Source of the DNA: a virus
Lineage: Duplodnaviria; Heunggongvirae; Uroviricota; Caudoviricetes
Virus record (IMG/VR): IMGVR_UViG_2529292921_000020
Length of the DNA stretch: 43,121 nucleotides
Direction: 5' to 3' (one strand)
In this document: positions 1 through 43,121 of the stretch, in pieces
Layout of the letters: the number at the start of each line of letters is the position of its first letter
Numbering within the stretch: position 1 is the first letter of the stretch
Made by a program: the position numbers and the translations under genes
Notes under the pieces: model-generated
Told to the model about the DNA's origin: nothing
Databases searched by the model: none
The model's input: only the letters and a program-made list of their open reading frames with translations

Positions 1-1131
1 TCAAATGACCAGTTTTTTCCATTCCTTACCGCGTGCGTCGTTGTAAATATCGGTCATTTTTTGATTCGAATGGCCTAGCAAAATTTTGGTATCAACCCCC
101 TGCTCTCTGAACAATCGCTCTGATAAAGATCTCTGCTCATGGAAAGAGGGAGGGGTGCCATTAGCACGCCAGTTGTAATCCACAGAATCCCGGGCTTTTT
201 TAAATGCAACGGTTAATGTTGCTGGCTTAACCATCCCGCCGCGCTTAGCTGTCCCTTTCGCGTGATGGTGGTGCAATAGCCACGGACTAAGAACGCAATC
301 GCGGCAGGATGACACCACATCATCCAGGGTGAGATTTAATTTATCGCAACGCAGAGCCAGAGGGATGGCAATCCGGGTTCCTGTTTTTTGCTGTTCGACA
401 TGAAGATAACCATCCCGGATATCCGAAAATTGCATTTTGCAAATATCTGAAAGGCGCTGGCCTGTCATCAGTGCCAGCAGCATACCGCGCTGTAAAAAGT
501 AACCATCCTTTTCCGCTGCGTTATAAATCATCATCCACTCATCAAAAGTCAGTCGCTGTCTTGATATCCGCACCTGCGGTTTTTTTGCCGATTCTGCAGG
601 GTTAAAGCCTGGCGGGACATCGCCCGTTTGCTGAGCTTCCCGGAAAACATCGATCAGTACTTTCCTGAAAATTTGTCCCATTCTGTTATGTCCTCTGGCC
701 TTGTACTCTTCCAGTACTGATACCACATCTTTTACGGTTATGGCATCTAACGGTCTGGTGCCAAAACGTTCATCAAATACCCTGAGAGGGGCCGCTTTCT
801 GTTTCAGCGTGTTGAGTTTGATCTCGCCGTTTTCATATCTTTCCTGTTGAATTTTTCTGTAATTATTCAGAAAAATGGTAACGGTTGATGAACCGCCGGT
901 ATCACTAATAATTTTCTCCTGCAGACTGAGCATTTGTTCCATTTGCTGCCGGGCAAGACGGCTGTTCGCTTCTGCTGCAATAGTTTCTGCCAGTTTCTGG
1001 TCAATACTGCCGAGACCGTGATTTTTGCCTGTTATGGGATGCCTGTAACGCCAGTAAACTTTGTTATTTCTTTTGTCAAAATACGGAGATAATCCCGGAA
1101 CATCGGTTTTATATTTTCGCGGGCGCGCCAT
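1..1131 (-). CDS. int: Phage tyrosine integrase (lambda Int-like)
   Basis: 376-aa ORF; N-terminal arm-binding-like region and C-terminal catalytic region (HxxR...Y context, LLGHS motif) resemble lambda Int; sits at the prophage end next to an excisionase; stop codon at positions 1-3, so attL lies outside the window. Confidence 0.9.
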   Translation of the reverse strand: MARPRKYKTDVPGLSPYFDKRNNKVYWRYRHPITGKNHGLGSIDQKLAETIAAEANSRLARQQMEQMLSLQEKIISDTGGSSTVTIFLNNYRKIQQERYENGEIKLNTLKQKAAPLRVFDERFGTRPLDAITVKDVVSVLEEYKARGHNRMGQIFRKVLIDVFREAQQTGDVPPGFNPAESAKKPQVRISRQRLTFDEWMMIYNAAEKDGYFLQRGMLLALMTGQRLSDICKMQFSDIRDGYLHVEQQKTGTRIAIPLALRCDKLNLTLDDVVSSCRDCVLSPWLLHHHHAKGTAKRGGMVKPATLTVAFKKARDSVDYNWRANGTPPSFHEQRSLSERLFREQGVDTKILLGHSNQKMTDIYNDARGKEWKKLVI

Positions 1132-1357
1132 CTTCCAGTATCCTCTTCAAAGCAGGGTGATCTGTGGCGATCACCTCCGGCTTGTTTACCATTCCGACAA
1201 AGCGAGCTTGCGGATCCACTCGCCAGCGTCTTCCAACTTTTTTGGGGAGAGGAAATATCATTCCGGCTTTAGCGTATTTACTTAACGTACTCGGAGTTGG
1301 GACCGGTTCACTGAATTCCTCTTTTGCCCACTCAGTGAGCAGAATAAGTCTTGCCAT
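1109..1357 (-). CDS. xis: Excisionase (Xis-like)
   Basis: 82-aa ORF immediately upstream of and overlapping int; small basic DNA-binding protein (LTEWAKE...GRRWRV) typical of lambdoid excisionases. Confidence 0.7.
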   Translation of the reverse strand: MARLILLTEWAKEEFSEPVPTPSTLSKYAKAGMIFPLPKKVGRRWRVDPQARFVGMVNKPEVIATDHPALKRILEDGAPAKI

Positions 1358-1421
1358 GAGCGTCGTTCGCTAATCATGGTCGCCGCCACTATAGCTGGTG
1401 GGCAACGACCGGGGTTGAACA

Positions 1422-3893
1422 TTAAAAATCAGCCTGATTCGGGATCAGTTTTTGCCAGATAACTGAAACGTATTTTGCTTGGTAACGGGCGTCATCAAGT
1501 GCATTATGGCGCTCACCTTCGAATGGAATAGCCGTTCTGGCATCGAAGTCTATGGCTTTCCCCAGCTCAACGATTGTGCGTACATCGCGATCGTTGTAGT
1601 AACGCCACGGGCAGGGGATCCCCTGCCGTTCGTATGAACGGCGCAAAATCGTGTTGTCGAAGTTGGCTCCATTTCCCCAGACCTGAACAAAAAATTCACC
1701 GGAGTTTTCGTCGATAAATTCCCGCAATTGTAACAGTGCATCATCTAACGGGATTTCATCGGTCATAATGGCAGATTGCGCTTCGCGTGATTGCTTAAGC
1801 CACCATTTAATGGTGTCCCGATCAATGACCCCGCCAGCAGTTTCCAGATCGATAGTCTTACTAAATTCCGGTCCCATATCTCCGGTTTGCGGATCGAAAA
1901 ATATTGCACCTATTGAGATGATCGGGGCATCAGGATTTTTTCCCATGGTTTCAAGGTCGATCATTAGATGGTCACACGTCCTGCTGGTGGATGTGATTTC
2001 GTGATGACCGTTCACCTTAATTGAGTGATCTGCCGTCTCGCCAGTTTCATTATCGCTATCGTGATGCTGATTGCCGTCAGTGTTCTCCTTGTGTGGATGT
2101 TCAGCGCCTTCCATTTCCTCCGGATCATCTTCCTGAACTTCAACCTGATACTCTTCATCGAATGTTTCCTGGTATGTTGCGTCGCCCATCACCGCGCCAC
2201 AATCAGGGCAGTTGCCGCCGCCGGTCTGACCGCAGGCGGTGCAGACTTTTTCCACTTCCTGTTGCGCCACTGGTTCAGGCTGTTTCGTTTCTGGCTCGTT
2301 TTGTAACGCATTTGGGCTGTTTTGTTCCGCTTTCTGGCCGTTCTGTTCCGTTTCTTGCTGGTTCTGATTCACTGAATCGCGGGTTTCAATCCCCTTCACC
2401 CATTTCGGATCATTCTGGTCGCTAATCCCTGCAACAAATTCTCCGCGAGAGGCAGCAAGCAACTTATCGGCGTCAGGCTGGCTGATATTGGCTGCCTGCA
2501 TAATTTTGTTTACTTCGTCAGCGGTAACTTTTACCGGCTCTGGTTGTGCGGTCGTGTCAGATGCACCAGTATTTTGTTGTGAACCTGAGTATGTACTGTT
2601 TTTGCGGGCGAAATATTCTTCTTTCGTGATTTCAGTAGCCCCGGCAGCCAGCGCCTTATCCAGACCAGAAAGTTTGTTTGCGCGACCGTATTTTTCGCCA
2701 TCCTTGTCGGTGAAGAGGAAGTAGAACGGCCCTTCACGCTCTACAGATGGTTCGACTTCCACTTTGCATTCGGTTTTTTCGTTGTCCGGAATTGCCGTTT
2801 CCACTGCATCAGTTTCTGGTACTGGCGACGAGAGAGTATCAGTTGCGCTCTGATTTCTTCCTTCATCTTCAAACACGCCCTTTGTAGTCAGGTATTCAGT
2901 AATGTATTTGTTCAGTGCCACAGGGTCTTTGTGAATGTCGATCGGACGTTCACGGACAAGGCCAAAAATAGTCTGGCGGTCGTAGCGAAGGGCATCAGGC
3001 TGTTTGCGCATTGATGCCGAGATACGCTTCCAGTCTTCGCGGTCGTTGTCGATAACTTCATTTTTTGCCCAGCGATGGATGCTGCCGTCAATGTTTCCGG
3101 CATCCACATCACCAGGCCAGAGAGCGTAGGCCAGTTCGTCATCCAGTGTTTTCCATGTCTGCTTGTATTCGCGATGAATGGCAGCAATGACCGGGCTGAT
3201 TTTTCCTGTTGAATTTTCAGTGTGCTGTTGATTGGCTCTGGCGCGGGCGAGATCAACAACAGACGTGTATTTTCCGGTTTCCTTGCGTTCACCTTCGCGA
3301 CGTTTTTTCCAGATGCGCATCTCTGCCTGAATTTCGGGCCATTTGGCACCAGGCTTACATTTATGCTTAACCCACCCGATGGCATGCAGCTTAAGCTCCG
3401 GATACATGGCGTTAACTTCTGGCATTTTCATCAACGCTTCAACGATATGTCCGTCGAATGTTGCCATGTCTTCCTGCAACAATTCCTGTGCGCTAATAAC
3501 CATATCAACGGTGATGTTTTCACATGTGTCGAACTTAACCATGACAGCGTTCGGTACTTCAGGGGCCAGCTTGTCAAAAGTGACGTTCATCGGATCTGAT
3601 TCAGTCTCAACCGGGACAAAGGAAGCAGACTCCTCATCCCAGCGGTTTTCCTGCATATATTCAGCATCCCAGGAATCGAGGGCAGGGCGGGGTATGCCGG
3701 GTTTATCCTCACAGACAATAAATTTATAAGCGCAGTCCTGAGCTGCAGGGAATTGCTCCAGAAATTGCCAATGAAATTTTGCGCGTGCGCGACGCTCATC
3801 ACCAGCTTCAATGGCAGTGGCCACCGCAACAGCGCTATCTTCTTTTATGGCCTGTTCATCAGGAATAGCAGCGCAAATAAAGACTTTACTCAT
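1422..3893 (-). CDS. Phage exonuclease with C-terminal DEDDh (DnaQ-like) 3'-5' exonuclease domain; occupies the RecE/Exo VIII position
   Basis: 823-aa ORF; C-terminal ~180 aa carry Exo I (MIDLETMG), Exo II (WGNGANFDNTIL) and Exo III (HNALDDARYQ) motifs; long acidic Q/E-rich N-terminal region; position downstream of xis as for recE in Rac-like prophages. Confidence 0.6.
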   Translation of the reverse strand: MSKVFICAAIPDEQAIKEDSAVAVATAIEAGDERRARAKFHWQFLEQFPAAQDCAYKFIVCEDKPGIPRPALDSWDAEYMQENRWDEESASFVPVETESDPMNVTFDKLAPEVPNAVMVKFDTCENITVDMVISAQELLQEDMATFDGHIVEALMKMPEVNAMYPELKLHAIGWVKHKCKPGAKWPEIQAEMRIWKKRREGERKETGKYTSVVDLARARANQQHTENSTGKISPVIAAIHREYKQTWKTLDDELAYALWPGDVDAGNIDGSIHRWAKNEVIDNDREDWKRISASMRKQPDALRYDRQTIFGLVRERPIDIHKDPVALNKYITEYLTTKGVFEDEGRNQSATDTLSSPVPETDAVETAIPDNEKTECKVEVEPSVEREGPFYFLFTDKDGEKYGRANKLSGLDKALAAGATEITKEEYFARKNSTYSGSQQNTGASDTTAQPEPVKVTADEVNKIMQAANISQPDADKLLAASRGEFVAGISDQNDPKWVKGIETRDSVNQNQQETEQNGQKAEQNSPNALQNEPETKQPEPVAQQEVEKVCTACGQTGGGNCPDCGAVMGDATYQETFDEEYQVEVQEDDPEEMEGAEHPHKENTDGNQHHDSDNETGETADHSIKVNGHHEITSTSRTCDHLMIDLETMGKNPDAPIISIGAIFFDPQTGDMGPEFSKTIDLETAGGVIDRDTIKWWLKQSREAQSAIMTDEIPLDDALLQLREFIDENSGEFFVQVWGNGANFDNTILRRSYERQGIPCPWRYYNDRDVRTIVELGKAIDFDARTAIPFEGERHNALDDARYQAKYVSVIWQKLIPNQADF

Positions 3894-4137
3894 TTTGTTT
3901 TACCTCATTACAGATTTAAGGGTGAACAAATCCCTGCCATTGCTGGCATATAAGAATGAAACCGGATGTTTATTACGGAACTGTTTTAAAGACCTGCCGG
4001 GATTTCGTTATTATCCTGGTGAATAACTTTATCGACCGGGTAACAGTTACCGGGAATTTTCTGTTCGGTTGCTGCAGTCACACACTCCTGCATTGTCCTG
4101 TGAACACTGACTGCAATATCAACTGGCTCTCCGGAAA

Positions 4138-6193
<2,056 letters not shown>

Positions 6194-6840
6194 TTATTTA
6201 ATAGCTCCCGTTCGTGTTTTCTCTTGTTAATGGCATCTTCAGTAAATACAGGGTTACTGATAGTGACACCAATTTCAAAACAACCTTCAGACGTATTAAC
6301 GTTTGGTAATAACGTTTCCATTATCGCGTCCTCAACAATGAATTTTGTGATGTGGTGCCTGGTGCCTCCAGGTGACGTTAACCAGTTAACAATTAACGCC
6401 GGATACAGAGAATCCACCCATAACACTGTTTTTGGTTTTAACTGTTCCGCGTGCGCTCAGCCGCATTCACCGCATCACAAAATTCACTTTAAAAACGGCG
6501 GCAGAGCAGTCACGGAGTAAAACTGATACCGCCAAACGTCACCAGAAAATTGATAACAGAGGGCGTTGCAGCGGGGTTGTCGCTTAAGCGTATGGTCAAC
6601 CTGACAACCCGGTGTCCTCAACGGGGAAGGAATAACCCCGCCATACTTACCGCCGCGCCATTTCGCGGAGTGCCACAACCGGAAGCGCACGGTCGAACTA
6701 AATTTAACGACACCGTACAGAGAGACCAATTTCGCCGTGCGCTTTCGCGTTATGCCCTGACTTTTCAGGGACATATCCTTTCAGTAAACTGTCAGTGCCG
6801 GATGTTCACCCGTGTCCGGCGCACGCACTCCACCTGACCC

Positions 6841-7158
6841 GTGGAGAACTCCTTAATTACCAACCCTCAGGAGGGTGAAATGGATAAAAAGCAAATTGAG
6901 GCCCTGCAATCTATTATTGAAAAACAAGATGAAGCTATCAGGATTCTTTCATATCGCACTGATATGATACTAAATATGCTTTCTGCATTAACGGCTGCGC
7001 TTGGTGGTACAAAAACAAACGTATACCGCGAAGTTGTTATTCAACAGATAGATAAATTTGAAAAAACCATACCAGGTATTAATGCTCATCTTGCAGAACA
7101 AGAGAAAGACCATGCTCTTATGGCAATTTCTTCAGTAGCTCTCCCGAAAGTTGAGTAG
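6841..7158 (+). CDS. Hypothetical protein in AT-rich island
   Basis: 105-aa ORF, predicted helical/coiled-coil, strongly AT-rich codon usage unlike the surrounding phage genes; true start may be the internal Met (MDKKQIEAL). Confidence 0.4.
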   Translation: MENSLITNPQEGEMDKKQIEALQSIIEKQDEAIRILSYRTDMILNMLSALTAALGGTKTNVYREVVIQQIDKFEKTIPGINAHLAEQEKDHALMAISSVALPKVE

Positions 7159-7531
7159 TTTTAATTGTTGTTTTGAAATAATCACTGCTTTCACATTTGA
7201 GTGATTTCATGGCAATCCAAATGCGGGCCTCTGTGCCTGCATTTGGTTCCAGTTGCTGTAGACGTTTTGCGTCTTCCAAAAGTAAGGCGATAATGTGTTT
7301 CAGCTTCTCATCATTTGCTTGATTCTTGTTTTCAGGCGAATTCTGTCCGCCGAATAGGCGCTTCTCTTCATACAGACCTATAAAGGCACGACGCACGTTA
7401 CCGGATATAGTATCGATGGTTTCTTTTTCTACGGTACTCAGGTCAAGAGTCGCCAGTTGAGAGCGAACCACATTCGATGCCATTTCCTGGAATGGTACTG
7501 GTAAATCTTTAAATTCCATCGTCAACCTCAT
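7118..7531 (-). CDS. Hypothetical protein in AT-rich island, convergent with 6841-7158
   Basis: 137-aa ORF (probable start MEFKDLPV); no recognisable motif; occupies the kil/sieB position of Rac-like prophages. Confidence 0.4.
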   Translation of the reverse strand: MRLTMEFKDLPVPFQEMASNVVRSQLATLDLSTVEKETIDTISGNVRRAFIGLYEEKRLFGGQNSPENKNQANDEKLKHIIALLLEDAKRLQQLEPNAGTEARIWIAMKSLKCESSDYFKTTIKTTQLSGELLKKLP

Positions 7532-7764
7532 CAGTCAGTGTTTCTGGTTAACCAGCGACGCGCGCCAGCTTCAGTTTTAAACGTTTTGCTTCTGGTATAC
7601 GTCATCGCGGTAAACGTGCCGTCCTGGTTGGGGAACACGCCACATACCAGAGATTCGTTGTTGCCAAGATTGAGCATATCCATGTTGACCTCATTTCCCC
7701 TTAACGCCGGGGTAGCGGAACAAAAACCTGCTGCATAGTTATTAAAGTTGAACCCTGCCGTCAT
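7531..7764 (-). CDS. DUF1391-family small protein (YdaF-like)
   Basis: C-terminal 50 aa (MDMLNLGNNESLVCGVFPNQDGTFTAMTYTRSKTFKTEAGARRWLTRN) match my recollection of Rac YdaF; real start is probably the internal Met near 7683. Confidence 0.6.
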   Translation of the reverse strand: MTAGFNFNNYAAGFCSATPALRGNEVNMDMLNLGNNESLVCGVFPNQDGTFTAMTYTRSKTFKTEAGARRWLTRNTD

Positions 7765-7869
7765 GTTCTTACGCCTCGGGCTGGCTACTTAACCCCTGAC
7801 CACTGCCTGGTAACTCGAAGTATTGCCCTGCATTCTGTGGGGCGGGGTGGGTTGGTATGAAAAGAAGGA

Positions 7870-7906
7870 TACCCATAGGTATTTAAAAAGTAAATACCCA
7901 TGGGTA
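7870..7906. promoter_or_regulatory. OL-like operator pair: TACCCATAGGTA (7870-7881) and perfect palindrome TACCCATGGGTA (7895-7906)
   Basis: Two 12-bp dyad-symmetric sites 25 bp apart, between the 3' end of the leftward repressor gene and the leftward early genes. Confidence 0.5.
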
Positions 7907-7948
7907 AATTTTTGCGGGGTCTTAACTGGTGACTAGTTGTTTGGTGAG

Positions 7949-8367
7949 CTATGATGCGTTTTGTGCTTTCTTTTTACGGATTTCTTCGTAGATCATATTG
8001 TAATACTGTTTTTTCTCTTCAAGAGTTTTTAATAATTTATCCGCTTCACTTTCTGGCAGTTCGTCTAAGAGATCTAAAAAAATACGTTGTCGTGGCGTTA
8101 GAACCCTTGTTTCATAACTGGAGGCTGTGTTCGTTGATGATGAAACGATACCATCCATCCATCCCCGGGGTAACCCAAAGGACTCTTCGATAATCTCCAC
8201 CATATCATCAGCGATCCGTTTTTTCCCTTTTTCCCCTCTGGGTACAACATTCTTGATACATAAGAAGGCTCGCGCCCGATCTTTCTGGCCACGTTAACCG
8301 CTTTACCATCGCATTTCTCATCACGAATTTTGATGAGTTGCTGTCGTCTAAATTCATATTTGTCCAT
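7949..8367 (-). pseudogene. Leftward prophage repressor (RacR/DicA position, HTH N-terminus), split into two overlapping frames by an apparent frameshift in T6/T5 runs at about 8217-8230
   Basis: ORFs 8098-8367 (HTH-like ...AVNVARKIGREPSYVSRML...) and 7949-8203 overlap in different frames; both frames are open across the homopolymer tract, so a 1-nt indel would give one ~140-aa protein. Confidence 0.55.
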
Positions 8368-8467
8368 AGGTAAATAATAGATGCGATTACCGCAAGGTAA
8401 ACAACCTGTGGGTATTGACTTTTGTTTACCTGCGGGTGTTCTTTGCTGTGTTTACTAAGGAGTAGCT
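8368..8467. promoter_or_regulatory. Divergent OR-like control region with repeated GGTAAAC / GTTTACC half-sites
   Basis: 100-bp intergenic region between divergent repressor and Cro-like genes; GGTAAATAA, GGTAAACAA, TGTTTACC, TGTTTACT repeats; TTGACT -35-like hexamer at 8415. Confidence 0.5.
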
Positions 8468-8749
8468 ATGGAAGAATTAAGAATATTTCTCAATTCTCTT
8501 TCGTCAGATGAACAGCGTATGTTTGCATGCGAGTGTGGTACCAGCATCGGTTATCTAAGAAAGGCATTGAGTAAAGGTCAAGTGTTAGGGGCATCGTTAT
8601 GTGTCCTTATTGAGCGAGCCAGTAATGGTGAAGTTACACGTCAGCAACTAAGGCCTTTTGATTGGATGAATATTTGGCCCGAGCTGGAAGATACCAAAAC
8701 GTTAACACAACCACTTTCTAGGAGCTTGATTCATGAAAATCAAGCATGA
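8468..8749 (+). CDS. Cro/YdaS-like small DNA-binding protein
   Basis: 93-aa ORF divergent from the repressor, first gene of the rightward operon; HTH-like segment (ECGTSIGYLRKALSKGQV). Confidence 0.55.
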   Translation: MEELRIFLNSLSSDEQRMFACECGTSIGYLRKALSKGQVLGASLCVLIERASNGEVTRQQLRPFDWMNIWPELEDTKTLTQPLSRSLIHENQA

Positions 8750-9158
8750 ACACATCCGCATGGCGATGAATGTCTGGGCGCATCCGGACGGCGAAAAAGT
8801 GCCGGCTGCGAAAATTACCAAAGCGTATTTCGAGCTGGGAATGACGTTCCCGGAACTGTATGACGACAGCCATCCGGAAGCCCTGGCCCGTAATACCCAG
8901 AAAATTTTCCGTTGGCTGGATAAAGACACCCCTGATGCTGTTGAAAAAATGCAGGCTCTGTTACCGGCGATCGAAAAGGCGATGCCGCCTTTGCTGGTGG
9001 CCCGTATGCGCAGCCACAGTTCTGAATATTACCGTGAGATCGTCGAACGGAGGGATCGGCTGGTGAAGGATGTCGATGATTTTGTTGCGTCAGCGGTTGT
9101 TTTGTATGACCAGATGAATCGCGGCGGCCCGGCAGGGAATGCTGTGGTGATGCACTAA
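8733..9158 (+). CDS. YdaT-like protein
   Basis: 141-aa ORF overlapping the Cro-like gene end; N-terminus MKIKHEHI... and size match my recollection of Rac YdaT. Confidence 0.5.
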   Translation: MKIKHEHIRMAMNVWAHPDGEKVPAAKITKAYFELGMTFPELYDDSHPEALARNTQKIFRWLDKDTPDAVEKMQALLPAIEKAMPPLLVARMRSHSSEYYREIVERRDRLVKDVDDFVASAVVLYDQMNRGGPAGNAVVMH

Positions 9159-9165
9159 AAGCACG

Positions 9166-10143
9166 GTGTTCGGGGGTTTTATGAGCAGCAAGCTTCATGG
9201 TCTTGTCTGGGAAGGGTGCGCCTTCACCGGCATGATCTTATCCAGGGTGGCGGTTATGGCCCGTCTTGCAGACTACAGCAATGACGAGGGCGTGTCATGG
9301 CCTGCCATTGAAACTATCCGGCGTCAGATCGGTGCAAGAAGTGAATCCACAGTGAAATCGGCTATTGCAGAACTGGCGAAAGAGGGCTGGCTGACGAAGG
9401 AAGAGCGTAAGGTCGGTGGGCGTAATGTAAGCAATATCTATCGGCTTAATGTGGAAAAACTCGAAGCAGCTGCGGCGGCGGCGCGTGAGTCATATAAACC
9501 GAAAAGAAAAATTAGCCCGGCAAAAAATGACCCGTTAACAGTTGACCCGTCAAATATTGACCCCTCAACGGTTGACCCGTCAAATTTTGATGGATCAACT
9601 GTTGATAAAAAACTGCCGATTAGGGGGGCGATGATTGACCCCGATCCGTCAGTATTAAAACCTGATCCGTCAGATAAAAGATCTTCTTGTCCGGACGCTT
9701 CGCAACCGGACCCGCAGACGGCTGAACAGGATTTTTTAACCCGACACCCTGACGCGGTTGTGTTCAGTGCGAAAAAACGCCAGTGGGGAAGTCAGGAAGA
9801 TTTGGTGTGCGCACAGTGGATCTGGGGACGAATCGTGAGTCTTTACGAGCAGGCGGCCAGCTATGATGGCGAGATCGCTAGACCGAAAGAACCCAACTGG
9901 ACAGCATGGGCCAATGACGTTCGCACAATGCGGATGCTGGATGGCAGAACTCACAGACAAATTTGTGAAATGTTTGGGCGTCTCCAGCGGGATTCGTTCT
10001 GGGTAAAAAACATCATGAGTCCGGCAAAACTCCGGGAAAAATGGGATGAACTGGTTATCCGCCTGGGGCGTTCGCCTGCGCAGCGTTGCGTGAATCACAT
10101 TTCTGAACCGGACACTGAAATTCCGCCGGGCTTCAGGGGGTAA
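9166..10143 (+). CDS. Phage replication initiation protein (winged-helix N-terminal domain) with internal origin iterons
   Basis: 325-aa ORF; N-terminal HTH-type segment (SWPAIETIRRQIGARSESTVKSAIAELAKEGWL); iterons inside the coding region as in lambda O. Confidence 0.65.
   Translation: MFGGFMSSKLHGLVWEGCAFTGMILSRVAVMARLADYSNDEGVSWPAIETIRRQIGARSESTVKSAIAELAKEGWLTKEERKVGGRNVSNIYRLNVEKLEAAAAAARESYKPKRKISPAKNDPLTVDPSNIDPSTVDPSNFDGSTVDKKLPIRGAMIDPDPSVLKPDPSDKRSSCPDASQPDPQTAEQDFLTRHPDAVVFSAKKRQWGSQEDLVCAQWIWGRIVSLYEQAASYDGEIARPKEPNWTAWANDVRTMRMLDGRTHRQICEMFGRLQRDSFWVKNIMSPAKLREKWDELVIRLGRSPAQRCVNHISEPDTEIPPGFRG
9525..9620 (+). repeat. Putative replication origin: four TGACCC(G/C) iterons at about 15-bp spacing plus the palindrome TCAACTGTTGA
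   Basis: aatGACCCGTtaacagtTGACCCGTcaaatatTGACCCCTcaacggtTGACCCGTcaaat; encodes a repetitive peptide (LTVDPSNIDPSTVDPSNFD). Confidence 0.6.
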
Positions 10144-10183
10144 GTGTTAATTTCTGGTCATGAGGTAATTTTCAGGAGGGCTT

Positions 10184-10606
10184 GTGGCAAAAGTTTTTAC
10201 ACAAGAAGAGCGGGAAAAAATTAAAGGGCAGGTTGTTGAACTCGTACGCCAGAGTGGGCGCGAGACGTTACGACAACTGGAAACTAAAACTGGGGCAACA
10301 AGATATCTGATGAGCGTTCTGGCCAGAGAGCTGGTTGCCAGTGGCGATGTATACAACTCTGGTTACGGGTTATTCCCGTCTGAACAGGCGCGTAAGGACT
10401 GGCAAAATGCCCGTAAAAAGCTCTCAAGGGCAAAGCTGAAGAAACCATCTGCGGTTGATCCGGACCTTATCTGGTCATTACCTGACGGAGAAATACGTCG
10501 CTACGACAGGCGTCAGAACATAATCTGTCGCGAGTGCCGGAAGAGCGAAGCTATGCAGCGCGTACTGGCGTTTTATCAGGGGAATTTTGAGGAGGTGGTG
10601 CGGTGA
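10184..10606 (+). CDS. Hypothetical early-region phage protein
   Basis: 140-aa ORF after the replication gene; no recognisable motif. Confidence 0.4.
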   Translation: MAKVFTQEEREKIKGQVVELVRQSGRETLRQLETKTGATRYLMSVLARELVASGDVYNSGYGLFPSEQARKDWQNARKKLSRAKLKKPSAVDPDLIWSLPDGEIRRYDRRQNIICRECRKSEAMQRVLAFYQGNFEEVVR

Positions 10607-10849
10607 GTGAATCAAAATGCCAGGTTAATGGCAACAAGATAGAACCATGTGCAGCACTGGCAAAGTCCCTTGAGCGTGATGCTGAATACACGATGCGAAA
10701 AGGTCTGCTGATATACAAAATCTGAAATGAGAGTTTAACTCGCGGTCCTGATTTTGTGATGTTGCGTTCCGGTGAATTTTCTAAATTACCAGTTCGGGTT
10801 TCATTTTGTCCGTTCTGTGGTGAAAGTCTGAAAACGTGGGAGAACAGAA

Positions 10850-11161
10850 ATGAATGAAATTAAAGAAATACCAGTAGTACGTGATGAATATGGCTGCTGG
10901 ACGCATCCTGAATATGAAAAATTCTGTGACGGTCGGGAATATATTTCAACGGAAGAGTTTAACGCCTGGATGGAGGAAAATAATCTTCAATACGTCCTCT
11001 GCTTCAGAGATGAAGGATGTGCTGACCTTGATGCGTGTGATGCTGATATTTCTGCATGGGAACCGGAACGACCAGAGGGCAATGGATGGTTTATTGGTTC
11101 AATACATGACACCGAAGATGGCCCGGTTTGTGTATGGCTGAGAAATAAGGTCGAAGCATAA
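10850..11161 (+). CDS. Strongly acidic small protein (hypothetical)
   Basis: 103-aa ORF; about 25 Asp/Glu versus about 9 Lys/Arg by hand count. Confidence 0.45.
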   Translation: MNEIKEIPVVRDEYGCWTHPEYEKFCDGREYISTEEFNAWMEENNLQYVLCFRDEGCADLDACDADISAWEPERPEGNGWFIGSIHDTEDGPVCVWLRNKVEA

Positions 11162-11281
11162 AGGCTATAAACCGACTAACAACTAAATACTGAAGATTTA
11201 AATCAGAAACGATTTTTATTAAATCCTTAACCGGAGGGATTCCTGCACCCTCAAATCATCAGGAGGCCGCCCGAAAGGGCG

Positions 11282-11788
11282 GTGGAGATAATAATGGGAA
11301 TAACTAAAGAACGATTGTTGGAAATAGCAAACCTTAGTGATTGGGCATTAAGTGATGAGAGAATTGTTTCTCCTCATGCTTATGAGTCAGTTACAAGTAT
11401 AGAAATAACAACAATGGCTAGAATGCTGCTTGGTTATTTCAAAATAGAAAATAAAAAACAGATGGATAGTAATGTTGATATATGTGAGATTTTAGACGAT
11501 TGGGGGGCTTGGGTTGTGGCTGGTAATAGTTCTATTGATTGGCAGGAAATAGCTGATAAATATAAAAATGTTGTTCCTCATGGTAAAAAATCACGTCGTC
11601 AGTGCAGCAATGATGAAGGGCGAATTATTGACATTAGTATCCTTAGGTTAGAAAGATATAAGCAACAAGAATATGAGTTAATTGTTGCTCATTTCGTGAT
11701 TGGTTTATCTCTTCGTGCTATTGCAAAGCAACAAGGATGTTCAGATGGAACAATTCGTAAAAGATTGCAAAAAGCCTTAGGTTTTTGA
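11282..11788 (+). CDS. Q-like antitermination-family protein (QuuD-type), AT-rich
   Basis: 168-aa ORF; motifs WGAW, SRRQCSNDE and C-terminal HTH CSDGTIRKRLQKA resemble my recollection of DLP12 QuuD; real start may be internal. Confidence 0.45.
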   Translation: MEIIMGITKERLLEIANLSDWALSDERIVSPHAYESVTSIEITTMARMLLGYFKIENKKQMDSNVDICEILDDWGAWVVAGNSSIDWQEIADKYKNVVPHGKKSRRQCSNDEGRIIDISILRLERYKQQEYELIVAHFVIGLSLRAIAKQQGCSDGTIRKRLQKALGF

Positions 11789-11817
11789 CTGGATATATAG
11801 CAATTACCAGTTAAGAG

Positions 11818-12450
11818 TCAGCGGTTTTTACCAGTGTAATGGTATAAGGATACTCCCATGTGTCTTACATGATATGGAAGCGCTGTTGCTGGATGCTTTG
11901 TGATACTCTTAAAGCGGAGGGGAGAGCCTTCCGCTTCAATTTCTGCGTCCGAAACGGTCGTAGAGAAAAATTCTTTCCATTCATTGAATTTTACTGCTGA
12001 TTTGTCAGACTTTATATAAATTAGAATTCCTCCATGATCGTCACGTGACGTACCCGTGCCGTAACGTTCGGTTAGCTGAATCCAGCCATTATGAATAGAT
12101 TTGGGGCCTCTCCATAATTTTGCTTCACCGATCCATTCGAATTTTCCGAATTGATGTTTAACTAATAAATCAACGTGACCGCCATGTTGAGTATCATGTT
12201 CAACATCATAAAACCTACCTTTCAGGAAATTTTTGATCGACGCTGTTAGCTCGTCCTCTCCCCACTTAGCATCTTGATAGAAGTGTTTGTCATTTTCTAA
12301 ATTCTGAATAGCGTCGTCTAAATCTTCATAGAGTTGCTTTACAAAAATATTTTTGTCTGCAGCTAATTTTCTTTGAACCATTCCCCTAAATTCAGGATCC
12401 ATTCTAATTAATGATTGAAGGTCTGCAGTACAGATGTTTACATCACTCAT
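11818..12450 (-). CDS. PD-(D/E)xK-type nuclease-like protein, third gene of a three-gene operon
   Basis: About 210 aa from MSDVNICTADL; core motif GGHVDLLVKHQFGKFEWIGEAKLW (D...ExK); start ATG overlaps the upstream stop (ATGAGTGA). Confidence 0.55.
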   Translation of the reverse strand: MSDVNICTADLQSLIRMDPEFRGMVQRKLAADKNIFVKQLYEDLDDAIQNLENDKHFYQDAKWGEDELTASIKNFLKGRFYDVEHDTQHGGHVDLLVKHQFGKFEWIGEAKLWRGPKSIHNGWIQLTERYGTGTSRDDHGGILIYIKSDKSAVKFNEWKEFFSTTVSDAEIEAEGSPLRFKSITKHPATALPYHVRHMGVSLYHYTGKNR

Positions 12451-12871
12451 GCAGACTCTCCAAAAGACTCGAAGGAGTAAAGTATGGATAAAGATACTGG
12501 CTAAAATTATCAACCAATTCGCCAGTTTCTGGATGGTAAAAACTTCCTGTGTCTAAAGCATAGGAAATAAGATCATCTTCAACTGGTATTGGTTCTTCCG
12601 TTAAATTATCAATGTATTGAAAATGCATATCCAATAGATGTGCTTTATAGCTAGATAAATAATCAGTTGCTTTTATTAGCAGGATATAGTCATCTTTCGT
12701 ATCAGTTAGATAGGTTAAACCATTGATAAGGGTTTTGTATGTAAAGTGATTGATATTTTTAGCATCTTTACTAACCAGAAAAAGAAAAAGATCACGACAC
12801 ACACTGCGAACAGGATCATTAAAATCCTGCTCTATTTGCGTGATAATGTCGTGATATATACTCTTTTTCAT
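12443..12871 (-). CDS. Hypothetical protein, middle gene of the three-gene operon
   Basis: 142-aa ORF, AT-rich; start overlaps the stop of the upstream gene (ATGA) and its stop overlaps the start of the nuclease gene. Confidence 0.5.
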   Translation of the reverse strand: MKKSIYHDIITQIEQDFNDPVRSVCRDLFLFLVSKDAKNINHFTYKTLINGLTYLTDTKDDYILLIKATDYLSSYKAHLLDMHFQYIDNLTEEPIPVEDDLISYALDTGSFYHPETGELVDNFSQYLYPYFTPSSLLESLHE

Positions 12872-13964
12872 TTATGGCCTGATGATCTCGCTCTTCTTTT
12901 CTCTTCACAGGACTTAACAGAATCCAATATTTTTTCAACAATAAATATAATCGAATCAATGTTGTTACAGTTCTTCGCAATTGCTTCATGCAACCTAATT
13001 CTAGGATTATCAAGCATTGTCCTTTTTCCTGGTAATATTAACTCTACTGATAAAATATGTGAAGAACTTTGTGGTAAATCCCAAATTTTTCCCAACTTAA
13101 ACTTTGTCAATATTGGGCTTGCGGACTCTCCACTATGATGGTAAACATCTTGACGCAAACACTTTTGACTTGGTTTGAGTTTTAAAGAACTTGTATTGCC
13201 ATCTGAGGTGATAAAAGATACATGAGAAATTCTGCCATCTACTTTTTCGTAAAGATCTTGTATTGAACCAAATAATTCAAGAGGATTGTTTAAAATAACG
13301 CCAGCTTCTTTTTTATAAATTTAGCCACAAGGTATTGTTGAGGCTGTGATTCACTTCTTGGAAGGATAGATAAATCAATCGTAAGAATTAATATTTTTTC
13401 TGCAGGCATTAGCATGATGGTATTAAAGCATTGCGTGACTTGGCGTGTTTTGCATTTTATTTCTCCACCATTAGCACGTAATTCCATACCCGCATCGCTA
13501 AGATGTGTTGGGTCAAGCTCTATCACTTCAGTGTAATACGCTTTGGATAAAAAAACAGCAGTGTCAATTTGTTTATCACGAATGATATCTTGACGTAGTT
13601 CAGCAAAATGCAGCTCAGTATCAGCAACTAACAGCTCCTCTCTGGATAAAGGAATTGGGTATTTTTCTGAGAAGGGGCTATTGTCCTTTTTCTGATTTGT
13701 GAAAATTGTTTGTAATTTTGCTACGTCTTCATCGGTGATTCTATAAATAGAAAGTAATCGATTCCCGCTAAAAATTAAACCTTTCCAGAAATCGTCGATT
13801 CTGTCTTTTAGGTCGGGATTATGCTGAACTACACTATTTACACGTTCAATAAAAAGGGGTAATCCTTGGGCCGTTACACCCAGTGATGAACCAAGAAGCT
13901 TACGGGTGTTGCGCCAGCCAAAGCGTGAATTGATGTTTTTTACTGTTTGCTCAAGCATTAACAC
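12868..13964 (-). pseudogene. First gene of the three-gene operon, split into two frames (13290-13964 and 12868-13320); about 360 aa if fused
   Basis: 224-aa ORF ends at a TAA at 13290-13292 while the downstream frame is open from 13320 to 12868 without a start codon; the frames overlap around a T6 run at 13309-13314. Confidence 0.45.
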
Positions 13965-14304
13965 TTCCTTAATTTTCCCTTAACAATTTAGGGTGCTAAA
14001 CTTTTTTGCGCAGTTTACATAAAAAAATAGTGCGTACGCAAAAACTATCTAACATGATGAGCTTTAACCGGGAAATTTGTATATGTTGTGAGCATAAAGT
14101 TGGCTGAGAAATCTAAAACGGGTAGAATGACTGCGGGTGCTTGAGGCTATCTGTCTCAGGCATGAACACCAAAAGGCAGATAGAGAAAAGCCCCAGTTAA
14201 CATTACGCGTCCGGCAAGACGCTTAACATTAATCTGAGGCCATATCTATGCTCTACACACGTAGGTTAGCCTCTTACGTGCCGAAAGGCAAGGAGAAGCA
14301 GGCT

Positions 14305-14460
14305 ATGAAGCAGCAAAAGGCGATGTTAATCGCCCTGATCGTCATCTGTTTAACCGTCATAATGACGGCACTGGTAACGAGGAAAGACCTCTGCGAGGTA
14401 CGAATCCGAACCGGCCAGACGGAGGTCGCTGTCTTCACAGCTTACGAACCTGAGGAGTAA
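14305..14460 (+). CDS. hokD: Hok/Gef-family type I toxin (HokD/RelF-like), with overlapping upstream mok-like frame from 14248
   Basis: MKQQKAMLIALIVICLTVIMTALVTRKDLCEVRIRTGQTEVAVFTAYEPEE, near-identical to my recollection of E. coli HokD; upstream leader has inverted repeats (CTATCTG / CAGATAG). Confidence 0.8.
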   Translation: MKQQKAMLIALIVICLTVIMTALVTRKDLCEVRIRTGQTEVAVFTAYEPEE

Positions 14461-14526
14461 GAGACCAGGCGGGGGAGAATCCCTCGCCACCTCTGATGTG
14501 TCAGGCATCCTCAACGCACCCGCACT

Positions 14527-14553
14527 TAACCCGCTTCGGCGGGTTTTGTTTTT
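14527..14553 (+). terminator. Rho-independent terminator downstream of hok
   Basis: CCCGC-TTCG-GCGGG stem-loop followed by TTTTGTTTTT. Confidence 0.6.
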
Positions 14554-14625
14554 CCTGGCATTCTGGTTTACAATTCGCACGCCAGCCTGAACAACTGGCA
14601 CCTGCTGCGCCAGCAGAGACAACCG

Positions 14626-14904
14626 ATGGCGCACGATACCAAATTACACAATTCTGATGATTCTGCCGTCTTTGCCAGCAGGCACGGGCGGCGTTCCCGC
14701 ACTTTCAAATCTGACTGGTTCCAGCATCCCCCATGCACTGAAGAACAGGCCGAGTGGCTAATTCAGTGCTACCGCAGACACGGATACGAGATTAAGAAAG
14801 CCCTCAGCCTCGATTATCGTCACTGGATAATCTCCGTCAGGCTTCCTTACTCCGAACGACCACCGCGTCCGTCCCGCACATTCCAGCAACGCATCTGGAG
14901 GTAA
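14626..14904 (+). CDS. Hypothetical small phage protein (rem position of Qin)
   Basis: 92-aa ORF immediately upstream of the DUF968 gene. Confidence 0.4.
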   Translation: MAHDTKLHNSDDSAVFASRHGRRSRTFKSDWFQHPPCTEEQAEWLIQCYRRHGYEIKKALSLDYRHWIISVRLPYSERPPRPSRTFQQRIWR

Positions 14905-14905
14905 C

Positions 14906-15955
14906 GTGCGGGTATTACTTCGACCTGTTCTGGTACCGGAACTCGGGCTGGTGATCGTTAAGCCGGGCCGTGAATCCATGCCGGTATTCCACAATACCCG
15001 GGTACTGGTGGAGCCGGAACCGAAAAGCATGCGTAATCTGCCGTCCGGGGTCGTTCCTGCCGTTCGCCAGCCGCTGGCGGAGGATAAATCATTACTGCCA
15101 TTTTTCAGCGACGAACGAGTGATTCGTGCTGCTGGTGGCGCTGGCGCATTGTCTGACTGGTTACTGCGCCATGTTAAATCCTGCCAGTGGCCACACGGTG
15201 ATTATCACCACAGTGAAACCGTCATTCACCGTTATGGTACCGGCGCAATGGTGTTGTGCTGGCACTGCGACAACCAGCTGCGCGACCAGACCTCCGAATC
15301 ACTCGGGCAACTTGCTCACCAAAACCTGTCAGCATGGATGATTGACGTCATACGCCATGCAATGAATGGCTCGCAGGAACGGGAATTATCGCTGGCTGAA
15401 TTATCCTGGTGGGCGGTCCGCAATCAGGTGGCGGACGCGCTACCGGAAGCGGTATTACGTCGTTCGCTGGGGTTGCGTGCGGAAAAAATCCGCTCAATGT
15501 ACCGTGAAAGCGACATCGTACCGGGAGAGCAGACCGCCACCAGCATACTGAAACAGCGCACAAAAAATCTTGCGCCGCTGCCTCACGCCCACCAGCAACA
15601 GAACCCACCACAGGAAAAGACGGTGGTCAGCATTGCCGTTGATCCTGAGTCTCCGGAATCTTTCATGAAACGACCTAAACGTCGCCGCTGGGTTAACGAG
15701 AAATACACACGCTGGGTGAAGACACAGCCGTGTGCGTGTTGTGGTAAGCCAGCCGACGATCCCCATCACCTGATTGGTCATGGTCAGGGCGGAATGGGGA
15801 CAAAATCTCACGATATTTTCACGCTACCGCTGTGTCGGGAGCATCACAACGAGCTTCATGCGGATCCGCTGACGTTCGAAGAAAAGCATGGTTCTCAGGT
15901 TGATTTAATTTTTCGTTTTCTTGATCACGCCTTTGCAACTGGCGTGCTTGGGTAA
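14906..15955 (+). CDS. DUF968-family phage protein (YdfU-like)
   Basis: 349-aa ORF; C-terminal Cys/His-rich motif CACCGKPADDPHHLIGHGQGG...CREHHNELH; position upstream of rusA and Q. Confidence 0.65.
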   Translation: MRVLLRPVLVPELGLVIVKPGRESMPVFHNTRVLVEPEPKSMRNLPSGVVPAVRQPLAEDKSLLPFFSDERVIRAAGGAGALSDWLLRHVKSCQWPHGDYHHSETVIHRYGTGAMVLCWHCDNQLRDQTSESLGQLAHQNLSAWMIDVIRHAMNGSQERELSLAELSWWAVRNQVADALPEAVLRRSLGLRAEKIRSMYRESDIVPGEQTATSILKQRTKNLAPLPHAHQQQNPPQEKTVVSIAVDPESPESFMKRPKRRRWVNEKYTRWVKTQPCACCGKPADDPHHLIGHGQGGMGTKSHDIFTLPLCREHHNELHADPLTFEEKHGSQVDLIFRFLDHAFATGVLG

Positions 15956-15967
15956 AAGAGGTGACTG

Positions 15968-16327
15968 ATGCTCATAGATTTGGTTTTACCTTACCCGCCG
16001 ACGGTGAACACTTACTGGCGACGCCGTGGCAGCACATATTTTGTATCAAAAGTCGGTGAGCGTTATCGCCGTGATGTGGCGCTTATTGTTCGCCAGCAGC
16101 AACTGAAATTAAACCTGTCCGGAAGGCCGGCAATAGAAATTATTGCAGAGCCACCGGATAAGCGCCGTCGTGACCTGGACAATATCCTGAAGGCACCACT
16201 GGATGTACTGACGCATGCGGGGCTGCTCATAGACGACGAGCAGTTTGATGAAATTAATATTGTGCGCGGTCAGCTTGTTCCTGGTGGGCGGTTGGGGATA
16301 AAAATCACAGAACTGGAGTATGCATGA
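15968..16327 (+). CDS. rusA: Holliday junction resolvase RusA
   Basis: 119-aa ORF; conserved RusA motifs (RRRDLDNILKA, LIDDEQ, GGRLGIKITE). Confidence 0.85.
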   Translation: MLIDLVLPYPPTVNTYWRRRGSTYFVSKVGERYRRDVALIVRQQQLKLNLSGRPAIEIIAEPPDKRRRDLDNILKAPLDVLTHAGLLIDDEQFDEINIVRGQLVPGGRLGIKITELEYA

Positions 16328-17013
16328 ATAACCAGTATTTACAGTTTGTTCGTGAGCAACTCATGATTGCCACCGCCGATTTGAGTGGATCAACAAAAGG
16401 GCAGCTTGAGGCCTGGCAGGAGAATGCCATGTTTGATACAGGGCGTTACAGGCGTAAAAAAATCCGGTACCGCGATGAAGTGACTGGAAAAATGATAACG
16501 CGGGATAATCCACCAATCCCGGGAAAGCAATCGCTGGCGAAGGGGGCGTCAATTCCTCTCGTCAGTCCGGTTGAGTTTTTGACATCATCGTGGCGGCGGG
16601 CTGTTCTGTCTCTTGAAGAACATCATAAAGCCTGGTTGTTGTGGTGTTACAGCGGGAGTATTTGTTGGGAATATCAGATCGCGATAACACAGTGGGCGTG
16701 GAATGAATTTAATACTCAATCCGGTACCAGAAAAATTGCTGGGAAAACGCAGGAACGCCTGAAAAAATTAATCTGGCTGGCGGCGCAGGCAGTAAAAGCA
16801 GAACTTTTTGGTGGGGAAGGTTATGAATATCAGGAGCTGGCATTACTGGCGGGAGTGACAACTAAAAACTGGTCCAAAACATTTACTCGTCACTGGGTTG
16901 CAATGAAACACATTTTTCACCGACTGGATAGTGAGGCTTTATTATTTGTAATGAGAACACGTTCAAAACAAAAGGCGGCATTTTCAAAGCAAAGTGTTGC
17001 AAAAGTAGATTGA
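16324..17013 (+). CDS. Late-gene antitermination protein Q-like
   Basis: 229-aa ORF directly after rusA and before the promoter, terminator and tRNA-lysis region, the canonical Q position; family assigned by synteny. Confidence 0.6.
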   Translation: MNNQYLQFVREQLMIATADLSGSTKGQLEAWQENAMFDTGRYRRKKIRYRDEVTGKMITRDNPPIPGKQSLAKGASIPLVSPVEFLTSSWRRAVLSLEEHHKAWLLWCYSGSICWEYQIAITQWAWNEFNTQSGTRKIAGKTQERLKKLIWLAAQAVKAELFGGEGYEYQELALLAGVTTKNWSKTFTRHWVAMKHIFHRLDSEALLFVMRTRSKQKAAFSKQSVAKVD

Positions 17014-17077
17014 AAGGCATATATTTCATGCAAATCTGATATTTTGCCGATTTTGTACGTGATGGCAAAATCAAACA

Positions 17078-17104
17078 AAACCCGCCCACAAGCGGGTTTT
17101 TTTG
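17078..17104 (+). terminator. Rho-independent terminator downstream of Q (tR'-like)
   Basis: AAAACCCGCCCACAAGCGGGTTTTTTTG: GC stem plus T7 run. Confidence 0.65.
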
Positions 17105-17170
17105 TGCCACTTATCTCGGATAGACATGGTGAATGCGCTGGTGGAGGAGATAAGGGTGATTTTTGTATGC

Positions 17171-17199
17171 TTGCAACATTGATTTCGTAACGTTATTAT
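17171..17199 (+). promoter_or_regulatory. Sigma-70-like promoter upstream of the tRNA cluster
   Basis: -35 TTGCAA (17171-17176), 17-bp spacer, -10 TATTAT (17194-17199), about 10 bp before tRNA 1. Confidence 0.55.
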
Positions 17200-17208
17200 C
17201 CTGCGCCC

Positions 17209-17284
17209 GGCCCTTTAGCTCAGTGGTGAGAGCGAGCGACTCATAATCGCCAGGTCGCTGGTTCAAATCCAGCAAGGGCCACCA
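17209..17284 (+). tRNA. tRNA with CAT anticodon (Met or lysidine-modified Ile2; ileZ-like position), CCA encoded
   Basis: Hand-folded cloverleaf: acceptor GGCCCTT / AAGGGCC, anticodon loop CTCATAA, T-loop TTCAAAT, 3' ACCA. Confidence 0.8.
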
Positions 17285-17285
17285 A

Positions 17286-17361
17286 CCGCCACTAGCCATC
17301 AGGAAAGAGCGTCAACCCTTTAAGTTGAGTGTGCGAGGTTCGAGTCCCCGGTGGTGGTCCA
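17286..17361 (+). tRNA. tRNA-like gene with atypical D-arm and anticodon loop (argN-like position); anticodon uncertain
   Basis: Acceptor CCGCCAC / GTGGTGG (one G-U), T-arm CGAGG-TTCGAGT-CCCCG, 3' TCCA; anticodon loop reads CCTTTAA with C at position 33. Confidence 0.5.
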
Positions 17362-17374
17362 TTATCGGTATTCT

Positions 17375-17448
17375 GCGTTGTTAGCTCAGCAGGACAGAGC
17401 AATTGCCTTCTAAGCAATCGGTCACTGGTTCGACTCCAGTACAACGCG
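17375..17448 (+). tRNA. tRNA-Arg (anticodon TCT, reads AGA); CCA not encoded
   Basis: Acceptor GCGTTGT / ACAACGC, D-arm AGCTCAGCAGGACAGAGC, anticodon loop CTTCTAA, T-loop TTCGACT. Confidence 0.8.
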
Positions 17449-17576
17449 CTACACTTATTTTCCCGGCTCGCTTTTGCGGGCCTTTTTTTTAAATGTCTCA
17501 CAATTCAGACGGTTGACAGTTGTCTGTTTTGCGGGGAGTTTGTTAAGTAAGCGACTCGTCAGAACCGTATTGATAT

Positions 17577-19148
17577 TTACTGAGAGCTCAGATCAACTTT
17601 CCAGGGCAACAGATCGCGTACCCGGTTTGCCGGCCAGTCCTGGATATGTTCAATGACGTAACGCAGCCACTTTTCTGGCTCCACATTGTTCAGACGGCAT
17701 GTGCCGATCAGCGAGTACAACACCGCCGCATGTTCACCACCGCTGTCGGAACCCGCGAACATCCAGTTTTTCCGGCCTACGGCCACTCCCCGTAAGGCGT
17801 TCTCTGCGATGTTGTTGTCGATTTCCACCCAGCCATTACTGCAGTACACGTTCAGTGCATCCCACTGTTTCAGCAGGTATGCGAACGCTTTTGCCGTATC
17901 TGAGTGACGCGACAGTGTTTTCATCTGTTGCTGTATCCAGTCATACAGTGACTGCATCAGTGGCGCGGCTCTGGCTTTTCTTGCCGCCAGACGCTGTTCT
18001 GCTGAACAGCACCGGACCTCTGCCTCGATGGCATACAGTTCACCGATACGCTGCAGGGCTTCCGTGGTGATGTAGGTGGGCGCTCTTGCATGCACATCGT
18101 GGATTTTTCTCCGGGCATGAGCCATACACGCGGCTTCCGTTATTCTGCCGGATTCGTATAACGCCCGGTAACCACCGTAAGCATCGGCCTGAAGCACACC
18201 GCTGTAACCGGCCAGGTGATTTTGTGGATGGATACCTTTCCGGTCCGGACTGTACGCGAACCAGACCGCCGGGGGCATCTGTGAACCGGCGTTACGGTCA
18301 TCACGGACGTAGACCCACAGCCGGGCTGTCCGGGTTTTACCGCTGCCCGGCTCCTGGACCGGGACGGGGATATCATCAGCATGGACTTTACCGGGCATCA
18401 GCACATACTGGCGCAGGACGTCATACAGCGGCTCCAGCAGTTCAGCAACAGCACCTGTCCAGCGCCCCAGTGTGGCACGGCTCAGCTCCACGCCCTGACG
18501 ACGGTATATTTCTGACTGGCGGTATAACGGCAGATGGTCTGCATATTTCCCGGTGACAACATGGGCCAGAAGCCCCGCTCCGGCATAACTGCGTGCAATG
18601 GGTTTTGAAGGTACTGGTGCCTGCACGATATGGTCGCACCGGCAACAGGCCTGTTTCGGACGTTGTGTTTCGATAACCTTAAAGGCGCTGCTGATAAGCT
18701 CCAGTTGCTCTGACACATCACATCCCAGAGAACTGAGTTCACCACCACAGGCAGGACAGCATTCCTCTTCCGGCCGGATAACCCGGGTTTCACGGGGAAG
18801 TGAGGCCGGTAACGGTTTACGGGCTGAAGACTGGCGCAGGGCGGATGGCAGTACCGGGTCATATTGCTCACCCAGCGTTTCCGCCATTTCTTCCTGAAGT
18901 GCGCTGATTCGCTCCTGTGCTTCCTGTATCTGCCGTTCGGTTTTTGCACGAAGTTTTTCTGAGCTTTTACCGAACTGCATACGTTGCAGTTTCGCAACCA
19001 GCGCCTTCAGCCGGTTGATTTCGGAAGCATAAGCCGCCACCCGCTGTGAGAGCAGGCGGTTGTATTCAGCCATCTGGCGGATGGTGTCCTGTTGCGTCTG
19101 CAACAGTGCCCGCAGGCGGGCGTTCTCATGAGCAAGTGAGGTGTCCAT
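17577..19148 (-). CDS. IS66-family transposase (TnpC)
   Basis: 523-aa ORF with N-terminal coiled coil, Cys-rich zinc-binding region and DDE core typical of IS66 transposases. Confidence 0.85.
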
Positions 19149-19167
19149 ATCCTCACTTTACAACGGG

Positions 19168-19515
19168 TTATATGCGGATTCCAGCGCGTTCCGTTCGTTT
19201 CGGGTGCTTCCAGTTGATACCTTCAAGAAGCATGGATAACTGAGCCGGAGTAAGGTGCACCTTGCCGTCACGGGTGACTGGCCAGACGAAGCGGCCCCGC
19301 TCCAGGCGTTTGGTGAAGAGGCACAGTCCGTCACTGTCAGCCCACAACACTTTTATCTGGTCACCCCGGCGTCCGCGGAAGATGAACAGGTGTCCGGAGA
19401 ACGGGTCATCCTTCAGGACGTTCTGAACTTTTGATGCCAGGCCGTTAAAGCCATTTCGCATATCGGTGATACCTGCAACCAGCCAGATACGCGAACCTGC
19501 AGGGAGAGATATCAT
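19168..19515 (-). CDS. IS66 accessory protein TnpB (Orf2)
   Basis: 115-aa ORF MISLPAGSRIWLVAGITDMRNGFNGL..., characteristic IS66 Orf2. Confidence 0.8.
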   Translation of the reverse strand: MISLPAGSRIWLVAGITDMRNGFNGLASKVQNVLKDDPFSGHLFIFRGRRGDQIKVLWADSDGLCLFTKRLERGRFVWPVTRDGKVHLTPAQLSMLLEGINWKHPKRTERAGIRI

Positions 19516-20192
19516 CAGTGGCTGCTCCCTTTTATTTCGCGGATAAGTGTCTGTAATAACGCCGGCGTCAGTTTACCTTTAAGCCTGAGAGTTCCGGCCG
19601 GCAGAACCAGCTCACAACACAGACTGTCGGACGGTGTATTTATCTGCTCTGGTTCCTGTGCGGGGGCCGGGATTTTATTATCCGGCTCCGGCGTTAACGT
19701 CACGGGAAGCAGTGCCGGCATATTTTTTCCGGAAGGCAGCAGGCCACCTTTCCGGTATTGATGGCGCCAGTTGAAGAGCAGGTTATCGTTGATTCCGTTT
19801 TCCCGGGCGATCTGCGCCACACAGGCTCCGGGCTGCAGTGACTGCTCCACTAAGGCGATTTTAAACTCATAAGGGAAGTTGGGCCGCCGGGGACGTTTTT
19901 TTACCACGGGGGCTTCGGATATAACGGTGCTTTCAGGACGTACGACTGGTACCGTGGAAAATTGTCCGTAAAGGCAGGCATCAAGTTCCTGCTCCGACAT
20001 GCCTGCGGGCAAAGGCCACGAAAGGCCAGCTCTCCGAAAGCGCACGAACATACTACAAACTGTTGATTTTGGTACACCCAGGCGACGCCCGGCCACAACC
20101 CGGGGTAAATGTTCTTCAAAGTGAAGACGTAAAGCTTCAGTGATCCAGGTCCGGTGTTTCATACGATAGTGTCCATTAAAAATGATGGACAT
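19515..20192 (-). CDS. IS66 accessory protein TnpA (Orf1)
   Basis: 225-aa ORF with N-terminal HTH, first gene of the IS66 operon, coupled to TnpB. Confidence 0.7.
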   Translation of the reverse strand: MSIIFNGHYRMKHRTWITEALRLHFEEHLPRVVAGRRLGVPKSTVCSMFVRFRRAGLSWPLPAGMSEQELDACLYGQFSTVPVVRPESTVISEAPVVKKRPRRPNFPYEFKIALVEQSLQPGACVAQIARENGINDNLLFNWRHQYRKGGLLPSGKNMPALLPVTLTPEPDNKIPAPAQEPEQINTPSDSLCCELVLPAGTLRLKGKLTPALLQTLIREIKGSSH

Positions 20193-20646
20193 TATTTTTG
20201 TAGAGCCGGAGGAAACAGACCAGACGGTTTAAATGAGCCGGTTACTTTGTTAAAAGAAACTGGCATGGTGAATCCCCCTGTGCGGAGGGGCAATCAGCGA
20301 GTAGGTATATGGGATAATCGCGGATTCAGGTGCTGGTACTGAATTCACCGGGAGGCACCCGGCACCATGCAATGGCACATAGCGCCACTCTCCAGCCCCT
20401 CTCCGGAGGGGCTTTCTTATGGACAAAAAAAGCCCGCGCAGGGAGACGCGGGCGGCAAGGAATAAACAACAAAACGTGAAGTAATATTTCAGCTGGCGAA
20501 TAATATCCGACAGTAATCACTCTGCGCAATAGCGCGGCCTTTTTCGTATTGCGGACTGTTGTCTCTCTTCTGCCATTGTCCTGTAACTTCCGGACTTCAG
20601 CCCGCTCCTCATTTTACTCACAATATTATCCCGGCCGGGAGGATTC

Positions 20647-22500
20647 ATGGCATTTAAATACTATGATGTTGTCAGGGCGGCGTCGCCGTCAGACCTTGCG
20701 GAAAAGCTGACACATAAACTGAAAGAGGGCTGGCAGCCGTTTGGTAGTCCGGTGGCCATAACCCCTTATACCCTGATGCAGGCGATTGCAGCAGAAGGTG
20801 ATGTGGTCGTCAGTGGTGCAACTGAGCCGGACTGGTTCTACGTGGTTGTGCTTGCCGGACAGTCCAACGGCATGGCCTACGGTGAAGGGCTTCCGTTACC
20901 GGATTCTTACGATGCTCCGGATCCGCGCATTAAACAGCTGGCGCGCCGCAGCACGGTAACTCCGGGTGGAGAGAGTTGTACGTATAACGACATCATCCCG
21001 GCTGACCACTGTCTGCATGATGTGCAGGATATGAGTACGCTGAATCATCCGAAGGCAGACCTGAGCAAAGGGCAGTACGGCTGTGTCGGCCAGGGCTTAC
21101 ATATTGCCAAAAAACTGCTCCCGTATATCCCGAATAACGCGGGGATCCTGCTGGTACCATGCTGTCGTGGTGGTTCGGCATTCACCCAGGGCGCGGAGGG
21201 GACATTCAGTGCGGACGCGGGGGCCAGCCAGGATTCGGCGCGCTGGGGGGTGGGTAAACCGTTATATCAGGACCTGATTGCGCGCACTAAAGCTGCATTA
21301 CAGAAGAACCCGAAAAATGTGTTGCTGGCGGTGTGCTGGATGCAGGGAGAGTTTGACATGAGCGCCGCCACCTACGCACAGCAACCTGCGCTGTTTACAG
21401 CCATGCTGAAGCAGTTTCGTGCTGACCTCACTGTGTTTAACGCGCAGTGTCATGGTGGCAGTGCTGTAAATGTGCCGTGGATTTGTGGTGACACGACGTA
21501 TTACTGGAAAAATACATACGCTACCCAGTACGACACCGTGTACGGCGGGTATAAAAACAGGGAGAGTGAGGGCGTTTATTTTGTGCCCTTCATGACAGAC
21601 GGTAACGGCGTCAATACCGCCACTAACGCACCGGCAGAAGATCCGGATATTCCGGCATCAGGATATTACGGTGCGGCATCGAGAACGAATGGAAACCAGG
21701 TATCATCAAACCGCCCGACACATTTCAGTTCATGGGCGCGCAGGAGCATTATTCCGGATCGTATGGCAACCGCTATTCTGAACGCAGCCGGGCGCACCTC
21801 AGCTTTCATCAGTGGTAAGGCACCGGAAATCAAACCCTCGCCCGGCGGCAACACGCCATCGGGGCCGTCTGAAGATGCATCCGTACGCACAATCTCCCTG
21901 TTGCCGACAGCCGGAGAGGCTGCTGCGCAGGGCTGGACCATTAAGGACGGCGGAATTCAGTTGTCGGGTGGTGTATTTAAGATCGCCAAGCAGAGCAATA
22001 AAACCTGGTCCCTGATGCATCCGGTGGATGACGCAGTCTCCCTGCTGACACGGGGTGGCAGACTGAGCTGTAAGTTTCGACTGTCAGGCGCACTGACCAA
22101 CAACCAGTTCGGCCTGGGAATTTATCTGTATACCGATGTAGCGTTACCTGACGTCGTGGCGATGACCGGGACTGGTAACCCGTTCCTGATGTCGTTCTTC
22201 ACCCAGACCACAGACGGCAAACTGAATCTGATGCATCACAAGAAAGCAGGAAACACAAAGTTGGGCGAGTTCGGGAATTACAGTAATGACTGGCAGACGC
22301 TGGAACTGGTGTTCACCGCCGGCAGTGCCACGGTTACTCCGAAACTGAATGGAGTGGCTGGCCCGGCATTCCAGGTCATAAAAGACAGTCTGACACTGGG
22401 GCTGAATGCGCTGACGCTGACGGATATTACCAAAAATGCAGCGTATGGCGTTGAGATAGAAAGTCTGGTGCTGGAGATAAATGCACCGGCATCATCATAA
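20647..22500 (+). CDS. nanS: Phage NanS-p-like sialate O-acetylesterase (DUF1737 N-terminus plus SGNH-type hydrolase)
   Basis: 617-aa ORF; N-terminus MAFKYYDVVRAASPSDLAEKL..., esterase block VVLAGQSNGMAYGEG; sits downstream of the Q-tRNA region where Stx phages carry this gene after stxAB. Confidence 0.7.
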   Translation: MAFKYYDVVRAASPSDLAEKLTHKLKEGWQPFGSPVAITPYTLMQAIAAEGDVVVSGATEPDWFYVVVLAGQSNGMAYGEGLPLPDSYDAPDPRIKQLARRSTVTPGGESCTYNDIIPADHCLHDVQDMSTLNHPKADLSKGQYGCVGQGLHIAKKLLPYIPNNAGILLVPCCRGGSAFTQGAEGTFSADAGASQDSARWGVGKPLYQDLIARTKAALQKNPKNVLLAVCWMQGEFDMSAATYAQQPALFTAMLKQFRADLTVFNAQCHGGSAVNVPWICGDTTYYWKNTYATQYDTVYGGYKNRESEGVYFVPFMTDGNGVNTATNAPAEDPDIPASGYYGAASRTNGNQVSSNRPTHFSSWARRSIIPDRMATAILNAAGRTSAFISGKAPEIKPSPGGNTPSGPSEDASVRTISLLPTAGEAAAQGWTIKDGGIQLSGGVFKIAKQSNKTWSLMHPVDDAVSLLTRGGRLSCKFRLSGALTNNQFGLGIYLYTDVALPDVVAMTGTGNPFLMSFFTQTTDGKLNLMHHKKAGNTKLGEFGNYSNDWQTLELVFTAGSATVTPKLNGVAGPAFQVIKDSLTLGLNALTLTDITKNAAYGVEIESLVLEINAPASS

Positions 22501-22650
22501 AAAGTGAGCCAGCCAAATGGAAGGTATCGTTAAACTCACCGGTAGTGTCAGTGGGTCGTCTGAGATGCCTGCATGAGTTATCAGAGCCATCAGTACTTAA
22601 CTGGTGGCTTTTTTTATTGTTGTCAGCTTCCGGATAACGGGAGACGGGGT

Positions 22651-22866
22651 ATGGACCAGATGGAAAAAATCACAACAGGTGTGTCATACACCACGTCAGC
22701 GGTGGGAACGGGCTACTGGTTCCTGCAGTTGCTGGACAGGGTTTCCCCGTCTCAGTGGGCGGCAATAGGCGTGCTGGGGAGTCTGCTGTTTGGGCTGCTG
22801 ACATATCTGACTAACCTGTATTTCAAAATCAGAGAGGACCGTCGTAAGGCGGCACGGGGAGAGTAA
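22651..22866 (+). CDS. S: Pinholin (S21-like class II holin), possible dual start MDQM
   Basis: About 71 aa with two TM segments and charged C-terminus (...[22 protein letters not shown]); ORF-track N-terminal extension overlaps a terminator-like hairpin, so the start is placed at 22651 or 22660. Confidence 0.8.
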
Positions 22867-22870
22867 TTCA

Positions 22871-23221
22871 ATGACTCAAAACTATGAACTGATTGTGAAA
22901 GGGATCCGCAATTTTGAGAATAAAGTTACGGTAACTTTAGCGTTACGGGACAAAAAACGCTTTGACGGTGAAATTTTTGACCTGGACATCTCGCTGGACC
23001 GTGTTGAAGGTGCCGCGCTGGAGTTTTATGAGGCAGCAGCCAGAAGGAGCATCAGACAGGTCTTCCTGGATGTTGCTGCCGGGTTATGTGAAGGGGATGA
23101 GCAGTCGCCGGAAAAGCGCCCCGTAATTTTAGAGGCGCAGAATGTATGGATAACCTACAAAGGAAAGCTACCGGGAAGAATTACTGGTTCTCTGAAGACT
23201 CCTCCGGAATCACAACCTTAA
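22871..23221 (+). CDS. Hypothetical protein between holin and endolysin
   Basis: 116-aa ORF tightly packed after S. Confidence 0.4.
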   Translation: MTQNYELIVKGIRNFENKVTVTLALRDKKRFDGEIFDLDISLDRVEGAALEFYEAAARRSIRQVFLDVAAGLCEGDEQSPEKRPVILEAQNVWITYKGKLPGRITGSLKTPPESQP

Positions 23222-23284
23222 GTCACTGACCGGAACAGATAAACCTGTCCGTGGGCAGAAACCGATAAATCCTGATAAATATCC

Positions 23285-23818
23285 ATGAACGCAAAAATCA
23301 GATACGGCCTGTCGGCTGCCGTTCTGGCGCTGATTGCCGCTGGTGCGCCTGCGCCTGACATTCTCGACCAGTTTCTGGATGAAAAGGAAGGTAACCACAC
23401 CACGGCATACCGTGATGGCGCGGGTATCTGGACCATCTGCCGCGGTGCCATCCTGGTGGATGGCAAACCTGTCGTTCCGGGCATGAAGTTGTCGAAGGAA
23501 AAATGCGACCGGGTTAACGCCATTGAGCGTGATAAGGCGCTGGCATGGGTGGAGAAAAACATCAAAGTGCCATTGACCGAACCCCAGAAAGCGGGGATCG
23601 CGTCATTCTGTCCGTACAACATTGGTCCCGGTAAGTGTTTCCCGTCGACGTTTTACAGACGAATTAATGCAGGTGATCGCAGGGGAGCATGCGAAGCGAT
23701 TCGCTGGTGGATTAAGGACGGTGGCAGAGACTGCCGTATTCGCTCAAATAACTGTTACGGTCAGGTATTCCGTCGTGACCAGGAGAGCGCGCTGGCGTGC
23801 TGGGGAATCGACAGATAA
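23285..23818 (+). CDS. R: SAR-endolysin (phage lysozyme, R21-like)
   Basis: 177-aa ORF; N-terminal signal-anchor-release segment (LSAAVLALIAAGAPA) followed by lysozyme catalytic region (E...D...T context). Confidence 0.85.
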   Translation: MNAKIRYGLSAAVLALIAAGAPAPDILDQFLDEKEGNHTTAYRDGAGIWTICRGAILVDGKPVVPGMKLSKEKCDRVNAIERDKALAWVEKNIKVPLTEPQKAGIASFCPYNIGPGKCFPSTFYRRINAGDRRGACEAIRWWIKDGGRDCRIRSNNCYGQVFRRDQESALACWGIDR

Positions 23819-23910
23819 GCAGAATATTTTGCTGAAAAATGAGGTTGGCCAACGCGGGCGGATAACACGAAGTCCTGTGAACTGGCAAAACCTAAGTGAA
23901 TAAAAGTAAA

Positions 23911-23947
23911 AACCCCGTTTGTTGGCAGCAAGCGGGGTTTTGTTTTT
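23911..23947 (+). terminator. Terminator-like GC hairpin with T-run downstream of R
   Basis: AACCCCGTTTGTTGGCAGCAAGCGGGGTTTTGTTTTT. Confidence 0.5.
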
Positions 23948-24012
23948 ATGGCAGTAAGCTATGGGAGGCTGCCTTGATTGATTTTAGCAAACTGATTAGG
24001 GAGTTGCGACTC

Positions 24013-24459
24013 ATGATTAGTCAATTACCAAACTGGAAATTTTTGCTGGTCTGGAGCATCCCTTTTTTATGGGTAGTATCCCAGTTAATTGTGGCAATTA
24101 AGGGGTAGCTATGTCAGACAAACTCATAACGCCGGCAAAGGTCCTGTGTGTGATTGTCGGTATTTCATTTTCACTAATGCTGGTTGCTCTTTTTCTGTCC
24201 CTCGCCTGGGTGATGTTGTCTTCGTCGGGGCTGCTGGGGTGACAGTGACTGATGACATCAGCAGAGCGCTGGCTTTTGCTATTAAGTGGGTGGCTGTTGG
24301 TATTGCTGTGTCTCCGATGCTGTATGGGCTGGCAAAACTGGTCATTGCGCTGAAATCGTGAACTTTAAAAAGATGAGTGCTGAACTTATTCGGGCAATGG
24401 CATTTGCCATTCGTATTGTGGCCATTGCTGTTCTGGTCTGGGCAATCCGTTGGTGGTGA
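24013..24459 (+). other. Tandem array of four small hydrophobic peptide ORFs (24013-24108, 24111-24242, 24245-24361, 24373-24459; 31, 43, 38 and 28 aa)
   Basis: Back-to-back ORFs each encoding one predicted TM helix; ORF3 (TDDISRALAFAIKWVAVGIAV...) and ORF4 ([20 protein letters not shown]...) are clearly paralogous; ORF2 begins MSDKLI. Confidence 0.4.
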
Positions 24460-24460
24460 T

Positions 24461-24955
24461 ATGAACCGTGTTCTGTGTGTGGTGATTATTGTCATGCTGG
24501 TAGCCTGTGGTGTGCTTAGTCTGGGGCTGAATCATTACCGCGATAACGCCATCACCTACAAAGCGCAGCGCGATAAAAAAGTCAGTGAGCTGAAACTGGC
24601 GAATGCCACTATTACTGACATGCAGCAGCGCCAGCGAGATGTCGCTGCGCTTGATGCCAGATACACGAAGGAATTAGCCGATGCGAGAGCTGAAAATGAA
24701 ACTCTGCGCGCTGATGTTGCCGCTGGTCGTAAGCGCCTGCGGGTCAACGCCACCTGCCCCGGTACCGTGCGTGAAGCCACCGGCACCTCCAGCGTGGATA
24801 ATGCAACCGGCCCCCGACTGGCAGACACCGCTGAACGGGATTATTTCATCCTCAGAGAACGGTTGATGACAATGCAGAAGCAGCTGGAAGGGGCGCAGGA
24901 ATATATCCGCACTCAGTGCACTAAGCTGGCTTTTTATTATCCGGAGGATACATGA
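24461..24955 (+). CDS. Rz: Spanin inner-membrane subunit Rz
   Basis: About 165 aa from [19 protein letters not shown]-terminal TM then coiled-coil periplasmic domain; Rz1 is embedded in the +1 frame. Confidence 0.8.
24696..24866 (+). CDS. Rz1: Spanin outer-membrane lipoprotein subunit Rz1 (embedded in Rz)
   Basis: [15 protein letters not shown] lipobox followed by a Pro-rich mature peptide, entirely within the Rz coding region. Confidence 0.75.
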
Positions 24956-25176
24956 AGAAATTACGGGTAACCGTAGAACCTTGTCAGGGAACAATTCCGT
25001 TCCGTATTTTGCAGCGTGGTCGTGTTCTTGTTGAAGGTTCGTTCAGTGGTAAATGTACGCAATTACACTCCCGGACCTTTCAGGTGAATGCCACGAATGA
25101 AGAGCTAACCGTGGAGTGTACGATGAATGCCGCTAAATGCCGCATGGTATCCGCTGCATTACAGCCAGTGTGTTGA
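24952..25176 (+). CDS. Hypothetical small protein after Rz
   Basis: 74-aa ORF overlapping the Rz stop. Confidence 0.35.
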
Positions 25177-25374
25177 GCGACCTTATTATCCATGCGCGGT
25201 ATTGTCGCCGTATTCCTGCATTAACAGAGACCGCAGCCCGACAGGGAGACTCCTCTGCGCGAGTGTGCGGGGATAATCAAAAACGATACACACCGGGGTT
25301 TACCGCGTTAACGGAGCGCGGCGTTGTCCCCTCATAGTCGCCTGTCCGGTGCGATGGTGGAAGAAACCGAACGT

Positions 25375-25635
25375 TCATTTCTCGTTATTTGTCATGCTGG
25401 CCGGGCGCAGATGCGTTGCATCTGTTGCCAGCCTTCTCCTGCAGGCTTCAATAACCCACGCTGAAAAGTTACCGGACCCTTTATGCTCAAGGGCGATGTT
25501 GATCTGTTCAATTATGTGATTGGGGAAACGGATATTGCGGGTTGTGGTTCTGCGGGTCCGGTTTTTCGATGACATATTTATTTCCTTTACTGATTGCCAT
25601 ATGACGGGGATTTTACATGGCTGAGCTTCGTACAC
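25375..25635 (-). CDS. Ribbon-helix-helix (Arc/CopG-like) DNA-binding protein
   Basis: Probable start MSSKNRT (near 25575); NIRFPNHIIEQINIALEHKGSGNFSAWVIEACRRRL fits the beta-strand/helix/helix pattern. Confidence 0.5.
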   Translation of the reverse strand: MYEAQPCKIPVIWQSVKEINMSSKNRTRRTTTRNIRFPNHIIEQINIALEHKGSGNFSAWVIEACRRRLATDATHLRPASMTNNEK

Positions 25636-25982
25636 TCCAGAGCAGAATCAAAACACTGAATACCCGACGGGTGAATATTCTGAAGGGGGAGCAGCGTCGT
25701 GTCAGTGGCAGTGCACGTGTTTCCCTCAAGCGTCATATCTGGCTGAGGGACGCCGGGCAGTGCTGTATCTGTGGTCGTGTGGTTGACCTCTGTGACAGTG
25801 AACTCGATCACCGAATTGCACTTCAGTTCGGTGGTGGTAATGAGGAGACGAATCTTTGGACGCTCTGTGCCGAATGCCATCGACAAAAGTCTGCTCGTGA
25901 AGCGGCGAGTGGTATGCCGGACCCGACGCTGCCGGAGGTGTCCGGAGGTAGTGGCAGAGAGGACGACATCATCGGACTGTAA
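25617..25982 (+). CDS. HNH endonuclease (terminase-associated)
   Basis: 121-aa ORF; CxxC...HRIALQFGGGNEETNLWTLCAECHRQK; immediately upstream of the terminase genes. Confidence 0.8.
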   Translation: MAELRTLQSRIKTLNTRRVNILKGEQRRVSGSARVSLKRHIWLRDAGQCCICGRVVDLCDSELDHRIALQFGGGNEETNLWTLCAECHRQKSAREAASGMPDPTLPEVSGGSGREDDIIGL

Positions 25983-26068
25983 CCCAACCCGGGGGGGGTA
26001 TCATCCGGCGTAAAAAACGATCGCTTTGGACACCGCGCCCCCTCTCACGCAGAGAAAAAATTCCCGTT

Positions 26069-26200
26069 TCAGGGCAGTTAACATGTTAACTGGCTGCCCG
26101 GGCATTTTTGCGGTTTTTATCTTTATTATTCAGTTTGTTGTGCGGAAAAAATGTTAACAGGCTTTTTCAGCAAATGTTAACCGGGCAGCAGTTAACATTT
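26069..26200. repeat. Repeated GTTAACAT / ATGTTAAC motifs upstream of the terminase small subunit gene (candidate terminase-binding or cos-proximal sites)
   Basis: cagGGCAGTTAACATGTTAACtgg at 26069-26093 (palindromic core), ATGTTAACAGG at 26151, AATGTTAACCGGGCAGCAGTTAACATTT at 26173-26200. Confidence 0.5.
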
Positions 26201-26272
26201 GCGGCATGAGACGCCGGGAAAAATGGGCTGAACCATACCCGGCTGAGTGCGTTCTGGACCCGGGAGGAGGCT

Positions 26273-26836
26273 GTGCTGACAACGCAAAAACGAAAATTTG
26301 CGCTGGCGCTCATGTCCGGGAAAAACAAAACAGCGTCAGCCATTGCCGCCGGTTATTCGGCGAAGACCGCCAGGGTTAAAGGCTCGCAGCTGGCAAAAGA
26401 TCCGGAGGTGCTTGCGTTTATAGCCCGTAAACAATGCGAGACGGTGGAGGTGGATGAGGTTCCTGTTTACCGGCAGAAAAAATCAGAGCAGGAGGATAAA
26501 CCCCGTCGCCGTGAGGCGGCTGCAATACCACAGCCGGACGAAAACAATCCGGAGATGCCACCGTCCGCGGTGATGTCTCCTGGTATTGAATATATGGAGG
26601 ATGGTCTTCCCGATCCGGTGAAAGCCATGGGGCGGATCCTGGTGGAAAACCTCTGCATTGATCCGAAACTGGCACTGGATGCGGCCTGGCGTCTGGCGCA
26701 GTTCACGCACCATAAAAAAGGGGATACCGGGAAAAAATCGGCAAAAGGTGATGCCGCGAAAAAAGCGGCTAACCGTTTTGCGGTGCCACCGCCACCCCGA
26801 CTGGTGGTGAATAACGATAATGAGGGCAACGGATGA
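26273..26836 (+). CDS. Terminase small subunit
   Basis: 187-aa ORF with N-terminal HTH (KTASAIAAGYSAKTARVKGSQLA) directly upstream of and overlapping the large subunit. Confidence 0.8.
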   Translation: MLTTQKRKFALALMSGKNKTASAIAAGYSAKTARVKGSQLAKDPEVLAFIARKQCETVEVDEVPVYRQKKSEQEDKPRRREAAAIPQPDENNPEMPPSAVMSPGIEYMEDGLPDPVKAMGRILVENLCIDPKLALDAAWRLAQFTHHKKGDTGKKSAKGDAAKKAANRFAVPPPPRLVVNNDNEGNG

Positions 26837-28494
26837 TACCTGTATGGAGCACAGCCTGCCCGGACTGGGCAGAGCGCCTGAAAAAGGGGCTGTCGATTAT
26901 TCCGGATCCGATTTATCCGGACGAGGCCGCACATGCCCTGGCGATTTTTAAACAACTGCGGATTGTGGATGCACCTGGTAGCCCTACGTTCGGGGAGTCC
27001 TGTGCACCGTGGGTGTTTGACCTGGTGGCGGCCCTGTTTGGCTCCTACGATGCGCAGACCGGTGTACGCCATATCAAGGAAGTTTTTATCCTTATCCCCA
27101 AGAAAAACTCGAAGTCCACGCTGGCCGCGGGGATCATGATGACTGCACTGTTACTGAACTGGCGGCAGGCGGCGGGTTACACGATTCTGGCCCCGACTGT
27201 GGAGGTGGCGGCCAACGCCTTCAACCCTGCCCGGGATATGGTACGACGTGACGATGATCTGGATGACCTCTGCCAGGTACAGACCCATATCCGGACCATC
27301 ACCCACCGGGTGACAGACACCACCCTGAAGGTGGTGGCAGCCGATCCGAATACGGTGTCCGGTATCAAGTCCGTGGGTACGCTGATTGATGAGTTGTGGC
27401 TGTTTGGCAAGCAGTGCAAGGCGGAGGACATGTTACGTGAAGCCATAGGCGGCCTTGCCTCCCGCCCGGAAGGGTTTGTGGTGTATACGACCACCCAGTC
27501 GAATGAACCGCCCGCCGGGGTGTTCAGACAGAAACTGCAGTACGCCCGGGATGTGCGCGACGGCAAAATTCATGATCCGCACTTTCTGCCGGTGATATTT
27601 GAACACCCTCCTGAAATGGTGGAAAGCGGGGCTCACCTGCTGATGGAAAACCTCGCCATGGTCAATCCTAATCTCGGCTATTCAGTGGATGAGGCCTTTC
27701 TGTACCGGGAGTACCGTAAAGCCCGGGAAGCCGGTGAAGAGACATTCCGGGGGTTCATGTCAAAACACGCCAATGTGGAAATTGGTCTTGCCCTGCGCTC
27801 TGACCGCTGGGCGGGGGCTGATTTCTGGGAAGAGCAGGGCCGTTGTATCAGCCTGGACGATATCCTGCGTCGTGCTGATGTGGTGACGGTGGGGATTGAC
27901 GGCGGAGGGCTGGATGATCTGCTGGGGATGTATGTGATTGGGCGTGACCGGGAGACCCGCGAATGGCTGGGCTGGGGCCATGCCTGGGCGCATGAAACCG
28001 CGGTGGTCCGACGGAAGAGCGAGGCGTCCCGGTTTCAGGATCTTGTTGCCTGTGGAGATATGACCATTGTCCGGCGTGTCGGGGATGACACGGCGGAAGT
28101 GGCGGAATATGTGCGTCGCATTCATGAGGCTGAGTTACTGGACCATATCGGTATTGACCCGTCAGGGGTGGGGCAGATTCTGGATTCACTGGCGGAAGCC
28201 GGGATCCCCGACGGAATTGTGGTGGGGATAAGCCAGGGCTGGAAACTGGGCGGGGCCATTAAAACCACCGAGCGCAAACTGGCTGAAGGGGTGCTGGTGC
28301 ATGGTGACCAGCCCCTGATGGCCTGGTGTGTCGGCAATGCCCGGGTGGAGCCTAAAGGTAACGCCATTCTTATCACCAAACAGGCCAGTGGACGGGGAAA
28401 AATTGACCCGCTGATGGCGCTGTTCAATGCGGTCTCCCTGATGTCCCTTAACCCGGAACCGAAAAAGAAAGAATATGCGGTTTTTTTCATATAA
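26833..28494 (+). CDS. Terminase large subunit
   Basis: 553-aa ORF with ATPase Walker A-like (ILIPKKNSKST), Walker B-like (LIDELW) and C-terminal nuclease region. Confidence 0.85.
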   Translation: MIPVWSTACPDWAERLKKGLSIIPDPIYPDEAAHALAIFKQLRIVDAPGSPTFGESCAPWVFDLVAALFGSYDAQTGVRHIKEVFILIPKKNSKSTLAAGIMMTALLLNWRQAAGYTILAPTVEVAANAFNPARDMVRRDDDLDDLCQVQTHIRTITHRVTDTTLKVVAADPNTVSGIKSVGTLIDELWLFGKQCKAEDMLREAIGGLASRPEGFVVYTTTQSNEPPAGVFRQKLQYARDVRDGKIHDPHFLPVIFEHPPEMVESGAHLLMENLAMVNPNLGYSVDEAFLYREYRKAREAGEETFRGFMSKHANVEIGLALRSDRWAGADFWEEQGRCISLDDILRRADVVTVGIDGGGLDDLLGMYVIGRDRETREWLGWGHAWAHETAVVRRKSEASRFQDLVACGDMTIVRRVGDDTAEVAEYVRRIHEAELLDHIGIDPSGVGQILDSLAEAGIPDGIVVGISQGWKLGGAIKTTERKLAEGVLVHGDQPLMAWCVGNARVEPKGNAILITKQASGRGKIDPLMALFNAVSLMSLNPEPKKKEYAVFFI

Positions 28495-28556
28495 CCCTGT
28501 TCACACTGTAACCATCACGAACCGCTCCGGCGGTTTTTTATTTTCAGGAGGCTGAT

Positions 28557-37812: not shown

Positions 37813-39238
37813 TAATGCCAGTCAGTTAAGCAACTGACTGGCTCTTTTTCGGGGCTGTGGGGTATTTCCAGGGCCTCTCCTTTACCACTCTCGGGAAGGC
37901 CCTTTCCCTTCTTGTCGGTAATTTCACAAGTTGTCCCATACTTGCAAGATCGCGCATCAGCTCCGGTATACGTCCCGGTGAAGCGCCCTGCAATGTCATC
38001 AGCATTCTCATCACCATTCCGCATGATTCTGAGAAACTCAGTTGATTCGGCCAGTAACCTTTCAGATGTTCCGCCATTTTAATCATCTGATATCTCACCA
38101 GATTATAAGCCAGTAAGACACCCCACAGCTCTTGCTCCACAAGCTCCGGCTTTTTACTTCTCAGCGTCAGCCTGCTCCGTTGCATCGTCTGTTTTATCTC
38201 CCTGTATCCCAGTTCGATTTCCCAGCGATGACTGTACAGATCCCCCATTTCTCCTCCGGGGAAGCGCATGGCGTCCGTCATCGACGTCAGCAGATGGCAG
38301 ACTTTTCCTTTGCGCGTCACGGTCAGCAGGCGGGCAGTCACTTCATTTCCCAGTCCCGGCCACTTTTTTCGTGCCTGCGGGCTGGTTTTCAGCTTCACCA
38401 GATGATCGCCTTTACCCAGTTTTCTGATCTCTTCATATTGCGCTCCCTTTCTGAGAGGTATCATCCAGTGGCGGTGTTCTCCCGCCAGGCTCCAGGCATT
38501 TAACAGTCCCAGTGAGTAATAACCTTTATCCATTAACGTCAGAGTGTTATCGCCGGTTTGTTCTATAAGTTGCTCAGCAAGCTCATTTTCGCTGTTCTTC
38601 ATCGTGCCGAAGGCTGCAGCCGTCAGCAGATGGCTGGTCAGTTCCATCTGGCAGACCATTTTGACCTGCGGGTAGAGCGCCGGGTTCCCGGCATGTGTCT
38701 GGCGGGGGAAGGCTGCATCGTTCTCTGGTGTATCCGGTGTGCGCCAGAACACACCATCGATGGCCAGCAGGGTCAGGCCGCACCAGTGCGGATGCGGCGT
38801 GGCGTTATGCCAGAGCTGCGCTGTTTTCGTGAACACGCGGCGGACAGCCTCACTTCCCAGGCGCTGGCGGGCCTGAATAACGGCACTGGGGGCAACGAAG
38901 GGGCGATTGCCCGGCAGCATGATGTCCAGGCGATTCACAATCTGGTGAAGAGGTTCTTTACGCTCAAGCGCCATGCCAACAATACACCAGACCATCATTT
39001 CGAGGGGAAGACGGCGCTTGCGTAGCGTTACAGTACCTGATTCGGCAAGGCAACGAGAGATGAGTTCGGGGTCGAGGTAATCCCCCAGAGAAGTCAGTGG
39101 GTTACGCAGAGAATCGTAACGGGATACCAGATCAAGAGCCTGTCCAATGTGCATAAAAAAATCCGGAAACAAGTGAGCGTTTCCGGATTCTTACACAGCC
39201 ACTGGATCGGTCAACTGATCCTTAACTGATCGGCATTA
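37813..39238 (-). mobile_element. IS4, 1426 bp, flanked by 12-bp direct repeat GAACCGCTGAGG
   Basis: Termini TAATGCC... and ...GGCATTA; GAACCGCTGAGG at 37801-37812 and 39239-39250; element length matches IS4. Confidence 0.9.
37826..39154 (-). CDS. insG: IS4 transposase InsG
   Basis: Translation from [30 protein letters not shown]... matches my recollection of E. coli K-12 InsG; the ORF-track start at 39172 is 6 codons upstream of the likely true start. Confidence 0.9.
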
Positions 39239-39278
39239 GAACCGCTGAGGCGGTTTTTTTACGCCCGGAGAAAGGTGA

Positions 39279-42200
39279 ATGGCGACGTTACGTGAACTGA
39301 TTATCAAAATTTCGGCAAATTCGCAGTCATTCCAGTCGGAGATCCAGCGGGCTTCCCGCATGGGCAGTGAATATTACCGGACCCTGCAGAATGGCGGGCG
39401 TCAGGCTGCCGCAGTCGCCCGGGAGCAGCGACGCGCCCTGGCTGAGCTGAACAGCCAGTTGACGGAAATCCGCGCTTCAGCTGCCGGAACGGCGGGGGCA
39501 TTTGCAGGTGCCTTTGCCACCGGACACCTGATTTCTCTGGCCGATGAATGGAGTTCCGTGAATGCCCGACTGAAACAGGCGTCGCAGTCATCCGATGAAT
39601 TTTCGTCATCACAGAAAGTGCTGATGGATATCAGCCAGCGGACGGGCACGGCATTTTCAGATAATGCGGCCCTGTTTGCCCGCTCGGCAGCCTCAATGCG
39701 TGAATATGGTTACAGTGCTGATGATGTGCTGAAGGTGACGGAGGCCATTTCCACGGGGCTGAAAATCTCCGGTGCCAGTACGGCAGAGGCGGGCTCGGTG
39801 ATCACCCAGTTCAGCCAGGCGCTGGCACAGGGTGTGTTACGCGGTGAGGAATTTAATTCGGTCAATGAAAGCGGAGACCGGATCGTACGTGCACTGGCTG
39901 CGGGTATGGGCGTGGCCCGTAAAGACCTTAAGGCGATGGCGGACGACGGCAAACTGACGGCGGATAAAGTCGTTCCTGCGTTAATCAGCCAGCTGGGGGT
40001 ATTGCGTGATGAATATGCCGCCATGCCGGAAACGGTCTCTGACGGGATCACAAAGGTGGAAAACGCCTTTATGGCCTGGGTGGGTGGCGCGAATGAAGCC
40101 AGCGGAGCGACGAAAACGCTCTCCGGCGTGCTGAACGGTGTTGCCGGTAATATTGATAATGTGGCAACAGCCGCTGGGGCGCTGGTTGCCGTCGGGGTTG
40201 CCCGGTACTTTGGCAATATGGCCTCCGGAGCGGTGTCTGCCACGGCAGGACTTGTGACGGCAGCACGTAATGAAGTGGCACTGGCGGAAGCACAGCTCAG
40301 GGGGACGCAGATTGCCACGGCGCGGGCAAGGGCAGCCGTGTACCGTGCACAGCAGGCTGTGGCGGCAGCCCGCGGGACGGAGATGCAGATTGCTGCAGAA
40401 GCCCGTCTGGCGGCCACACAGGAACGCCTGAACAGAAATATTGCTGCCAGAACCGCAGCCCAGAATGCGCTGAACAGTACAACGGCGGTGGGCTCACGTC
40501 TGATGACTGGTGCGTTGGGACTGGTTGGTGGCGTACCCGGACTGGTGATGCTGGGGGCAGCAGCATGGTATACGCTGTACCAGAATCAGGAGCAGGCCAG
40601 GGAGTCAGCGCGCCAGTATGCACTGACGATAGATGAAATCGCGCATAAAACGCTGTCAATGTCTTTGCCTGAAGCCTCAGATAATGAAGGACGAACACGG
40701 GCGGCGCTGGCAGAGCAGAACCGGCTGATTGATGAACAGGCCAGCCGGGTGAAATCCCTGCAGGAAAAAATCGCTGGATATCAGTATGTTCTGGCTAACC
40801 CTGGCTGGACAACCGGTGACGGATTCATGATAAACCATCTGACATCGGTGAAGACCGTGACGGAAGGGCTTTCTCAGGCAACAGAGCAGCTTGCCGTTGA
40901 GCAGTCCCGTCTGGCACAGATGCAGGAAAAAGCGCAGTCCATTCAGGATGTGCTTGCCGGGCTGGAAGACCGTCGTGTGGCGTTAATTCGTCAGCAGGCG
41001 ACAGAGCAGAATAAGGTGTACCAGTCCATGCTGGTTATGAACGGTCAGCATACGGAATTCAACCGTCTGCTGGGGCTGGGTAATGAACTGCTTCAGCAGC
41101 GGCAGGGACTGGTGAATGTGCCGTTACGGCTGCCACAGGCCACTCTGGATGATAAACAGCAGAGTGCCCTGACAAAAACAGAGCGTGAGCTGGCCCTGTC
41201 CAGACTGAAAGGGGAAGAAAAAGAGCGTGTCCGACTGGGGTATGCGGCGGATGACCTCGGTTTTGTGGGTGAACCGTATCAGGAGGCGAGACAACGTTAT
41301 ATCAGTAATGCCCTGGAAGCCTGGCGCAATAACGAGGCGAATAAACCCAAATCCCGGGGTGGAAAATCAGAGACGGAAAAAGCGGAAGACAGTTTTTCCC
41401 GGCTGCTGAAGCAGCAGAAAGAGCAATTGGCACTTGCGGGGCAGAATACAGAGCTGGCGAAGCTGAAATACCAGACTGCGCAGGGCGAACTGAAAACCCT
41501 GACGGAGATGCAGAAGCAGGAACTGCTGCGCAATGCGGCCCTGATTGACCAGCAAAAAATCCGGGAGCAGTTGCGGTCCCGGGAAGAGACCCTGAAGAAT
41601 GATAATGTGGCTGCGCGTGCATCAAATGAAGCGGAACTGCTGGGGTACGGGCAGGGAGAGCGGCTCCGTGAACGCATGCGGGAGTTGCAGCAGATCCGCG
41701 ACAGTTTCCGCCAGAAGGATGCGGACCTTCAGTCTCAGTATCAGACCGGGGATATCAGTGAGGATTTTTACAGACAGGCTCTGGCACAGAACGCGCAGTA
41801 TCTGAGTGAACGTCTGAAAGAGCAGGAAGCCTTTTATGCCGAATCGGATGTGCAGCGTGCGGACTGGCAGAAAGGGCTGCAGGAGGGATTCAGTAACTGG
41901 GTGGATAATGCGTCCGATTACGCCTCACAGGCAGCACAGCTGGCGACGGAGGGTATCTCAGGGATGGTGAATAACATCACGGAGATGCTGAACGGAAATA
42001 AAGTGGAATGGCGCAGCTGGGCCTCATCAGTGCTGCAGGAAATATCAAAAGTTCTTATGAATGCCGCGATTGACAACGGGATCAAGACGGCGGCAAACAG
42101 TATGTCCGGAGCGGGAGGATTTATCGGCAGTATTGGTAGCTGGCTGGGCGGTGCGGTGGCCAATGCAAAAGGCGGGGTGTATACCTCGGCAAACCTGAGT

Positions 42201-42521
42201 GCGTACAGCAACAGTATTGTGGATACGCCCACGTACTTTGCCTTTGCAAAAGGGGCGGGACTGATGGGGGAGGCCGGTCCTGAAGCCATTATGCCCCTGA
42301 CCCGGGCGGCGGATGGCTCGCTGGGTGTGCGAGCGGTGGGCAGTATGAACGGCAGTGCAGGTCTGGTGTATTCCCCGGTCTACCATATCGCCATTCAGAA
42401 TGACGGGACTAATGGCCAGATAGGGCCGGAAGCTGCGGGCAGCCTTGTGCAACTGATTGACCAGCGGGTGCAGGCGGTGATGCTGTCCATGCGACGTGAC
42501 GGAGGAATGCTGAGTGGCTGA
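39279..42521 (+). CDS. Tail tape measure protein (lambda H-like)
   Basis: 1080-aa ORF, alpha-helical and Ala/Gln-rich with Gly-rich hydrophobic segments; located between G-T and M. Confidence 0.85.
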   Translation: MATLRELIIKISANSQSFQSEIQRASRMGSEYYRTLQNGGRQAAAVAREQRRALAELNSQLTEIRASAAGTAGAFAGAFATGHLISLADEWSSVNARLKQASQSSDEFSSSQKVLMDISQRTGTAFSDNAALFARSAASMREYGYSADDVLKVTEAISTGLKISGASTAEAGSVITQFSQALAQGVLRGEEFNSVNESGDRIVRALAAGMGVARKDLKAMADDGKLTADKVVPALISQLGVLRDEYAAMPETVSDGITKVENAFMAWVGGANEASGATKTLSGVLNGVAGNIDNVATAAGALVAVGVARYFGNMASGAVSATAGLVTAARNEVALAEAQLRGTQIATARARAAVYRAQQAVAAARGTEMQIAAEARLAATQERLNRNIAARTAAQNALNSTTAVGSRLMTGALGLVGGVPGLVMLGAAAWYTLYQNQEQARESARQYALTIDEIAHKTLSMSLPEASDNEGRTRAALAEQNRLIDEQASRVKSLQEKIAGYQYVLANPGWTTGDGFMINHLTSVKTVTEGLSQATEQLAVEQSRLAQMQEKAQSIQDVLAGLEDRRVALIRQQATEQNKVYQSMLVMNGQHTEFNRLLGLGNELLQQRQGLVNVPLRLPQATLDDKQQSALTKTERELALSRLKGEEKERVRLGYAADDLGFVGEPYQEARQRYISNALEAWRNNEANKPKSRGGKSETEKAEDSFSRLLKQQKEQLALAGQNTELAKLKYQTAQGELKTLTEMQKQELLRNAALIDQQKIREQLRSREETLKNDNVAARASNEAELLGYGQGERLRERMRELQQIRDSFRQKDADLQSQYQTGDISEDFYRQALAQNAQYLSERLKEQEAFYAESDVQRADWQKGLQEGFSNWVDNASDYASQAAQLATEGISGMVNNITEMLNGNKVEWRSWASSVLQEISKVLMNAAIDNGIKTAANSMSGAGGFIGSIGSWLGGAVANAKGGVYTSANLSAYSNSIVDTPTYFAFAKGAGLMGEAGPEAIMPLTRAADGSLGVRAVGSMNGSAGLVYSPVYHIAIQNDGTNGQIGPEAAGSLVQLIDQRVQAVMLSMRRDGGMLSG

Positions 42522-42855
42522 GATAAAAACGCTGCATCTGGTCCCGCGTGAAGGGATGCAGGTGAGTGAGAAACCGTCGGTGGCGAGGGTACGGTTTGGT
42601 GACGGTTATGAACAGCGCCGCCCGACGGGACTTAATGCCCGACTGAAGACGTTTCAGGCGGTGTTCCGGGTGACGGATGAGGCGACCCGGCGATGGCTGG
42701 AAGAGTTTTTATCGTGGCATGGTGGTTACCGTGCCTTTTTGTGGCGACCGCCGAAACATAACCGGACGGTGAGGGTGGTATGCCGGGAGTGGAGCGTCAC
42801 AGATAACGCCAGGTACAGTGATTTCAGTTGTACGATTGAGCAGGTGGTGAACTGA
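42514..42855 (+). CDS. Minor tail protein M
   Basis: 113-aa ORF overlapping the tape measure stop; lambda gpM-like size and position. Confidence 0.7.
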   Translation: MAEIKTLHLVPREGMQVSEKPSVARVRFGDGYEQRRPTGLNARLKTFQAVFRVTDEATRRWLEEFLSWHGGYRAFLWRPPKHNRTVRVVCREWSVTDNARYSDFSCTIEQVVN

Positions 42856-43121
42856 TGCAGGATATTCACGAAGAAAGTCTGAACGAGTCGGTTAAATCAG
42901 AGCAGTCACCGCGGGTGGTACTCTGGGAAATCGACCTGACGGTACAGGGTGGTGAGCGGTATTTTTTCTGCAATGAGCTGAATGAAAAAGGGGAGGCGGT
43001 TACCTGGCAGGGGCGGCAATATCAGGCATACCCGATTGACGGCAGTGGCTTTGAGATGAACGGGAAGGGCAGCAGTGCCCGCCCGTCGCTGACGGTGTCG
43101 AATCTGTTCGGTCTGGTCACC
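42855..43121 (+). CDS. Minor tail protein L, N-terminal part (runs off the window)
   Basis: Open frame from ATG at 42855 to the window end (MQDIHEESLNESVKSEQSPRVVLWEIDLTVQGGERYFFCNE...); follows M as in lambda. Confidence 0.65.
   Translation, partial: MQDIHEESLNESVKSEQSPRVVLWEIDLTVQGGERYFFCNELNEKGEAVTWQGRQYQAYPIDGSGFEMNGKGSSARPSLTVSNLFGLVT

Follow-up and report, generated by a model that had tools for sequence, protein, structure and literature searches.

A convergent gene pair in a dicBF-type prophage operon as a probable allele of a hypervariable cargo slot behind a conserved structured leader

Two small convergent genes, hereafter called A and B, lie in the early-left region of a Caudoviricetes genome (IMG/VR record IMGVR_UViG_2529292921_000020; the whole stretch of 43,121 nucleotides that was analysed is hereafter called the window), and they raise the question of what they are and whether they belong together. 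An earlier note on this DNA had described a 105-aa and a 137-aa open reading frame converging in an AT-rich island, at a site where Rac-type prophages carry kil- and sieB-type genes. Both frames exist, as a GTG-initiated ORF at 6841..7158 on the + strand (105 aa) and an ORF at 7118..7531 on the - strand (137 aa), and the likely starts are shorter, giving proteins of 92 and 133 aa. Gene A (6880-7158, + strand, WP_000358771.1, phrog_18692) starts at ATG 6880 with AGGAGG 6 nt upstream, and the same start is found in all homologues and in the RefSeq entry; the GTG at 6841 was rejected as its start because it lies inside a hairpin of the leader described below (hairpin 2) and has no Shine-Dalgarno (SD) sequence. 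Gene B (7118-7519, - strand, WP_001339605.1), the next gene after ydfA, starts at ATG 7519, preceded by GAGG, in agreement with RefSeq. The 3' ends of the two genes overlap by 41 bp. Escherichia coli E2348/69 carries a region 99.7% identical to this one, in which the RefSeq starts agree for both A and B. The AT-rich island is also real, with a GC content of 0.38-0.42 (6850-7450) compared with 0.53-0.56 to its left (6400-6850), an atypical composition.

The setting of the pair is a dicBF (Qin-type) early-left operon and not that of Rac. Read along the - strand, the window has a repressor-like gene in the repressor position (7949-8367), ydfA, B, then A on the + strand, DicF, dicB and a stub of ydfD. 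The ydfA-like DUF1391 gene (7531-7764, - strand; PF07151, 97 bits) is the first gene of the operon and its stop codon abuts the ribosome-binding site of B. The DicF sRNA (6496-6547, - strand; RF00039, 72.5 bits, E 2e-15) is followed by the distal operon gene, encoding the cell-division inhibitor DicB (6133-6426, - strand; PF05358, 125.6 bits), of which the real gene is the 3' part of the ORF, coding for 62 aa. An IS21-family element with IstA and IstB ORFs (rve and IstB; 4224-6025) cuts ydfD. The pair was thus correctly placed between an insertion element, taken earlier as IS100-like, and a DUF1391 gene; dicB and DicF intervene on the IS side, however, and because they sit there the operon is of the Qin rather than the Rac type. 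They also hold the kil role in the operon, and A and B are dissimilar to KilR and DicB. Gene B has the strand, the position between ydfA and dicF and the ribosome-binding site of its own after the ydfA stop that characterise a dicBF gene, and no terminator-like site was reported by the scan of the - strand from 7531 to 6547.

The spacer at 6550-6865 matches the ydfC-dicF spacer of K-12 with 91% identity along 316 nt. In K-12 this spacer has been described as a 'long untranslated region', DicF being released from its long precursor through cleavage by RNase E and RNase III, and the non-conserved genes of such operons were left uncharacterised (PMC5069750). The leader of A is carried on the strand opposite that untranslated region. 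The Qin prophage of K-12 and phage Tritos have the order ydfA-ydfB-ydfC-DicF-dicB with neither A nor B, whereas strain XDL has ydfA-ydfB-ydfC together with B and A, so that the pair counts as an accessory insertion into the operon.

Gene A is a real gene. Its dN/dS is 0.08-0.34 against the Salmonella and P2-like homologues, with synonymous change saturated; the remaining five frames are all closed by stops, and homologues have the same length, 33-44% identity, conserved motifs and one in-frame indel. It is also a rare, self-contained accessory gene, with 14 matches among 1.84 billion representatives, 22 clusters (90% identity) among 5.8 billion proteins and presence in 127 of 5426 complete E. 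coli genomes. The protein is predicted to be soluble, acidic and helical; transmembrane segments were not found (maximum 19-residue hydropathy, KD19, 0.93; GRAVY -0.10), and the AF2 model consists of three helices (pLDDT 74.5). The remote-homology and structure searches that the earlier note had proposed yielded no relative of A of known function by sequence or fold. Pfam had no family for A at E<=1, the PADLOC defence-system models did not match it and no catalytic motifs were seen in the protein. For A and B together, Pfam, NCBIfam and PADLOC gave no significant match (the PADLOC match of B being a spurious HerA fragment, E 0.022), PHROGs matched only families of 'unknown function', PDB sequence profiles did not match, and there was no resemblance to SieB, KilR, YdaE/F/G, YdfB/C or DicB. 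Literature searched by protein accessions and PHROG ids contained nothing on either gene.

Gene B is likewise real, with a core under purifying selection, and its parts have different histories. The N-domain (aa 1-~52, MEFKDLP...NVRRAFIGLY) is common to many proteins with other C-termini; it is joined by a linker, predicted to be disordered, to the core (aa ~72-103, LKHIIALLLEDAKRLQQLEPNAGTEARIWIA), which is followed by a tail (aa ~104-133) whose frame extends into the antisense of gene A. PHROG matches divide the protein in the same manner, into an N-terminal and a C-terminal half. Prophages of Enterobacterales carry the core widely, often as stand-alone proteins of 47-50 aa and with variable tails, and the Salmonella partner of A consists of B core plus tail. 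In the core, pN is 0.09-0.14 compared with pS of 0.41-0.90, whereas in the tail pN and pS are about equal (~0.4) in E. coli-Salmonella comparisons, and the tail was consequently rejected as a functional domain. The AF2 model of B, with helical hairpins and a disordered linker, was of low confidence (pLDDT 59.6), too poor for a structure search. An identical 41-bp overlap is seen with three different partner proteins. This recurrence and the neutrality of the tail are therefore best explained if B is a mosaic early-operon gene whose tail is read-through of the upstream ORF into the A cassette, up to a conserved stop.

A structured 5' leader of about 85 nt (6795-6879, + strand) is conserved before A in all contexts. 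It comprises hairpin 1 (6796-6805/6812-6821), hairpin 2 (6828-6833/6841-6846) and an anti-SD sequence, CUCCU (6849-6853), that pairs with the SD sequence AGGAG (6869-6873), all on the + strand, and the variable cargo sequence starts about 14 nt upstream of the ATG. A promoter-like site (6762-6790, + strand) precedes the leader, with TTTTCA (6762-6767) as -35, a 17-nt spacer and TAAACT (6785-6790) as -10. It agrees with the consensus at 8 of 12 positions, which is below the threshold of the generic scan, so that the scan did not report it. The transcription start predicted from it, ~6796-6797, coincides with the first bases of hairpin 1. The TTTTCA-17-TAAACT arrangement is present in most dicBF-type loci, and in unrelated upstream contexts TAAAAT, or TATTAT/TAAGCT with TGn, is found 6-8 nt before hairpin 1.

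The + strand of the leader folds with -34.1 kcal/mol (z = -2.97, 1/200 shuffles), whereas the - strand folds no better than its shuffles (z = -0.61). In 23 distinct leaders the three-helix model has 85.8% of cells paired, compared with 33-46% when the partners are slid, and the covariation score is 0.143 compared with at most 0.092. Two pairs of the anti-SD:SD helix are changed on both sides (UA12/AU11; AU12/UA8), hairpin 2 occurs in three sequence types that all keep the pairing, and the U.G and G.U pairs of hairpin 1 form on the + strand only. The covariation gives moderate support, since no more than 3-4 independent lineages are represented among the leaders and the search pattern had itself prescribed hairpin 1. 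A covariance model of the leader also matches upstream of distant A homologues (18.8 bits in locus L012 and 18.5 bits in L013) and at the empty sites of K-12 and Tritos. It has no match in the regions upstream of sieB in Rac and lambda, and the idea of one common sieB leader was dropped for this reason. Rfam 15 has no match at 6795-6879 at E<=1, with sub-threshold matches to STnc100 and mir-2041 elsewhere.

At the other end of the unit, a 12-bp stem-loop (7217-7246, + strand) lies 59 nt past the A stop, antisense within the B-core codons for PNAGTEARIW. Over 10 variants, its pairing is kept at 115 of 120 positions in the cargo sense (16 of them G.U) compared with 101 of 120 in the B sense. It has no canonical U tract and may serve the cargo mRNA as a 3' stem-loop or as a weak terminator. 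Stand-alone copies of A have consensus terminators 3' of the gene in two of three cases, 33 nt past the stop in L012 (845-865) and 20 nt past it in L011 (549-572); none was found 3' of A in L015. Published data from K-12 bear on transcription from this strand. In uninduced wild type, ydfC has antisense reads of 7.2 RPM compared with 3.1 RPM sense, a signal that is low, summed per gene and derived from an empty site lacking A (PMC7373196 Tables S1b-c). It is the sole gene of the operon with antisense exceeding sense, the antisense values of ydfB, dicF and dicB being at most 0.34, and in p19-captured dsRNA ydfC is above ydfB, dicF and dicB, with ydfA also raised in 4 of 6 samples (PMC7373196). 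These reads agree with a weak promoter in the spacer that fires toward ydfC, where the leader sits.

The leader is not confined to A. A search with the hairpin-1 signature found over 120 viral contigs, well in excess of those with A, in which the leader and SD sequence are followed by one of at least nine unrelated small-ORF families (57-105 aa) or by nothing, and every cargo has its ATG in the same position, at a fixed distance from the SD. The 125 usable leader loci comprise 46 with a cargo and an N-domain gene, 46 empty ones of the K-12 Qin type, 25 with the N-domain gene only, in which the leader is truncated inside hairpin 2, and 8 with cargo only. One of the cargo families proved to be remotely paralogous to A (hhalign 96%, E 2e-9); the cargo proteins other than A have no known function, save for one borderline GhoS-like match (21.2 bits, cutoff 21). 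Cargo and the C-terminus (CT) of the N-domain gene are coupled mostly one-to-one (cargo1-CT2, cargo2-CT4, cargo3-CT3, cargo4-CT5 and A-CT1), with the exceptions of CT0, which is found with two cargos or, most commonly, with none, and of the B-core type, found next to A or a different cargo, or without any. As different cargo families, or nothing, follow one leader and conserved coding sequence lies opposite, the variable segment is bounded on both sides. At least nine ORF families share the promoter and leader of A, which also mark the empty K-12 site, and A is therefore exchangeable.

Gene A itself is found in five contexts. It occurs with B in the dicBF operon, and with a 71-aa partner in Rac-like Salmonella prophages. 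A keeps its pairing with the B core in E. coli and Salmonella alike. In the P2-like early region of L011, an unrelated HTH protein of 214 aa is its partner. In L012 and L015 it stands immediately beyond a LexA-type cI in lambdoid immunity regions, without an overlapping partner, and in L013/L014 it adjoins an integrase in an island with a restriction-modification system and TacA. In every context A is on a mobile element, with a lysogeny module nearby, and converges on its right-hand neighbour.

Taken as a whole, the reading that we consider probable is that the A-B pair constitutes an allele of a hypervariable module, A being an exchangeable, lysogen-expressed moron cargo and B a mosaic operon gene. 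The anatomical part of this reading, exchangeable cargo and mosaic gene, is very probably correct. The module would lie within the early-left (dicBF) operon, under control of the repressor, in Qin/Rac-like lambdoid prophages, and the A unit would consist of a weak sigma-70-type promoter, the ~85-nt leader, the 92-aa ORF and the 3' stem-loop, on the strand opposite the operon. Cargo would be swapped by recombination between the leader at one end and the coding sequence of the B N-domain or B core at the other, and the last ~30 residues of B would be unselected read-through into the cassette that creates the 41-bp overlap. While the prophage is repressed, transcription would be confined to the A unit, antisense to the silent operon, and the anti-SD helix may occlude the strong SD and throttle translation of A; expression of A in the lysogen with translation controlled by the leader seems to us evenly balanced between true and false. 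On induction, transcription of the operon may collide, and its RNA pair, with the A transcript, and A and the downstream dicF-dicB would therefore be expressed reciprocally; both this regulation and the activity of the promoter are what we infer from the arrangement. The small, three-helix A protein would most likely act by binding another protein. A role that benefits the lysogen, such as superinfection exclusion, may be supposed from sieB in the equivalent position, and an exclusion-type function is a guess from position only, rather unlikely as it stands.

Among other explanations, the hairpins may be conserved mainly for the - strand, as part of the long untranslated region of dicBF (in processing of the DicF precursor, stability or attenuation), the + strand ORFs having merely landed beside them. 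The leader does lie inside the ydfC-dicF spacer with its 91% conservation with K-12, it persists at cargo-free empty sites, a DicF-like sRNA is found 135 nt from the leader in Salmonella, and RNase E and RNase III are known to excise DicF from a long precursor (PMC5069750). The folding scores of the two strands nevertheless favour the + strand, on the - strand the U.G/G.U pairs of hairpin 1 and of the type-b hairpin 2 become A.C mismatches, and the covarying helix is anti-SD:SD, which is sensible only for a + strand mRNA. Every cargo, moreover, is at the same distance from the SD, and the leader precedes A in L012 and L013, with no DicF found by Rfam in L012. We regard a predominantly - strand role as unlikely, and it and a role as leader of A are not mutually exclusive. 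That the A ORF is an annotation artefact, a chance antisense ORF beside which only B or the RNA elements are real, could be suspected from its tiny family without annotated function, yet this is already contradicted by the selection analysis, and the in-frame indel, the same-length homologues with conserved motifs, the strong SD, the closure of the other five frames and the remote paralogue in the same slot leave it scarcely credible.

A dedicated two-gene pair, as implied earlier, did not survive, each gene being found without the other. An obligate pair or toxin-antitoxin system was rejected as the main explanation on this ground, and the criteria of type II systems point the same way, with no Pfam TA domains and convergent genes. 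A looser form, in which A and B are a cognate interacting pair (effector/immunity, toxin/antitoxin, or exclusion protein and phage escape factor), is kept as a rival only, because each component occurs alone. Its layout would be an N-domain protein of the lytic operon with a variable C-terminus, matched by a small protein from the opposite strand. The cargo indeed converges on a B-N-domain gene with a variable C-terminus in 46 of 54 cargo loci, the cargo and C-terminus clusters are mostly one-to-one and the A-B core pairing is retained from E. coli to Salmonella. The sieB and esc genes of lambda and P22 are a precedent for an exclusion pair, and BstA is reportedly a prophage defence with cognate self-immunity. 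However, A has no B-like partner in L012, L013/14 or L015 and the unrelated HTH partner in L011; the B core is found with three different cargos and mostly stands alone (47-50 aa); CT0 occurs with two cargos and most commonly with none; and the part of B that overlaps A evolves neutrally. The coupling may be linkage within one recombination cassette, and the genes are convergent, not co-transcribed, with a RelB-like match of 15.9 bits only (cutoff 50). We regard a cognate pair as distinctly unlikely. More improbable again is an early role of A in anti-defence or host takeover, during lytic growth or infection, in place of expression in the lysogen. Small, fast-exchanging proteins in phage early regions are generally typical of anti-defence loci, and a leader that holds back translation would suit conditional expression. 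Yet A cannot be made from the early-left promoter because it is on the opposite strand, and it would be opposed by early-left transcription; it has a promoter-like site of its own, terminators in the stand-alone copies L011 and L012 and adjoining repressor or integrase genes in other elements, and antisense RNA over ydfC is present in uninduced K-12 (PMC7373196).

If the preferred reading, a hypervariable module with A as its exchangeable cargo, is true, two anonymous ORFs become a defined and easily searchable locus, flanked by a conserved leader and, at its far end, by a conserved coding anchor, where prophages of E. coli, Salmonella and their relatives swap small proteins. Superinfection-exclusion and anti-phage functions have repeatedly come from slots of this kind close to the immunity regions of prophages. 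The shared structured leader that occludes the SD would be a new cis-regulatory RNA and a handle on the timing of cargo expression. Since the cassette is antisense to RNA that is needed to reach dicF and dicB, it could modulate two well-studied inhibitors of cell division. In its full extent, the claim would be of an undescribed slot of lambdoid (Qin/Rac-like) Enterobacterales prophages in a sieB-equivalent position, where a shared promoter and SD-occluding leader serve at least nine protein families, in many cases matched by a polymorphic C-terminus of the convergent early-operon protein. Such a slot would be a reservoir of new exclusion or defence proteins, or of effector/immunity pairs, expressed in the lysogen and reciprocally with dicF/dicB; so extended, the claim is tentative and somewhat doubtful. 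If the reading is not true, the pair is one more rare hypothetical moron beside a mosaic early gene.

Of the known systems, the Qin dicBF operon (ydfA-ydfB-ydfC-dicF-dicB-ydfD) shares with the window the position and strand of B, ydfA, DicF, dicB and the ydfD remnant; it differs in that ydfB and ydfC are replaced by B in the window and that K-12 lacks the A cassette. The sieB genes of lambda, P22 and Rac, which are transcribed independently, resemble A in their placement: they lie on the other strand from the early-left operon, run towards an early gene that they abut or overlap, and are found near the repressor and upstream of a kil-type function. The order in Rac is racR, ydaG and ydaF (DUF1391), converging with sieB, and further on KilS and kilR; in lambda, the sieB ORF lies on the + strand and abuts N. 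The earlier assignment to a kil/sieB-type site was accordingly right for the position and orientation of A with respect to sieB and wrong as to homology, no similarity of A or B to kil or sieB having been found. Unlike sieB, A has no sequence similarity to Rac SieB by BLASTP and no SieB Pfam match, and it encodes 92 aa without transmembrane segments, compared with 162-184 aa for sieB, whose products are inner-membrane proteins with transmembrane helices near the N-terminus.

The A leader is similar to type I toxin mRNAs in its stable 5' hairpin, its anti-SD helix and the possibility of a complementary transcript from the other strand, but A is not a small hydrophobic peptide and no dedicated antisense sRNA was identified. 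The slot also resembles polymorphic effector/immunity layouts, with an N-domain, a variable C-terminus and a variable small partner, except that its components occur alone. The P2/P4 anti-phage hot spots are said to be loci of variable genes flanked by conserved genes in temperate phages, and the slot is like them in being a fixed locus between conserved sequences with many alternative cargos. It differs from them in holding single tiny proteins (57-105 aa) without a defence-family match (nothing significant with PADLOC), in lying in lambdoid early-left operons and in having a shared regulatory leader. The closest term for A may be that of a moron, reportedly defined by Juhala et al. 2000 as an independent promoter-ORF-terminator unit between conserved prophage genes. 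Like a moron, A is present or absent between collinear prophages and has an AT-rich, atypical composition; its unit has a promoter-like site of its own, and consensus terminators in two of three stand-alone copies. Signals distinct to each unit are usual among morons, whereas here one structured leader and a single fixed point of insertion serve many unrelated cargos, and the A cassette is antisense to an operon gene that it overlaps.

The structured leader that precedes the cargo gene (window 6795-6879, + strand) consists of a 5' hairpin, a second hairpin and a helix in which an anti-Shine-Dalgarno sequence pairs with the Shine-Dalgarno sequence. At least nine unrelated small ORF families in prophages have the same conserved leader of approximately 85 nt in common, with copies in related loci of other elements at L004 5915-6006, L011 166-256, L012 457-545 and L013 4928-5006. 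No match for it was found in Rfam, and the leader may represent a new cis-regulatory RNA motif.

The cargo in this slot differs between prophages, and includes a family of 94-aa proteins (MAKFTVRIELRD..., L057 544-916 and L090) with a borderline match to Pfam GhoS (21.2 bits, cutoff 21). GhoS is a type V antitoxin endoribonuclease. The commonest variant of the protein carrying the N-domain, which is also part of the convergent protein B, has 124 aa and the C-terminus 'DLHEKYF' (L110, L101 and L096); it adjoins a leader cut off within hairpin 2, and the cargo gene is absent. The slot with this variant looks like a deletion derivative of the cargo-bearing module.

In the Salmonella Rac-like prophage L004, a DicF-like sRNA (5734-5782, - strand; 36.2 bits, under the Rfam gathering score of 48, E 1e-4) is located between ydaE and the leader. 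The order sRNA, spacer, leader and cargo is kept beyond E. coli. In the window, a 96-aa ORF (6484-6774, - strand) which matches phrog_8854 (1e-36) overlaps DicF and the long UTR; phage annotations probably place a spurious ORF call repeatedly on this stretch of non-coding dicF precursor. A sub-threshold match to Rfam STnc100 (6289-6498, - strand; 35.3 bits, gathering score 47) covers the interval between DicF and dicB together with the beginning of dicB.

An IS21-family element encoding IstA, with an rve domain, and IstB (4224-6092) is inserted in ydfD (DUF1482), of which only the first approximately 15 codons remain beside dicB; homology with E. coli E2348/69 picks up again at 6092. The genes of the element face the cargo leader at a distance of approximately 700 bp.

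The gene in the repressor (DicA/RacR) position (7949-8367, - strand) lacks 1 bp of an A7 homopolymer (8219-8224) compared with the 139-aa WP_000362153.1 of E2348/69, and is thereby broken into ORFs of 89 and 84 aa. Either this reflects an error in sequencing or the frameshift is genuine, in which case the dicBF-type operon could be de-repressed. Between this gene and ydfA lies a nearly perfect palindrome of 16 bp with a T-rich stretch after it (7870-7906, - strand), which could be the terminator of the repressor-position gene, an operator for the promoter of the operon, or both.

A 12-bp stem-loop (7217-7246) lies in the most conserved codons of the B core (PNAGTEARIW). Its pairing is better in the orientation antisense to B, with G.U there versus A.C mismatches otherwise, so RNA constraint may explain part of the strong B-core conservation. 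An inverted repeat, CCCTGA-N4-TCAGGG (6755-6770), which overlaps the -35 element of the putative promoter for the cargo gene, is kept in most dicBF-type loci; its - strand, CCCUGAAAAGUCAGGG, resembles boxB.

Follow-up and report, generated by a model that had tools for sequence, protein, structure and literature searches.

A homopolymer undercall probably accounts for the split immunity repressor gene of an ompW-adjacent lambdoid prophage

The DNA analyzed here, a stretch of 43,121 nucleotides from a tailed-phage genome (hereafter the window), records a leftward repressor gene as two overlapping ORFs of 89 and 84 amino acids, and this raises the question of whether the prophage has truly lost its repressor or whether only its deposited sequence is broken. 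The original prediction, made from the sequence alone, had pointed out the two ORFs, proposed that one indel would restore a single protein of about 140 amino acids, and suggested either a decaying element or a sequencing error. Our ORF listing likewise places both ORFs on the minus strand in different frames (Table 1), and the analyses below consider the lesion, the protein, the immunity region and the assembly in which the lesion is found.

The gene was aligned with its orthologues in E. coli EC958 and SMN013SH2, and the sole difference across it is one A missing from a coding-strand run of seven (A7). Restoring this base gives a single translation of 139 amino acids, which is also the single protein found in the orthologues, so the proposed one-indel repair was right. 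Apart from the length of the A run, the split ORFs are 100% identical to the intact 139 amino acid protein WP_000362153.1, and the gene is a full-length orthologue with 100% nucleotide identity except for the 1-nt gap. WP_000362153.1 is encoded in the ompW-adjacent lambdoid prophage of EPEC E2348/69 and in many other E. coli, at the same integration site and with the same neighbors, i.e., DUF1391, dicB and an exonuclease on one side and cro-like, YdaT-like and replication genes on the other; the gene in the window differs from it in having an A7 tract that is one base shorter. In the deposited sequence no single frame runs uninterrupted through the gene. The original prediction had placed the break across T6 and T5 runs at about 8217-8230, which is about the right region, but only the T6 run is affected, and the neighboring T5 run (8228-8232) is unchanged relative to the relatives.

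The intact gene was detected in 822 of 5426 complete E. coli genomes (571-nt query, all top matches spanning 572 nt), and in the protein collection at least 1000 contigs carry the intact protein. Since the intact gene is this widespread, the split is not a chance ORF pattern. The gene is a single 139 amino acid ORF in at least 819 of the 822 orthologue-bearing genomes, and orthologues consisting of two genuine genes, named beforehand as the finding that would overturn the prediction, were not encountered. The two ORFs are thus the halves of one repressor gene, which is itself already well known and widespread among prophages. Neither the 89 amino acid product, which lacks helix 4 and the C-terminal domain, nor the 84 amino acid product, which lacks the HTH, is likely to repress.

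Table 1. Features of the immunity region, IS elements and homopolymer contractions in the window.
Feature	Position	Strand	Details
Immunity repressor gene, recorded frameshifted	7949-8367	-	419 nt here; 420 nt / 139 aa when intact; PHROG 5736
Lesion	8219-8224	-	plus-strand T6 = coding A6; 7 in relatives; codons 49-51 GGA AAA AAA CGG
N-terminal frame (89 aa)	8098-8367	-	residues 1-49 authentic (helices 1-3 including HTH), then 40 out-of-frame residues
C-terminal frame (84 aa)	7949-8203	-	starts at internal ATG (M56 of intact protein); helix 4, linker, DicA-like helical C-terminal domain
cro-like / YdaS-like regulator, divergent, intact	8468-8749	+	'transcriptional regulator' in E2348/69
cII-like / YdaT-family gene, intact	8733-9158	+	Pfam YdaT_toxin 2.8e-10; PHROG 163, CII-like
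Three operator-like palindromes TACC-N4-GGTA	8388-8438		8388-8399 exact; 8403-8414 and 8427-8438 one mismatch each; repressor/cro intergenic
Two exact TACC-N4-GGTA palindromes	7870-7906		7870-7881 and 7895-7906; just downstream of repressor gene
IS21-family element	4138-6091		truncates ydfD-like DUF1482 gene; private to this lineage
IS66-family element	17547-20277		between Q and lysis genes; common to GCA_900448265.1
ISEc13 copy (IS4 family)	~33960-35511		disrupts 3' end of head-closure gene; common to GCA_900448265.1
Second IS4-family element	37813-39234		in front of tape-measure gene; private to this lineage
Contraction T7 to T6	8218 (run 8219-8224)	plus-strand T	in repressor
Contraction T6 to T5	11781 (run 11782-11786)	plus-strand T	3' end of Q-like antiterminator gene; 168 aa vs 173 aa
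Contraction T7 to T5 (2 nt lost)	11824 (run 11825-11829)	plus-strand T	3' end of convergent hypothetical gene
Contraction T7 to T6	13308 (run 13309-13314)	plus-strand T	splits 363-aa hypothetical gene into ORFs 13290-13964 and 12868-13158
Contraction T6 to T5	14548 (run 14549-14553)	plus-strand T	intergenic, after hokD
Contraction T7 to T6	28533 (run 28534-28539)	plus-strand T	intergenic, large terminase / capsid

The restored protein matches PHROG 5736 ('transcriptional regulator', E 6.4e-70). Pfam returned no family for the restored protein, its N-terminal 78 residues or the 89 amino acid product, even at E <= 10, and a PDB sequence search gave nothing significant. The fold was analyzed on an AlphaFold model built on a 99%-identical protein (P0019) with a 27-sequence alignment. 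This model (mean pLDDT 86.9, with 92-97 across residues 1-70) shows helices at residues 3-18, 23-30, 34-40 (HTH) and 54-63, a loop at 41-53, a disordered linker at 77-87 and a helical hairpin at 92-138; the lesion falls in the 41-53 loop, which links the recognition helix to helix 4. Its best PDB matches were XRE/Cro-type phage repressors, C-proteins and HigA, with probabilities of 0.9-1.0 and marginal E-values (1e-3 to 0.3). The HTH that had been assigned to the N-terminal frame is therefore borne out by structure and remote homology, as the AlphaFold model and Foldseek give the helical HTH fold of an XRE/Cro-CI-type repressor while no Pfam HTH model matches.

Homology searches showed that residues 1 to ~75 share 64-82% identity with N-terminal domains from many LexA/S24 (PF00717) phage repressors of 221-242 amino acids. 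Within this DNA-binding domain, the frameshift lies inside the motif YPEGKKGKKRIADDM, which hardly varies among proteins of both architectures, those with an S24 and those with a DicA-like C-terminal domain. Residues 89-134 share 33% identity with the C-terminus of K-12 DicA over 46 residues (BLASTP, E 2e-7), and the NCBIfam DicA model (NF007257) aligns to residues 86-136 only (E 1.9e-5) and scores 24.5 bits against a cut-off of 101, which leaves the protein outside that family. No match to the S24 autopeptidase (PF00717) was found, the protein ending in a 50-residue helical hairpin. The repressor is a mosaic of a CI-type DNA-binding domain and a DicA-like C-terminal domain, presumably oligomerizing, without a self-cleavage domain. 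As the S24 peptidase domain is absent and a DicA-like helical domain stands in its place, RecA-stimulated self-cleavage of this repressor would not be expected.

DicA of the Qin cryptic prophage of K-12 occupies the same position in its immunity region, between dicC/ydfX-like genes and ydfA-dicB, has a homologous C-terminal helical domain and also lacks an S24 autocleavage domain, but its N-terminal DNA-binding domain is unrelated in sequence to that of the repressor, which has no HTH_3 match. The LexA/S24 CI repressors of enterobacterial temperate phages have a similar N-terminal domain and differ by their S24 peptidase. The best structural match was the Rep repressor of a Salmonella temperate phage (PDB 5d50/5d4z, Rep-Ant complex; Foldseek E 1e-3, probability 1.00), which combines an XRE-type HTH N-terminal domain with a helical C-terminal domain and, according to the entry title, is controlled by an antirepressor rather than by self-cleavage; its sequence identity to the repressor model is only 16-23%, with TM-scores of 0.37-0.47. 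RacR of the Rac prophage offers a functional analogy only, in that the repressor is divergent from ydaS/ydaT-type genes, and no sequence similarity to K-12 RacR was detectable by BLASTP (best E-value 2.3). The suggested RacR/DicA-like affiliation consequently holds for the C-terminal 46 residues, which resemble DicA, but not for RacR, nor for the N-terminal domain, which groups with the LexA/S24-type CI repressors.

The locus is the immunity repressor of a lambdoid prophage integrated beside ompW, and is transcribed divergently from the cro-like and cII/YdaT-like genes across three operator-like palindromes, which a leftward promoter-like site (8401-8374) overlaps. The exact form TACC-N4-GGTA occurs three times in 43 kb (7870, 7895 and 8388), each time beside the repressor gene. 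The downstream pair also forms a hairpin of 16 bp, with a T-rich tail behind it on the minus strand, and could represent a second operator set, the terminator of the repressor gene, or both. Judged by their positions, from which the operator and promoter roles are deduced, all five sites are consistent with predicted operators overlapping divergent promoters.

What a broken repressor would mean for the host is suggested by the Rac module, in which loss of racR is lethal through derepression of ydaS/ydaT (PMC5700377, PMC5700373). By this analogy, and because the early, Q and lysis genes have no indels relative to their intact E2348/69 counterparts (the Q-like gene excepted for a T-run contraction at its 3' end), one would expect true loss of the repressor to come at a cost.

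To place the lesion in the context of its assembly, the window was compared with its closest relatives. It corresponds to the final 43,121 nt of draft contig AIEW01000022.1 (166,064 nt; GCA_000249075.2), to which positions 1-13893 are 100.000% identical, the same IS21-family insertion included; the protein at the IS21 junction was found in no other assembly of the collection than GCA_000249075.2. The first 25 kb are 99.9% identical to the ompW-adjacent lambdoid prophage of EPEC O127:H6 E2348/69, where the repressor is intact, and the nearest relative is GCA_900448265.1 (5.1-Mb contig). Both AIEW01000022.1 and this 5.1-Mb contig came up in an exact-match search with the exonuclease protein of the window. 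Over the ~35 kb aligned with GCA_900448265.1 there are 3 substitutions, 2 IS insertions and 6 window-specific indel events. Positions 1-4137 are identical, 6092-15846 hold one substitution and five contractions, and 16834-37812 hold one substitution, the sixth contraction and two G-run differences. When polarized with E2348/69 as outgroup, the only substitution that is clearly window-specific is that at 35741.

All six indel events, also when scored against E2348/69, are contractions of plus-strand T6 or T7 runs, with no expansions, and two of them are intergenic. Contraction has affected 6 of the 35 T runs of at least six and none of the 38 A runs of at least six (Fisher p = 0.0095); by length, 4 of 10 T7 and 2 of 24 T6 runs are shortened. 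A G or C stands immediately before every contracted run, and the stretch from 8.2 to 14.6 kb contains five of the six. Simple models of error and of mutation both fail to explain the restriction to T on one strand. Homopolymer indels are absent from the 8.6-kb chromosomal flank, which with just seven A/T runs of at least six provides no statistical power. GCA_900448265.1 has private G-run differences of its own (L009 positions 9158, G9 vs G8, and 15219, G5 vs G6), at which the window agrees with E2348/69; the change at 15219 splits the portal gene of GCA_900448265.1 into products of 454 and 407 amino acids, a gene that is whole in the window and in E2348/69. Since this relative carries its own private differences, disagreement in run length looks assembly-specific.

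The same lesion is also seen elsewhere. Among ~15 billion proteins, the exact 89 amino acid product had one copy; the 2-kb Logan contig that encodes it (ERR4562137) comes from another strain and carries four further homopolymer indels, one of them within the same repressor gene. The identical A6 allele was present in 2 of the 822 complete genomes, MLI104K2 and ETEC1703, and ~99.8% of complete genomes carry A7. MLI104K2 also has a T7-to-T5 change in the repressor gene, homopolymer changes around the gene and several prophage pseudogenes labeled 'frameshifted', while for ETEC1703 PGAP annotates the 84 amino acid piece only. The exact A8 allele searched for was absent from the complete genomes; A8 variants would nevertheless exist in other assemblies, as implied by alternative-frame proteins such as P0041 ('...QRGKREKKRIADD...'). 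PHROG 27486, a 59-position profile that matches residues 1-50 only, seems to have been built from frameshift fragments of this tract. Apparent frameshift products at the repressor A tract (P0036, P0041, P0047, P0050, P0059 and P0060) consist either of the N-terminal 50 residues followed by junk or of an alternative-frame N-terminus joined to the true C-terminus. The A tract is a recurrent hot spot, whether technical or mutational.

All four IS insertions noticed in the prophage by the original prediction were confirmed (Table 1). Two of them, the IS21-family and the second IS4-family element, have no counterpart in GCA_900448265.1, whose prophage is near-identical in other respects; they are hence recent and show that real, recent decay has taken place. 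Whatever the state of the repressor, the prophage is very probably defective for particle formation. At the junction of the Q/tRNA genes with the late region, the window has its IS66-family element where E2348/69 has an ISEc13 copy (L003 positions 16594-18175), and the flanks on both sides are the same; either one IS has replaced the other or two different IS have inserted at one site. Diverged tandem copies with a period of ~162 nt, 88-91% identical, show up as offset BLAST self-matches in the 3' part of the portal gene (32232-32825). The window ends at 43121 with contig AIEW01000022.1, within the tail-gene region, and similarity to E2348/69 drops from 42940, suggesting that the assembly broke at a tail module that is recombinant or repeated.

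Taken together, we consider it probable that the missing base is a homopolymer-length undercall in sequencing or assembly and that the gene is intact in the organism; the draft GCA_000249075.2 would then have recorded the A7 tract as A6 and thereby split the gene into its 89 and 84 amino acid ORFs. We infer a technical rather than a mutational cause because about one private substitution stands against six contractions of the same type, two of them in non-coding DNA. With intergenic sites and one 2-nt loss among the six, the pattern also fits a systematic undercall better than decay targeted at the repressor. The break moreover hits the nearly invariant motif. The rest of the gene matches the intact allele at 100% identity, and no indels occur in the cro-like, YdaT-like, replication and lysis genes, the sole indel of the Q-like gene being its 3'-end T-run contraction. 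Of the two causes suggested at the outset, error is thus favored for the repressor, whereas decay holds for the prophage, whose degradation is evident from the IS insertions and not from the repressor. Against an undercall speak the strict strand bias, which is unlike a consensus of reads from both strands, the two private IS insertions as real decay in the same prophage, and the A6 alleles of MLI104K2 and ETEC1703, which indicate that natural strains may acquire and tolerate the change. These last two points, together with the heavily degraded prophage of one of these two genomes, also lend substance to a genuine deletion, in which replication slippage in the A7 tract would have made the repressor a pseudogene of an already defective prophage carrying four IS elements; its tolerance would be explained if early or late expression were otherwise crippled, or if another prophage provided the same immunity in trans. 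We judge this unlikely, although not far-fetched. To our knowledge, mutation-accumulation data show substitutions outnumbering indels even in mismatch-repair-deficient E. coli, and a mutational origin is disfavored because it would need indels several-fold above substitutions: six indels of one type beside about one lineage-specific substitution are hard to obtain by mutation. In addition, the repressor gene has no other change, no damage is apparent in the downstream cro-like, YdaT-like, Q and lysis genes, and, of the two complete genomes with the A6 allele, MLI104K2 may owe its allele to a technical cause, given the further homopolymer changes in and around the gene.

The shortened tract could also be rescued or exploited, by a -1 ribosomal slip, by transcriptional slippage or as a phase-variable A-tract switch. 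The sequence GGA AAA AAC does place the slippery heptamer A_AAA_AAC in the zero frame and in X_XXY_YYZ register, so that a -1 shift re-enters the authentic frame, and frameshift products at this tract recur in databases. There is, however, no downstream stimulatory structure (87-nt fold z-score -1.19, not significant), the A6 arrangement is not conserved (2 of 822 genomes) and has no A8 counterpart in complete genomes, and the other five contractions have no such rationale. For transcriptional slippage to be efficient, A6 is a short run, and in E. coli the codon AAC shifts poorly in comparison with AAG. We regard such a rescue as highly improbable. A real deletion whose carrier, with the cro-like, YdaT-like, replication and lysis genes intact beside the broken repressor, survives through low-level -1 slippage on A_AAA_AAC, or an A7 tract that serves as a recurrent mutational switch of stochastic derepression in this widespread prophage family, would be very unlikely as well; the A6 allele has been seen independently in at least three other assemblies. 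That the ORFs are two genuine genes for an HTH peptide and a C-terminal peptide has in its favor that pipelines sometimes call only the 84 or a 114 amino acid piece 'phage repressor protein', but the conserved domain spans the junction, 40 residues of the 89 amino acid product are out of frame, and the orthologue alignments, with their single ORF, contradict it; we therefore reject this reading as next to impossible.

For quality control, a homopolymer undercall as the preferred explanation means that the frameshift should not by itself be taken as a sign that the strain has lost its repressor or that its prophage is derepressed. The same contig carries five more T-run contractions, three of which disrupt or change other genes. 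A true deletion would be a case of ordinary pseudogenization in an IS-ridden prophage. With regard to the intact repressor, the similarity of the N-terminal domains indicates that it and the S24 repressors that share this domain probably recognize similar operators, and hence phages with SOS-cleavable and with non-cleavable repressors may have one operator specificity in common.

Follow-up and report, generated by a model that had tools for sequence, protein, structure and literature searches.

A putative replication origin of 15-bp-period dyads within the O-like initiator gene of a lambdoid Escherichia coli prophage

The region at about 9490–9690 of the window (the whole 43,121-nt stretch of DNA analysed here, numbered from its first nucleotide) is most probably the replication origin of a prophage and lies where the initiator gene encodes a predicted disordered linker. 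This assignment draws on sequence comparison and structure prediction. A lambda-type origin layout in an O-like gene is the expected arrangement, and it is found here with a differently built initiator family.

The window represents a lambdoid prophage with 99.9% identity to the ompW-adjacent prophage of E. coli O127:H6 E2348/69. Its genes are arranged in the order integrase, excisionase, RecE-like exonuclease, dicB, repressor, YdaS (cro-like), YdaT (cII-like), initiator, DUF977, Q, lysis, head, and tail, and the initiator gene, located after the repressor, ydaS, and ydaT, occupies the O position in the early-right operon. This gene (9181–10143, + strand; 320 aa) was assigned as an O-like replication initiator gene based on RefSeq, phrog_391, and the Pfam family HTH_36. 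The ORF opens at a GTG at 9166 (325 aa), and the RefSeq start of the identical gene is the ATG at 9181; the product is labelled by RefSeq as a 'helix-turn-helix domain-containing protein' (WP_000095665/WP_000095673). The phrog_391 profile ('replication initiation O-like') was matched over its full length (E 2.2e-115; aa 6–325 against profile positions 1–298 of 298), and the Pfam search identified HTH_36 at aa 30–76 of the 325-aa ORF (27.9 bits) together with a sub-threshold match to DnaD_N. In the same search, the N-terminal domain did not reach the gathering score of PF04492 (Phage_rep_O, the lambda O family), and no plasmid Rep family profile of Pfam or NCBIfam matched the initiator. Directly downstream of the initiator gene, no P, gene 14, or DnaC-like helicase-loader gene is present; the place expected for P or a DnaC-like loader gene is occupied by a DUF977/Ren-like gene (10184–10606, + strand), identified by profile searches and annotation. 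The initiator gene was matched in 3,265 of 5,426 complete E. coli genomes, with at least 80% of the gene covered in 1,514 of them. Matches to this module on plasmids represent prophages on megaplasmids or mis-binned chromosomal records. A 16-kb circular record made up of early and lysis regions from a related prophage was considered as a possible lambda-dv-like replicon, but it is suggestive at most, may be an assembly artefact, and was not used as evidence.

Four TGACCC(G/C) repeats at a spacing of about 15 bp had been described in the earlier note, and they were located at 9528, 9543, 9558, and 9573, spaced by exactly 15 bp, with a fifth copy at 9636. Phased pairs of the form TGACCCS-N8-TGACCCS were observed three times, compared with 0.01 expected from dinucleotide shuffles, and TRF identified periods of 15 (5 copies) and 30 (84% matches). 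The repeat unit is a 12-bp dyad, TTGACCC[G/C]TCAA (TTGAC-CC-GTCAA), and five to six units are present at 9527–9613, preceded by an A-rich leader (9490–9526; 68% A+T). By motif scan, unit 1 (9527–9538, + strand) is degenerate (ATGACCCGTTAA), and units 2 (9542–9553), 3 (9557–9568), and 4 (9572–9583), all on the + strand, are exact, units 2 and 4 having the sequence TTGACCCGTCAA and unit 3 the sequence TTGACCCCTCAA. Unit 5 (9587–9598), which contains a GATC at 9593, has an inverted centre and reads TTGATGGATCAA on the + strand and TTGATCCATCAA on the − strand, to which it was assigned, and a remnant unit (TTGATAAAAAAC; 9602–9613, + strand) decays into an A-run. Alternate sites of the array lie 30 bp apart, by our estimate roughly three helical turns. 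A separate palindrome following the array, also proposed in the earlier note, did not hold up: the sequence in question, TCAACTGTTGA, is the 9595–9605 copy of the unit-to-unit junction ...TCAA-CNG-TTGA..., which recurs every 30 bp (9535, 9565, and 9595). A 30-bp super-period with alternating centres or spacers is found in the window and in many relatives, which suggests that pairs of sites may be the working unit of the array. The TTGAC units were also considered as −35 boxes, but a promoter/terminator scan of 7800–10700 gave nothing within the array.

A second conserved element, at 9634–9683, consists of ATTGACCCC-GATCCGTCAG, an A+T-rich spacer, TGATCCGTCAG, and then ATAAAAGATC; within it, the span from ATTGACCCCGATCCGTCAG to TGATCCGTCAG (9634–9673) contains two copies of GATCCGTCAG around the spacer. 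Two sites were defined in this element by conservation among relatives: site A (9634–9653, + strand), which is iteron-like (ATTGACCCC-GATCCGTCAGT) and contains a GATC at 9643, and site B (9661–9683, + strand; CCTGATCCGTCAGATAAAAGATC), which lies 21 bp from site A over the A+T-rich spacer and contains GATCs at 9664 and 9680. The codons of the GATCCGTCAG pair are frozen among 37 relatives (GAT in 36, CCG in 32, TCA in 33, and GTA in 34). The extent given in the earlier note, 9525–9620, is therefore essentially right for the array but falls short of this element, which reaches beyond 9620. Within the gene, A+T content over 30 nt is highest at 9582–9612 (77%), a segment formed by unit 5 and the remnant on the right-hand side of the array; in nearly all relatives, the array is followed by an A-run. 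These tracts are short, the GC content of 40-nt windows falling only to 33–38%, and there is no long tract. The segment at 9582–9612 is a candidate for the unwinding segment, the spacer at 9652–9662 being the alternative candidate. Four GATC sites lie within 91 bp (9593–9683), two of which are kept across genera. As evidence of control by Dam and SeqA this clustering was rejected, because comparably dense clusters are found at other places in the window, where GATC is rarer overall than expected (146 versus 176 sites); it serves as a lead only.

In lambda, iterons and an AT-rich tract lie in the middle of O, and synonymous mutations in the iterons kill replication; lambda has four iterons and Stx phages six, with an O protein that is longer accordingly (PMC7466680). 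The arrangement in the window resembles that of lambda and the Stx phages 933W and P27 in several respects: a (putative) origin located centrally within the pR-operon gene for the initiator; several internally dyadic repeats, here putative initiator-binding sites, followed by A+T-rich DNA, here in short tracts only; repeats that encode a linker joining the DNA-binding N-terminal domain to a C-terminal domain that binds (here, putatively) a partner; and an iteron number that varies among relatives and alters the length of the protein. The likeness to the lambda origin within O, drawn in the earlier note, is supported computationally by operon position, the linker, a family-wide array, frozen synonymous sites, and N-terminal co-variation. 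There are also differences. The N-terminal domain belongs to HTH_36 rather than Phage_rep_O, and the units are 12 bp long at a 15-bp period, with 3-bp spacers and in both orientations, whereas the lambda iterons are about 19 bp long and more widely spaced. In addition, the A+T-rich tract of the window is much shorter than that of lambda, no P gene is adjacent, and there is an extra conserved pair of GATC-bearing sites.

Phage phi80 provides a second comparison. The C-terminal domain of the initiator is homologous to aa 174–285 of phi80 gp15 (36% identity, E 5e-26), the homologous region of the two genes beginning at the motif AAAAGATCTTC(G/T)TCCG, and the four gp15 sites annotated in phi80 gene 15 (nt 365–441; JX871397) occupy the same relative position as the array. 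Unlike the window, phi80 gp15 has a Phage_rep_O N-terminal domain (88 bits to PF04492) and lacks the DnaT-like tail described below, its sites are of an unrelated GGGAA/TTCCC type with a spacing of about 21 bp, and a P-like gene 14 is located next to gene 15. As judged by these alignments, the C-terminal domain makes the initiator a mosaic sibling of phi80 gene 15.

The initiators of SfII, SfIV, phiP27, vB_EcoM-720R4, and Klebsiella phage 1 LV-2017 belong to the same N-terminal family (46–56% identity over the N-terminal 169 aa by tblastn), SfII, SfIV, and phiP27 being compared as tblastn protein matches only. They are annotated as 'primosomal protein I' or 'replication protein O'. The initiators of vB_EcoM-720R4 and Klebsiella phage 1 LV-2017 share 59–63% identity with that of the window over the full protein, and direct reading of their DNA revealed a 15-bp array with the core TGAC(N)C(N)TCA and the downstream GATCCGTCAG pair. 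The flanks of the units differ between the two types, being TCTGACNCNTCAAAA in the 720R4/Klebsiella type and (A/G)TTGACCC[G/C]TCAA with alternating ATW/CNG spacers in the window. No sequenced phage in the collection carries an N-terminal domain more than 56% identical to that of the window, and this subtype is known from prophages only. Outside phages, the winged-helix Rep proteins of iteron plasmids such as pSC101, P1, F, R6K, and RK2 bind direct repeats beside an unwinding region, with co-evolving specificity. The window shares with these plasmids a winged-helix initiator, tandem repeats (putatively bound by it), and a repeat type that tracks the initiator, but its iterons are located inside the initiator coding sequence, in a phage early operon.

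Plasmid iterons have both replication and regulatory roles, and the sites in the window could likewise be bound by the initiator for regulation, i.e. autorepression by roadblock, control of copy number by handcuffing, or titration, with the true start of replication elsewhere. The location of the sites inside a transcribed gene and the absence of a long A+T-rich tract would fit such a role. However, no further tandem array or repeat cluster was found in the early region besides that of the initiator gene, this array occupies exactly the place at which the origins of lambda and phi80 have been mapped or annotated, it directly adjoins the 30 nt of the gene that are richest in A+T, and different genera have kept the A+T-rich spacer that separates the two GATCCGTCAG sites. 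We consider a purely regulatory role improbable.

To define the constraint acting on the array, 55 related loci (one genome per species) were collected, and 44 non-redundant genes among them have the N-terminal domain in common with the window. These genes are from Edwardsiella, Erwinia, Mixta, Proteus, Providencia, Yersinia, Serratia, Gilliamella, Tatumella, Kosakonia, Enterobacter, and other genera. Absence of the repeats from orthologous initiators that still replicate had been named in the earlier note as evidence that would count against an origin; a 15-bp-period array is present in all 44 homologous genes, at nt 300–480 of each gene and with 2–9 units. The information profile of the 195 pooled units is a 10-bp dyad, TGAC-NN-GTCA, in which third codon positions 3 and 12 (1.5–1.6 bits) are among the most conserved columns and the central codon is variable, encoding Pro, Ala, Thr, or Gly. 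Codon usage within the array departs strongly from that elsewhere in the same genes: the first Ser of the unit is encoded by TCT in 94% of cases (9% elsewhere), the second (codon 4) by TCA in 93% (15%), Asp by GAC in 82% (38%), and Lys by AAA in 100% (65%). Binomial P-values for these differences overstate independence, as units and genes share ancestry, but the effect is clear in both direction and size. As a control, we took from the 44 genes 36 degenerate columns of the N-terminal domain with amino acid conservation of 90% or more; here the share of the top codon had a median of 50% and peaked at 76%, never reaching 90%. Comparison of the codon shares in the array with those in the control columns thus indicates that synonymous sites are frozen in the linker and randomised in the N-terminal domain. 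Furthermore, inverted units (TTGAGGGGTCAA in Edwardsiella and Erwinia, and the unit at 9587 in the window) present the identical DNA site on the opposite strand and encode another peptide (VEGST/FDGST, not VDPSN). On this comparative evidence, the array is conserved at the DNA level rather than the peptide level.

The repeats do encode a repetitive peptide within the coding sequence, as had been proposed: in the 320-aa ORF, the array specifies DPLTV-DPSNI-DPSTV-DPSNF-DGSTV, a series of DPSxx pentapeptides that falls within the predicted disordered region (aa 109–177). E. coli alleles with 88–92% identity encode proteins of 320, 315, 310, and 305 aa, differing in 15-bp (5-aa) steps that all lie inside the array; Salmonella alleles contain additional units, and some close alleles, such as P0015, are down to about two tandem units, a point against the origin reading. 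A regular pentapeptide repeat in a disordered region, with a copy number that varies in whole units, might be the footprint of a flexible linker generated by slippage, without any function of the DNA. This is very unlikely, given that synonymous codons are nearly fixed, with TCT and TCA separated at the two Ser positions, whereas the central amino acid is free and the conserved domain of the same genes has randomised synonymous sites; that inverted units keep the DNA site and alter the peptide; that the dyad symmetry of the units is unnecessary for a peptide; and that the 23-bp period of sister families (see below) gives no peptide repeat.

The type of repeat follows the N-terminal domain of the initiator. 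The C-terminal halves of the genes of HannyBb, mEp460_ev081, and PhiR42_1 show 86% DNA identity to the window gene and their N-termini are unrelated; at the position of the array, these genes contain a 23-bp repeat, which cannot be a peptide repeat because 23 bp is not a multiple of 3. Loci from another HTH_36 branch (L017 and L023) carry repeats of the ATTCACCAGG type, and those from a diverged branch of the window's own N-terminal family (L038, L053, and L054) carry CCTCCAGAATCTGGAGG. The window-type N-terminus and its array, in turn, are joined to at least three types of C-terminus and to many neighbours. In four loci (L006, L007, L026, and L038), a lambda P homologue lies directly downstream (E 1e-51 to 1e-58), forming a classical O–P module; other downstream neighbours among the relatives encode a DnaC/IstB-like ATPase, DUF977, PerC-like and KilA-N proteins, and a methylase. 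The upstream neighbours also differ, being YdaS/YdaT in the window and YmfL/YmfM in phage 720R4. Judging from these combinations, the array is co-inherited with the N-terminal domain only. Since the array travels with this domain while the neighbours change, the initiator's own winged-helix domain is left as the candidate binder. Several DNA-binding proteins are encoded beside the initiator gene, but binding of the sites by another protein, such as the winged-helix DUF977/Ren-like protein, the cII-like YdaT, or a host factor, is highly improbable, because the neighbours on both sides change while the array stays with the N-terminal domain and, as regards a host factor, E. coli phages with other initiator N-termini carry other repeats in the same host.

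An AlphaFold model of the initiator, built from 52 homologues, contains an N-terminal winged-helix DNA-binding domain (aa 1–104; 9181–9492, + strand; pLDDT 74–87) with helices at 3–13, 20–31, 43–50, and 55–67, a beta hairpin at 71–89, and a helix at 91–104. It is followed by the region predicted to be disordered (pLDDT <50), which maps to the array and the second element, and by a helical C-terminal domain (aa 178–297; 9712–10071, + strand; pLDDT 70–88), also defined by homology to phi80 gp15; the tail beyond this domain is disordered in the model. The best Foldseek matches of the N-terminal domain, although weak (E ~7e-3), were dimeric winged-helix regulators of the MarR/ArsR/PadR type. These matches are consistent with, but do not prove, the binding of one initiator dimer per dyad. 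Foldseek searches with the C-terminal domain gave nothing informative.

The C-terminal tail (10081–10140, + strand), ending in VNHISEPDTEIPPGFRG, closely reproduces the 21 C-terminal residues of E. coli DnaT (NCBIfam DnaT 159–179), and the PDB matches to the initiator (2ru8, 6aep, and 9zbt_D) are confined to it. An assignment of the whole protein as DnaT (primosomal protein I) was rejected, because only these 21 residues match and the NCBIfam score is 16.7 bits against a cut-off of 201; the label 'primosomal protein I' on relatives is attributable to this tail. Initiators with the DnaT-like tail are found both without a loader gene downstream (the window and the phage collection records HannyBb, mEp460_ev081, and PhiR42_1) and with a DnaC-like gene downstream (POCJ13, L017, L053, and a near-identical allele in L063), and initiators ending in a W-x-x-x-W tail have lambda P next. 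The DnaT-like tail may therefore represent the contact to DnaC/DnaB or the primosome. Two publications on DnaT (PMC13377028 and PMC4132743) assign no partner to residues 159–179.

Taken as an origin, the region may operate as follows. Upon derepression, rightward early transcription would lead to synthesis of the 320-aa initiator, whose N-terminal winged-helix dimers would bind the five to six 12-bp dyads and the two spaced GATCCGTCAG sites to form an O-some-like complex. This complex would strain and open A+T-rich DNA, either at 9582–9612 or in the spacer at 9652–9662, and the helical C-terminal domain and the DnaT-like tail would then bring in host DnaB, most likely via host DnaC or the primosome, since the phage has no P or DnaC-like gene. 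We infer initiator binding, unwinding, origin firing, and the helicase-loading route from the arrangement described above, and, as no P or DnaC-like gene follows the initiator, helicase recruitment is the least certain step and a conjecture. A more specific version, an 'initiator-solo' origin, is conceivable but rather doubtful: the initiator would polymerise on the tightly spaced 15-bp dyads, its DnaT-like tail would lead to host DnaC/DnaB or to the PriA-PriB-DnaT restart pathway, and the GATC pair would confer sensitivity to Dam methylation and SeqA. If this version is true, the tail would show what the unexplained C-terminus of DnaT binds.

A literature search with the exact motif TTGACCCGTCAA returned unrelated papers only, none describing it as a phage element. 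No published description of this repeat family or origin was found, including in work on non-lambdoid Stx phages, SfII/SfIV, and phi80/Lula, although the older literature was thinly covered and a prior mention is possible. Naming the gene as an initiator with an internal origin would improve the annotation of prophages, and the repeat sequence may allow replication specificity and incompatibility groups to be predicted. The gene family also offers a natural case of double constraint, in which the same DNA encodes a linker peptide and putative protein-binding sites, and may serve as a benchmark for the detection of overlapping elements from synonymous conservation. Finally, the mimicry of the DnaT tail, together with the missing loader gene, may help to explain how the host helicase is recruited and what the C-terminus of DnaT does.

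Alignment of the initiator alleles of Escherichia coli and Salmonella (P0002–P0019; alignment A3) with the iteron array of the window (9527–9613) revealed that deletions of 5, 10, or 15 amino acids within the array separate close E. coli alleles (88–92% identity), resulting in a range of approximately two to six iterons among these alleles, and that the Salmonella alleles of the same set contain additional iteron units. In a diverged branch of the initiator N-terminal family, represented by three related loci from other genomes, a different dyad repeat, CCTCCAGAATCTGGAGG, is present at nt 345–480 of the initiator gene in L038 and at nt 340–480 in L053 and L054. The second element, the conserved site pair located 3′ of the array, contains a CAGAATCTGG core in the main initiator family but not in the window's own copy.

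Four GATC (Dam) sites were identified within 91 bp of the putative origin region (9593, 9643, 9664, and 9680). Two of them lie inside GATCCGTCAG and are kept across genera with fixed codons. The GATC sites of this region may be linked to Dam/SeqA control, but comparable GATC clusters are found elsewhere in the window as well. Other tandem repeats in the window include a 162-bp repeat (3.3 copies, 95% identical; 32293–32825) inside an 893-aa ORF (30610–33291) of the head-gene region, a 21-bp repeat (3.7 copies; 2280–2355) inside a RecE-like exonuclease gene, which was placed by coordinate offset to the annotation of E. coli O127:H6 strain E2348/69, and two copies of a 27-bp repeat (26716–26769).

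The repressor-like gene (phrog_5736; 7949–8367, minus strand) consists of two overlapping ORFs in the window, whereas a 139-aa protein is encoded in E2348/69 and elppa4. A homopolymer run in this gene (8219–8224) is 6 nt long in the window instead of 7 nt, and the split is either a genuine frameshift in the repressor of the prophage or an error of sequencing. The late-regulatory region, 3′ of the Q antiterminator gene according to the E2348/69 annotation, contains genes for three tRNAs (Met-CAT, Lys-TTT, and Arg-TCT; 17209–17449). The counterpart in E2348/69 contains annotated genes for tRNA-Ile and tRNA-Arg together with an ISEc13 insertion, which is probably missing from the window because query coverage in the E2348/69 match is only 89%.

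The C-terminal 21 residues of the initiator (10081–10140, plus strand), ending in VNHISEPDTEIPPGFRG, are a near copy of positions 159–179 at the C-terminus of E. coli DnaT (PDB 2ru8, 6aep, and 9zbt_D), and this DnaT-like tail accounts for the label 'primosomal protein I' on relatives of the initiator. No partner for the DnaT tail is named in PMC13377028 or PMC4132743. Among the loci examined, initiators with the DnaT-like tail are accompanied by a DnaC-like loader gene or by none, and those with a W-x-x-x-W tail are paired with lambda P.

In the window, a DUF977/Ren-like gene starts 41 nt past the initiator end (10143–10184), with no helicase loader gene between the two; a loader gene is likewise absent from the records of phages HannyBb, mEp460_ev081, and PhiR42_1. 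In the related locus L063 (2637–4198), a near-identical initiator allele is followed by an insertion of ~1.55 kb, comprising a DnaC/IstB-like ATPase gene and a DUF1627 gene, and then by the DUF977/Ren-like gene. The L063 initiator shares an identical N-terminal domain and iterons with that of the window, and its gene is broken, probably by homopolymer errors. This record (NZ_CP148542.1; 15,977 bp, circular), deposited as a plasmid, contains nothing beyond a related prophage's immunity, replication, nin-like, and lysis regions, and could be an assembly artefact or else a natural lambda-dv-like replicon.

Follow-up and report, generated by a model that had tools for sequence, protein, structure and literature searches.

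Ocr (gp0.3 of phage T7) and ArdA are small, strongly acidic, stand-alone proteins that are expressed early and are encoded by phages or conjugative plasmids. Several other mobile-element proteins, namely T4 Arn, T7 gp5.9, lambda Gam, AcrIIA4 and AcrIF2, belong to a size and charge class similar to that of the protein described here. Well-studied DNA mimics display their charge on rigid scaffolds, and acidity is also common among small phage proteins that are not mimics.

An earlier note on the DNA studied here had pointed to a 103-aa acidic protein as a possible DNA mimic or anti-defence factor. We analyzed the gene, its family, its occurrence on mobile elements and its predicted structure, and compared them with the known systems.

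The acidic gene and its setting in a Rac-like prophage

The window, i.e. the whole stretch of 43,121 nucleotides that was analyzed, carries a Rac-like prophage nearly identical to one adjoining ompW in E. coli O127:H6 E2348/69. The 1.2 kb surrounding the acidic gene is 100% identical to the E2348/69 prophage, and the rest of the window matches it at about 99.85% identity, with insertion sequences making up the differences. The features around the gene are the following:

9166-10143, 5' of the acidic gene: O-like replication initiator
10184-10606: DUF977/Ren-like gene, between the O-like gene and the pseudogene
10603-10857, plus strand: upstream pseudogene, directly 5' of the acidic gene
10838-10842, plus strand: GGGAG Shine-Dalgarno-like element, 7 nt 5' of the ATG of the acidic gene, read from the sequence
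10850-11161, plus strand: gene for the 103-aa acidic protein, counted through its stop codon; the product matches WP_001002673.1 exactly and belongs to PHROG 1372
11282/11294-11788, 3' of the acidic gene: antiterminator Q

The open reading frame of 103 codons starts with ATG and ends with TAA, and its RefSeq entry, WP_001002673.1, is annotated as a hypothetical protein. The ATG overlaps the 3' end of the upstream pseudogene, whose stop codon is located at 10855-10857, an arrangement that would be typical of translational coupling. The identical protein heads a 90%-identity cluster with 406 member sequences, and its homologues (E <= 1e-3) form 154 clusters when grouped at 90% identity and 568 when grouped at 50%. 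Against homologues of 75-94% identity, dN/dS was 0.11-0.17, indicating purifying selection. Given the RefSeq annotation, the hundreds of homologues and these dN/dS values, the reading frame did not arise by chance; it is a real gene under selection.

The earlier note had placed the gene in the early region, just after the replication genes. The annotation bears this out, with the O-like initiator and the DUF977/Ren-like gene on the 5' side and the Q antiterminator on the 3' side; in gene order, YdaS/YdaT-like regulators precede the O-like initiator. Judging from this position, the gene would belong to a rightward early operon extending from the replication genes to Q, and would be expressed early after induction or infection.

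Composition was computed from the translation. The protein contains 25 Asp and Glu (24% of its residues), 8 Lys and Arg, 2 His, 6 Cys and 5 Trp, so that the earlier hand count of about 25 acidic against about 9 basic residues was accurate to within one residue. The pI, which the earlier note had wanted computed, is 4.14, and the net charge at pH 7 is about -17. Among the 27 annotated coding sequences of the near-identical reference prophage, this protein is the most acidic, and its net charge density of -0.165 per residue is roughly double the value for the gene ranked second. In terms of surface charge, its 25 Asp and Glu against 8 Lys and Arg give it the high negative charge density of the DNA-mimic class.

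The upstream pseudogene (10603-10857, plus strand) belongs to PHROG 4030 and is homologous to rac21 of phage Rac-SA53. It has an in-frame TGA at 10723-10725 in place of the TGG (Trp) of the intact 84-aa homologue, annotated by RefSeq as an "internal stop", and the disruption also occurs in 3 of 80 close relatives. We considered whether the upstream gene is a Lar homologue and rejected this, the match of its C-terminus (CPFCGESLKTWENRNE) being faint (E = 0.042 over 13 residues).

On the other side, a GC-rich hairpin on the plus strand at 11266-11283 (GCCGCCC-GAAA-GGGCGGT) has a stem of 6-7 bp and a GAAA loop, and no T-run follows it. It lies directly 5' of the Shine-Dalgarno element and the ATG (11294) of the Q gene, and may be a regulatory or antitermination-related structure.

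The window has two Q genes (11282-11788 and 16324-17013), and directly 3' of the first one is a block of minus-strand reading frames (11818-13964). None of the reading frames in this block had a Pfam match, and one of 230 aa gave a faint PADLOC match to PDC-S54 (E = 0.002). A 363-aa gene of the reference prophage appears to be split in the window (13290-13964 and 12868-13158). By its placement, the block is a candidate moron or defence island.

Regarding the insertion sequences, the 1954-bp insertion at 4138-6091 relative to the E2348/69 prophage is an IS21-family element. An IS66-family element occupies 17547-20277, where the reference prophage has the IS4-like ISEc13, and an ISEc13-like sequence is present at 33960-35511 of the window. 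Given the IS21 insertion, the window would derive from a strain closely related to the reference and not from the reference assembly. The reading frames of the two elements are as follows:

4224-5246: IS21 element, 340 aa, rve integrase core and HTH
5243-6025: IS21 element, 260 aa, IstB_IS21 (E = 7.7e-112)
19515-20192, minus strand: IS66 element, HTH_Tnp_1
19168-19515, minus strand: IS66 element, TnpB_IS66
17577-19148, minus strand: IS66 element, DDE_Tnp_IS66

Conserved blocks and predicted structure of the family

Among the library families, the protein matched only PHROG 1372, whose annotated function is unknown. The match is full-length (E = 1.4e-55) and pairs residues 1-102 with profile positions 55-158; unlike the protein, the profile has N- and C-terminal extensions. 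No Pfam family matched at E <= 0.1, no NCBIfam entry at E <= 1, and none of the PADLOC-DB defence models at E <= 1, while the PDB, searched by sequence with the protein alone and also with two profiles, returned only noise. The earlier note would have given up its idea if homology or structure had assigned the protein to an unrelated family; no characterised family was matched. We also searched the literature by accession, plasmid homologue, PHROG identifier and sequence motif, as well as the supplements of a machine-learning anti-CRISPR paper, and these searches returned nothing on the family. In the polyvalent-protein paper (PMC5512222), DUF2829, DUF550 and DUF551 gave no match, and "Lar" matched only the word "large".

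Alignments and structure models divide the protein into two conserved blocks and a variable segment between them:

10871-10915, plus strand: N-terminal conserved motif PVxRDxxGxWTHPxY, residues 8-22, from alignments
11006-11056, plus strand: variable acidic loop, residues 53-69 (RDEGCADLDACDADISA), from alignments and structure models
11057-11143, plus strand: C-terminal conserved motif WxPxxPxGxGWFxGSIHDTEDGPVCxWLR, residues 70-98, from alignments and models

Near-invariant residues across the family are R11, G15, W17, H19 and P20 in the N-terminal block, and W70, P72, P75, G77, G79, W80, F81, I85, G91, P92, W96 and R98 in the C-terminal block. The C-terminal motif is predicted to form a beta-hairpin with an acidic DTED tip, and positions 87, 89 and 90 are acidic in 81-92% of family members. 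His86 and Cys94 are less strictly kept, in no more than 73-79% of the family. The earlier note had remarked on several Cys; six are indeed present, and Cys94 is the only one of them conserved in the family. We thus rejected zinc binding or another metal cluster through the six Cys, since five of them are not conserved and such a cluster is unlikely.

Of the 25 acidic residues, 6 fall in the loop at residues 53-69, which differs in both sequence and length among homologues. Across 232 modules, the family medians are 22 Asp and Glu, 7 Lys and Arg, and a pI of 4.2. Despite the unconserved central segment, strong acidity therefore appears to be a trait of the family and not a peculiarity of this copy.

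We ran AlphaFold2 twice, with 49 and 75 aligned sequences. Mean pLDDT was 79 and 81 and pTM 0.67 and 0.69, and the topology agreed between the runs. The predicted order is an ordered N-terminal segment with a short strand, helices at residues 20-26 and 34-43, a strand at 46-52, the acidic loop at about 53-69, and a beta-hairpin at 80-99 tipped by DTED. Confidence in the loop was low, with block means of 58-65 and pLDDT below 50 at residues 56-60; the deeper alignment left the topology unchanged and the loop still at low confidence. The models thus describe a small, compact alpha+beta domain, of which this protein would be a stand-alone copy. A fold search of the PDB with the predicted structure found no structural neighbour, whether among Tad1, Tad2 and Acb2 or among enzymes of any kind.

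Mobile-element distribution, neighbours and fusion partners

By tblastn, the family was found in 83 phage records. The hosts of these phages are Escherichia, Erwinia, Klebsiella, Yersinia (PY54), Pectobacterium and Dickeya, and further Vibrio, Pseudomonas, Acinetobacter, Burkholderia (phi1026b gp46) and Variovorax. Plasmid records with the family number 2028. Typing assigned 1756 of them to the conjugative class, mostly Klebsiella IncF plasmids, and Klebsiella is the source of 1496 of the 2028.

In the prophage studied here, the gene lies in a nin-like region. In Erwinia prophages it is found two genes after the N antiterminator and before Erf/YqaJ recombination genes, and in Klebsiella, Pseudomonas, Vibrio and Variovorax phages in the ea region adjoining int. 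These phage positions are classical accessory slots. We also considered whether the gene opens the early region of T7-like phages, as ocr does, and rejected this, the Pectobacterium and Dickeya phages concerned being organised otherwise.

On a Klebsiella IncFII plasmid, the family member comes last after traD-traI-traX-finO-PIN-hypothetical-DUF2726, and its gene overlaps the DUF2726 stop codon by 4 bp. On the Klebsiella plasmid NZ_CP026588.1 (67293-69600; L086 9984-12291), the block after finO consists of PIN, hypothetical, DUF2726 and acidic protein genes; this PIN/DUF2726/acidic block could include, in that lineage only, a nuclease paired with its inhibitor or a pair resembling a toxin-antitoxin system. 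In F-type plasmids of Enterobacter and Citrobacter, the family member is among the small reading frames in the traW to traU interval, and in a Serratia plasmid it is located between traF and trbB. The homologues on these plasmids have the full set of family motifs. The leading region of NZ_CP026588.1 clusters ArdA, PsiB, SSB and anti-CRISPR genes; the family gene is instead in or after the tra operon. Integrative conjugative elements of P. aeruginosa show the backbone order ParA, two hypothetical genes, a fusion of the module to Lar, DUF2786, HNH and DnaB, with a TraI_2 relaxase and an integrase nearby. The domain is thus an accessory module of proteobacterial mobile elements. All their major kinds carry it in variable accessory regions, from phages, both temperate and virulent, to F-type conjugative plasmids and integrative conjugative elements.

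These positions bear on a different reading, in which the protein would be a host-takeover or regulatory factor whose acidic domain binds a host protein that handles nucleic acids, e.g. a nucleoid protein, RecBCD, SSB or RNA polymerase. We consider this reading rather doubtful, and rate just as low the purpose that would go with it, namely to give the incoming element an advantage in replication, recombination or expression. Conserved acidity and mobile-element distribution fit it equally well. In lambda and P22, the interval from N to the recombination genes houses gam/abc-type functions, and by analogy the placement of the gene in that interval in some prophages may speak for it, as do the plasmid copies in or after the tra operon and not in the anti-defence cluster of the leading region. 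The identifiable fusion partners, however, are the counter-defence domains Lar and Tad2-like, which argues against takeover.

A further candidate is the AcrIE9/AcrIE10 anti-CRISPR module, which many conjugative plasmids of Klebsiella and E. coli carry (PMC12248084). The host range and plasmid types of our family are the same as those reported for that module, and our family is likewise very common on Klebsiella IncF plasmids. WP_013023810.1 is the gene named AcrIE9/10a in that paper, and the two genes directly upstream of it would be, by position only, AcrIE9.2 and AcrIE10. That the family is a divergent member of this module is nevertheless extremely improbable: on NZ_CP026588.1 the Acr locus lies at 24472-25423 and the family homologue at 69292-69600. 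With separate loci, and with hmmsearch and blastp E values of at least 0.28 in searches against only 5 sequences, identity with AcrIE9/AcrIE10 was rejected.

We then considered the neighbours. Among 80 close relatives (92-100% identical), a rac21-like gene is upstream in 60 and absent in 20, and Q is downstream in only 14. The 110 neighbouring reading frames at 17 diverse loci fall into 152 PHROGs, none occurring more than 2 times. A fixed partner gene was accordingly rejected, the upstream gene being variable (phrog_4030 in Rac-like phages, phrog_4132 in D6) and a pseudogene here. In a set of 150 representatives, 72 are stand-alone, 75 are extended at one end or at both, and 3 carry the module in tandem; nearly all Enterobacterales copies stand alone. 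The lack of a recurrent neighbour, together with the stand-alone form of about half of the 150 representatives, fits an autonomous effector.

Several fusion partners could be identified. A Lar_restr_allev domain is fused N-terminally in two representatives (P0134 and P0206) and C-terminally in two others (P0238 and P0283), and all four pass the Pfam gathering score. The module-Lar protein forms an 85-member cluster and occurs on more than 1200 P. aeruginosa contigs (841 and 362 for two members), including PA7; its NCBI name is "Lar family restriction alleviation protein". A Tad2-like domain is fused to the module in one family member (1.5e-22), and other partners are an Rv2179c-like 3'-5' exoribonuclease and a DHH/DHHA1 phosphoesterase. 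Since module-Lar is present on more than 1200 contigs and genomes of Stutzerimonas and further Pseudomonadaceae repeatedly contain the exonuclease fusion, assembly artefacts do not account for the fusions.

At least 10 of the 150 representatives share the most frequent partner, another uncharacterised domain, about 95 aa long, with the pattern ERQRQ...EGWTxEHDD...WPW...WKP...KAGALILAEIERLDR, or in shorter form ERQRQ...EGWTxEHDD...AEIERLDR. Its carriers include P0147, P0155, P0183, P0197, P0198, P0217, P0253, P0257, P0258 and P0260. It had no Pfam or PDB sequence match and matched only PHROGs of unknown function. A resemblance of this ERQRQ...EIERLDR domain to WP_013023809, the inferred AcrIE10, was not significant and was rejected.

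The variety of partners would be expected of a non-catalytic adaptor or oligomerisation module that lacks an effector activity and only targets or assembles the fused domains, its stand-alone copies acting through neighbouring gene products. Extra regions on either side in 78 of the 150 representatives, with very diverse partners and 3 tandem cases, agree with such a module. We think it quite unlikely all the same, as 72 of the 150 representatives and nearly all Enterobacterales copies stand alone, no neighbour is conserved, and in this prophage the upstream gene is pseudogenised while the acidic gene is intact and under selection.

The nature of the partners, and of the conserved residues, also suggests a small-molecule "sponge" or a minimal enzyme acting on nucleotides or immune signalling molecules, with a pocket made up of R11, W17, H19, W70, W80, F81, W96 and R98. 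Most conserved residues are aromatic, joined by two Arg and one invariant His; the Tad2-like sponge, the DHH phosphoesterase and the 3'-5' exoribonuclease all act on nucleotides, and an Acb2/Tad1 hairpin domain is present in one neighbouring gene. Such a function is nonetheless unlikely. Anionic nucleotides would bind poorly to a protein with a net charge of about -15, the Trp, Pro and Gly that are conserved resemble a structural core, the fold search linked the predicted structure neither to Tad1, Tad2 or Acb2 nor to an enzyme, and His86 and Cys94 are conserved in only part of the family.

A possible counter-defence role and comparison with known systems

Taking these observations into account, we tentatively propose that the protein is a counter-defence inhibitor, perhaps one that alleviates restriction through DNA-mimic-like competition; we infer its timing, its role, its restriction-enzyme target and the mimicry alike, and hold the proposal as possible, somewhat short of probable. 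The protein would act as a stoichiometric inhibitor of a host DNA-targeting defence, and alleviation of restriction by restriction-modification enzymes would be the most likely form. Its acidic surface and the acidic tip of the hairpin might occupy the nucleic-acid-binding surface of the enzyme and so compete in the manner of a DNA mimic. As an autonomous effector, it could help the mobile element to establish itself.

Fusion to Lar in both orders, the conserved charge, the spread on mobile elements, autonomy and purifying selection count for this proposal. Owing to the link to Lar, restriction alleviation is the leading candidate, and the fusions to Lar and to other counter-defence domains lend circumstantial support to a counter-defence role. 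The fusion may also reflect shared genomic neighbourhoods and not a shared target, since Lar-like zinc ribbons and the other partners are promiscuous. The position of the gene on F-type plasmids, in or after the tra operon and outside the leading region where early-acting anti-defence genes cluster, speaks against the proposal, and the 6 of 25 acidic residues that lie in the flexible variable loop speak against mimicry. The anti-defence idea of the earlier note thus finds circumstantial backing in the conserved acidity, the mobile-element spread and the fusions to Lar, Tad2-like, Rv2179c-like exonuclease and DHH phosphoesterase domains. DNA mimicry, its specific form, would be a putative mechanism; in sequence and fold the protein resembles no known mimic. 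It is a reasonable candidate, as an acidic mobile-element accessory protein with an unrelated fold.

A broader reading, about which we are more reserved, is that of a previously unrecognised, broad-host-range counter-defence family whose fold lacks a solved relative and whose members act as acidic restriction-alleviation or nuclease-blocking factors. Its users, a point on which we are equally reserved, would be lambdoid and other phages, the dominant Klebsiella IncF resistance plasmids and, joined to Lar, the integrative conjugative elements of P. aeruginosa. On this reading, few undescribed anti-defence families would be as widespread.

If the proposal is true, a new and structurally unrelated family would join the small set of acidic anti-restriction proteins. 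More than 2000 sequenced plasmids carry the family, among them the Klebsiella IncF plasmids by which carbapenemase and ESBL genes spread, and many temperate phages and the P. aeruginosa integrative conjugative elements carry it too, so that such an activity could affect the passage of resistance plasmids and prophages across strain barriers. The repeated fusion to Lar suggests a concrete first hypothesis, namely type I restriction-modification systems. If the family lacks such an activity, it remains no more than a large uncharacterised family, one of the larger ones among the accessory genes of proteobacterial mobile elements.

Among the known systems, Lar of the Rac prophage and Ral of lambda occupy the same kind of slot among the lambdoid early accessory genes as the acidic gene does. 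Lar is a zinc ribbon with paired CxxC, whereas the acidic protein has no paired CxxC and no match to PF14354 or TIGR03655. It is not a Lar homologue, and Lar domains appear only as fusion partners in other proteins of the family. The sponges Tad2 (DUF2829) and Acb2/Tad1 are, like this protein, small phage accessory proteins, but it matches neither their profiles nor their folds. In PDB sequence and fold searches, no homology or fold similarity to Arn, gp5.9, Gam, AcrIIA4 or AcrIF2 was detected. The protein likewise has no sequence match to the Ocr (PF08684) or ArdA (PF07275) profiles in Pfam, NCBIfam and PDB sequence searches, and its predicted structure shows no fold similarity to a solved mimic. 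With a pI of 4.1, an Asp and Glu content close to one quarter of its residues, a stand-alone gene, a family spread over phages and conjugative plasmids and, as its position suggests, early expression, it nevertheless resembles Ocr and ArdA in kind. By analogy, its closest functional likeness would be to the Ocr/ArdA type of acidic anti-restriction proteins.

Follow-up and report, generated by a model that had tools for sequence, protein, structure and literature searches.

A maintained second Q-type gene and a conserved palindrome flank exchangeable cargo in the early region of Rac-like prophages

Q proteins are textbook antiterminators, each credited with a single task at a single promoter. 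The Q21 protein binds two direct 8-bp repeats. Hotspots for anti-phage defence genes are described in P2 and P4 prophages (Rousset et al. 2022, PMC9122126). A search of the literature returned nothing specific on a second Q gene or on a hotspot lying between Q and the late promoter. The window analysed here, the whole 43,121-nt stretch of the Caudoviricetes record IMGVR_UViG_2529292921_000020, carries a second Q-type gene upstream of its canonical Q, at the left end of an accessory cassette (Table 1). A probability of about one half is given to the reading that the product of this gene acts as a lytic-cycle switch of the cargo, was brought in with a transplanted late-region unit and is not a late-gene switch. 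The gene probably controls the cargo that it brackets, while a different Q runs the late genes.

Table 1. Features of the cassette and its surroundings, numbered along the window
Feature	Position	Strand	Details
Conserved leader, left border of variable slot	11218..11283	+	AATCCTTAAC, two hairpin-like repeats, then GGAG
Q-like ORF	11282..11788	+	GTG start, 168 aa
N-terminal extension, aa 1-60 of Q-like protein	11294..11473	+	PHROG 3323, E = 1e-14
Q core, QuuD/Q21 type (PF06530)	11474..11788	+	Family and fold matches
Q21 'torus'-equivalent segment of Q-like protein	aa 79-105	+	Within the Q core
Sigma-region-4-like helix-turn-helix of Q-like protein	aa ~137-163, nt 11702-11782	+	
Cargo gene g1	11818..12402	-	197 aa in E2348/69; PHROG 9664
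Cargo gene g2	12443..12871	-	142 aa; PHROG 11490
Cargo gene g3	12868..13958	-	363 aa in E2348/69; PHROG 12777
Candidate cargo-operon promoter	14012..14041	-	-35 TTGCGT (plus 14036-14041), 18-nt spacer, -10 TAAACT (plus 14012-14017)
GCGTACGCAAAA, palindromic 8-mer and A tract	14032..14043	+	Conserved right-hand partner of this Q clade; one exact copy in window
-10-like TAACAT	14050-14055	+	Beside the palindrome in the window
Right border and resident hok/sok locus	14099..14545	+	Homology to cassette-less prophages resumes at 14099
hok promoter TTGGCT-17-TAGAAT	14100-14128	+	Promoter scan
sok/hok RNA	14135-14310		Rfam sok, 117 bits
mok/hok	14248-14460	+	Hok family match
Strong intrinsic terminator of hok locus	14528-14545	+	
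Canonical late-gene Q	16324..17013	+	PF06323, 305 bits; after DUF968 and rusA, before two tRNA genes

A sequence-only reading of the window had proposed that this AT-rich ORF is a second Q-like member of the antiterminator families, and searches with the corresponding profiles bear this out. Residues 66-168 score 104 bits with PF06530 (Phage_antitermQ; cut-off 26, E = 6e-30), PHROG 79 ('Q-like') is matched at E = 2e-32, and QuuD is 37% identical over 103 aa (E = 2e-25). The QuuD-type motifs picked out in that reading (WGAW, SRRQC and CSDGTIRKRLQKA) are all found in the ORF and align to QuuD, and the WGAW helix lies within the Q core. Q21 is the sole PDB relative found by sequence (E = 6e-4). 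An AlphaFold2 model computed from an alignment that included distant representatives has a core pLDDT of at least 90; a first model, from a shallow alignment of close homologues, reached a pLDDT of 50 and was discarded. When the accepted model was compared with the PDB by Foldseek, the best 13 matches were all Q21 chains (probability 0.96-1.00, TM-scores by target of 0.42-0.56), with region 4 of an ECF sigma factor coming next, and Sigma70_r4_2 gives a sub-threshold match to residues 132-166. Judged by its sequence, the ORF is a member of the QuuD/Q21-type antiterminator family. The G+C content of the gene is 35% (window, 52%), in agreement with its earlier description as AT-rich. Its better start is the ATG at 11294, which is preceded at 7 nt by GGAG and is the annotated start in E. 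coli E2348/69.

The first 60 residues are not Q-like and form a separate module that canonical Q proteins do not have; a Pfam search of this segment gave no match. In the model it consists of helices at residues 5-19, 27-30 and 35-60, the last continuing into core helix H1, with a pLDDT of about 60-70. It also stands at the head of P0207, an unrelated protein of 193 aa from a different phage. This protein is the only other carrier found, and its phage, unrelated and equipped with its own RNA polymerase, gives no functional clue. The gene that usually occupies the slot (Sakai ECs_2756) was considered as a source of the extension, but the two show no similarity.

Q-like proteins of 170-174 aa with the 60-residue extension, the long forms, constitute a distinct clade. 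Across ten distinct long forms dN/dS is 0.2-0.4 and both halves are under purifying selection; the extension taken separately gives 0.2-0.8 for most pairs, and synonymous divergence in the core reaches about 1.3. Intact ORFs of 170-174 aa occur across E. coli and Salmonella, truncation being confined to the window copy and a few fragments, and the leader and N-domain are carried by 68 complete E. coli genomes. All long-form loci have the gene in one and the same place, the early DUF977-hok slot of a Rac-like prophage. A second Q, of the PF06323, PF03589 or DUF1133 type, follows 1.7-4 kb further on at every long-form locus with enough sequence except L049. The window has the same arrangement: the Q-like gene is flanked by DUF977 and hok, lies 4.5 kb ahead of the canonical Q and is not beside the late unit. 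It is this canonical Q, correctly located by the sequence-only reading and belonging to a different family from the Q-like ORF, that precedes the tRNA genes and the late region.

The signs of a pseudogene or scar, namely relaxed selection, frequent disruption and the lack of a conserved partner, are not seen in the Q-like gene. Because the long forms are a distinct clade, are under purifying selection in both halves and have spread in E. coli and Salmonella, they are maintained and are not debris. The Q-like gene is an evolutionarily maintained second Q-type copy, not a decayed remnant. That the gene is a passenger without function, a scar of recombination kept only through its position between useful neighbours, is accordingly hard to credit and is the least probable of the explanations weighed here: the window copy is truncated, g3 is broken and no sequenced free phage contains the long form, but the selection estimates, the full-length ORFs in two genera and a strictly conserved partner site all speak against it. 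The truncation results from the loss, relative to E2348/69, of one nucleotide from a T run near 11781, which removes the last 9 residues, so that the protein counted from the ATG has 164 aa in the window and 173 aa in E2348/69 and 11 other fetched long-form loci. A 2-nt deletion in a T run at 11824 alters the C-terminus of g1, and a 1-nt deletion at 13308 splits g3 into ORFs at 13290-13964 and 12868-13158. The cassette may be inactive in this strain, or these may be homopolymer errors in the sequence.

An AT-rich cassette of 2.8 kb (11284-14098; 37% G+C, against 52% for the window) has the Q-like gene as its left end. In the cassette-less prophage L131 homology stops at 11283 and resumes at 14099, other prophages have different plus-strand genes in the same slot, and this particular cassette is present in 13-14 of 5426 genomes. 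It is discrete and foreign in composition, its cargo is on the opposite strand with a candidate promoter of its own, and it is missing from close relatives, as a moron or accessory cassette should be. The conserved leader at its left border contains the repeats GGAGGG..CCCTC and GGCCGCCC-GAAA-GGGCGG upstream of the GGAG ribosome-binding site. This leader is conserved upstream of all long-form genes; among 5426 complete E. coli genomes it is found in 2602, where it mostly precedes other genes. No compensatory changes were found in its predicted hairpins, and Rfam returned no match beyond sok for the leader and the site region. By resemblance only, the leader is boxA/boxB-like, with TCCTTAAC and a GAAA-loop hairpin.

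The three cargo genes run against the Q-like gene, with g1 converging on it and overlapping it by 4 nt in the intact version. The D..EAK motif of g1 is putatively nuclease-like. For g1 there is no Pfam family and no PDB match, and PADLOC gives one weak match (PDC-S54, E = 0.002); searches of PADLOC, Pfam, NCBIfam and the PDB yielded no function for any of the three cargo genes of the window. Some cargo at sister loci does match defence models, including a methyltransferase with an OLD/AriA-like ATPase and a metallo-beta-lactamase-fold protein.

The core of the long forms is 57-65% identical to that of shorter Q proteins of 113-125 aa, which begin at the position equivalent to residue ~62 of the long form. 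These short forms are carried by mEp460, some Stx1a phages (e.g. LC567825), Stx2a_1447/WGPS2, Klebsiella phages and many Enterobacterales prophages. At the inspected loci the short form is the only Q found and follows either DUF968/rusA or replication genes. Its layout is constant: Q, then AT-rich cargo that is almost always on the minus strand, then GCGTACGCAAAA within a promoter-like block. The site stands 11 nt before an invariant TAnnnT (49/49 versions) and a conserved block, after which many versions have a terminator upstream of stx1 or of the lysis genes; no sigma-dependent pause element was located in this block with any certainty. Between the kept flanks the cargo is diverse, with 48 distinct types across 125 loci.

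Long-form locus L064 and the canonical late-region unit L083 are uniformly 74% identical in nucleotide sequence, starting at Q codon ~62 and continuing over the cargo as far as the site, so that the Q core co-diverges with the cargo. The cargo of the window is itself homologous to that of the short-Q Stx1a phage LC567825, g1, g2 and g3 being 35%, 26% and 23% identical to its first, second and third genes. Descent of the cassette from a late-region unit of the form 'Q, minus-strand cargo, late promoter', as in mEp460/Stx1a-like phages, is supported by these comparisons. The sequence-only reading had offered two interpretations of the gene; the partner site at 14032-14043, the N-terminal extension and the frameshifts were beyond its reach. 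In the first, a remnant of recombination between two late regions, the late-region origin stands with the L064/L083 identity, and the idea of debris falls with the clade, the purifying selection and the distribution described above. In the second, a regulator travelling with the cargo, the anatomy holds, a single AT-rich cassette having replaced the slot genes with its Q core and cargo diverging together; the regulatory role is one that we infer.

The right-hand partner of the Q-like gene is the 12-mer GCGTACGCAAAA, found as one plus-strand copy downstream of the cargo in 17/17 of the first loci. GCGTACGC likewise occurs once per locus at all adequate loci, always beyond the cargo. Wherever enough downstream sequence is available, the 8-mer follows the Q stop codon at 0.6-3.0 kb, with a 1-nt variant as the single exception, and its chance expectation is 0.08-0.14 per locus. 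DLP12, whose Q is QuuD, is without the site, and the more distant relative in Rouxiella combines the 1-nt variant GCGCACGC with changes in the recognition helix. GCGTACGCAAAA is a candidate binding site of the Q-like protein. A point against the cargo-switch reading is that promoter function alone, or use as a border in recombination, could be what makes the conserved 12-mer important.

Set out in full, this becomes the explanation that the 12-mer is conserved for another reason, as the cargo -35 with its flank or as an exchange border, and that the Q-like protein acts at another place or on a different target. The hexamer TTGCGT makes a good -35, and the site is at the cassette border. Varied cargo between kept flanks is what recombination in conserved flanks would produce, and one recombination joint falls within the Q-like gene of STEC308, whose N-terminal half differs while its C-terminal half is identical. 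However, a -35 hexamer fails to account for 12 perfectly conserved bases amid unalignable flanks, the strict link of the site to one Q sub-clade (absent with QuuD, changed together with the recognition helix in Rouxiella) is left unexplained, and no recombinase gene is nearby. This explanation is considered unlikely. Still more so is action in trans, in which the Q-like protein would activate or block late promoters in other phages, co-resident or incoming, with the same site, or their Q would act on the cassette. The site and a well-conserved helix-turn-helix are indeed common to phages with only the short form, including Stx1a converting phages; yet the gene belongs to the early operon and so would be silent in the lysogen, and the link to its own cassette suffices to explain the conservation.

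The cargo-switch reading draws on the promoters beside the site. The candidate cargo promoter has its -35 inside GCGTACGCAAAA and precedes the g3 ATG (13958) by about 50 nt. Minus-strand TTGCGT followed at 17-18 nt by TAnnnT is seen in 8/9 distinct long-form and 32/49 short-form versions. The plus-strand -10 spacing, present in all 49 short-form versions, is found in 3/9 long-form versions, and the block after this -10 and the nearby terminator are not kept at long-form loci. A generic promoter scan called neither promoter at the site, both being below threshold with about 8/12 consensus positions. The promoter statistics are thin because the long-form counts rest on about six independent versions. 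Switching of the cargo is the most likely outcome, since the minus-strand cargo promoter is the element consistently kept beside the long-form site.

On the cargo-switch reading, the Q-like protein would be a functional paralogue, extended at its N-terminus, of the compact QuuD/Q21-type Q proteins. Once the prophage is induced it would be translated from the early rightward transcript, would bind the palindrome through its sigma-region-4-like helix-turn-helix and would act on RNA polymerase there. The cargo operon would most likely be switched with the lytic cycle, shut-off by occlusion of the -35 being the favoured direction. The search of the literature gave no report of a Q protein as a classical repressor, and to our knowledge none exists. 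The conservation of the protein agrees in part with a DNA-binding role. Between long and short forms the helix-turn-helix is the best-conserved part (0.67-0.72) and the torus-equivalent segment the least (0.46). Within the long forms, however, the torus-equivalent segment is still well conserved (0.75). Such conservation is not an obvious requirement for a protein that only binds DNA, and it hints at continued engagement with RNA polymerase.

This last observation also fits a relay, in which the Q-like protein is a true antiterminator that loads at the plus-strand promoter near the palindrome and reads through the hok terminator to DUF968, rusA and the canonical Q. The early operon would thereby be restarted beyond the convergent cargo, and the two Q proteins would form a two-step cascade. 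The short-form layout suits antitermination, since the site and the invariant -10 are followed in many versions by a terminator ahead of the late genes, and a transplanted unit of this kind would drive the genes downstream of it at once. A strong terminator does separate the site from the downstream regulators, and 2.2 kb of antisense, untranslated cargo would presumably expose the early transcript to termination. The long-form loci, though, keep little of the plus-strand arrangement, as the -10 counts and the lost block and terminator show, and the spacing between the site and the hok promoter differs among loci, in the range of roughly 30 to 200 nt. Close relatives without the cassette retain the hok-DUF968-rusA-Q backbone, so that the backbone reaches Q without the Q-like protein. 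The relay is doubtful on this evidence, if less so than action in trans or a 12-mer conserved for other reasons.

A broader formulation, somewhat better placed than the relay alone and still tentative, is that the Q of this clade has a second job. The palindrome would be common to back-to-back promoters, rightward transcription being turned on and the accessory operon turned off or otherwise controlled; alternatively, a two-step Q-to-Q cascade would run across the cargo. If this is true, 'Q gene plus palindrome' would be a portable, cargo-independent lytic-cycle switch, and the long form a version freed from late-gene control and moved to the early region.

A maintained second Q-type gene and its own site around exchangeable cargo suggest that Q factors were put to a new use, the coupling of accessory genes to the life cycle of the phage. 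The rule 'Q of this clade ... GCGTACGCAAAA' recovered 48 mostly uncharacterised AT-rich gene sets in many genera of Enterobacterales. Some of the bracketed sets resemble anti-phage systems, and one variant lies directly upstream of stx1 in Shiga-toxin phages. The bracket is thus a cheap means of mining for candidate defence or virulence cargo, and the cargo switch proposed here offers a testable model of how prophages prevent this cargo from disturbing the lytic growth of the phage itself.

Among described systems, Q21 and QuuD are the nearest to the Q-like protein, with which they share the PF06530 core, the Q21-like predicted fold, the sigma-region-4-like helix-turn-helix and the WGAW helix. 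The basic segment PHGKKSRRQC..DEG aligns with the Q21 segment that makes up the RNA-exit 'nozzle'. Unlike Q21, the Q-like protein is without the long loop of the helix-turn[loop]-helix and most of the C-terminal tail, its core having about 110 aa where Q21 has 162 aa, and its candidate site is an 8-bp palindrome in place of two direct repeats. In further contrast to Q21 and QuuD, the gene bears the 60-residue extension, belongs to the early region instead of standing immediately ahead of a late promoter, and coexists with a separate late Q in the same prophage. Where the family as a whole has the motif AAGFKG, the long forms have ADKYK. The long form differs from the short-form Q of mEp460 and Stx1a phages in its early slot, in its extension and in having no plus-strand promoter block.

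The cargo has parallels as well. In DLP12, nmpC/lc follows quuD, and nmpC is convergent with quuD as the cargo is with the Q-like gene. APSE phages carry a related Q (about 40% identity) beside an annotated variable toxin region. The stx genes and the DLP12 and APSE morons resemble the present case in being genes of foreign composition next to Q; here, however, the cargo is bracketed by a Q-type gene and its own conserved site, and the bracket has moved to the early region as a second unit. With the P2 and P4 hotspots (PMC9122126) the locus shares conserved flanks around highly variable, AT-rich cargo. In contrast to defence hotspots, the cargo of the window matches no defence model above noise, PDC-S54 being the only hit. 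The locus also differs from the P2 and P4 hotspots in phage family and position, and its flanks are a transcription factor gene and the presumed binding site of that factor.

ORF calling confirms the second Q-type reading frame. Its likely start is the ATG at 11294, with GGAG 7 nt earlier. The same start is annotated in E2348/69, the near-identical reference prophage in E. coli O127:H6, where the gene already bears the label 'antiterminator Q family protein'. The product matches Pfam PF06530 (Phage_antitermQ) over residues 66-168 with 104 bits, well above the cut-off of 26, and also PHROG 79, 'anti-termination protein Q-like'. QuuD of DLP12 aligns with 37% identity over 103 residues (E = 2e-25), an alignment that takes in the WGAW, SRxQC and CSDGxIxKRLQKA motifs picked out by the sequence-only reading. 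The sequence-only reading, which had placed this gene in an antiterminator family and recognized a canonical Q further on, was right on both counts; the canonical Q belongs to an unrelated family (PF06323). Phage 21 Q is the only solved structure with detectable sequence similarity. A first structure model, built from close homologues, was poor, and a second, from an alignment with distant representatives, reached a pLDDT of 81, with at least 90 in the Q core. In the PDB, Q21 chains take the first 13 places among its matches and ECF sigma region 4 domains come next, consistent with the published Q21 fold (Yin, Kaelber and Ebright 2019, doi 10.1101/651190). Weaker, sub-threshold matches to sigma-70 region 4 cover residues 128-166. 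By sequence and predicted fold, the protein belongs to the QuuD/Q21 family. Its core is compact, without the loop insertion and C-terminal tail of Q21; such a core is evidently sufficient, since the only Q found in mEp460 is compact.

Positions of the Q genes, the candidate cargo promoter and neighboring elements in the window
Feature	Position	Strand	Remark
DicF	6496-6547	-	Rfam
Conserved leader	11218-11283		66 bases; two hairpin-like repeats and ribosome-binding site, ahead of cassette
Q-like ORF	11282-11788	+	confirmed by ORF calling
Cargo genes g1-g3	11818-13958	-
g3 start codon	13958	-	downstream of candidate promoter
Candidate cargo promoter, -10 TAAACT	14012-14017	-	modest match
Candidate cargo promoter, -35 TTGCGT	14036-14041	-	modest match
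sok	14135-14310	+	Rfam
Strong hok terminator	14528-14545		between site and DUF968/rusA/Q
Canonical Q	16324-17013	+	PF06323, 305 bits
IS66-family transposase gene	17577-19148	-	directly after two tRNA genes behind canonical Q
STnc100	20234-20424	+	Rfam

Residues 1-60 lie outside every Q family. Their sole match is PHROG 3323, of 'unknown function', and in the model they form helices that continue into the first core helix. This module also heads an unrelated 193-aa protein on a metagenomic phage contig (L133:5001-5582), and so is a mobile small domain. The same contig encodes a single-subunit RNA polymerase.

A protein search sorts the relatives into two groups, which separate in a tree of the Q core. 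Long forms, found in E. coli and Salmonella, are 170-174 aa long and 65-96% identical. Each has the N-terminal extension, and their genes all lie between DUF977 and hok, followed by opposite-strand genes that differ from locus to locus. A separate canonical Q stands 1.7-4 kb beyond the long form in every adequately sequenced locus except one (L049), and these canonical Qs fall into three unrelated families (PF06323, PF03589 and DUF1133). Short forms (113-125 aa, about 57-65% identical to the core of the Q-like protein) occupy the normal Q position, and no second Q was seen in the short-form loci inspected. They occur in mEp460, SfII, Klebsiella phages and several phages that convert to Stx1a or Stx2a, as well as in prophages from many genera of Enterobacterales; among the sequenced phages of the phage collection, none has a long form. 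A comparison of ten distinct long forms gives dN/dS of 0.2-0.4 for extension and core alike, with synonymous divergence of the core reaching about 1.3. The long forms are therefore under purifying selection and not in decay, and that the gene is a functionless passenger, the last-ranked of the readings considered, is highly improbable.

Across 10800-14300, the window differs from E2348/69 by four T's missing from homopolymer runs and one substitution (12690). The T missing at about 11781 costs the Q-like protein its last 9 residues, two missing at 11824 change how g1 ends, and one missing at 13308 splits g3, which is thus broken in the window. Either the cassette was recently inactivated or these deletions are sequencing errors in homopolymers; E2348/69 and 11 further long-form loci that were retrieved encode the Q-like protein intact, at 173 aa.

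The window is a Rac/Qin-like lambdoid prophage. The E2348/69 element has integrase, exonuclease and dicB on its left side and continues rightward with a YdaS/YdaT-type early region, replication genes, DUF977 and the Q-like gene, then the three opposite-strand genes, hok/sok, DUF968, rusA, the canonical Q and tRNA genes. DicF, STnc100 and sok are ordinary components of Qin/Rac-like prophages. At the position of the window's IS66 element, E2348/69 has the IS4-like ISEc13; both strains are interrupted between the Q/tRNA genes and the late genes. Strain AR_0150 and Sakai Sp14, close relatives in which the Q-like gene is missing, are homologous to the window up to 11283 and again from 14099, where the hok promoter has its -35. 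What lies between (11284-14098, 2.8 kb) is thus a single cassette made up of the Q-like gene and the three convergent genes; its G+C content is 37%, against 52% for the window. The leader ahead of it is present in 2602 of 5426 complete E. coli genomes, mostly ahead of unrelated genes, and sets the left-hand limit of a general variable slot that DUF977 and hok enclose; covariation support for its hairpins was looked for and none was found. It also bears a possible boxA/boxB-like resemblance. Leader and N-terminal extension occur together in 68 of these genomes, and the window's own cassette in 13-14, including a different lambdoid backbone in STEC308.

The origin of the cassette can be traced. 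Long-form locus L064 and short-form locus L083 share a uniform 74% nucleotide identity from Q codon ~62, the exact short-form start, through the cargo up to the site; the cargo cluster that holds them has 22 short-form members and one long-form. Window genes g1-g3 are distant homologues (35%, 26% and 23% identity) of three cargo genes behind the short Q of the Stx1a phage LC567825. The long-form cassette thus descends from a late-region unit of Q, cargo and late promoter, which in the early slot was joined to a new N-terminal module. The earlier suggestion of a remnant of recombination between late regions holds for the origin; 'remnant' is at odds with the purifying selection. In LC567825 (L128:6373-9055), the three-gene minus-strand cargo lies between Q and a site-plus-terminator block directly upstream of stx1AB, displacing the stx1 late promoter by about 2.2 kb from Q. 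For g1-g3 there is no above-threshold Pfam family and no NCBIfam or PDB match. The only PADLOC match is a weak one of g1 to PDC-S54 (E = 0.002), and a D..EAK motif in g1 is reminiscent of PD-(D/E)xK nucleases.

AT-rich genes (G+C 0.29-0.44) follow Q at every locus, almost all of them on the opposite strand, and make up 48 distinct cargo types in 125 loci. Beyond the cargo, 0.6-3.0 kb past the Q stop, GCGTACGC invariably stands once, with AAAA behind it in nearly all cases, where chance predicts about 0.1 copies of the 8-mer per locus. Loci without it are contig-end cases or carry the one-base variant GCGCACGCAAAA (Rouxiella, where the recognition helix differs too). Between long and short forms, conservation is highest in the helix-turn-helix and the helix preceding it (0.67-0.72 identity), which fits a DNA site common to both, and the Q-like protein probably binds the palindrome. 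That the site is kept for reasons other than this protein ranks third and is improbable; action in trans on phages with the same site, ranked fourth, is less probable again. At loci L012-L127 (e.g. L012:6348-8921 and L016:6354-9262), the rule 'Q of this clade ... GCGTACGCAAAA' encloses the 48 different AT-rich gene sets, which are almost all minus-strand; the prophages concerned belong to at least 15 genera of Enterobacterales. Most of the sets match nothing, and some are reminiscent of defence genes (a cytosine methyltransferase with an OLD/AriA/HEC-04-like ATPase; a metallo-beta-lactamase-fold protein).

At short-form sites, a TAnnnT hexamer begins 12 nt past the palindrome in 49/49 distinct versions, with a conserved TTAAGAGTGG-like block behind it and, in many versions, an intrinsic terminator about 30-60 nt further on. 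The block lies directly upstream of stx1AB or lysis genes. A late promoter would look like this if its upstream half held a Q-binding element and a terminator followed, in line with the architecture in the Q21 paper (Yin, Kaelber and Ebright 2019); the assignment is made by position and conservation, and a pause element could not be placed. Around long-form sites, the 12-mer alone is conserved and the flanks are unalignable; plus-strand -10 spacing is retained in 3/9 distinct versions, and the TTAAGAGTGG block and nearby terminator are not retained. Read on the minus strand, the site is TTTTGCGTACGC, in which TTGCGT makes a good -35. A minus-strand TAnnnT follows 17-18 nt on in 8/9 long-form versions, or five of the roughly six that are independent, and in 32/49 short-form versions. 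In the window, TTGCGT and TAAACT make a sensible candidate promoter for the cargo operon.

The leading reading, to which we give a probability of roughly one half, is that the Q-like protein would control this cargo promoter, whose -35 falls within the site. Because its gene belongs to the early rightward operon and follows the shared leader, the protein would be produced only after induction. The sign of regulation is much less certain; shut-off of the promoter as the phage turns lytic is favoured, and head-on transcription from the early operon would help. Ranked second is an antitermination relay, in which transcripts from a plus-strand promoter by the site would read through the hok terminator into DUF968, rusA and Q. 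The segment equivalent to the Q21 'torus' is least conserved between the forms (0.46) but well kept within long forms (0.75), and this retention speaks for such a relay. However, the plus-strand promoter block is lost in long forms, and same-backbone relatives without the cassette manage without the Q-like protein, which makes a relay unlikely. All these readings of regulation are drawn from sequence conservation.

Accessory genes next to Q are well known; the stx genes, nmpC in DLP12 and the variable toxin region of APSE, which adjoins a related Q, are examples. DLP12 of E. coli K-12 (L130:3957-7614) repeats the layout of Q, convergent cargo and late genes, with quuD, the convergent porin gene nmpC and then lysis genes, but GCGTACGC, looked for there, is absent, and its QuuD is more distant. 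In the searched literature, of limited coverage, we found no description of a cargo slot with a Q gene at one end and that gene's conserved site at the other, of an additional Q lineage with an N-terminal extension maintained in the early region, or of a cargo promoter that overlaps a presumed Q site.

Follow-up and report, generated by a model that had tools for sequence, protein, structure and literature searches.

Does the first gene of a three-gene cassette in a lambdoid prophage still encode a working protein, or has a one-nucleotide change in a homopolymer disabled it? The original prediction held that this gene is divided between two reading frames that meet at a short homopolymer, and it offered three explanations, on which the integrity of the whole module depends: inactivation by a 1-nt indel, an error in the sequencing, or a slippage site. 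The locus lies in a 43,121-nt stretch of viral DNA, which we refer to as the window. The window, which matches part of draft contig AIEW01000022.1 exactly, is a lambdoid prophage 99.85% identical to one in EPEC E2348/69.

Re-reading the sequence reproduced the predicted layout at every coordinate: both frames, the stop at 13290-13292, the downstream frame open from 13320 to 12868 and the T6 run at 13309-13314 (Table 1). The upstream frame could start at GTG 13964 or at ATG 13958, the latter being more likely the start, 6 nt after AAGGAAG, and it runs to ...TTT ATA AAA AAG AAG CTG GCG TTA TTT TAA (stop TAA 13292-13290, minus strand), so its 222-aa product ends in 6 out-of-frame residues (KLALF plus one K). 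The -1 frame opens right after a TAA, closes at TGA 12870-12868, and contains the family's best-conserved motifs (DGRxS, TxDGN, CLRxDxYHH, GKxWD and LPGKRxMxD). The claim that this downstream frame is startless was borne out: no start-like codon occurs before TTG 13158, and a properly spaced Shine-Dalgarno sequence precedes none of the 6 in-frame candidates. Both frames overlap at the run of six As (A6; minus strand 13314..13309).

Table 1. Positions in the window of the split gene, its cassette partners and the flanking genes.
Feature	Position (nt)	Strand	Description
Hok/Gef-family toxin gene (hokD in relatives)	14248-14460	+	Directly upstream of the cassette, divergent
Gene 1, 5' part	13290..13958	-	222-aa truncated product from ATG; GenBank-identical to ECDEC1B_1533 and others
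A6 run plus G	13308..13314	-	Site of the proposed 1-nt contraction; zero frame reads A_AAA_AAG
Gene 1, 3' part (-1 frame)	12868..13320	-	150 codons, without own start or ribosome-binding site
Gene 2	12443..12871	-	142 aa; PHROG 11490; intact in every copy examined
Gene 3	11818..12459	-	About 213 aa in relatives; PHROG 9664; probable PD-(D/E)xK nuclease
Q-family antiterminator gene	11282..11788	+	Convergent; outside the cassette, marks its boundary

Adding a single A to the run in the window yields a 363-aa protein with 100% identity to WP_000893384.1 of E2348/69, so the arrangement of two frames is not a chance one. Annotations of E2348/69 and STEC367 show the first gene as a single 1,092-nt ORF encoding 363 aa. 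Base-by-base alignment revealed seven As (A7) in 4/4 fetched relatives where the window has A6, and scanning for allele-distinguishing DNA patterns placed 4/4 metagenome contigs and 15/16 IMG/VR contigs in the A7 class. The module is present in 14 of 5,426 complete E. coli genomes, every one at 99% identity or more, and the match lengths in all 14 fit A7. Searching 5.8 billion proteins identified 31 further gene-1 homologues from 8 or more genera (Salmonella, Klebsiella, Kosakonia, Cronobacter, Pantoea, Erwinia, Rosenbergiella and Yersinia), nearly all of them 359-366 aa long and encoded by single ORFs that cover 97-100% of the fused query. The fused length of 363 aa, which had been proposed as a check, falls within this range, and the orthologues from Salmonella to Yersinia are single ORFs rather than the two separate genes that were envisaged as the alternative. 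Homologues do not conserve the Lys-Lys pair that the A-run specifies; they read FIKKEAG, FVKEHAG, FVRSVTG or FIQDTTT at this position. From these comparisons we read the two ORFs as halves of one gene and, because relatives carry A7 and orthologues are single ORFs, the A6 as a derived 1-nt contraction of A7.

The same arrangement could in principle serve programmed -1 frameshifting, in which A_AAA_AAG would direct synthesis of the 222-aa product and the 363-aa fusion in a set ratio, as in dnaX or the IS3-family transposases. The heptamer is perfect and in the zero frame (13314-13308), the -1 frame is open across it, a -1 slip would restore the exact wild-type junction (FIKK/EAG), and A_AA.A_AA.G is among the most efficient E. 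coli motifs, given stimulators (PMC4066793). However, the downstream 83 nt show no notable structure (MFE -9.9 kcal/mol, z=+0.57, with 142/200 shuffles folding at least as well), no Shine-Dalgarno-like element (GGAG/AGGA) was found in the upstream 30 nt (AGCCTCAACAATACCTTGTGGCTAAATTTAT), and motifs without stimulators yield frameshifting in E. coli at just 2.1-10 times a background of 0.055% (PMC4066793). Moreover, the copies examined outside the DEC-type A6 carriers are A7 single ORFs, and the Lys-Lys pair and A-run are missing from orthologues in other genera. One finding points the other way: with strong over-expression, a C-AAA-AAA sequence in pDEST17 gave 25-60% rescue of 1-nt deletion mutants (PMC1851650). 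We nonetheless regard a programmed site as very improbable, and conclude that the two-frame layout of gene 1 is not a recoding site.

A more serious competitor to a genuine frameshift is an artefact, in which the strain's true sequence would be A7, gene 1 would be an intact 363-aa ORF, and base-calling would reproducibly under-call this 7-mer. The indels that separate the window from E2348/69 amount to 7 bases at 6 sites, all of them contractions of plus-strand T-runs; among runs of at least 6 nt, 6/35 T-runs and 0/38 A-runs are contracted (Fisher p=0.0095), and by length these are 2/24 T6 runs and 4/10 T7 runs, the latter proportion being in keeping with an artefact. Sister draft AIFD has A-run errors too, so this T-run asymmetry is not general. 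The window also differs asymmetrically from E2348/69 in its substitutions, with reference T replaced by G 5 times and A by C 0 times.

Comparing sister assemblies separated these contractions into two kinds. Those at window positions 11781, 11824-5 and 14548, together with many more that are private to AIFD, are patchy: they differ between strains that are nearly identical and disagree with the SNP tree, which is the signature of noise. Three such homopolymer noise sites lie within 1.6 kb of the gene-1 A6 in the source draft, as an artefact would lead one to expect. Two contractions, in contrast to these patchy ones, are constant in every assembly of the lineage, namely the gene-1 A6 and a T7-to-T6 change at 8218. 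Five drafts from a single project (AIEW, AIEX, AIFA, AIFB and AIFD) and two Logan read assemblies encode the 222-aa truncated product; A6 is called in 8/8 DEC1/2-lineage assemblies without disagreement between sisters or contradicting data, whereas other 7-mers fail in at most 1/7 assemblies. In the two Logan contigs of the lineage, which are clean at every other run, A6 is the sole run-length difference from E2348/69, and contig L031, although error-prone (three private contractions in 3.3 kb), retains A7 at the gene-1 site. These observations all weigh against systematic under-calling. We had considered all homopolymer indels of the window to be noise, a view that we dropped for the gene-1 site because A6 is constant in sister drafts and recurs in later runs.

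The distribution of A6 across strains bears on the artefact in both directions. A6 sits on two gene-1 haplotypes, I102 (that of the window) and T102 (DEC6B, SRR14792989 and SRR22715071). On I102, the A6 carriers all come from DEC-project assemblies or from early SRA runs whose reads probably belong to that project, so the sequencing platform is not independent for the window's own haplotype; the DEC drafts were presumably sequenced by 454. The sole A6 contig in IMG/VR (L024) comes from a different prophage background from the window, and its nearest relative is A7 and differs from it by one SNP plus the A-run gap. We rejected this contig as an independent clean occurrence, since it is E. coli DEC6B of the same project, and an A6 call in an unrelated lineage of that project is also what an artefact would produce. 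The DEC6B-type truncated product, however, occurs in much later Logan runs as well, SRR14792989 (an identical contig in 5 samples) and SRR22715071. These come from strains other than DEC6B, from whose sequence their contigs are set apart by two or three SNPs and a C6/C7 run; both carry A6 and agree with E2348/69 at all 12 other runs of at least 6 nt. Neither half of gene 1 has a further amino-acid change relative to WP_000893384.1, an absence of secondary decay that is expected for an artefact or for a very recent event. Co-segregation of A6 with clade SNPs, which we also considered, was weakened by the finding that the SNP at 12690 is private to E2348/69 and not DEC-specific.

Because A6 recurs on T102 in later, otherwise clean run assemblies, it appears to be a real allele in nature, and its presence on two haplotypes points to recurrent slippage at a hot spot. 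Our favoured reading is that the window's A6 is a real, recurrent frameshift, to which we assign a probability of about 0.72; a reproducible miscall, as set out above, we consider unlikely, though it is the strongest of the alternatives. Of the three explanations first offered, the inactivating indel is thus the best supported, given single-ORF orthologues and A6 in independent, otherwise clean run assemblies; sequencing error was a reasonable concern and keeps some probability for this lineage, given the homopolymer noise at neighbouring sites of the source draft, and a programmed slippage site is not supported.

Other differences between the window and E2348/69 were also recorded. The constant contraction at 8213-8218 (T7 to T6), present in all five DEC1/2 drafts, splits a minus-strand gene (7949..8367) on the repressor side of the immunity region, which encodes 139 aa in E2348/69, into 89 + 84 aa; it is also found in the unrelated run assembly ERR4562137 (98.5% identical background), and T7 stands at this site in at least 80 IMG/VR contigs. 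The remaining T-run contractions lie at 11781-11786, 11825-11831, 14548-14553 and 28533-28539, of which the first two affect the Q-family gene and gene 3 at their 3' ends, and the last falls between genes, in a T-run resembling a terminator downstream of the large terminase gene. The change in the Q-family gene (T6 to T5 at about 11781-11786) is patchy among sister drafts and is noise; the change in the last codons of gene 3 (A7 to A5 at about 11825-11831) is private to the window's draft and is probably an assembly error. IS differences fall at 4138-6091, 17547-20277, 33960-35511 and 37813-39234: the window holds IS21-family and IS66-family elements that are missing at those positions in E2348/69, a differently positioned copy of ISEc13, and an additional insertion, about 1.4 kb long, ahead of the tape-measure region.

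The predicted operon organisation proved correct. Genes 1 and 2 overlap by ATGA, with the gene-2 ATG over the gene-1 stop, and the start of gene 3 lies 8 nt ahead of the gene-2 stop. Salmonella lambdoid prophages and an unrelated Yersinia phage context share this gene order, with products of 360-365, 140-144 and 210-213 aa. RefSeq gives gene 3 a length of 197 aa in the relatives, as compared to 209-213 aa in other genera, and an upstream ATG that overlaps the gene-2 stop by 8 nt gives 213; the RefSeq start is probably placed too far downstream. Scanning for promoters upstream of gene 1 gave no promoter-like site on the minus strand. The cassette lies between the Hok/Gef-family gene and the Q-family antiterminator gene, a typical position for a moron.

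Profile searches gave few clues to function. Genes 1, 2 and 3 match PHROGs 12777, 11490 and 9664, all of them function-unknown; a Pfam search assigned no family to any of the three, with no hit for gene 1 (RdgC included) at E<=1; PADLOC-DB v2 profiles matched neither gene 1 nor gene 2 and gave for gene 3 only PDC-S54 at E=1.4e-3; and a sequence search of the PDB returned nothing usable for the three genes and no hit for gene 1. The structural model of gene 3 (pLDDT 90.5) and an invariant D94...E109-x-K111 motif among its homologues indicate a probable PD-(D/E)xK nuclease; its Foldseek matches, all above E=0.02 and none significant, are mostly proteins of the restriction-endonuclease fold.

Copies of the cassette in E. 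coli revealed that gene 1 is damaged recurrently. At least 10 distinct gene-1 lesions were found in copies at 99.2% identity or more (loci L002, L003, L016, L025, L031, L164-L168 and L173-L180). They comprise, in the start region, deletion of T at nt 2 in the start codon (the commonest) and ATG to ATT; single-base changes (deletion of C at nt 100, deletion of G at nt 173 and +1 at nt 832); two IS1-associated 5' truncations; and length changes in A-runs, A6 to A5 and A6 to A7 at nt 555-560 and A7 to A6 at nt 639-645. No lesion of gene 2 occurred in any copy compared, and gene 3 differed only in two error-prone drafts, in both at the A7 run within its last five codons. Among the 14 complete genomes and 19 scorable pattern-found contigs, samples that were not selected on gene-1 fragments, 7 copies had gene-1 lesions and 0 had gene-2 lesions, with the integrity of genes 2 and 3 in 10/14 complete genomes taken from annotations and not base by base; if lesions were proportional to gene length, the probability that all 7 would fall in gene 1 by chance is about 0.009. 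This recurrence raises the prior for a real frameshift in the window. That gene 1 is repeatedly knocked out while its partners stay intact suggests that carrying it has a cost, which would be expected of a sensor in an abortive-infection or exclusion module, and gene-1-specific loss in an uncharacterised, widely mobile three-gene cassette makes it a reasonable candidate for experimental testing.

Might these lesions reflect a phase-variable contingency switch, in which the A7 (codons 214-216) and A6 (codons 185-187) are kept as mutable on/off tracts for gene 1 and the cassette? Length alleles at both runs in near-identical copies (A6/A7 and A5/A6/A7), the occurrence of A6 at codons 214-216 on two haplotypes and the targeting of gene 1 alone are consistent with such a switch. 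Phase-variable tracts are usually 8 nt or more, however, and those of gene 1, at 6-7 nt, are shorter than is typical; half of the lesions fall off the runs (start-codon loss, IS1 and single-base indels), a pattern that plain loss of function fits better; and no reversion was seen among the copies compared. We consider a switch improbable.

The structural model of gene 1 is similar to RdgC over most of the chain, and the protein is accordingly predicted to have an RdgC/RexA-like fold; RexA itself was not among the top structural matches listed. Lambda RexA and E. coli RdgC share the RexA/RdgC/IML3/CHL4 DNA-binding fold (PMC11077077). Gene 1 has no sequence similarity to either and is longer (363 aa), and whereas the partner of RexA is a RexB-type membrane protein, the partners of gene 1 are a 142-aa protein and a probable nuclease. 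A predicted DNA-binding sensor and a nuclease effector carried as a prophage moron would plausibly form an exclusion module. A fuller scheme is that of an undescribed exclusion system built from an RdgC/RexA-like sensor, a small adaptor and a PD-(D/E)xK nuclease, in which the costly sensor would be repeatedly switched off, preferentially at two A-runs acting as evolvable on/off switches, and the A6 heptamer would keep up a trickle of sensor; we think it improbable that all of this holds.

For the window's strain, we propose that replication slippage at a homopolymer hot spot contracted A7 to A6 in codons 214-216 of the 363 in gene 1, and that the premature stop 7 codons past the contraction would leave a 222-aa fragment without the C-terminal domain and most of the invariant residues. 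After residue 216 lie 34/62 of the invariant family columns, which the truncation removes; also lost, according to the gene-1 model, would be a C-terminal beta-rich domain and the last helix (residues about 240-361). Between the truncated end of gene 1 and gene 2 there are 419 untranslated nt, so translational coupling would be lost, and loss of gene-1 function would be joined by polarity on genes 2 and 3. With coupling to genes 2 and 3 gone, the cassette is most likely non-functional and the module not intact in this strain. The A_AAA_AAG that arises in frame by accident may nevertheless let through a little full-length protein, probably under 1%. Such a leak from the A6 allele is plausible.

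These results have practical consequences. Annotation should treat the two ORFs as a single disrupted gene from the 363-aa family, neither as two genes nor as a recoding site, and the cassette should be scored as defective in this strain. They also illustrate that, in old drafts, real and spurious homopolymer frameshifts can lie within 1.6 kb of each other, and that the two can be separated by comparing sister assemblies and read-level assemblies.

Two known systems frame the event. With the -1 sites of dnaX and the IS3 family, the gene-1 A6 shares the slippery heptamer A_AAA_AAG in the zero frame and an overlapping -1 ORF; unlike those sites, it has no stimulatory hairpin, pseudoknot or upstream Shine-Dalgarno sequence, it is not conserved, and its fused product is merely the wild-type protein of the relatives. 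The closer match is the homopolymer frameshift pseudogene, with which gene 1 shares a derived loss of 1 nt in A7, an early stop, the loss of conserved C-terminal motifs and intact orthologues elsewhere; by type, the event is an ordinary homopolymer frameshift disabling a gene, here in an uncharacterised prophage cassette. Gene 1 nonetheless differs from an ordinary frameshift pseudogene in two respects: firstly, its mutation creates A_AAA_AAG in frame, so that the allele could be slightly leaky; secondly, the gene has been struck by many independent lesions, which suggests selection for its loss and not just neutral decay.

Follow-up and report, generated by a model that had tools for sequence, protein, structure and literature searches.

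The window analysed here, a 43,121-nucleotide stretch of tailed-phage DNA (Caudoviricetes), carries a small toxin gene, hok, on its plus strand (14305-14460), in a cassette of a lambdoid prophage, within the region that separates its replication genes from the Q antiterminator. The translation of this open reading frame, MKQQKAMLIALIVICLTVIMTALVTRKDLCEVRIRTGQTEVAVFTAYEPEE, is 51 amino acids long and its start is preceded by a GGAG Shine-Dalgarno (SD) sequence at 14292-14295. It belongs to the small Hok/Gef-family toxins (Pfam PF01848, HOK_GEF; 82.3 bits against a cut-off of 22, E=1.8e-23). An initial reading of the window made from its letters alone (hereafter the sequence-only reading) had proposed a 51-residue HokD-like toxin here, and the comparisons bear this out, the peptide sharing 98% of its residues with K-12 HokD and 100% with the HokD of E. 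coli E2348/69 (WP_012578894.1, so named in RefSeq). The hokD name rests on the RefSeq annotation of this identical protein, because the matches to NCBIfam Hok-family models fell below their cut-offs (e.g., 48 bits against a 73-bit cut-off for the Hok subfamily model NF007279). Relative to the K-12 and phage 933W proteins, the window peptide displays one substitution, V20M. At Tyr47, a TACG motif (14443-14446, plus strand), invariant in our alignment, constitutes a candidate TadA A-to-I editing site (Tyr->Cys). The surrounding TadA editing motif TACGAA (14443-14448) is unchanged in 44 of 44 aligned loci, with the window identical to K-12 at this point; editing of K-12 hokD from Tyr to Cys at the Tyr47 residue has been reported (PMC5630033).

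Upstream of hok, an ATG at 14248 opens the mok reading frame (14248-14460, plus strand), which comprises 70 codons, lies in frame with hok, remains open to the hok stop and possesses its own SD sequence, GAGG (14236-14239), positioned 8 nt before the ATG, covered by the antisense RNA described below and invariant in 44 loci. The sequence-only reading had anticipated an overlapping mok-like frame upstream of the toxin; such a frame is present, albeit not as an overlap in a different frame, since it adds 19 in-frame codons to the N-terminal end of hok. At the same distance, exactly 19 codons before hok, an in-frame ATG recurs in 32 of 55 distinct loci, distributed among Escherichia, Citrobacter, Pseudocitrobacter, Kluyvera, Photorhabdus and Pantoea.

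The mRNA that would encode both frames is bounded by recognizable signals. A sigma-70-like plus-strand promoter at 14100-14128 (-35 TTGGCT at 14100-14105, 17-nt spacer, -10 TAGAAT at 14123-14128; 9 of 12 matches in a promoter scan) ends 6 nt upstream of the first base of the Rfam model that matches the leader, and loci from several genera retain both the -10 box and its distance to GGGTGC. From the start of that model and from the folds, a full-length transcript of ~419 nt is predicted (14135-14553), running to the end of the T-run of an intrinsic terminator (14528-14553). The latter had already been noted from the letters and was recovered in a terminator scan as a hairpin at 14528-14545 (7-bp stem, loop TTCG) followed by TTTTGTTTTT; it is common to K-12 hokD. 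The Rfam match (RF01794, "sok") covers 14135-14310 on the plus strand and the full model (positions 1-157), with 117.1 bits against a gathering score of 59 (E=3.7e-26). The last position of this model falls at the hok AUG, so that what it represents is the sense-strand leader of the hok mRNA and not the antisense RNA; strand calls made from it should therefore not be taken as the strand of the antitoxin. Together with a z-score of -7.9 against shuffled sequences for the full-length mRNA fold (minimum free energy [MFE] of -169.6 kcal/mol), this match excludes a chance origin by a wide margin.

Opposite the leader, mapping of the 933W sokW annotation onto the window places a candidate Sok antisense RNA of ~71 nt (14186-14256, minus strand; predicted start ~14256), with a 15-nt single-stranded 5' tail, a long hairpin and a U-run, spanning both the mok SD sequence (14236-14239) and the mok AUG. 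Its predicted fold is stable (-28.6 to -29.7 kcal/mol, z=-4.7), and the hairpin is stronger on the Sok strand than on the sense strand (-23.3 versus -13.9; a gain of 9.4 kcal/mol) because G-U pairs in Sok become A-C mismatches in the mRNA. Such a strand-specific gain, as predicted by folding, is characteristic of a structured antisense RNA. In most relatives the loop following the mok AUG, which is the target loop of Sok, displays a pyrimidine-U-N-purine motif; in the window it reads CUCU. This motif speeds Sok binding in R1. Antisense recognition might thus be slower for the window allele, as its loop is devoid of the motif.

The sequence-only reading had suggested that the antisense strand be searched for a Sok promoter, and one is present there (14263-14291, minus strand; -35 TTGCCT at 14291->14286, 17-nt spacer, -10 TAACCT at 14268->14263), read from the sequence and identical to the sokW promoter of 933W. 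A consensus promoter scan called no minus-strand promoter at the cassette, since the -10 box TAACCT matches the consensus at only 3 of 6 positions. We rejected this miss as proof of an absent promoter, the same -10 box having been validated by mutation: Takada et al. (2021) inactivated sokW in prophage Sp5 via this element (AGGTTA->CGGCTC on the plus strand, primer YO-421), which unmasked HokW toxicity, with partial relief from sokW supplied in trans (PMC8621323). At the level of sequence, the locus would therefore encode a cis-antisense Sok with its own promoter and terminator, complementary to the mok initiation region. Decay of the cassette, whether through loss of the mok frame or through absence of an antisense promoter, is not seen here, as the frame is intact and the promoter is present.

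The leader and 3' end contain the full set of folding elements on the plus strand. At the 5' end, the translational activator element (tac; GGGUGCUUGAGG, 14135-14146) is followed by a stem-loop (14147-14183), the inner stem of which pairs CUAUCUGUCU (14147-14156) with AGGCAGAUAG (14174-14183) in both our folds and the Rfam structure. Within this stem lie the leader repeats CTATCTG and CAGATAG of the sequence-only reading; these are real, albeit at 14147-14153 and 14177-14183, i.e., 65-100 nt upstream of the position (14248) from which that reading had the cassette begin. Further along are ucb, an anti-SD box (AAGCCCCAG, 14188-14196), and the downstream complementary box dcb (GCCUC, 14269-14273, mapped from the Rfam structure), which overlaps the spacer of the Sok promoter. 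Past the hok stop, a GC-rich 9-bp hairpin found by folding and conserved across loci (14468-14488) is presumed to be the stem-loop protecting the 3' end of the processed, truncated mRNA, by analogy with the R1 model (PMC9841398), and is followed by the fold-back inhibitory element (fbi; CCUCAA-C-GCACCC, 14509-14521).

These elements can pair in three mutually exclusive ways around tac, and all three pairings are present in the window. In the full-length RNA, both the MFE and the centroid structure adopt a closed form, in which tac is locked to fbi over a long range by 12 bp (14135-14146 with 14509-14521) and ucb is paired with the mok SD region (14190-14196 with 14234-14240). In the leader alone or in 3'-truncated RNA, tac instead folds onto 14153-14163 as a metastable hairpin. 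In the open form, obtained by mapping the Rfam consensus structure, tac pairs with ucb (14135-14142 with 14188-14194) and the SD with dcb (14236-14240 with 14269-14273). Both tac (metastable partner or ucb) and the mok SD (ucb or dcb) thus have alternative partners. Folding of 14135-14503 as a 3'-truncated mRNA returned the metastable 5' hairpin and not the tac/ucb stem. Single-sequence energy minimization alone therefore fails to give the published open form, which rests here on the Rfam consensus and on conservation.

For that conservation, 66 Hok loci were fetched from other genomes, and the 44 with recognizable leaders (from Escherichia, Kluyvera, Citrobacter, Pseudocitrobacter, Photorhabdus and Pantoea) were aligned. 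The closed form is paired in 92.9% of alignment cells (36-50% when the partners are slid) and the metastable hairpin in 96.9%, with 0 of 500 shuffles reaching the covariation score in either case. The inner stem of the 5' stem-loop is 93.4% paired over the 44 loci, with three pairs changed on both sides. Compensatory changes are seen at ucb/SD (AU:30/GC:11 and GC:19/AU:10). The fourth base of tac, U in the loci from Escherichia and Kluyvera but C in those from Photorhabdus and Pantoea, covaries with both of its partners, i.e., with fbi (UA:30/CG:12) and with the metastable partner (UA:30/CG:13). Such changes in regulatory pairings argue for purifying selection on the folding pathway as a whole. 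The open-form helices (tac/ucb, 100% paired; SD/dcb, 98.6% paired) are invariant, making the shuffle test uninformative; conservation of this kind fits the model without putting it to the test.

We therefore read 14100-14553 as a complete hok/mok/sok type I toxin-antitoxin module of the hokD/hokW lineage in a lambdoid prophage, with a probability of roughly 0.88. Its sequence elements, their complementarities, conservation and covariation, and the identity of its Sok promoter with an experimentally tested one are plain to observe. The sequence-only reading is upheld in its substance, since every element predicted for a complete type I toxin cassette is present, and needs correction in its interval, its repeat positions and the nature of the mok overlap. 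Its interval, 14248-14553, is too short: the unit starts at the promoter (14100-14128), with the mRNA +1 at ~14135, so that the first 115 nt of the transcript were omitted, and the promoter, tac, the metastable hairpin, ucb, the mok SD and most of Sok all fall outside. The conserved module, as delimited by homology with most other records, extends from ~14122 (the -10 box) to ~14531 (just past fbi).

In the R1 model, tac is kept in a metastable hairpin during transcription, the full-length mRNA is closed by tac/fbi with the mok SD held by ucb, and 3' trimming leads to the tac/ucb stem and SD/dcb pairing that permit translation and Sok binding (PMC9841398). By analogy, a constitutive promoter would supply a stable mRNA of ~419 nt, the 5' tac of which would be held in the metastable hairpin while nascent. 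Once the transcript is finished, tac and the 3' fbi would pair and ucb would sequester the mok ribosome-binding site, allowing neither translation nor Sok binding. Slow 3' trimming would then remove fbi, letting tac switch to ucb and the mok ribosome-binding site enter a hairpin with dcb that would be both translatable and the target of Sok. The short-lived, 71-nt Sok from the opposite strand would pair across the mok start, blocking mok translation and, since translation of hok is coupled to that of mok, hok as well, with the duplex being destroyed. Should Sok synthesis stop, be it because the prophage is induced, the element lost or transcription shut off, ribosomes would translate the accumulated processed mRNA, and the 51-aa Hok would insert into the inner membrane to kill or lyse the cell. 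Transcription, 3' processing, RNase III cleavage, toxicity and biological role of the window cassette would in this scheme follow R1 and Sp5; Hok killing, Sok neutralization and activation by 3' processing have been shown for R1 and in part for hokW-sokW (PMC9841398, PMC8621323).

As for what such a module would do, RecA-dependent induction of Sp5 leads to the disappearance of sokW and the appearance of HokW, and deletion of hokW-sokW delays growth arrest by ~40 min and halves phage release (PMC8621323). The window cassette would thus most likely aid lysis and phage release on induction, as does hokW-sokW, and/or prophage retention; a part in prophage retention or in phage exclusion is possible.

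A cassette intact in sequence could still be physiologically silent, a passenger of the prophage that is transcribed and perhaps processed but releases too little Hok to matter for killing or lysis. Consistent with this, the chromosomal hokA, hokB and hokC loci gave neither post-segregational killing nor a response to rifampicin, as summarized in a recent preprint (bioRxiv 10.1101/2025.08.07.668861), the Sp5 effect is modest in size (twofold in phage release, 40 min in growth arrest), and the window target loop is without the pyrimidine-U-N-purine motif of most relatives. We nonetheless consider silence unlikely: all of the regulatory pairings are conserved with compensatory changes, as expected under purifying selection on the folding pathway; the hokW-sokW system, 93% identical in nucleotide sequence and with an identical Sok promoter, works, with HokW made on induction; and in tests of 45 diverse Hok peptides, 42 proved toxic.

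Alternatively, the module might mainly defend its host against other phages by abortive infection, as opposed to serving its own prophage's lysis or maintenance. In support, R1 hok/sok on a high-copy plasmid lowered T4 plating, according to work that cites this result, and the cassette adjoins an uncharacterized, AT-rich cluster of accessory genes, in a prophage slot that varies in content. This reading is more doubtful still, as hok genes show no enrichment in the vicinity of defence systems (bioRxiv 10.1101/2025.08.07.668861), the neighbouring genes yield no significant PADLOC or Pfam match, and the effect measured for the nearest relative is on its own phage release. Specifically, searches with the three upstream neighbour proteins and a 92-aa downstream open reading frame returned nothing significant from PADLOC or Pfam, so that we set aside the neighbours as a known defence system.

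The setting of the module is that of a lambdoid prophage throughout. The window contains DicF RNA; downstream of hok come DUF968, RusA and Q genes; tRNA genes, an IS66-family element and STnc100 are also present, with lysis and head genes further on. The DUF968 homologue is 85% identical to K-12 ydfU and precedes Q, as in the Qin prophage of K-12. The sequence-only reading had noted that no relBE genes accompany the toxin, and tblastn agrees, finding neither relE, relB nor rem anywhere in the window, by which a relBE pair hidden elsewhere in it is also rejected; the 92-aa downstream open reading frame has no homology to K-12 rem. That reading had also placed another gene set in the adjacent slot, correctly: the position that holds relBE in Qin is occupied here by an uncharacterized, AT-rich, minus-strand cluster of three genes (11818-13964), for which the present cassette provides context.

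With the 471-nt stretch 14090-14560 as query, a cassette match was obtained in 4939 of 5426 complete E. coli genomes, and in 3895 of these 5426 the match covers at least 80% of the query and so includes the leader. Matching places per genome number 2 at the median and 9 at most, and related cassettes annotated as hokD or as hokW/mokW/sokW are 93-99.8% identical. Enrichment of hok genes in prophages is well established. The module is thus a known, widespread and already annotated system.

Across 11 closely related hokD-type cassettes, sequence divergence is concentrated at one place. Mean pairwise difference peaks at 0.38 over 14243-14266, i.e., the Sok 5' tail and the start of mok; the flanks stay at or below 0.09, and most of the hok coding region at 0.00-0.09. 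It is possible, though less likely than not, that this peak reflects diversifying selection, by which each co-resident prophage copy would have a private antitoxin, so that a cell losing or inducing one prophage could not rely on the Sok of a second. Alternatively, an unpaired loop and a dispensable Mok N-terminus may simply be under relaxed constraint.

Comparison with known systems places the complete hok/mok/sok module within its family. The paradigm, R1 hok/sok (parB), shares the same elements (tac, fbi, ucb, dcb, mok and Sok) and the same three-state folding logic (PMC9841398). It differs in being plasmid-borne, with a proven role in post-segregational killing, and it is so dissimilar to the window in nucleotide sequence that blastn aligns no more than short pieces of the leader.

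Considerably closer is hokW/mokW/sokW of 933W and Sakai Sp5 (AF125520.1, 58460-58734), 93% identical over 410 nt, which like the window has mok, hok and a 71-nt antisense RNA in the same layout. The 933W record annotates mokW, hokW and "SokW antisense RNA", with experiments published in 2021 that establish hokW-sokW as a type I toxin-antitoxin pair (PMC8621323). In alignment, the two loci are identical from 14259 to the hok ATG, a stretch that runs from the Sok -10 box through the hok start, whereas several substitutions separate them in the Sok 5' tail and mok start region. HokW is 90% identical to window Hok, with a different C-terminus (VDYESEK against TAYEPEE), and 44% identical to R1 Hok. 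The 3' end of the 933W locus differs after fbi, its terminator is not shared with the window, and the locus lies elsewhere in the phage genome, near the right end by L0136-L0142, as opposed to upstream of Q.

K-12 Qin hokD (relF), located downstream of relBE, encodes a Hok 98% identical to that of the window and has an identical 3' untranslated region, fbi and terminator included, followed by the same downstream DUF968 (ydfU) and Q context. That the window might hold a like orphan, i.e., a decayed toxin frame without mok, Sok or 5' regulatory elements, is suggested by this Hok identity and these neighbours but has next to nothing left in its favour, given that the window keeps 170 nt of leader with promoter, tac, ucb, mok and the Sok gene, matches the leader model over its full length and is without relE and relB. 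The alignment with the Qin region, a comparison proposed in the sequence-only reading, refutes such decay: K-12 homology begins only ~16 nt before the hok ATG, with relE in the leader's place and abutting the hok ribosome-binding site, so that Qin is without the promoter, tac, ucb, the mok start and the whole Sok gene. In the window the leader is whole, and relBE does not lie directly upstream in its stead. K-12 also has rem downstream, in contrast to the window. The window allele is the intact, ancestor-like form of the truncated K-12 hokD.

The full leader is common to the window, 933W and the prophage hokD locus of E. coli O127:H6 E2348/69 (NC_011601.1, 1439610-1440081), the last of which is 99.8% identical over the 471-nt query. 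This prophage has the same neighbours on both sides, with window positions 9094-17546 being 99.88% identical; the window differs from it by a frameshift in the upstream 363-aa gene and by a different insertion sequence downstream of the tRNAs. In RefSeq, the hok coding sequence ("type I toxin-antitoxin system toxin HokD") is the sole feature annotated at the E2348/69 locus; mok, Sok and the RNA elements are left unmarked. The mok frame, Sok RNA and RNA elements detailed herein would thus complete the hok-only picture at this identical locus.

The Rfam model RF01794 carries the name "sok antitoxin", but in the type I toxin-antitoxin cassette its match (14135-14310) lies on the sense strand of hok and stops at the hok AUG; the strand of a hit is therefore that of the toxin mRNA leader and not that of the antitoxin. 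Within the coding region, the hexamer TACGAA at Hok Tyr47 (14443-14448) shows no variation across the 44 loci of the alignment, which represent five genera, and this extends to the synonymous third codon position. Such invariance fits a conserved TadA A-to-I editing site recoding Tyr to Cys. Divergence among the otherwise near-identical hokD-type cassettes is concentrated at 14243-14266, i.e., in the 5' tail of the antisense RNA Sok and the start of mok, the in-frame upstream extension of hok. A pyrimidine-U-N-purine motif follows the mok AUG in most relatives, but not in the window allele.

Among the Hok loci fetched from other genomes, two complete cassettes lie in tandem, approximately 560-630 bp apart, in an Enterobacteriaceae isolate and in Photorhabdus temperata (locus L036, 938-1084 and 1501-1647; locus L046, 1501-1647 and 2131-2265), and one Photorhabdus copy lacks 12 nt in the part of hok that encodes the C-terminus. 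Near-identical hokD was also encountered in four loci (L013, L021, L032, and L068) labelled as a Veillonella parvula metagenome-assembled genome (MAG), Acinetobacter idrijaensis, Xanthomonas pisi, and a Candidatus Scatousia MAG. The carrying contig is shorter than 3 kb in three of these and 22.9 kb in Veillonella; contamination or mis-binned E. coli DNA, as opposed to true hosts, is the most likely source of all four.

Downstream of the cassette, ARAGORN predicted three tRNA genes at 17209-17449 (anticodons CAT, TTT, and TCT), of which Rfam recovered only the first and third at gathering threshold; the RefSeq annotation of the identical locus in E. coli O127:H6 E2348/69 lists two tRNAs, Ile and Arg, and the middle candidate (17286-17361) is doubtful. 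Homology to E2348/69 stops at 17546. Directly after the tRNA genes, an IS66-family element on the minus strand (17577-20192) encodes a transposase, an IS66 Orf2-like protein, and a helix-turn-helix protein, whereas E2348/69 has the IS4-like ISEc13 at this point. Two small RNAs were also detected in the prophage, namely the DicF antisense RNA (6496-6547, minus strand, 72.5 bits) and STnc100 (20234-20424, plus strand, 137 bits).

Two different Q-family antiterminator genes, both on the plus strand, belong to PF06530 (11282-11788) and PF06323 (16324-17013), respectively; between them lie the hok cassette and an AT-rich cluster, an arrangement that suggests a mosaic join. The cluster comprises three co-oriented minus-strand genes (11818-13964) with a G+C content of 32-40%, versus 48-57% for hok and the genes downstream. 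In E2348/69 the encoded proteins, of 363, 142, and 197 aa, are annotated as hypothetical; a Pfam search gave no match for any of the three, and PADLOC returned a single marginal match, PDC-S54 (E=0.0014), for the 197-aa protein. The single 363-aa frame of E2348/69 is represented in the window by two (224 aa and 96 aa; 12868-13964, minus strand), split by a frameshift in a poly-A run encoding lysine that follows ...VAKFIKK; the shift could be a genuine mutation, the effect of a tract prone to slippage, or an error in the sequencing.

The sequence-only reading had placed a three-gene cluster in the slot otherwise held by relBE, and comparison with the cryptic Qin prophage of K-12 bears this out: where Qin carries relBE, the window carries the AT-rich block at 11818-13964.

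Follow-up and report, generated by a model that had tools for sequence, protein, structure and literature searches.

Stx2 phages such as 933W, VT2-Sakai, and PA42 carry three tRNA genes between Q and the late genes, with a promoter and a terminator of their own. The genes are named ileZ, argN, and argO, names that reportedly stem from Plunkett et al. 1999, and in PA42 they sit between Q and stx2. Not every tRNA-shaped segment of a shared transcript decodes: tRNA pseudogenes and tRNA-like punctuation elements occur in polycistronic precursors.

Other phage tRNAs counter host defenses that cut tRNA-Lys. Phage tRNA-Lys variants neutralize PARIS and PrrC (PMC11464382, PMC12409363, PMC11555353). 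PrrC cuts 3' of U33 (PMC2610378), and a phage tRNA-Lys rescues infection from PrrC170 (PMC11555353). The PARIS nuclease AriB requires U36AAUC/A41 and U16 and also targets Thr(UGU), and the tRNA-Lys of T5 escapes it through the changes U39A, A41C, and U16C (PMC11464382, PMC12409363).

The window, by which we mean the whole stretch of 43,121 nucleotides analyzed here (Caudoviricetes; IMG/VR record IMGVR_UViG_2529292921_000020), contains a well-known tRNA module, the one usual in the late region of lambdoid (Stx-type) prophages. Its middle gene has a UUU anticodon and a damaged core. We consider this gene to be, most likely, a tRNA relic that no longer serves translation, although it is still transcribed and excised.

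The tRNA module and its surroundings

Positions 17171 to 17490 have the layout of a compact stable-RNA operon adjoining Q on its downstream side, with three tRNA-like genes behind a sigma-70-type promoter and ahead of an intrinsic terminator (Table 1). The original prediction had placed a cluster of three tRNA genes after Q, and ARAGORN confirmed it, reading the anticodons CAT, TTT, and TCT. The cluster is 87% identical to that of Stx2 phages such as PA42. Synteny, the position after Q, and a promoter of its own bear out the proposed likeness to ileZ-argN-argO, but the middle gene is not the equivalent of argN by decoding, as it has UUU and not UCG. Compared with PA42, gene 1 is identical to ileZ, whereas gene 3 differs at six positions. 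A single base (17285) separates the middle gene from gene 1, as against 7 to 9 bases in Stx2 phages. Unlike in those phages, gene 3 of the window ends in G-CTA, so that its CCA is not encoded, and the module is followed by an IS66-family element instead of stx genes.

Table 1. Features of the tRNA module, its middle gene, and the flanking region (positions in the window)
Feature	Position	Strand	Basis
Q antiterminator gene, 229 aa	16324-17013	+	Pfam Phage_antiter_Q, 305 bits, E = 3.5e-91; called Q by the annotation of the identical stretch of E2348/69
Candidate pR'-like late promoter that overlaps the 3' end of Q, TTGCAA-17-TATATT	16997-17025	+	Consensus scan, 9/12
Candidate tR', G+C-rich hairpin with A and T runs on either side	17077-17104	.	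Terminator-like in both directions; scan match on - strand
Predicted sigma-70 promoter of the module (-35 TTGCAA, 17171-17176; 17-nt spacer; -10 TATTAT, 17194-17199)	17171-17199	+	Consensus scan, conservation
G+C-rich discriminator CCTGCGCCC, between -10 and tRNA 5' end	17200-17208	+	Sequence and haplotype conservation
Gene 1, tRNA with CAU anticodon, ileZ-type (tRNA-Ile2)	17209-17284	+	ARAGORN (CAT); Rfam tRNA, 72.5 bits; RefSeq tRNA-Ile
Gene 2 (middle gene), degenerate tRNA(UUU)-like gene	17286-17361	+	ARAGORN Lys(ttt); no Rfam tRNA match; unannotated in RefSeq
Gene 2, G3.U70	17288/17355	+	
Gene 2, U12 absent	Between 17296 and 17297	+	
Gene 2, C33	17318	+	
Gene 2, anticodon UUU	17319-17321	+	
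Gene 2, A51.C63	17336/17348	+	
Gene 2, encoded CCA	17359-17361	+	
Gene 3, tRNA-Arg(UCU), argO-type	17375-17449	+	ARAGORN (TCT); Rfam tRNA, 68.1 bits; RefSeq tRNA-Arg
Intrinsic terminator of the module, GGCTCGC-TTTT-GCGGGCC then T run	17465-17490	+	Hairpin scan; conserved in phages PA42 and Stx2_14040
IS66-family insertion sequence, just past the module terminator	17547-20192 (outer limits approximate)	-	Pfam DDE_Tnp_IS66 on a 523-aa ORF; ORF list
IS66-family tnpC	17577-19148	-	
IS66-family tnpB	19168-19515	-	
IS66-family tnpA	19515-20192	-	

The hexamers of the tRNA promoter match the consensus at 9 of 12 positions. Such a match says little by itself, since sites of this type are not rare in the region (7 within 2.5 kb, against 2.2 +/- 1.5 in shuffled sequences). 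The real evidence for the predicted promoter is its conservation despite unrelated upstream sequence. Among 46 distinct upstream haplotypes, drawn from at least 120 related loci among the matches listed, 44 retain the -35 TTG, the 17-nt spacing, and TATTAT (TATCAT in 3 of the 44). Ahead of the -35, these haplotypes belong to at least four unrelated sequence contexts, in one of which a terminator hairpin directly abuts the -35. Being kept across these contexts, the promoter moves together with the tRNA module. The position and spacing originally proposed were right, but a 9/12 match does not warrant the label "strong"; what supports the site is its conservation. The transcript is expected to start 2 to 4 nt ahead of the mature 5' end of gene 1. 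G+C-rich discriminators are typical of stringently controlled tRNA and rRNA promoters, and the likeness of CCTGCGCCC to them suggests that the module promoter may be under stringent control.

Two further sites, between Q and the tRNA promoter, can be read as a late promoter and its terminator. The pR'-like site is a candidate also by its placement relative to Q and to the hairpin after it. This hairpin reads ACCCGC-CCACAA-GCGGGT on the + strand, followed by seven T, and as a candidate tR' it would halt unmodified late transcripts ahead of the tRNAs.

The IS66-family element stands between the tRNA module and the late genes and goes by ISCro1-like names in related genomes; a search for its terminal repeats did not define them. 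An insertion at this place is consistent with a prophage under relaxed selection. A 351-nt segment of the cluster is 100% identical in E. coli O127:H6 E2348/69, which has an IS4-like ISEc13 downstream of the cluster in place of the IS66-family element of the window. Across positions 16300 to 20700, coverage by any complete genome in the collection reaches at most 86%. Clusters of the window type, at 99% identity or more, are present in 222 complete E. coli records, an abundance that runs counter to a relic and could reflect either prophage spread or retention. A scan of genome contigs with TCAACCNTTTANGTTGAG (16 specified bases) returned chance matches, with the two free positions uniformly distributed, and only one E. 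coli and one Shigella record were relevant.

Genes 1 and 3 are canonical and correspond to ileZ and argO in Stx2 phages. The CAU anticodon of tRNA-Ile2 (gene 1) reads AUA after lysidine modification. Per thousand codons, the long ORFs of the window use AUA 7.8, AGA 7.7, and AGG 4.0 times, where E. coli averages are about 4, 2, and 1, an enrichment of roughly 2- to 3-fold. CGA (5.4 versus about 3.5) and CGG (13.8 versus about 5.5) are also enriched, and AAA (38.1 versus about 34) is not. These values fit a role of genes 1 and 3 in codon supply (AUA and AGA/AGG, respectively). Because AAA is not rare in the ORFs of the window, codon supply provides no reason to keep a UUU tRNA.

Structure and origin of the middle gene

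Which parts of a tRNA does the middle gene still have? Its acceptor stem (CCGCCAC/GUGGUGG) is paired at all 7 positions, with one G.U, and its anticodon stem (UCAAC/GUUGA) at all 5, enclosing the seven-base loop CCUUUAA. The T stem is paired at 4 of 5 positions, the exception being A.C at 51:63; the T loop, UUCGAGU, is canonical, as is G53-C61. The D stem is one base short of four pairs; only G10-C25 and C11-G24 form in register, and a third pair requires a bulged A23. U8, A14, G18G19, and A21 are retained. Position 33 is a C, where 143 of 145 distinct predicted tRNAs outside the UUU lineage, among the sequences gathered for the analysis, have U. The original prediction had described a good acceptor and T-arm, a poor D-arm, and C33, all of which we found, and had called the identity of the gene unclear, which no longer applies, as it is a one-base-deletion derivative within a UUU lineage.

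The prediction had also considered that tRNA predictors might reject the middle gene entirely, and here the programs split. ARAGORN accepts it, whereas Infernal with Rfam and the RefSeq annotation reject it. It gave no match to the Rfam tRNA model (RF00005) even at E <= 10 in a search of 451 nt and thus falls below the gathering threshold of 29 bits; the best match within the clan was to tRNA-Sec, at 15.7 bits and E = 2.4. A match of this quality is noise, and we rejected the gene as a selenocysteine tRNA. The window allele is without RefSeq annotation in all of the 30 best-matching genomes, while one GenBank phage record, made with a different annotation pipeline, labels it tRNA-Lys. Several observations run counter to its being a relic: ARAGORN still calls tRNA-Lys(UUU); the acceptor stem, anticodon stem, T loop, G18G19, A14, A21, and CCA are intact; and the three-pair D stem with bulged A23 can form.

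The middle gene is 77.9% identical to argN and 57.5% identical to host tRNA-Lys, which indicates that it is homologous to the former and not to the latter; at this identity, an origin from host lysT was rejected. Relative to argN, the window gene has lost U12, its anticodon loop has changed from CUUCGAA to CCUUUAA (UUU in place of UCG, and C33), and two compensatory changes have occurred in the anticodon stem (27:43 from C-G to U-A and 30:40 from G-C to A-U). In addition, 7:66 has changed from U-A to C-G, 3:70 from G-C to G.U, and 51:63 from G.U to A.C. Could the gene nevertheless be a plain orthologue of argN, a tRNA-Arg whose anticodon had been misread? The shared slot and flanks and the 78% identity would agree with this. 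However, the loop is clearly C-C-U-U-U-A-A inside a perfect five-pair stem, and ARAGORN reads ttt here and tcg in the Stx2-phage gene. Moreover, C35 is a major identity element for ArgRS, and position 35 of the middle gene is U. A misread tRNA-Arg is therefore hardly credible, and the UUU anticodon refutes the gene as an Arg tRNA.

The UUU lineage and its decay

We place the middle gene in a prophage UUU allele lineage that is distinct from argN(UCG) and about 78 to 80% identical to it. The alleles were sampled from at least 120 viral contigs with the 3' end of gene 1 and at least 120 more with a UUU-type anticodon arm; these loci are mutually related, so that the counts given here are not independent samples. 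The middle slot holds argN(UCG), which is canonical in 933W-like phages, a member of the UUU lineage, or a wreck. The wrecks arose by independent events, in which the anticodon arm was replaced and the T loop degenerated, the anticodon arm was deleted, or argN and argO were fused.

Within the UUU lineage, four forms mark a graded series. The intact form has the loop CUUUUAU with U33 and perfect stems; it scores 53.2 bits with the Rfam tRNA model, is annotated as tRNA-Lys in RefSeq, and occurs in one viral contig, two metagenome contigs, and about 20 complete E. coli genomes. It is found in a two-gene Ile-Lys array (L009, L348, and L350) and is 88% identical to the window allele, with which it shares the anticodon stem and UUU. 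It differs from the window allele by U33, by complete T and D stems, and by a compensated 4:69 pair (U-A), and its cloverleaf is its minimum-energy fold.

The common form, present in at least 120 viral contigs, has the loop CCUUUAA (C33), A51.C63, and an intact D stem; it scores 44.4 bits and is also tRNA-Lys in RefSeq. It usually has host-like Thr(UGU) and then Gly(UCC) genes downstream, as in the Ile-Lys-Thr-Gly arrays of E. coli prophages (NZ_CM173951.1; phage vB_EcoM-606R7). The window allele is 97.4% identical to it, with the same anticodon arm (UCAAC-CCUUUAA-GUUGA), C33, A51.C63, and T loop and with gene 1 directly upstream. The two differ in that the common form has an intact D stem (GCUC/GAGC), G3-C70, and Thr(UGU) downstream, whereas the window allele lacks U12, has G3.U70, and is followed by Arg(UCU). 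A third form, the common one minus U12 (L112 and L301), gave no Rfam tRNA match. The window allele, in which the U12 deletion is combined with G3.U70 and argO comes next, likewise gave none and is unannotated in the best-matching genomes; it accounts for 15 of 126 sampled loci among the matches listed. Our literature searches turned up no paper on the C33 lineage or its expression.

The Rfam tRNA scores thus fall from 54.8 bits for argN through the intact and the C33 forms to no match for both alleles lacking U12. Minimum-free-energy folding alone is uninformative for these genes, as even canonical argN does not give a cloverleaf, and we therefore imposed the cloverleaf and compared its energy along the series. 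The values were -27.0 (intact), -22.3 (C33), -17.3 (C33 minus U12), and -15.4 kcal/mol (window), which makes the cloverleaf of the window allele about 12 kcal/mol weaker than that of the intact form. When U12 is missing, the cloverleaf is 7.9 kcal/mol less stable than the minimum-energy fold, against 0 to 4.5 for the structurally intact tRNAs included in the comparison.

Aligning 16 alleles of the argN and UUU types showed standard cloverleaf pairs in 97.3% of the cells. Five pairs (4:69, 7:66, 27:43, 30:40, and 51:63) changed on both sides, and none did in controls with the 3' partners slid by 1 to 3 columns. The five two-sided changes and the conserved cloverleaf argue that the UUU lineage began as a genuine tRNA and that selection for tRNA structure acted while it and the argN lineage separated, the anticodon having switched along the way. 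Pair covariation, together with 97% identity to an annotated tRNA-Lys allele and 78% to argN, argues that the resemblance of the middle gene to a tRNA is not due to chance.

Within the Stx-type tRNA module, turnover and decay are much faster in the middle slot than at its neighbors. In a structural audit of all stems and of U8, A14, G18, G19, A21, U33, G53, T54, T55, C56, A58, and C61, the middle gene was intact in 38 of 118 loci (32%) and argO in 84 of 101 (83%), among the matches listed. The damaging further changes in the C33 clade are U12 loss, U8C, G52A, G66A, and one multiply mutated allele. Other changes in this clade are five C-to-U transitions that leave G.U pairs, some at unpaired positions, and one C63U that restores A51-U63 in one subclade. 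Five pair-preserving versus two or three pair-breaking transitions are indistinguishable from neutrality. The data lean towards a window allele released from selection for tRNA structure. Some selection may act on the C33 lineage as a whole, considering that C33 greatly exceeds the U33 form (at least 120 viral contigs versus one, plus two metagenome contigs) and that a T-stem pair has been restored in one subclade.

A probable cotranscribed relic and the alternatives

The analysis shows the anatomy of the locus, its homology, the series of alleles, and the covariance model's failure on the middle gene; that this gene is transcribed from the module promoter and processed from the precursor but has lost decoding is what we infer. 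The gene descends from a genuine argN-homologous tRNA whose anticodon turned UUU, and compared with the intact form it carries four lesions: U33C, G51A (resulting in A51.C63), a D stem that has lost U12, and C70U (resulting in G3.U70). The promoter carried by the module, with its G+C-rich discriminator, would give rise to one short precursor that ends at the intrinsic terminator, and Q-modified polymerase from the late promoter probably reads through the module as well. Thus, a lysogen would make the tRNAs from their own promoter, and read-through by Q-modified polymerase would be added after induction. RNase P and the 3' trimming enzymes probably still excise the middle gene, because it retains an intact acceptor stem, T arm, and encoded CCA, and in doing so they would also free the 3' end of gene 1, one base upstream. 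Such a segment would resemble the tRNA pseudogenes and punctuation elements of polycistronic precursors in being cotranscribed and tRNA-shaped, with a sound acceptor stem and T arm and a defective core.

Why, then, is the segment still there? One answer would be a role other than decoding, in which the middle gene serves as a punctuation element that recruits RNase P and so helps to mature gene 1 at its 3' end and gene 3 on its 5' side or as a decoy for enzymes that target tRNAs. With the one-base gap at 17285, an RNase P cut at the middle gene would directly trim gene 1. The parts needed for such a role have survived: the window allele retains the acceptor stem, T loop, and CCA, and wrecks of the anticodon arm elsewhere also retain a fully paired acceptor stem and CCA. 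A study of PARIS raises competitive inhibition of AriB by overexpressed viral tRNAs (PMC12409363), which would suit a decoy. However, the helix is not strictly protected, as the acceptor mismatch A6.A67 is found in at least 14 argN-type loci, and some loci lack the slot (argN/argO fusion) or have a two-gene array. A segment of 76 nt in a small operon can also persist without selection. We regard a nondecoding role as possible but unlikely, and a relic remains our preferred reading.

The phage tRNAs that withstand PARIS and PrrC suggest a different purpose. The middle gene could be a working, if atypical, tRNA-Lys(UUU) that sustains lysine decoding when PrrC or PARIS AriB cuts host tRNA-Lys. 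C33, the hallmark of the lineage, lies at the exact bond cut by PrrC, and with U36-A-A-G-U-U41 and C16, the gene would, by its sequence, lack both the motif and the U16 that AriB requires. Codon supply does not explain a phage UUU tRNA, and the C33 forms greatly outnumber the U33 forms. In sister loci, the neighbor is Thr(UGU), the other prime target of PARIS, and in five loci this Thr gene has itself become UUU by G35U. The gene thus shares with the tRNA-Lys(UUU) of T5 and with the phage tRNA-Lys that rescues from PrrC170 that it is a phage-borne UUU tRNA with a non-host anticodon stem-loop and a non-host base at position 16, where AriB reads. However, those tRNAs are sound in structure, come from virulent phages, and have been studied by experiment, whereas the middle gene is damaged and only about 58% identical to host tRNA-Lys.

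Several features argue against a working tRNA in the window. U12 is missing, and the A.C mismatch affects pair 51:63, which influences EF-Tu binding. The gene has U73 where tRNA-Lys carries A73. U33 is near-universal, and its replacement usually lowers decoding efficiency. The covariance model failed, and the cloverleaf lies well above the minimum-energy fold. In sister loci, the Thr gene retains the host-type UAAUCA and U16, so the array is not a set of resistant variants. The window allele is also the most damaged of the series, and we consider a nuclease-evading tRNA-Lys improbable here. A broader proposal is that the C33 tRNA(UUU) lineage, including the window allele, arose by an anticodon switch of an argN-type gene and serves temperate phages as a counterdefense tRNA, either as a lysine decoder or as a decoy. 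The same pressure would explain the independent change of Thr(UGU) to UUU in some prophages. On the sequence features described, we hold this proposal to be a long shot as well.

In summary, our finding is largely an ordinary one and refines an annotation: the middle gene of a widespread prophage module is most likely a pseudogene resembling tRNA-Lys(UUU) and should be annotated as such rather than as argN or a functional tRNA-Lys. What deserves following is the whole C33 lineage, not the copy in the window. Temperate E. coli phages carry a UUU tRNA lineage with a non-host anticodon arm and a very rare C33, and point switches of the anticodon recur in this module. If the better-preserved alleles resist PrrC or PARIS, counterdefense by tRNA would reach beyond large virulent phages and include common prophages of pathogenic E. 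coli.

Insertion sequences downstream of the tRNA terminator

Across near-identical prophages, three distinct insertion sequences lie just 3' of one and the same tRNA terminator: an IS66-family element in the window, the IS4-like ISEc13 in E. coli E2348/69 and the IS110-family ISEc20 in a PPompW prophage (the loci compared are given in the table). In all three, the insertion sequence cuts Q and the tRNAs off from the late genes. The site downstream of the terminator may be an insertion hotspot. A stretch of 56 nt (TTAAATGTCTCACAATTCAGACGGTTGACAGTTGTCTGTTTTGCGGGGAGTTTGTTAA) separates the terminator from the IS66-type end in the window; it is also found in contig L103, beside a truncated middle gene.

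Features near the tRNA module, loci compared for insertion sequences, and small RNAs
Feature	Location	Strand	Bits
3' end of gene 3	window, 17446-17449		
Terminator-IS66 stretch	window, 17491-17546		
IS66-family element	window, ~17547-20192	-	
Insertion locus compared	L001, 4441-5814		
Insertion locus compared	L003, 2884-4342		
DicF sRNA	window, 6496-6547	-	72.5
Hok/sok-type antitoxin RNA	window, 14135-14310	+	117
STnc100 sRNA (Rfam)	window, 20234-20424	+	137
617-aa ORF	window, 20647-22500		

Small RNAs elsewhere in the window

The STnc100 match lies just 5' of an ORF whose 617-aa product matches a protein that carries the DUF6645 annotation in E2348/69. At related loci, one to four STnc100 copies occur in tandem. 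In the Stx2 phage PA42, there is overlap between one STnc100 copy and the AsxR/AgvB anti-sRNA region. Hok/sok-type antitoxin RNA and DicF are both typically carried by lambdoid prophages that resemble Qin and Rac; for the hok/sok-type RNA, the matching genome has hokD annotated.

Changes within the tRNA genes

The third gene of the window, tRNA-Arg(UCU) of the argO type, ends in ACAACGC-G-CTA, and the 3' CCA is absent from the DNA. Among the sampled argO alleles listed, the majority, including the Stx-phage allele, end in G-CCA, and about 10 of 101 share the CTA end. With CTA in place of CCA, maturation of the window's copy would require 3' trimming and the CCA-adding enzyme.

In the viral contigs L022, L049 and L095, a chimeric single gene joins the 5' half of argN, the Stx-phage middle gene, to the 3' half of argO. 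The junction is GCCTTC, a motif common to both anticodon loops, and the chimera presumably arose by recombination between the adjacent tRNA genes.

Anticodons have also changed at other loci. In viral contig L031, the middle gene has the loop CUUCUAA on an argN-type body; one change converts UCG to UCU and results in two consecutive Arg(UCU) genes. In five viral contigs (L257, L273, L287, L291 and L317), the third gene of the Ile-Lys-Thr-Gly array, a host-like tRNA-Thr(UGU), now reads UUU through a single G35-to-U change, with A26G also present, which gives each prophage two UUU-anticodon genes. In the same contigs, the T-stem pair of the middle gene is back to A51-U63 and its discriminator has changed from U to G. 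Point switches of the anticodon are recurrent in the prophage tRNA module.

Follow-up and report, generated by a model that had tools for sequence, protein, structure and literature searches.

An IS66-family element beside the empty toxin slot in the late region of a probable PP6-like lambdoid prophage

Introduction

The late regions of lambdoid prophages share a generic layout in which the antiterminator gene Q and the late promoter PR' are followed by a moron slot, a pair of convergent small RNA (sRNA) genes, the esterase gene nanS-p and the lysis genes, and this layout occurs in many prophages devoid of Shiga toxin (Stx) genes (PMC4104026, PMC10462455). According to the model built on the moron slot and the convergent sRNAs, stx is viewed as a moron that was added at the lambdoid slot (PMC4104026). 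In the Stx2 phages 933W and Sp5, the late region consists of Q, the tRNA genes ileZ, argN and argO, stx2AB, the STnc100/EcOnc27 RNA together with AsxR, nanS-p, and the lysis genes S, R and Rz. STnc100 is located about 75 nt 3' of stx2 (PMC12370729), and its homologues have been detected in Hfq, RIL-seq and OMV studies (PMC8550237, PMC12370729). The nanS-p gene is also found in non-Stx prophages, and several types of Q occur in Stx phages, so that the type of Q is not strictly defining for the latter (PMC10462455). In Stx2a phages, insertion sequences (IS) have been reported in the interval that separates stx from nanS-p, namely IS1203/IS629 and, in phage F451, the IS66-family member ISEc8 (PMC10462455).

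The present analysis deals with the late region of a 43,121-nt virus record (IMG/VR IMGVR_UViG_2529292921_000020), referred to as the window, and more particularly with positions 17,449 to 20,646. The window very probably corresponds to a PP6-like lambdoid prophage of the Escherichia coli O127:H6 E2348/69 type, in which an ISCro1-type IS66 element entered an already toxin-free late region, 53 bp past the empty slot, so that stx was not displaced by the element. Prophage PP6 of E2348/69 (NC_011601, ~1,427,475-1,470,000) is 99.9% identical to the window over its alignable part and agrees with it in Q, the tRNAs, the empty slot, the sRNA pair, nanS-p, the lysis cassette and the genes for the head and tail. 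It is devoid of the IS66, IS21-family and IS4/IS421 elements carried by the window, whereas ISEc13, located in the head-gene region of the window prophage, lies inside the STnc100-family gene in PP6. The first-pass annotation, made from the letters of the window, missed this relationship and was incomplete in this respect. The two prophages differ by four IS in all, three of them besides IS66.

Organization of the late region

The features that precede the moron slot, and those that follow the sRNA pair, are as follows.

16324-17013, plus strand: late antiterminator Q, 229 aa (PF06323, Pfam E-value 3.5e-91)
16997-17025, plus strand: putative late promoter PR' (TTGCAA-17-TATATT), from a consensus scan, overlapping the end of Q
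17077-17106, plus strand: tR'-like intrinsic terminator, a hairpin downstream of PR', with 83% identity to the terminator that precedes the tRNA genes in the 933W annotation
17171-17199, plus strand: pT-like tRNA promoter (TTGCAA-17-TATTAT), from a consensus scan, aligning with the annotated pT of 933W
17209-17284, plus strand: tRNA with a CAU anticodon, ileZ homologue (ARAGORN; Rfam tRNA, 72.5 bits; tRNA-Ile of the PGAP annotation in E2348/69)
17286-17361, plus strand: degenerate middle tRNA, positional homologue of 933W argN (ARAGORN, Lys-UUU)
17375-17449, plus strand: tRNA-Arg (UCU), argO homologue (ARAGORN, Rfam, 933W alignment)
17465-17490, plus strand: intrinsic terminator that follows the tRNAs and borders the moron slot on its left; its 933W homologue is the terminator annotated before stx
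20647-22500, plus strand: nanS-p, prophage sialate O-acetylesterase, 617 aa (DUF1737, SASA and DUF6645, all above cut-offs)
22651-22866, plus strand: class II (P21 S-type) holin (PF04971; start according to the E2348/69 annotation)
23285-23818, plus strand: endolysin (phage lysozyme, PF00959) with an N-terminal Ala/Gly-rich hydrophobic segment
24461-24955, plus strand: Rz spanin (PF03245; start according to the E2348/69 annotation)
24681-24866, plus strand: Rz1, embedded in Rz (PF06085)

The succession of Q, tRNAs, slot, nanS-p, holin, endolysin and Rz/Rz1 is thus readily recognized by Pfam, NCBIfam and ARAGORN, each protein falling clearly in a known family, and the assignment of PR' is suggested by its position, which matches that of the annotated pR' of 933W. 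Three tRNA-like genes were predicted by ARAGORN at 17209-17449, of which the middle one (17286-17361) gave no Rfam tRNA match at E ≤ 1 and is unannotated in E2348/69. In the nanS-p product, which is 53% identical to p42 of 933W, the SASA catalytic domain is inserted between an N-terminal DUF1737 and a C-terminal domain, in agreement with a predicted esterase function. The genes found after nanS-p also include a DUF1327 protein, listed between the P21-type holin and the lysozyme by Pfam/NCBIfam. A PasA homologue was sought between nanS-p and the holin and none was found, the gap there being only ~150 bp.

Apart from the toxin genes, the order resembles that of 933W and Sp5, with which the window has in common the tRNA cluster, the post-tRNA terminator, an STnc100-family RNA, the position of a convergent minus-strand sRNA, nanS-p (at the above 53% identity), a P21-type holin, a lysozyme and Rz/Rz1. 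Unlike these phages, it contains no stxAB, its minus-strand sRNA is not AsxR-like, it carries IS66, and its Q belongs to an unrelated family: the Q proteins of 933W and H-19B fall in PF06530 whereas that of the window falls in PF06323, and BLASTP detected no similarity between them (E-value 23). The window Q is accordingly not of the 933W/H-19B type. As read from the predicted genes, the late-region order does not discriminate Stx phages, being common to many non-Stx prophages. The gene order proposed at first reading therefore stands, but its designation as a Stx-phage-type Q-tRNA-nanS architecture is too specific for a generic lambdoid layout with a Q unrelated to that of 933W and H-19B.

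The IS66-family element and its target site

The interval between the tRNAs and nanS-p is occupied by the following element, flanked by two copies of an 8-bp repeat.

17539-17546, no strand: left copy of the target-site duplication TTTGTTAA (repeat search; single copy in E2348/69)
17547-20245, minus strand: ISCro1-type insertion sequence of the IS66 family, 2699 bp, with intact tnpA, tnpB and tnpC (Pfam and NCBIfam)
17577-19148, minus strand: tnpC, DDE transposase, 523 aa (PF03050, PF13817, PF13007, PF13005; NF033517, 475.7 bits)
19168-19515, minus strand: tnpB, accessory protein, 115 aa (PF05717; NF033819)
19515-20192, minus strand: tnpA, accessory protein, 225 aa (NF038385, 295.8 bits; HTH_Tnp_1)
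20246-20253, no strand: right copy of TTTGTTAA (repeat search)

The element displays the consecutive tnpA-tnpB-tnpC genes with a DDE_Tnp_IS66 transposase, all NF models scoring above their cut-offs. Its left end reads GTAAGCGACTCG... and its right end, in reverse complement, GTAACCGGCTCA..., both beginning with GTAAGCG or a near variant of it; the resulting terminal inverted repeats (GTAAGCG... / GTAACCG...) are imperfect, with 17 of the first 26 positions in agreement. In its length, gene content, GTAAGCG-type ends and 8-bp duplication, the window copy is similar to the other ISCro1-type elements of E. coli and differs from them by its insertion site only. Such elements are common, copies that span 80% or more of the length being present in 1493 of the 5426 complete E. 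coli genomes. CP035884 carries a copy 100% identical to that of the window, and others elsewhere are at least 99% identical. Other ISCro1 copies also measure 2699 bp, three of them with 8-bp duplications, and the element is presumably active in E. coli.

The paired TTTGTTAA repeats go far past what chance would produce. Over 16300-17546, 20246-20285 and 20278-22600, the window is matched with 100% identity by E2348/69, which possesses a single TTTGTTAA, by which alignment its prophage PP6 is identified as the exact empty site of the insertion. Neither of the two IS junctions of the window occurs in the 5426 complete genomes. A complete IS66-family element with an 8-bp target-site duplication between the tRNAs and nanS, as initially described, is thus borne out by domain searches, by the repeats on both sides and by the empty site, and its insertion is an ordinary, strain-specific event.

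The presence of an IS in the stx-to-nanS-p interval is already documented, and the finding is known in kind. The insertions reported in Stx2a phages struck the same late-region interval and include an IS66-family member, but those phages carry stx2a, and both the type of IS and the exact site differ from those of the window (PMC10462455).

Absence of toxin genes and the empty moron slot

No stx genes were found in the window: with the Stx1A/B and Stx2A/B proteins as tblastn queries (word size 2, E ≤ 10), the lowest E-value was 0.08, and blastn with the stx2 cassette DNA (word size 7) returned noise only. The stxA and stxB genes that characterize a Shiga-toxin-converting phage downstream of Q/PR' are lacking here, as the first-pass annotation had stated from the absence of stxAB-like open reading frames. 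The place that they would occupy was located by alignment with 933W and, in addition, with the Stx1 phage H-19B and TerB-type prophages.

17491-17494, no strand: empty moron (stx) slot (blastn with 933W: aligned blocks up to 17491 on the left and from 17494 on the right)
17494-17538, plus strand: backbone segment that in Stx1 and Stx2 phages immediately follows stxB, containing the putative -35 of the STnc100-family sRNA

The 1332-bp stx2 cassette of 933W, which comprises the promoter, stx2A, stx2B and 41 further nt, is represented by 2 nt in the window (17492-17493), and Stx2a phages match the window only from the point of the empty slot onward. Depending on the relative, the slot is occupied by stx1 or stx2, in toxin phages, or by TerB/DUF3927 genes, in others. 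The entry point of IS66 (17546/17547) lies 53 bp downstream of the slot (17491/17494), so that the element does not sit at the toxin position, contrary to what had been proposed.

Comparison of the alleles indicates that the toxin genes were already absent when IS66 arrived, because the IS-free allele of E2348/69 is devoid of stx and because the same allele, without toxin genes or IS, runs uninterrupted in 968 of the 5426 complete E. coli genomes, with 98-99% identity and in many serotypes. The order of events suggested at first reading is thereby upheld. The search for stx remnants in the flanks of the element, recommended on that occasion, was likewise negative, these flanks consisting of backbone DNA that also borders stx1 and stx2 in toxin phages. 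The base-level comparison of the stx2 cassette edges with the empty allele may aid the design of stx-flank PCR.

A descent of the prophage from a Stx phage which lost stxAB by deletion, possibly with the help of an IS, the slot being the scar, would also account for the toxin-free allele. On either side, the junction is bordered by DNA homologous to the stx2 flanks of 933W (left, 87%; right, 72%), the right segment, beginning with CACAATTCAG, otherwise occurs immediately after stx1B and stx2B, and the edges of the 933W cassette bear a short imperfect repeat, TATATCTG / TAATCTG, that could mediate a deletion. However, no stx promoter or coding remnant was found at the slot or elsewhere in the window by the 933W alignment and the Stx protein and DNA searches, the same toxin-free allele is spread among the 968 genomes mentioned above, and stx is regarded in the literature as an addition to the slot (PMC4104026). 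An IS-mediated deletion was rejected: both target duplications are intact, which excludes an IS-adjacent deletion, and 53 bp separate the IS from the slot junction. A loss of stxAB is accordingly improbable, and the prophage would be a toxin-free PP6-type element rather than a decayed Stx phage.

The convergent small RNAs of the residual segment

The distance from the end of tRNA-Arg to the start of nanS-p amounts to 490 bp once the IS and one copy of the repeat are subtracted. This agrees with the ~0.5 kb initially reported and contains no protein-coding genes, but the description of the segment as non-coding overlooked two sRNA genes, the "0.5 kb of non-coding DNA" beside the toxin slot being a known convergent small-RNA locus.

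20263-20424, plus strand: STnc100/PasD-family small RNA gene (Rfam RF02076), with an intact structured core and a terminator at 20394-20421
20425-20606, minus strand: Hfq-bound small RNA "E2348C_1409.E2348C_1408.IGR", EcOnc08/21/42 homologue (NC_011601 1444797-1444978(-), PMC8550237 table S6)

The RF02076 match at 20234-20424 reaches 137.3 bits, compared with a gathering score of 47 and with 137.7 bits for the intact STnc100 allele of O55:H7, and covers positions 1-206 of the full model, its first 12 nt being IS sequence aligned with unpaired, low-information positions. PasD1, PasD2 and STnc100 belong to the same covariance-model family as the window RNA, occur like it upstream of a prophage sialate esterase gene (PMC8550237; bioRxiv 10.64898/2026.05.13.724894), and have in common with the window copy the 5' core GCAUGGUGAAUCC. 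In contrast, PasD2 scores 41 bits where the window copy, a canonical STnc100, scores 137, the seed regions differ, and the promoter region is split by the IS in the window.

The mapped transcript of PasD2 (PMC8550237 table S6), a diverged homologue with 41 bits to STnc100, when aligned with the window, tentatively places the 5' end of the STnc100-family RNA at 20263; the end of IS66 would then lie ~17 nt upstream. By analogy with the PasD2 promoter, the motif TTGTCT at 17520-17525 is a candidate -35, although the proposed -35 and -10 are weak (4/6 and 3/6 consensus matches) and absent from the output of the consensus scan. A perfect TTGACA at 17513-17518 was rejected, with a 24-nt spacer to the only plausible -10; TTGTCT was preferred because its 17-nt spacer better fits the geometry of the PasD2 promoter.

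The minus-strand sRNA was detected by RIL-seq and its assigned homologues are EcOnc08/21/42 (PMC8550237); its coordinates in the window were converted from NC_011601 through the 100% identical alignment. A strong terminator occurs at 20453-20425 and a promoter-like site at 20653-20625. Searches of both strands of 16800-22700 gave no match at E ≤ 1 to AsxR (RF02703) or AgvB (RF02702), whose family is marked by a conserved 3' region of ~42 nt, and the only match of the minus strand of the leader to other Rfam families was a sub-threshold "anti-hemB". The sRNA is a positional analogue of AsxR/AgvB and not a demonstrated member of their family. With STnc100 ending near 20424, the minus-strand sRNA running from 20606 to 20425 and the terminators placed back to back, the locus displays the convergent-sRNA arrangement of Tree et al. 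2014, which extends from the moron slot, 3' of PR', to a conserved ORF downstream.

The insertion event and its possible consequences

These comparisons show that an intact 2699-bp ISCro1-type IS66 moved into TTTGTTAA by ordinary DDE transposition, with duplication of 8 bp. The insertion would part the STnc100 core from its putative -35 and separate nanS-p and the lysis genes from PR' and the tRNAs by 2.7 kb of DNA in antisense orientation, through which Q-modified polymerase may still pass. Such a routine ISCro1 transposition has probably lengthened the late leader and altered the expression of one sRNA. Phage production is probably lost in any case because of the ISEc13 and IS4 copies in the head/tail region. 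The finding matters little beyond annotation and provides a further example of IS traffic between Q and the holin in lambdoid prophages.

The insertion might also be regarded as adaptive or targeted, the 5' end or promoter of the STnc100-family gene being a recurrent target of independent IS in PP6-like prophages (IS66 and ISEc13), either by selection to silence the sRNA or to free nanS-p and the lysis genes from the Q-dependent late promoter, in the course of prophage domestication, or as an insertion hot spot. In E2348/69, this copy of the sRNA gene is broken within its first hairpin by the unrelated ISEc13, at 32 bp from the place where IS66 entered, and other ISCro1 copies occur in the tRNAs-holin interval (DE17), inside nanS-p (ML775) and in the nanS-p-holin interval (01_3327), in addition to the IS reported for the stx-nanS-p interval of Stx2a phages (PMC10462455). 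These three ISCro1 examples are, however, biased, since the query held both the IS and the late region, the allele is uninterrupted in 968 genomes, and the IS copies at unrelated places in the window prophage fit a general IS activity. A target-site consensus was rejected as well, the four ISCro1 copies compared having no target sequence in common; a T-rich, post-hairpin site is shared by the window and DE17 copies and not by the other two. An adaptive or targeted insertion is thus unlikely.

An assembly artefact or chance repeat, with which the lack of both junctions in any other complete genome would agree, is hardly credible: the element has exactly the canonical 2699 bp and its excision with one 8-bp copy restores 100% identity with E2348/69, a precision not expected from misassembly. 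The insertion could serve as a strain-specific typing marker for O127:H6-like EPEC lineages.

Organization of the late region

The whole window corresponds, at 99.9% identity, to PP6, a prophage of E. coli O127:H6 E2348/69 (NC_011601). The content and the order of its late region, as described in the first-pass annotation, were confirmed by ORF listing, ARAGORN, Pfam and NCBIfam.

Features of the late region
16324-17013: Q (PF06323, Pfam)
17209-17449: three tRNA-like genes (ARAGORN)
17577-19148, minus strand: tnpC of the IS66-family element (Pfam, NCBIfam)
19168-19515, minus strand: tnpB of the same element (Pfam, NCBIfam)
19515-20192, minus strand: tnpA of the same element (Pfam, NCBIfam)
20647-22500: NanS-p, the prophage sialate esterase (DUF1737, SASA and DUF6645)
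After NanS-p, in this order: P21-type holin, DUF1327 protein, lysozyme, Rz and Rz1 (Pfam/NCBIfam)

The Q protein is unrelated to those of phages 933W and H-19B, and the term "Stx-phage-type" previously applied to the region therefore fits the module made of tRNAs, slot, sRNA, nanS-p and lysis genes, and not its regulator. The middle tRNA-like gene (17286-17361), read by ARAGORN as Lys-UUU with a C at position 33, has neither an Rfam tRNA match nor an annotation in E2348/69, and probably corresponds to a homologue of 933W argN that has decayed. The endolysin-Rz gap (23819-24460) is occupied by several small ORFs, overlapping one another and containing hydrophobic segments; three tiny hypothetical proteins are annotated in the equivalent gap of E2348/69, and ant is found at the equivalent position of 933W.

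The toxin slot

Toxin phages carry stx1 or stx2 in the so-called moron slot, which is empty in the window. Alignment to stx2 phages, proposed as a check at first pass, was performed between an IS-free reconstruction of the window and 933W, and places the slot edges at 17491 and 17494. The segment 17171-17491 shows 87% identity to the 933W tRNA promoter, tRNAs and post-tRNA terminator, and homology restarts at 17494, i.e., 42 nt past the stx2B stop codon, to run over the IS site up to 20371; 1332 bp of 933W (stx2 promoter, stx2A, stx2B and 41 further nt) are represented by 2 nt in the window. For the Stx2a phages of the phage collection, similarity to the reconstruction likewise begins only at 17494, and the same backbone segment occurs ~60 nt past stx1B in the Stx1 phage H-19B.

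The entire window is free of stx sequence, including the flanks of the element, where remnants had been named in advance as evidence against a toxin-free origin. In addition, a toxin-free, IS-free allele, contiguous from tRNA-Arg to nanS-p, occurs at up to 99% identity in 968 of 5426 complete E. coli genomes, including O55:H7, O104:H4, O157:H7, O26, O111 and O145 strains. The central inference of the first-pass annotation, namely that the toxin genes were missing before the IS arrived, therefore holds; its placing of the IS at the toxin position does not, the element entering 53 bp downstream of the slot. An ancient clean loss of stx could also have left the slot empty, and is quite improbable, the empty allele being widely spread; such a loss would be unconnected with the IS66 insertion.

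In 933W (locus L006), short imperfect direct repeats, TATATCTG (1410-1416) and TAATCTG (2738-2744), occur at both edges of the stx2 cassette, as set by comparison with the empty allele; these may have arisen by chance or may reflect the way in which the cassette was gained or lost.

Insertion of the IS66-family element

The IS66-family (ISCro1-type) element spans 17547-20245 (2699 bp), and its ends, GTAAGCG... and GTAACCG... (reverse complement), agree at 17 of the first 26 positions. It is bounded, as first annotated, by an 8-bp duplication, TTTGTTAA, at 17539-17546 and again at 20246-20253. Searching the 5426 genomes identified E2348/69 as having both flanks 100% identical and the IS66 element absent, and in a direct alignment window 16300-17546 runs on unbroken into 20246-20285 there, with one TTTGTTAA. 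The E2348/69 allele represents the site precisely as it was before insertion, which excludes a chance repeat as the origin of the duplication. Neither junction was found in any of the 5426 genomes and the insertion is therefore strain-specific. The element itself is common: copies of at least 80% of its length occur in 1493 of the complete E. coli genomes, CP035884 contains a 100% identical copy, and three further inspected ISCro1 copies each measure 2699 bp and are flanked by 8-bp duplications whose sequences are unrelated.

The element entered an allele already devoid of toxin genes, by transposition of the usual IS66-family kind that duplicated 8 bp of the target. That it was adaptive, or that the site is an insertion hot spot, seems rather unlikely: an ISEc13 insertion lies close by in E2348/69 and, in other prophages, ISCro1 copies occupy further positions between Q and the holin gene, but these cases were retrieved with a biased query and the ISCro1 target sequences have no common motif. 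An assembly artefact is very unlikely because the excision product is base-perfect.

All the components are known, i.e., the PP6 prophage, ISCro1, the moron slot with its convergent sRNAs, and STnc100/PasD, as is the occurrence of NanS-p in prophages other than those of Stx type; insertions of IS elements into the stx-nanS-p interval, one of the IS66 family among them, have also been described (PMC10462455). The IS66 insertion, although real, is thus nothing out of the ordinary: features of its kind are on record, and its novelty is confined to the exact site.

In E. coli DE17 (locus L002, 5432-8151), and likewise in APEC IMT5155, an ISCro1 copy separates a four-tRNA cluster from the holin gene. 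The DE17 prophage is related, with the same Q and without nanS-p, and the duplication, TTTTCTTT, directly follows a terminator hairpin.

Small RNA genes adjoining the insertion

The sequence left without the IS, previously described as about 0.5 kb of non-coding DNA, contains two small RNA genes, one of the STnc100 family (plus strand) and a RIL-seq candidate (minus strand). The STnc100 model (RF02076, Rfam) matches in full length at 20234-20424, plus strand, with 137 bits versus a threshold of 47, and the uninterrupted O55:H7 allele scores 137.7 bits with the same model; the first 12 aligned bases of the window match belong to the IS and fall on model positions that are unpaired and low in information. 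The conserved core starts at CATGGTGAATCC in the empty, Stx1, Stx2 and TerB/DUF3927-type alleles, and STnc100 has been located ~75 nt 3' of stx2 (PMC12370729). By homology with PasD2, the E2348/69 PP2 homologue (741157-741328; PMC8550237 table S6), the ends of which were estimated from RNA-seq coverage, consistent with the Northern-blot band size (PMC8550237), the IS end would lie 17 nt upstream of the transcript start; the PasD2 start, GCATGGTGAATCC, aligns with window 20263. Judging from weak hexamers, the IS end may fall between a putative -35 (TTGTCT, 17520-17525) and a putative -10 (TTAAAA), the latter retained beside the right-hand duplication.

The minus-strand gene is the Hfq RIL-seq candidate 'E2348C_1409.E2348C_1408.IGR' (NC_011601 1444797-1444978, minus strand; PMC8550237 table S6), for which the 5' UTRs of cfa and dppA, as well as tir, are listed among the partners (PMC8550237). 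Converted via a 100% identical alignment, it corresponds to window 20606-20425, with a strong terminator at its end and a promoter-like site upstream. The same arrangement, in which a moron slot 3' of PR' is succeeded by convergent sRNA genes and then by a conserved ORF, is known from Sp5 and seven other Sakai prophages (Tree et al. 2014, PMC4104026). The candidate is a positional analogue of AsxR/AgvB, but matches the Rfam models of neither.

E2348/69 carries ISEc13 (IS4 family) 32 bp beyond the IS66 site, with a duplication corresponding to window 20278-20285. This copy (locus L001, 4280-5829; window 20285/20286) breaks the first hairpin of the STnc100-family gene, at CCCCCTGTGCGG/AGGGG, and the same small gene has been struck by two unrelated IS elements in sister prophages. 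A pseudogene called by PGAP as "partial hypothetical protein" on the strand opposite to the STnc100-family RNA (20280-20378, minus strand; L001 5832-5930), annotated in E2348/69 and in O55:H7 RM12579, is most likely a spurious call over the RNA gene.

The insertion would split the promoter region of the STnc100-family sRNA, while the structured core of this RNA and the convergent sRNA would remain intact. It would also separate PR' and the tRNAs from nanS-p and the lysis genes by 2.7 kb of IS in antisense orientation. As in lambda, RNA polymerase modified by Q is terminator-resistant, so that it might still read through the IS. An outward hybrid promoter is conceivable, putatively formed by the IS-end TTTAAA (20228-20233), a 16-nt spacer and TTAAAA.

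Other insertion elements and minor features

Because of further IS elements in the window, the IS-laden prophage is probably unable to form particles, whatever the effect of IS66 on late transcription.

Further insertion elements of the window
4138-6091: IS21-family element, an extra segment absent from PP6 (istA 4224-5246, istB 5243-6025)
33960-35511: ISEc13 copy (IS4 family) sharing 99.8% identity with that of E2348/69, in the region of the head-closure/HK97-gp10 genes
~37813-39234: IS4/IS421-type element absent from E2348/69 PP6 (448-aa transposase 37826-39172, minus strand)

ISEc13 thus lies in the head-gene region of the window, whereas it occurs inside the STnc100-family sRNA gene in E2348/69 PP6. 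The IS4/IS421-type element separates the tape-measure gene, which it immediately precedes, from the tail-assembly genes, and the IS21-family element is near the dicB/DUF1482 region. A DicF antisense RNA match (6496-6547, minus strand, 72.5 bits) adjoins the prophage dicB region. In the nin region, an Rfam sok antitoxin RNA match (14135-14310, 117 bits) and a 70-aa ORF (14248-14460), annotated hokD in the matching region of E2348/69, form a type I toxin-antitoxin locus. Finally, a 162-bp unit is repeated in tandem ~3.7 times, with 88-91% identity, at 32232-32825, within a long gene that carries the portal protein annotation in E2348/69.
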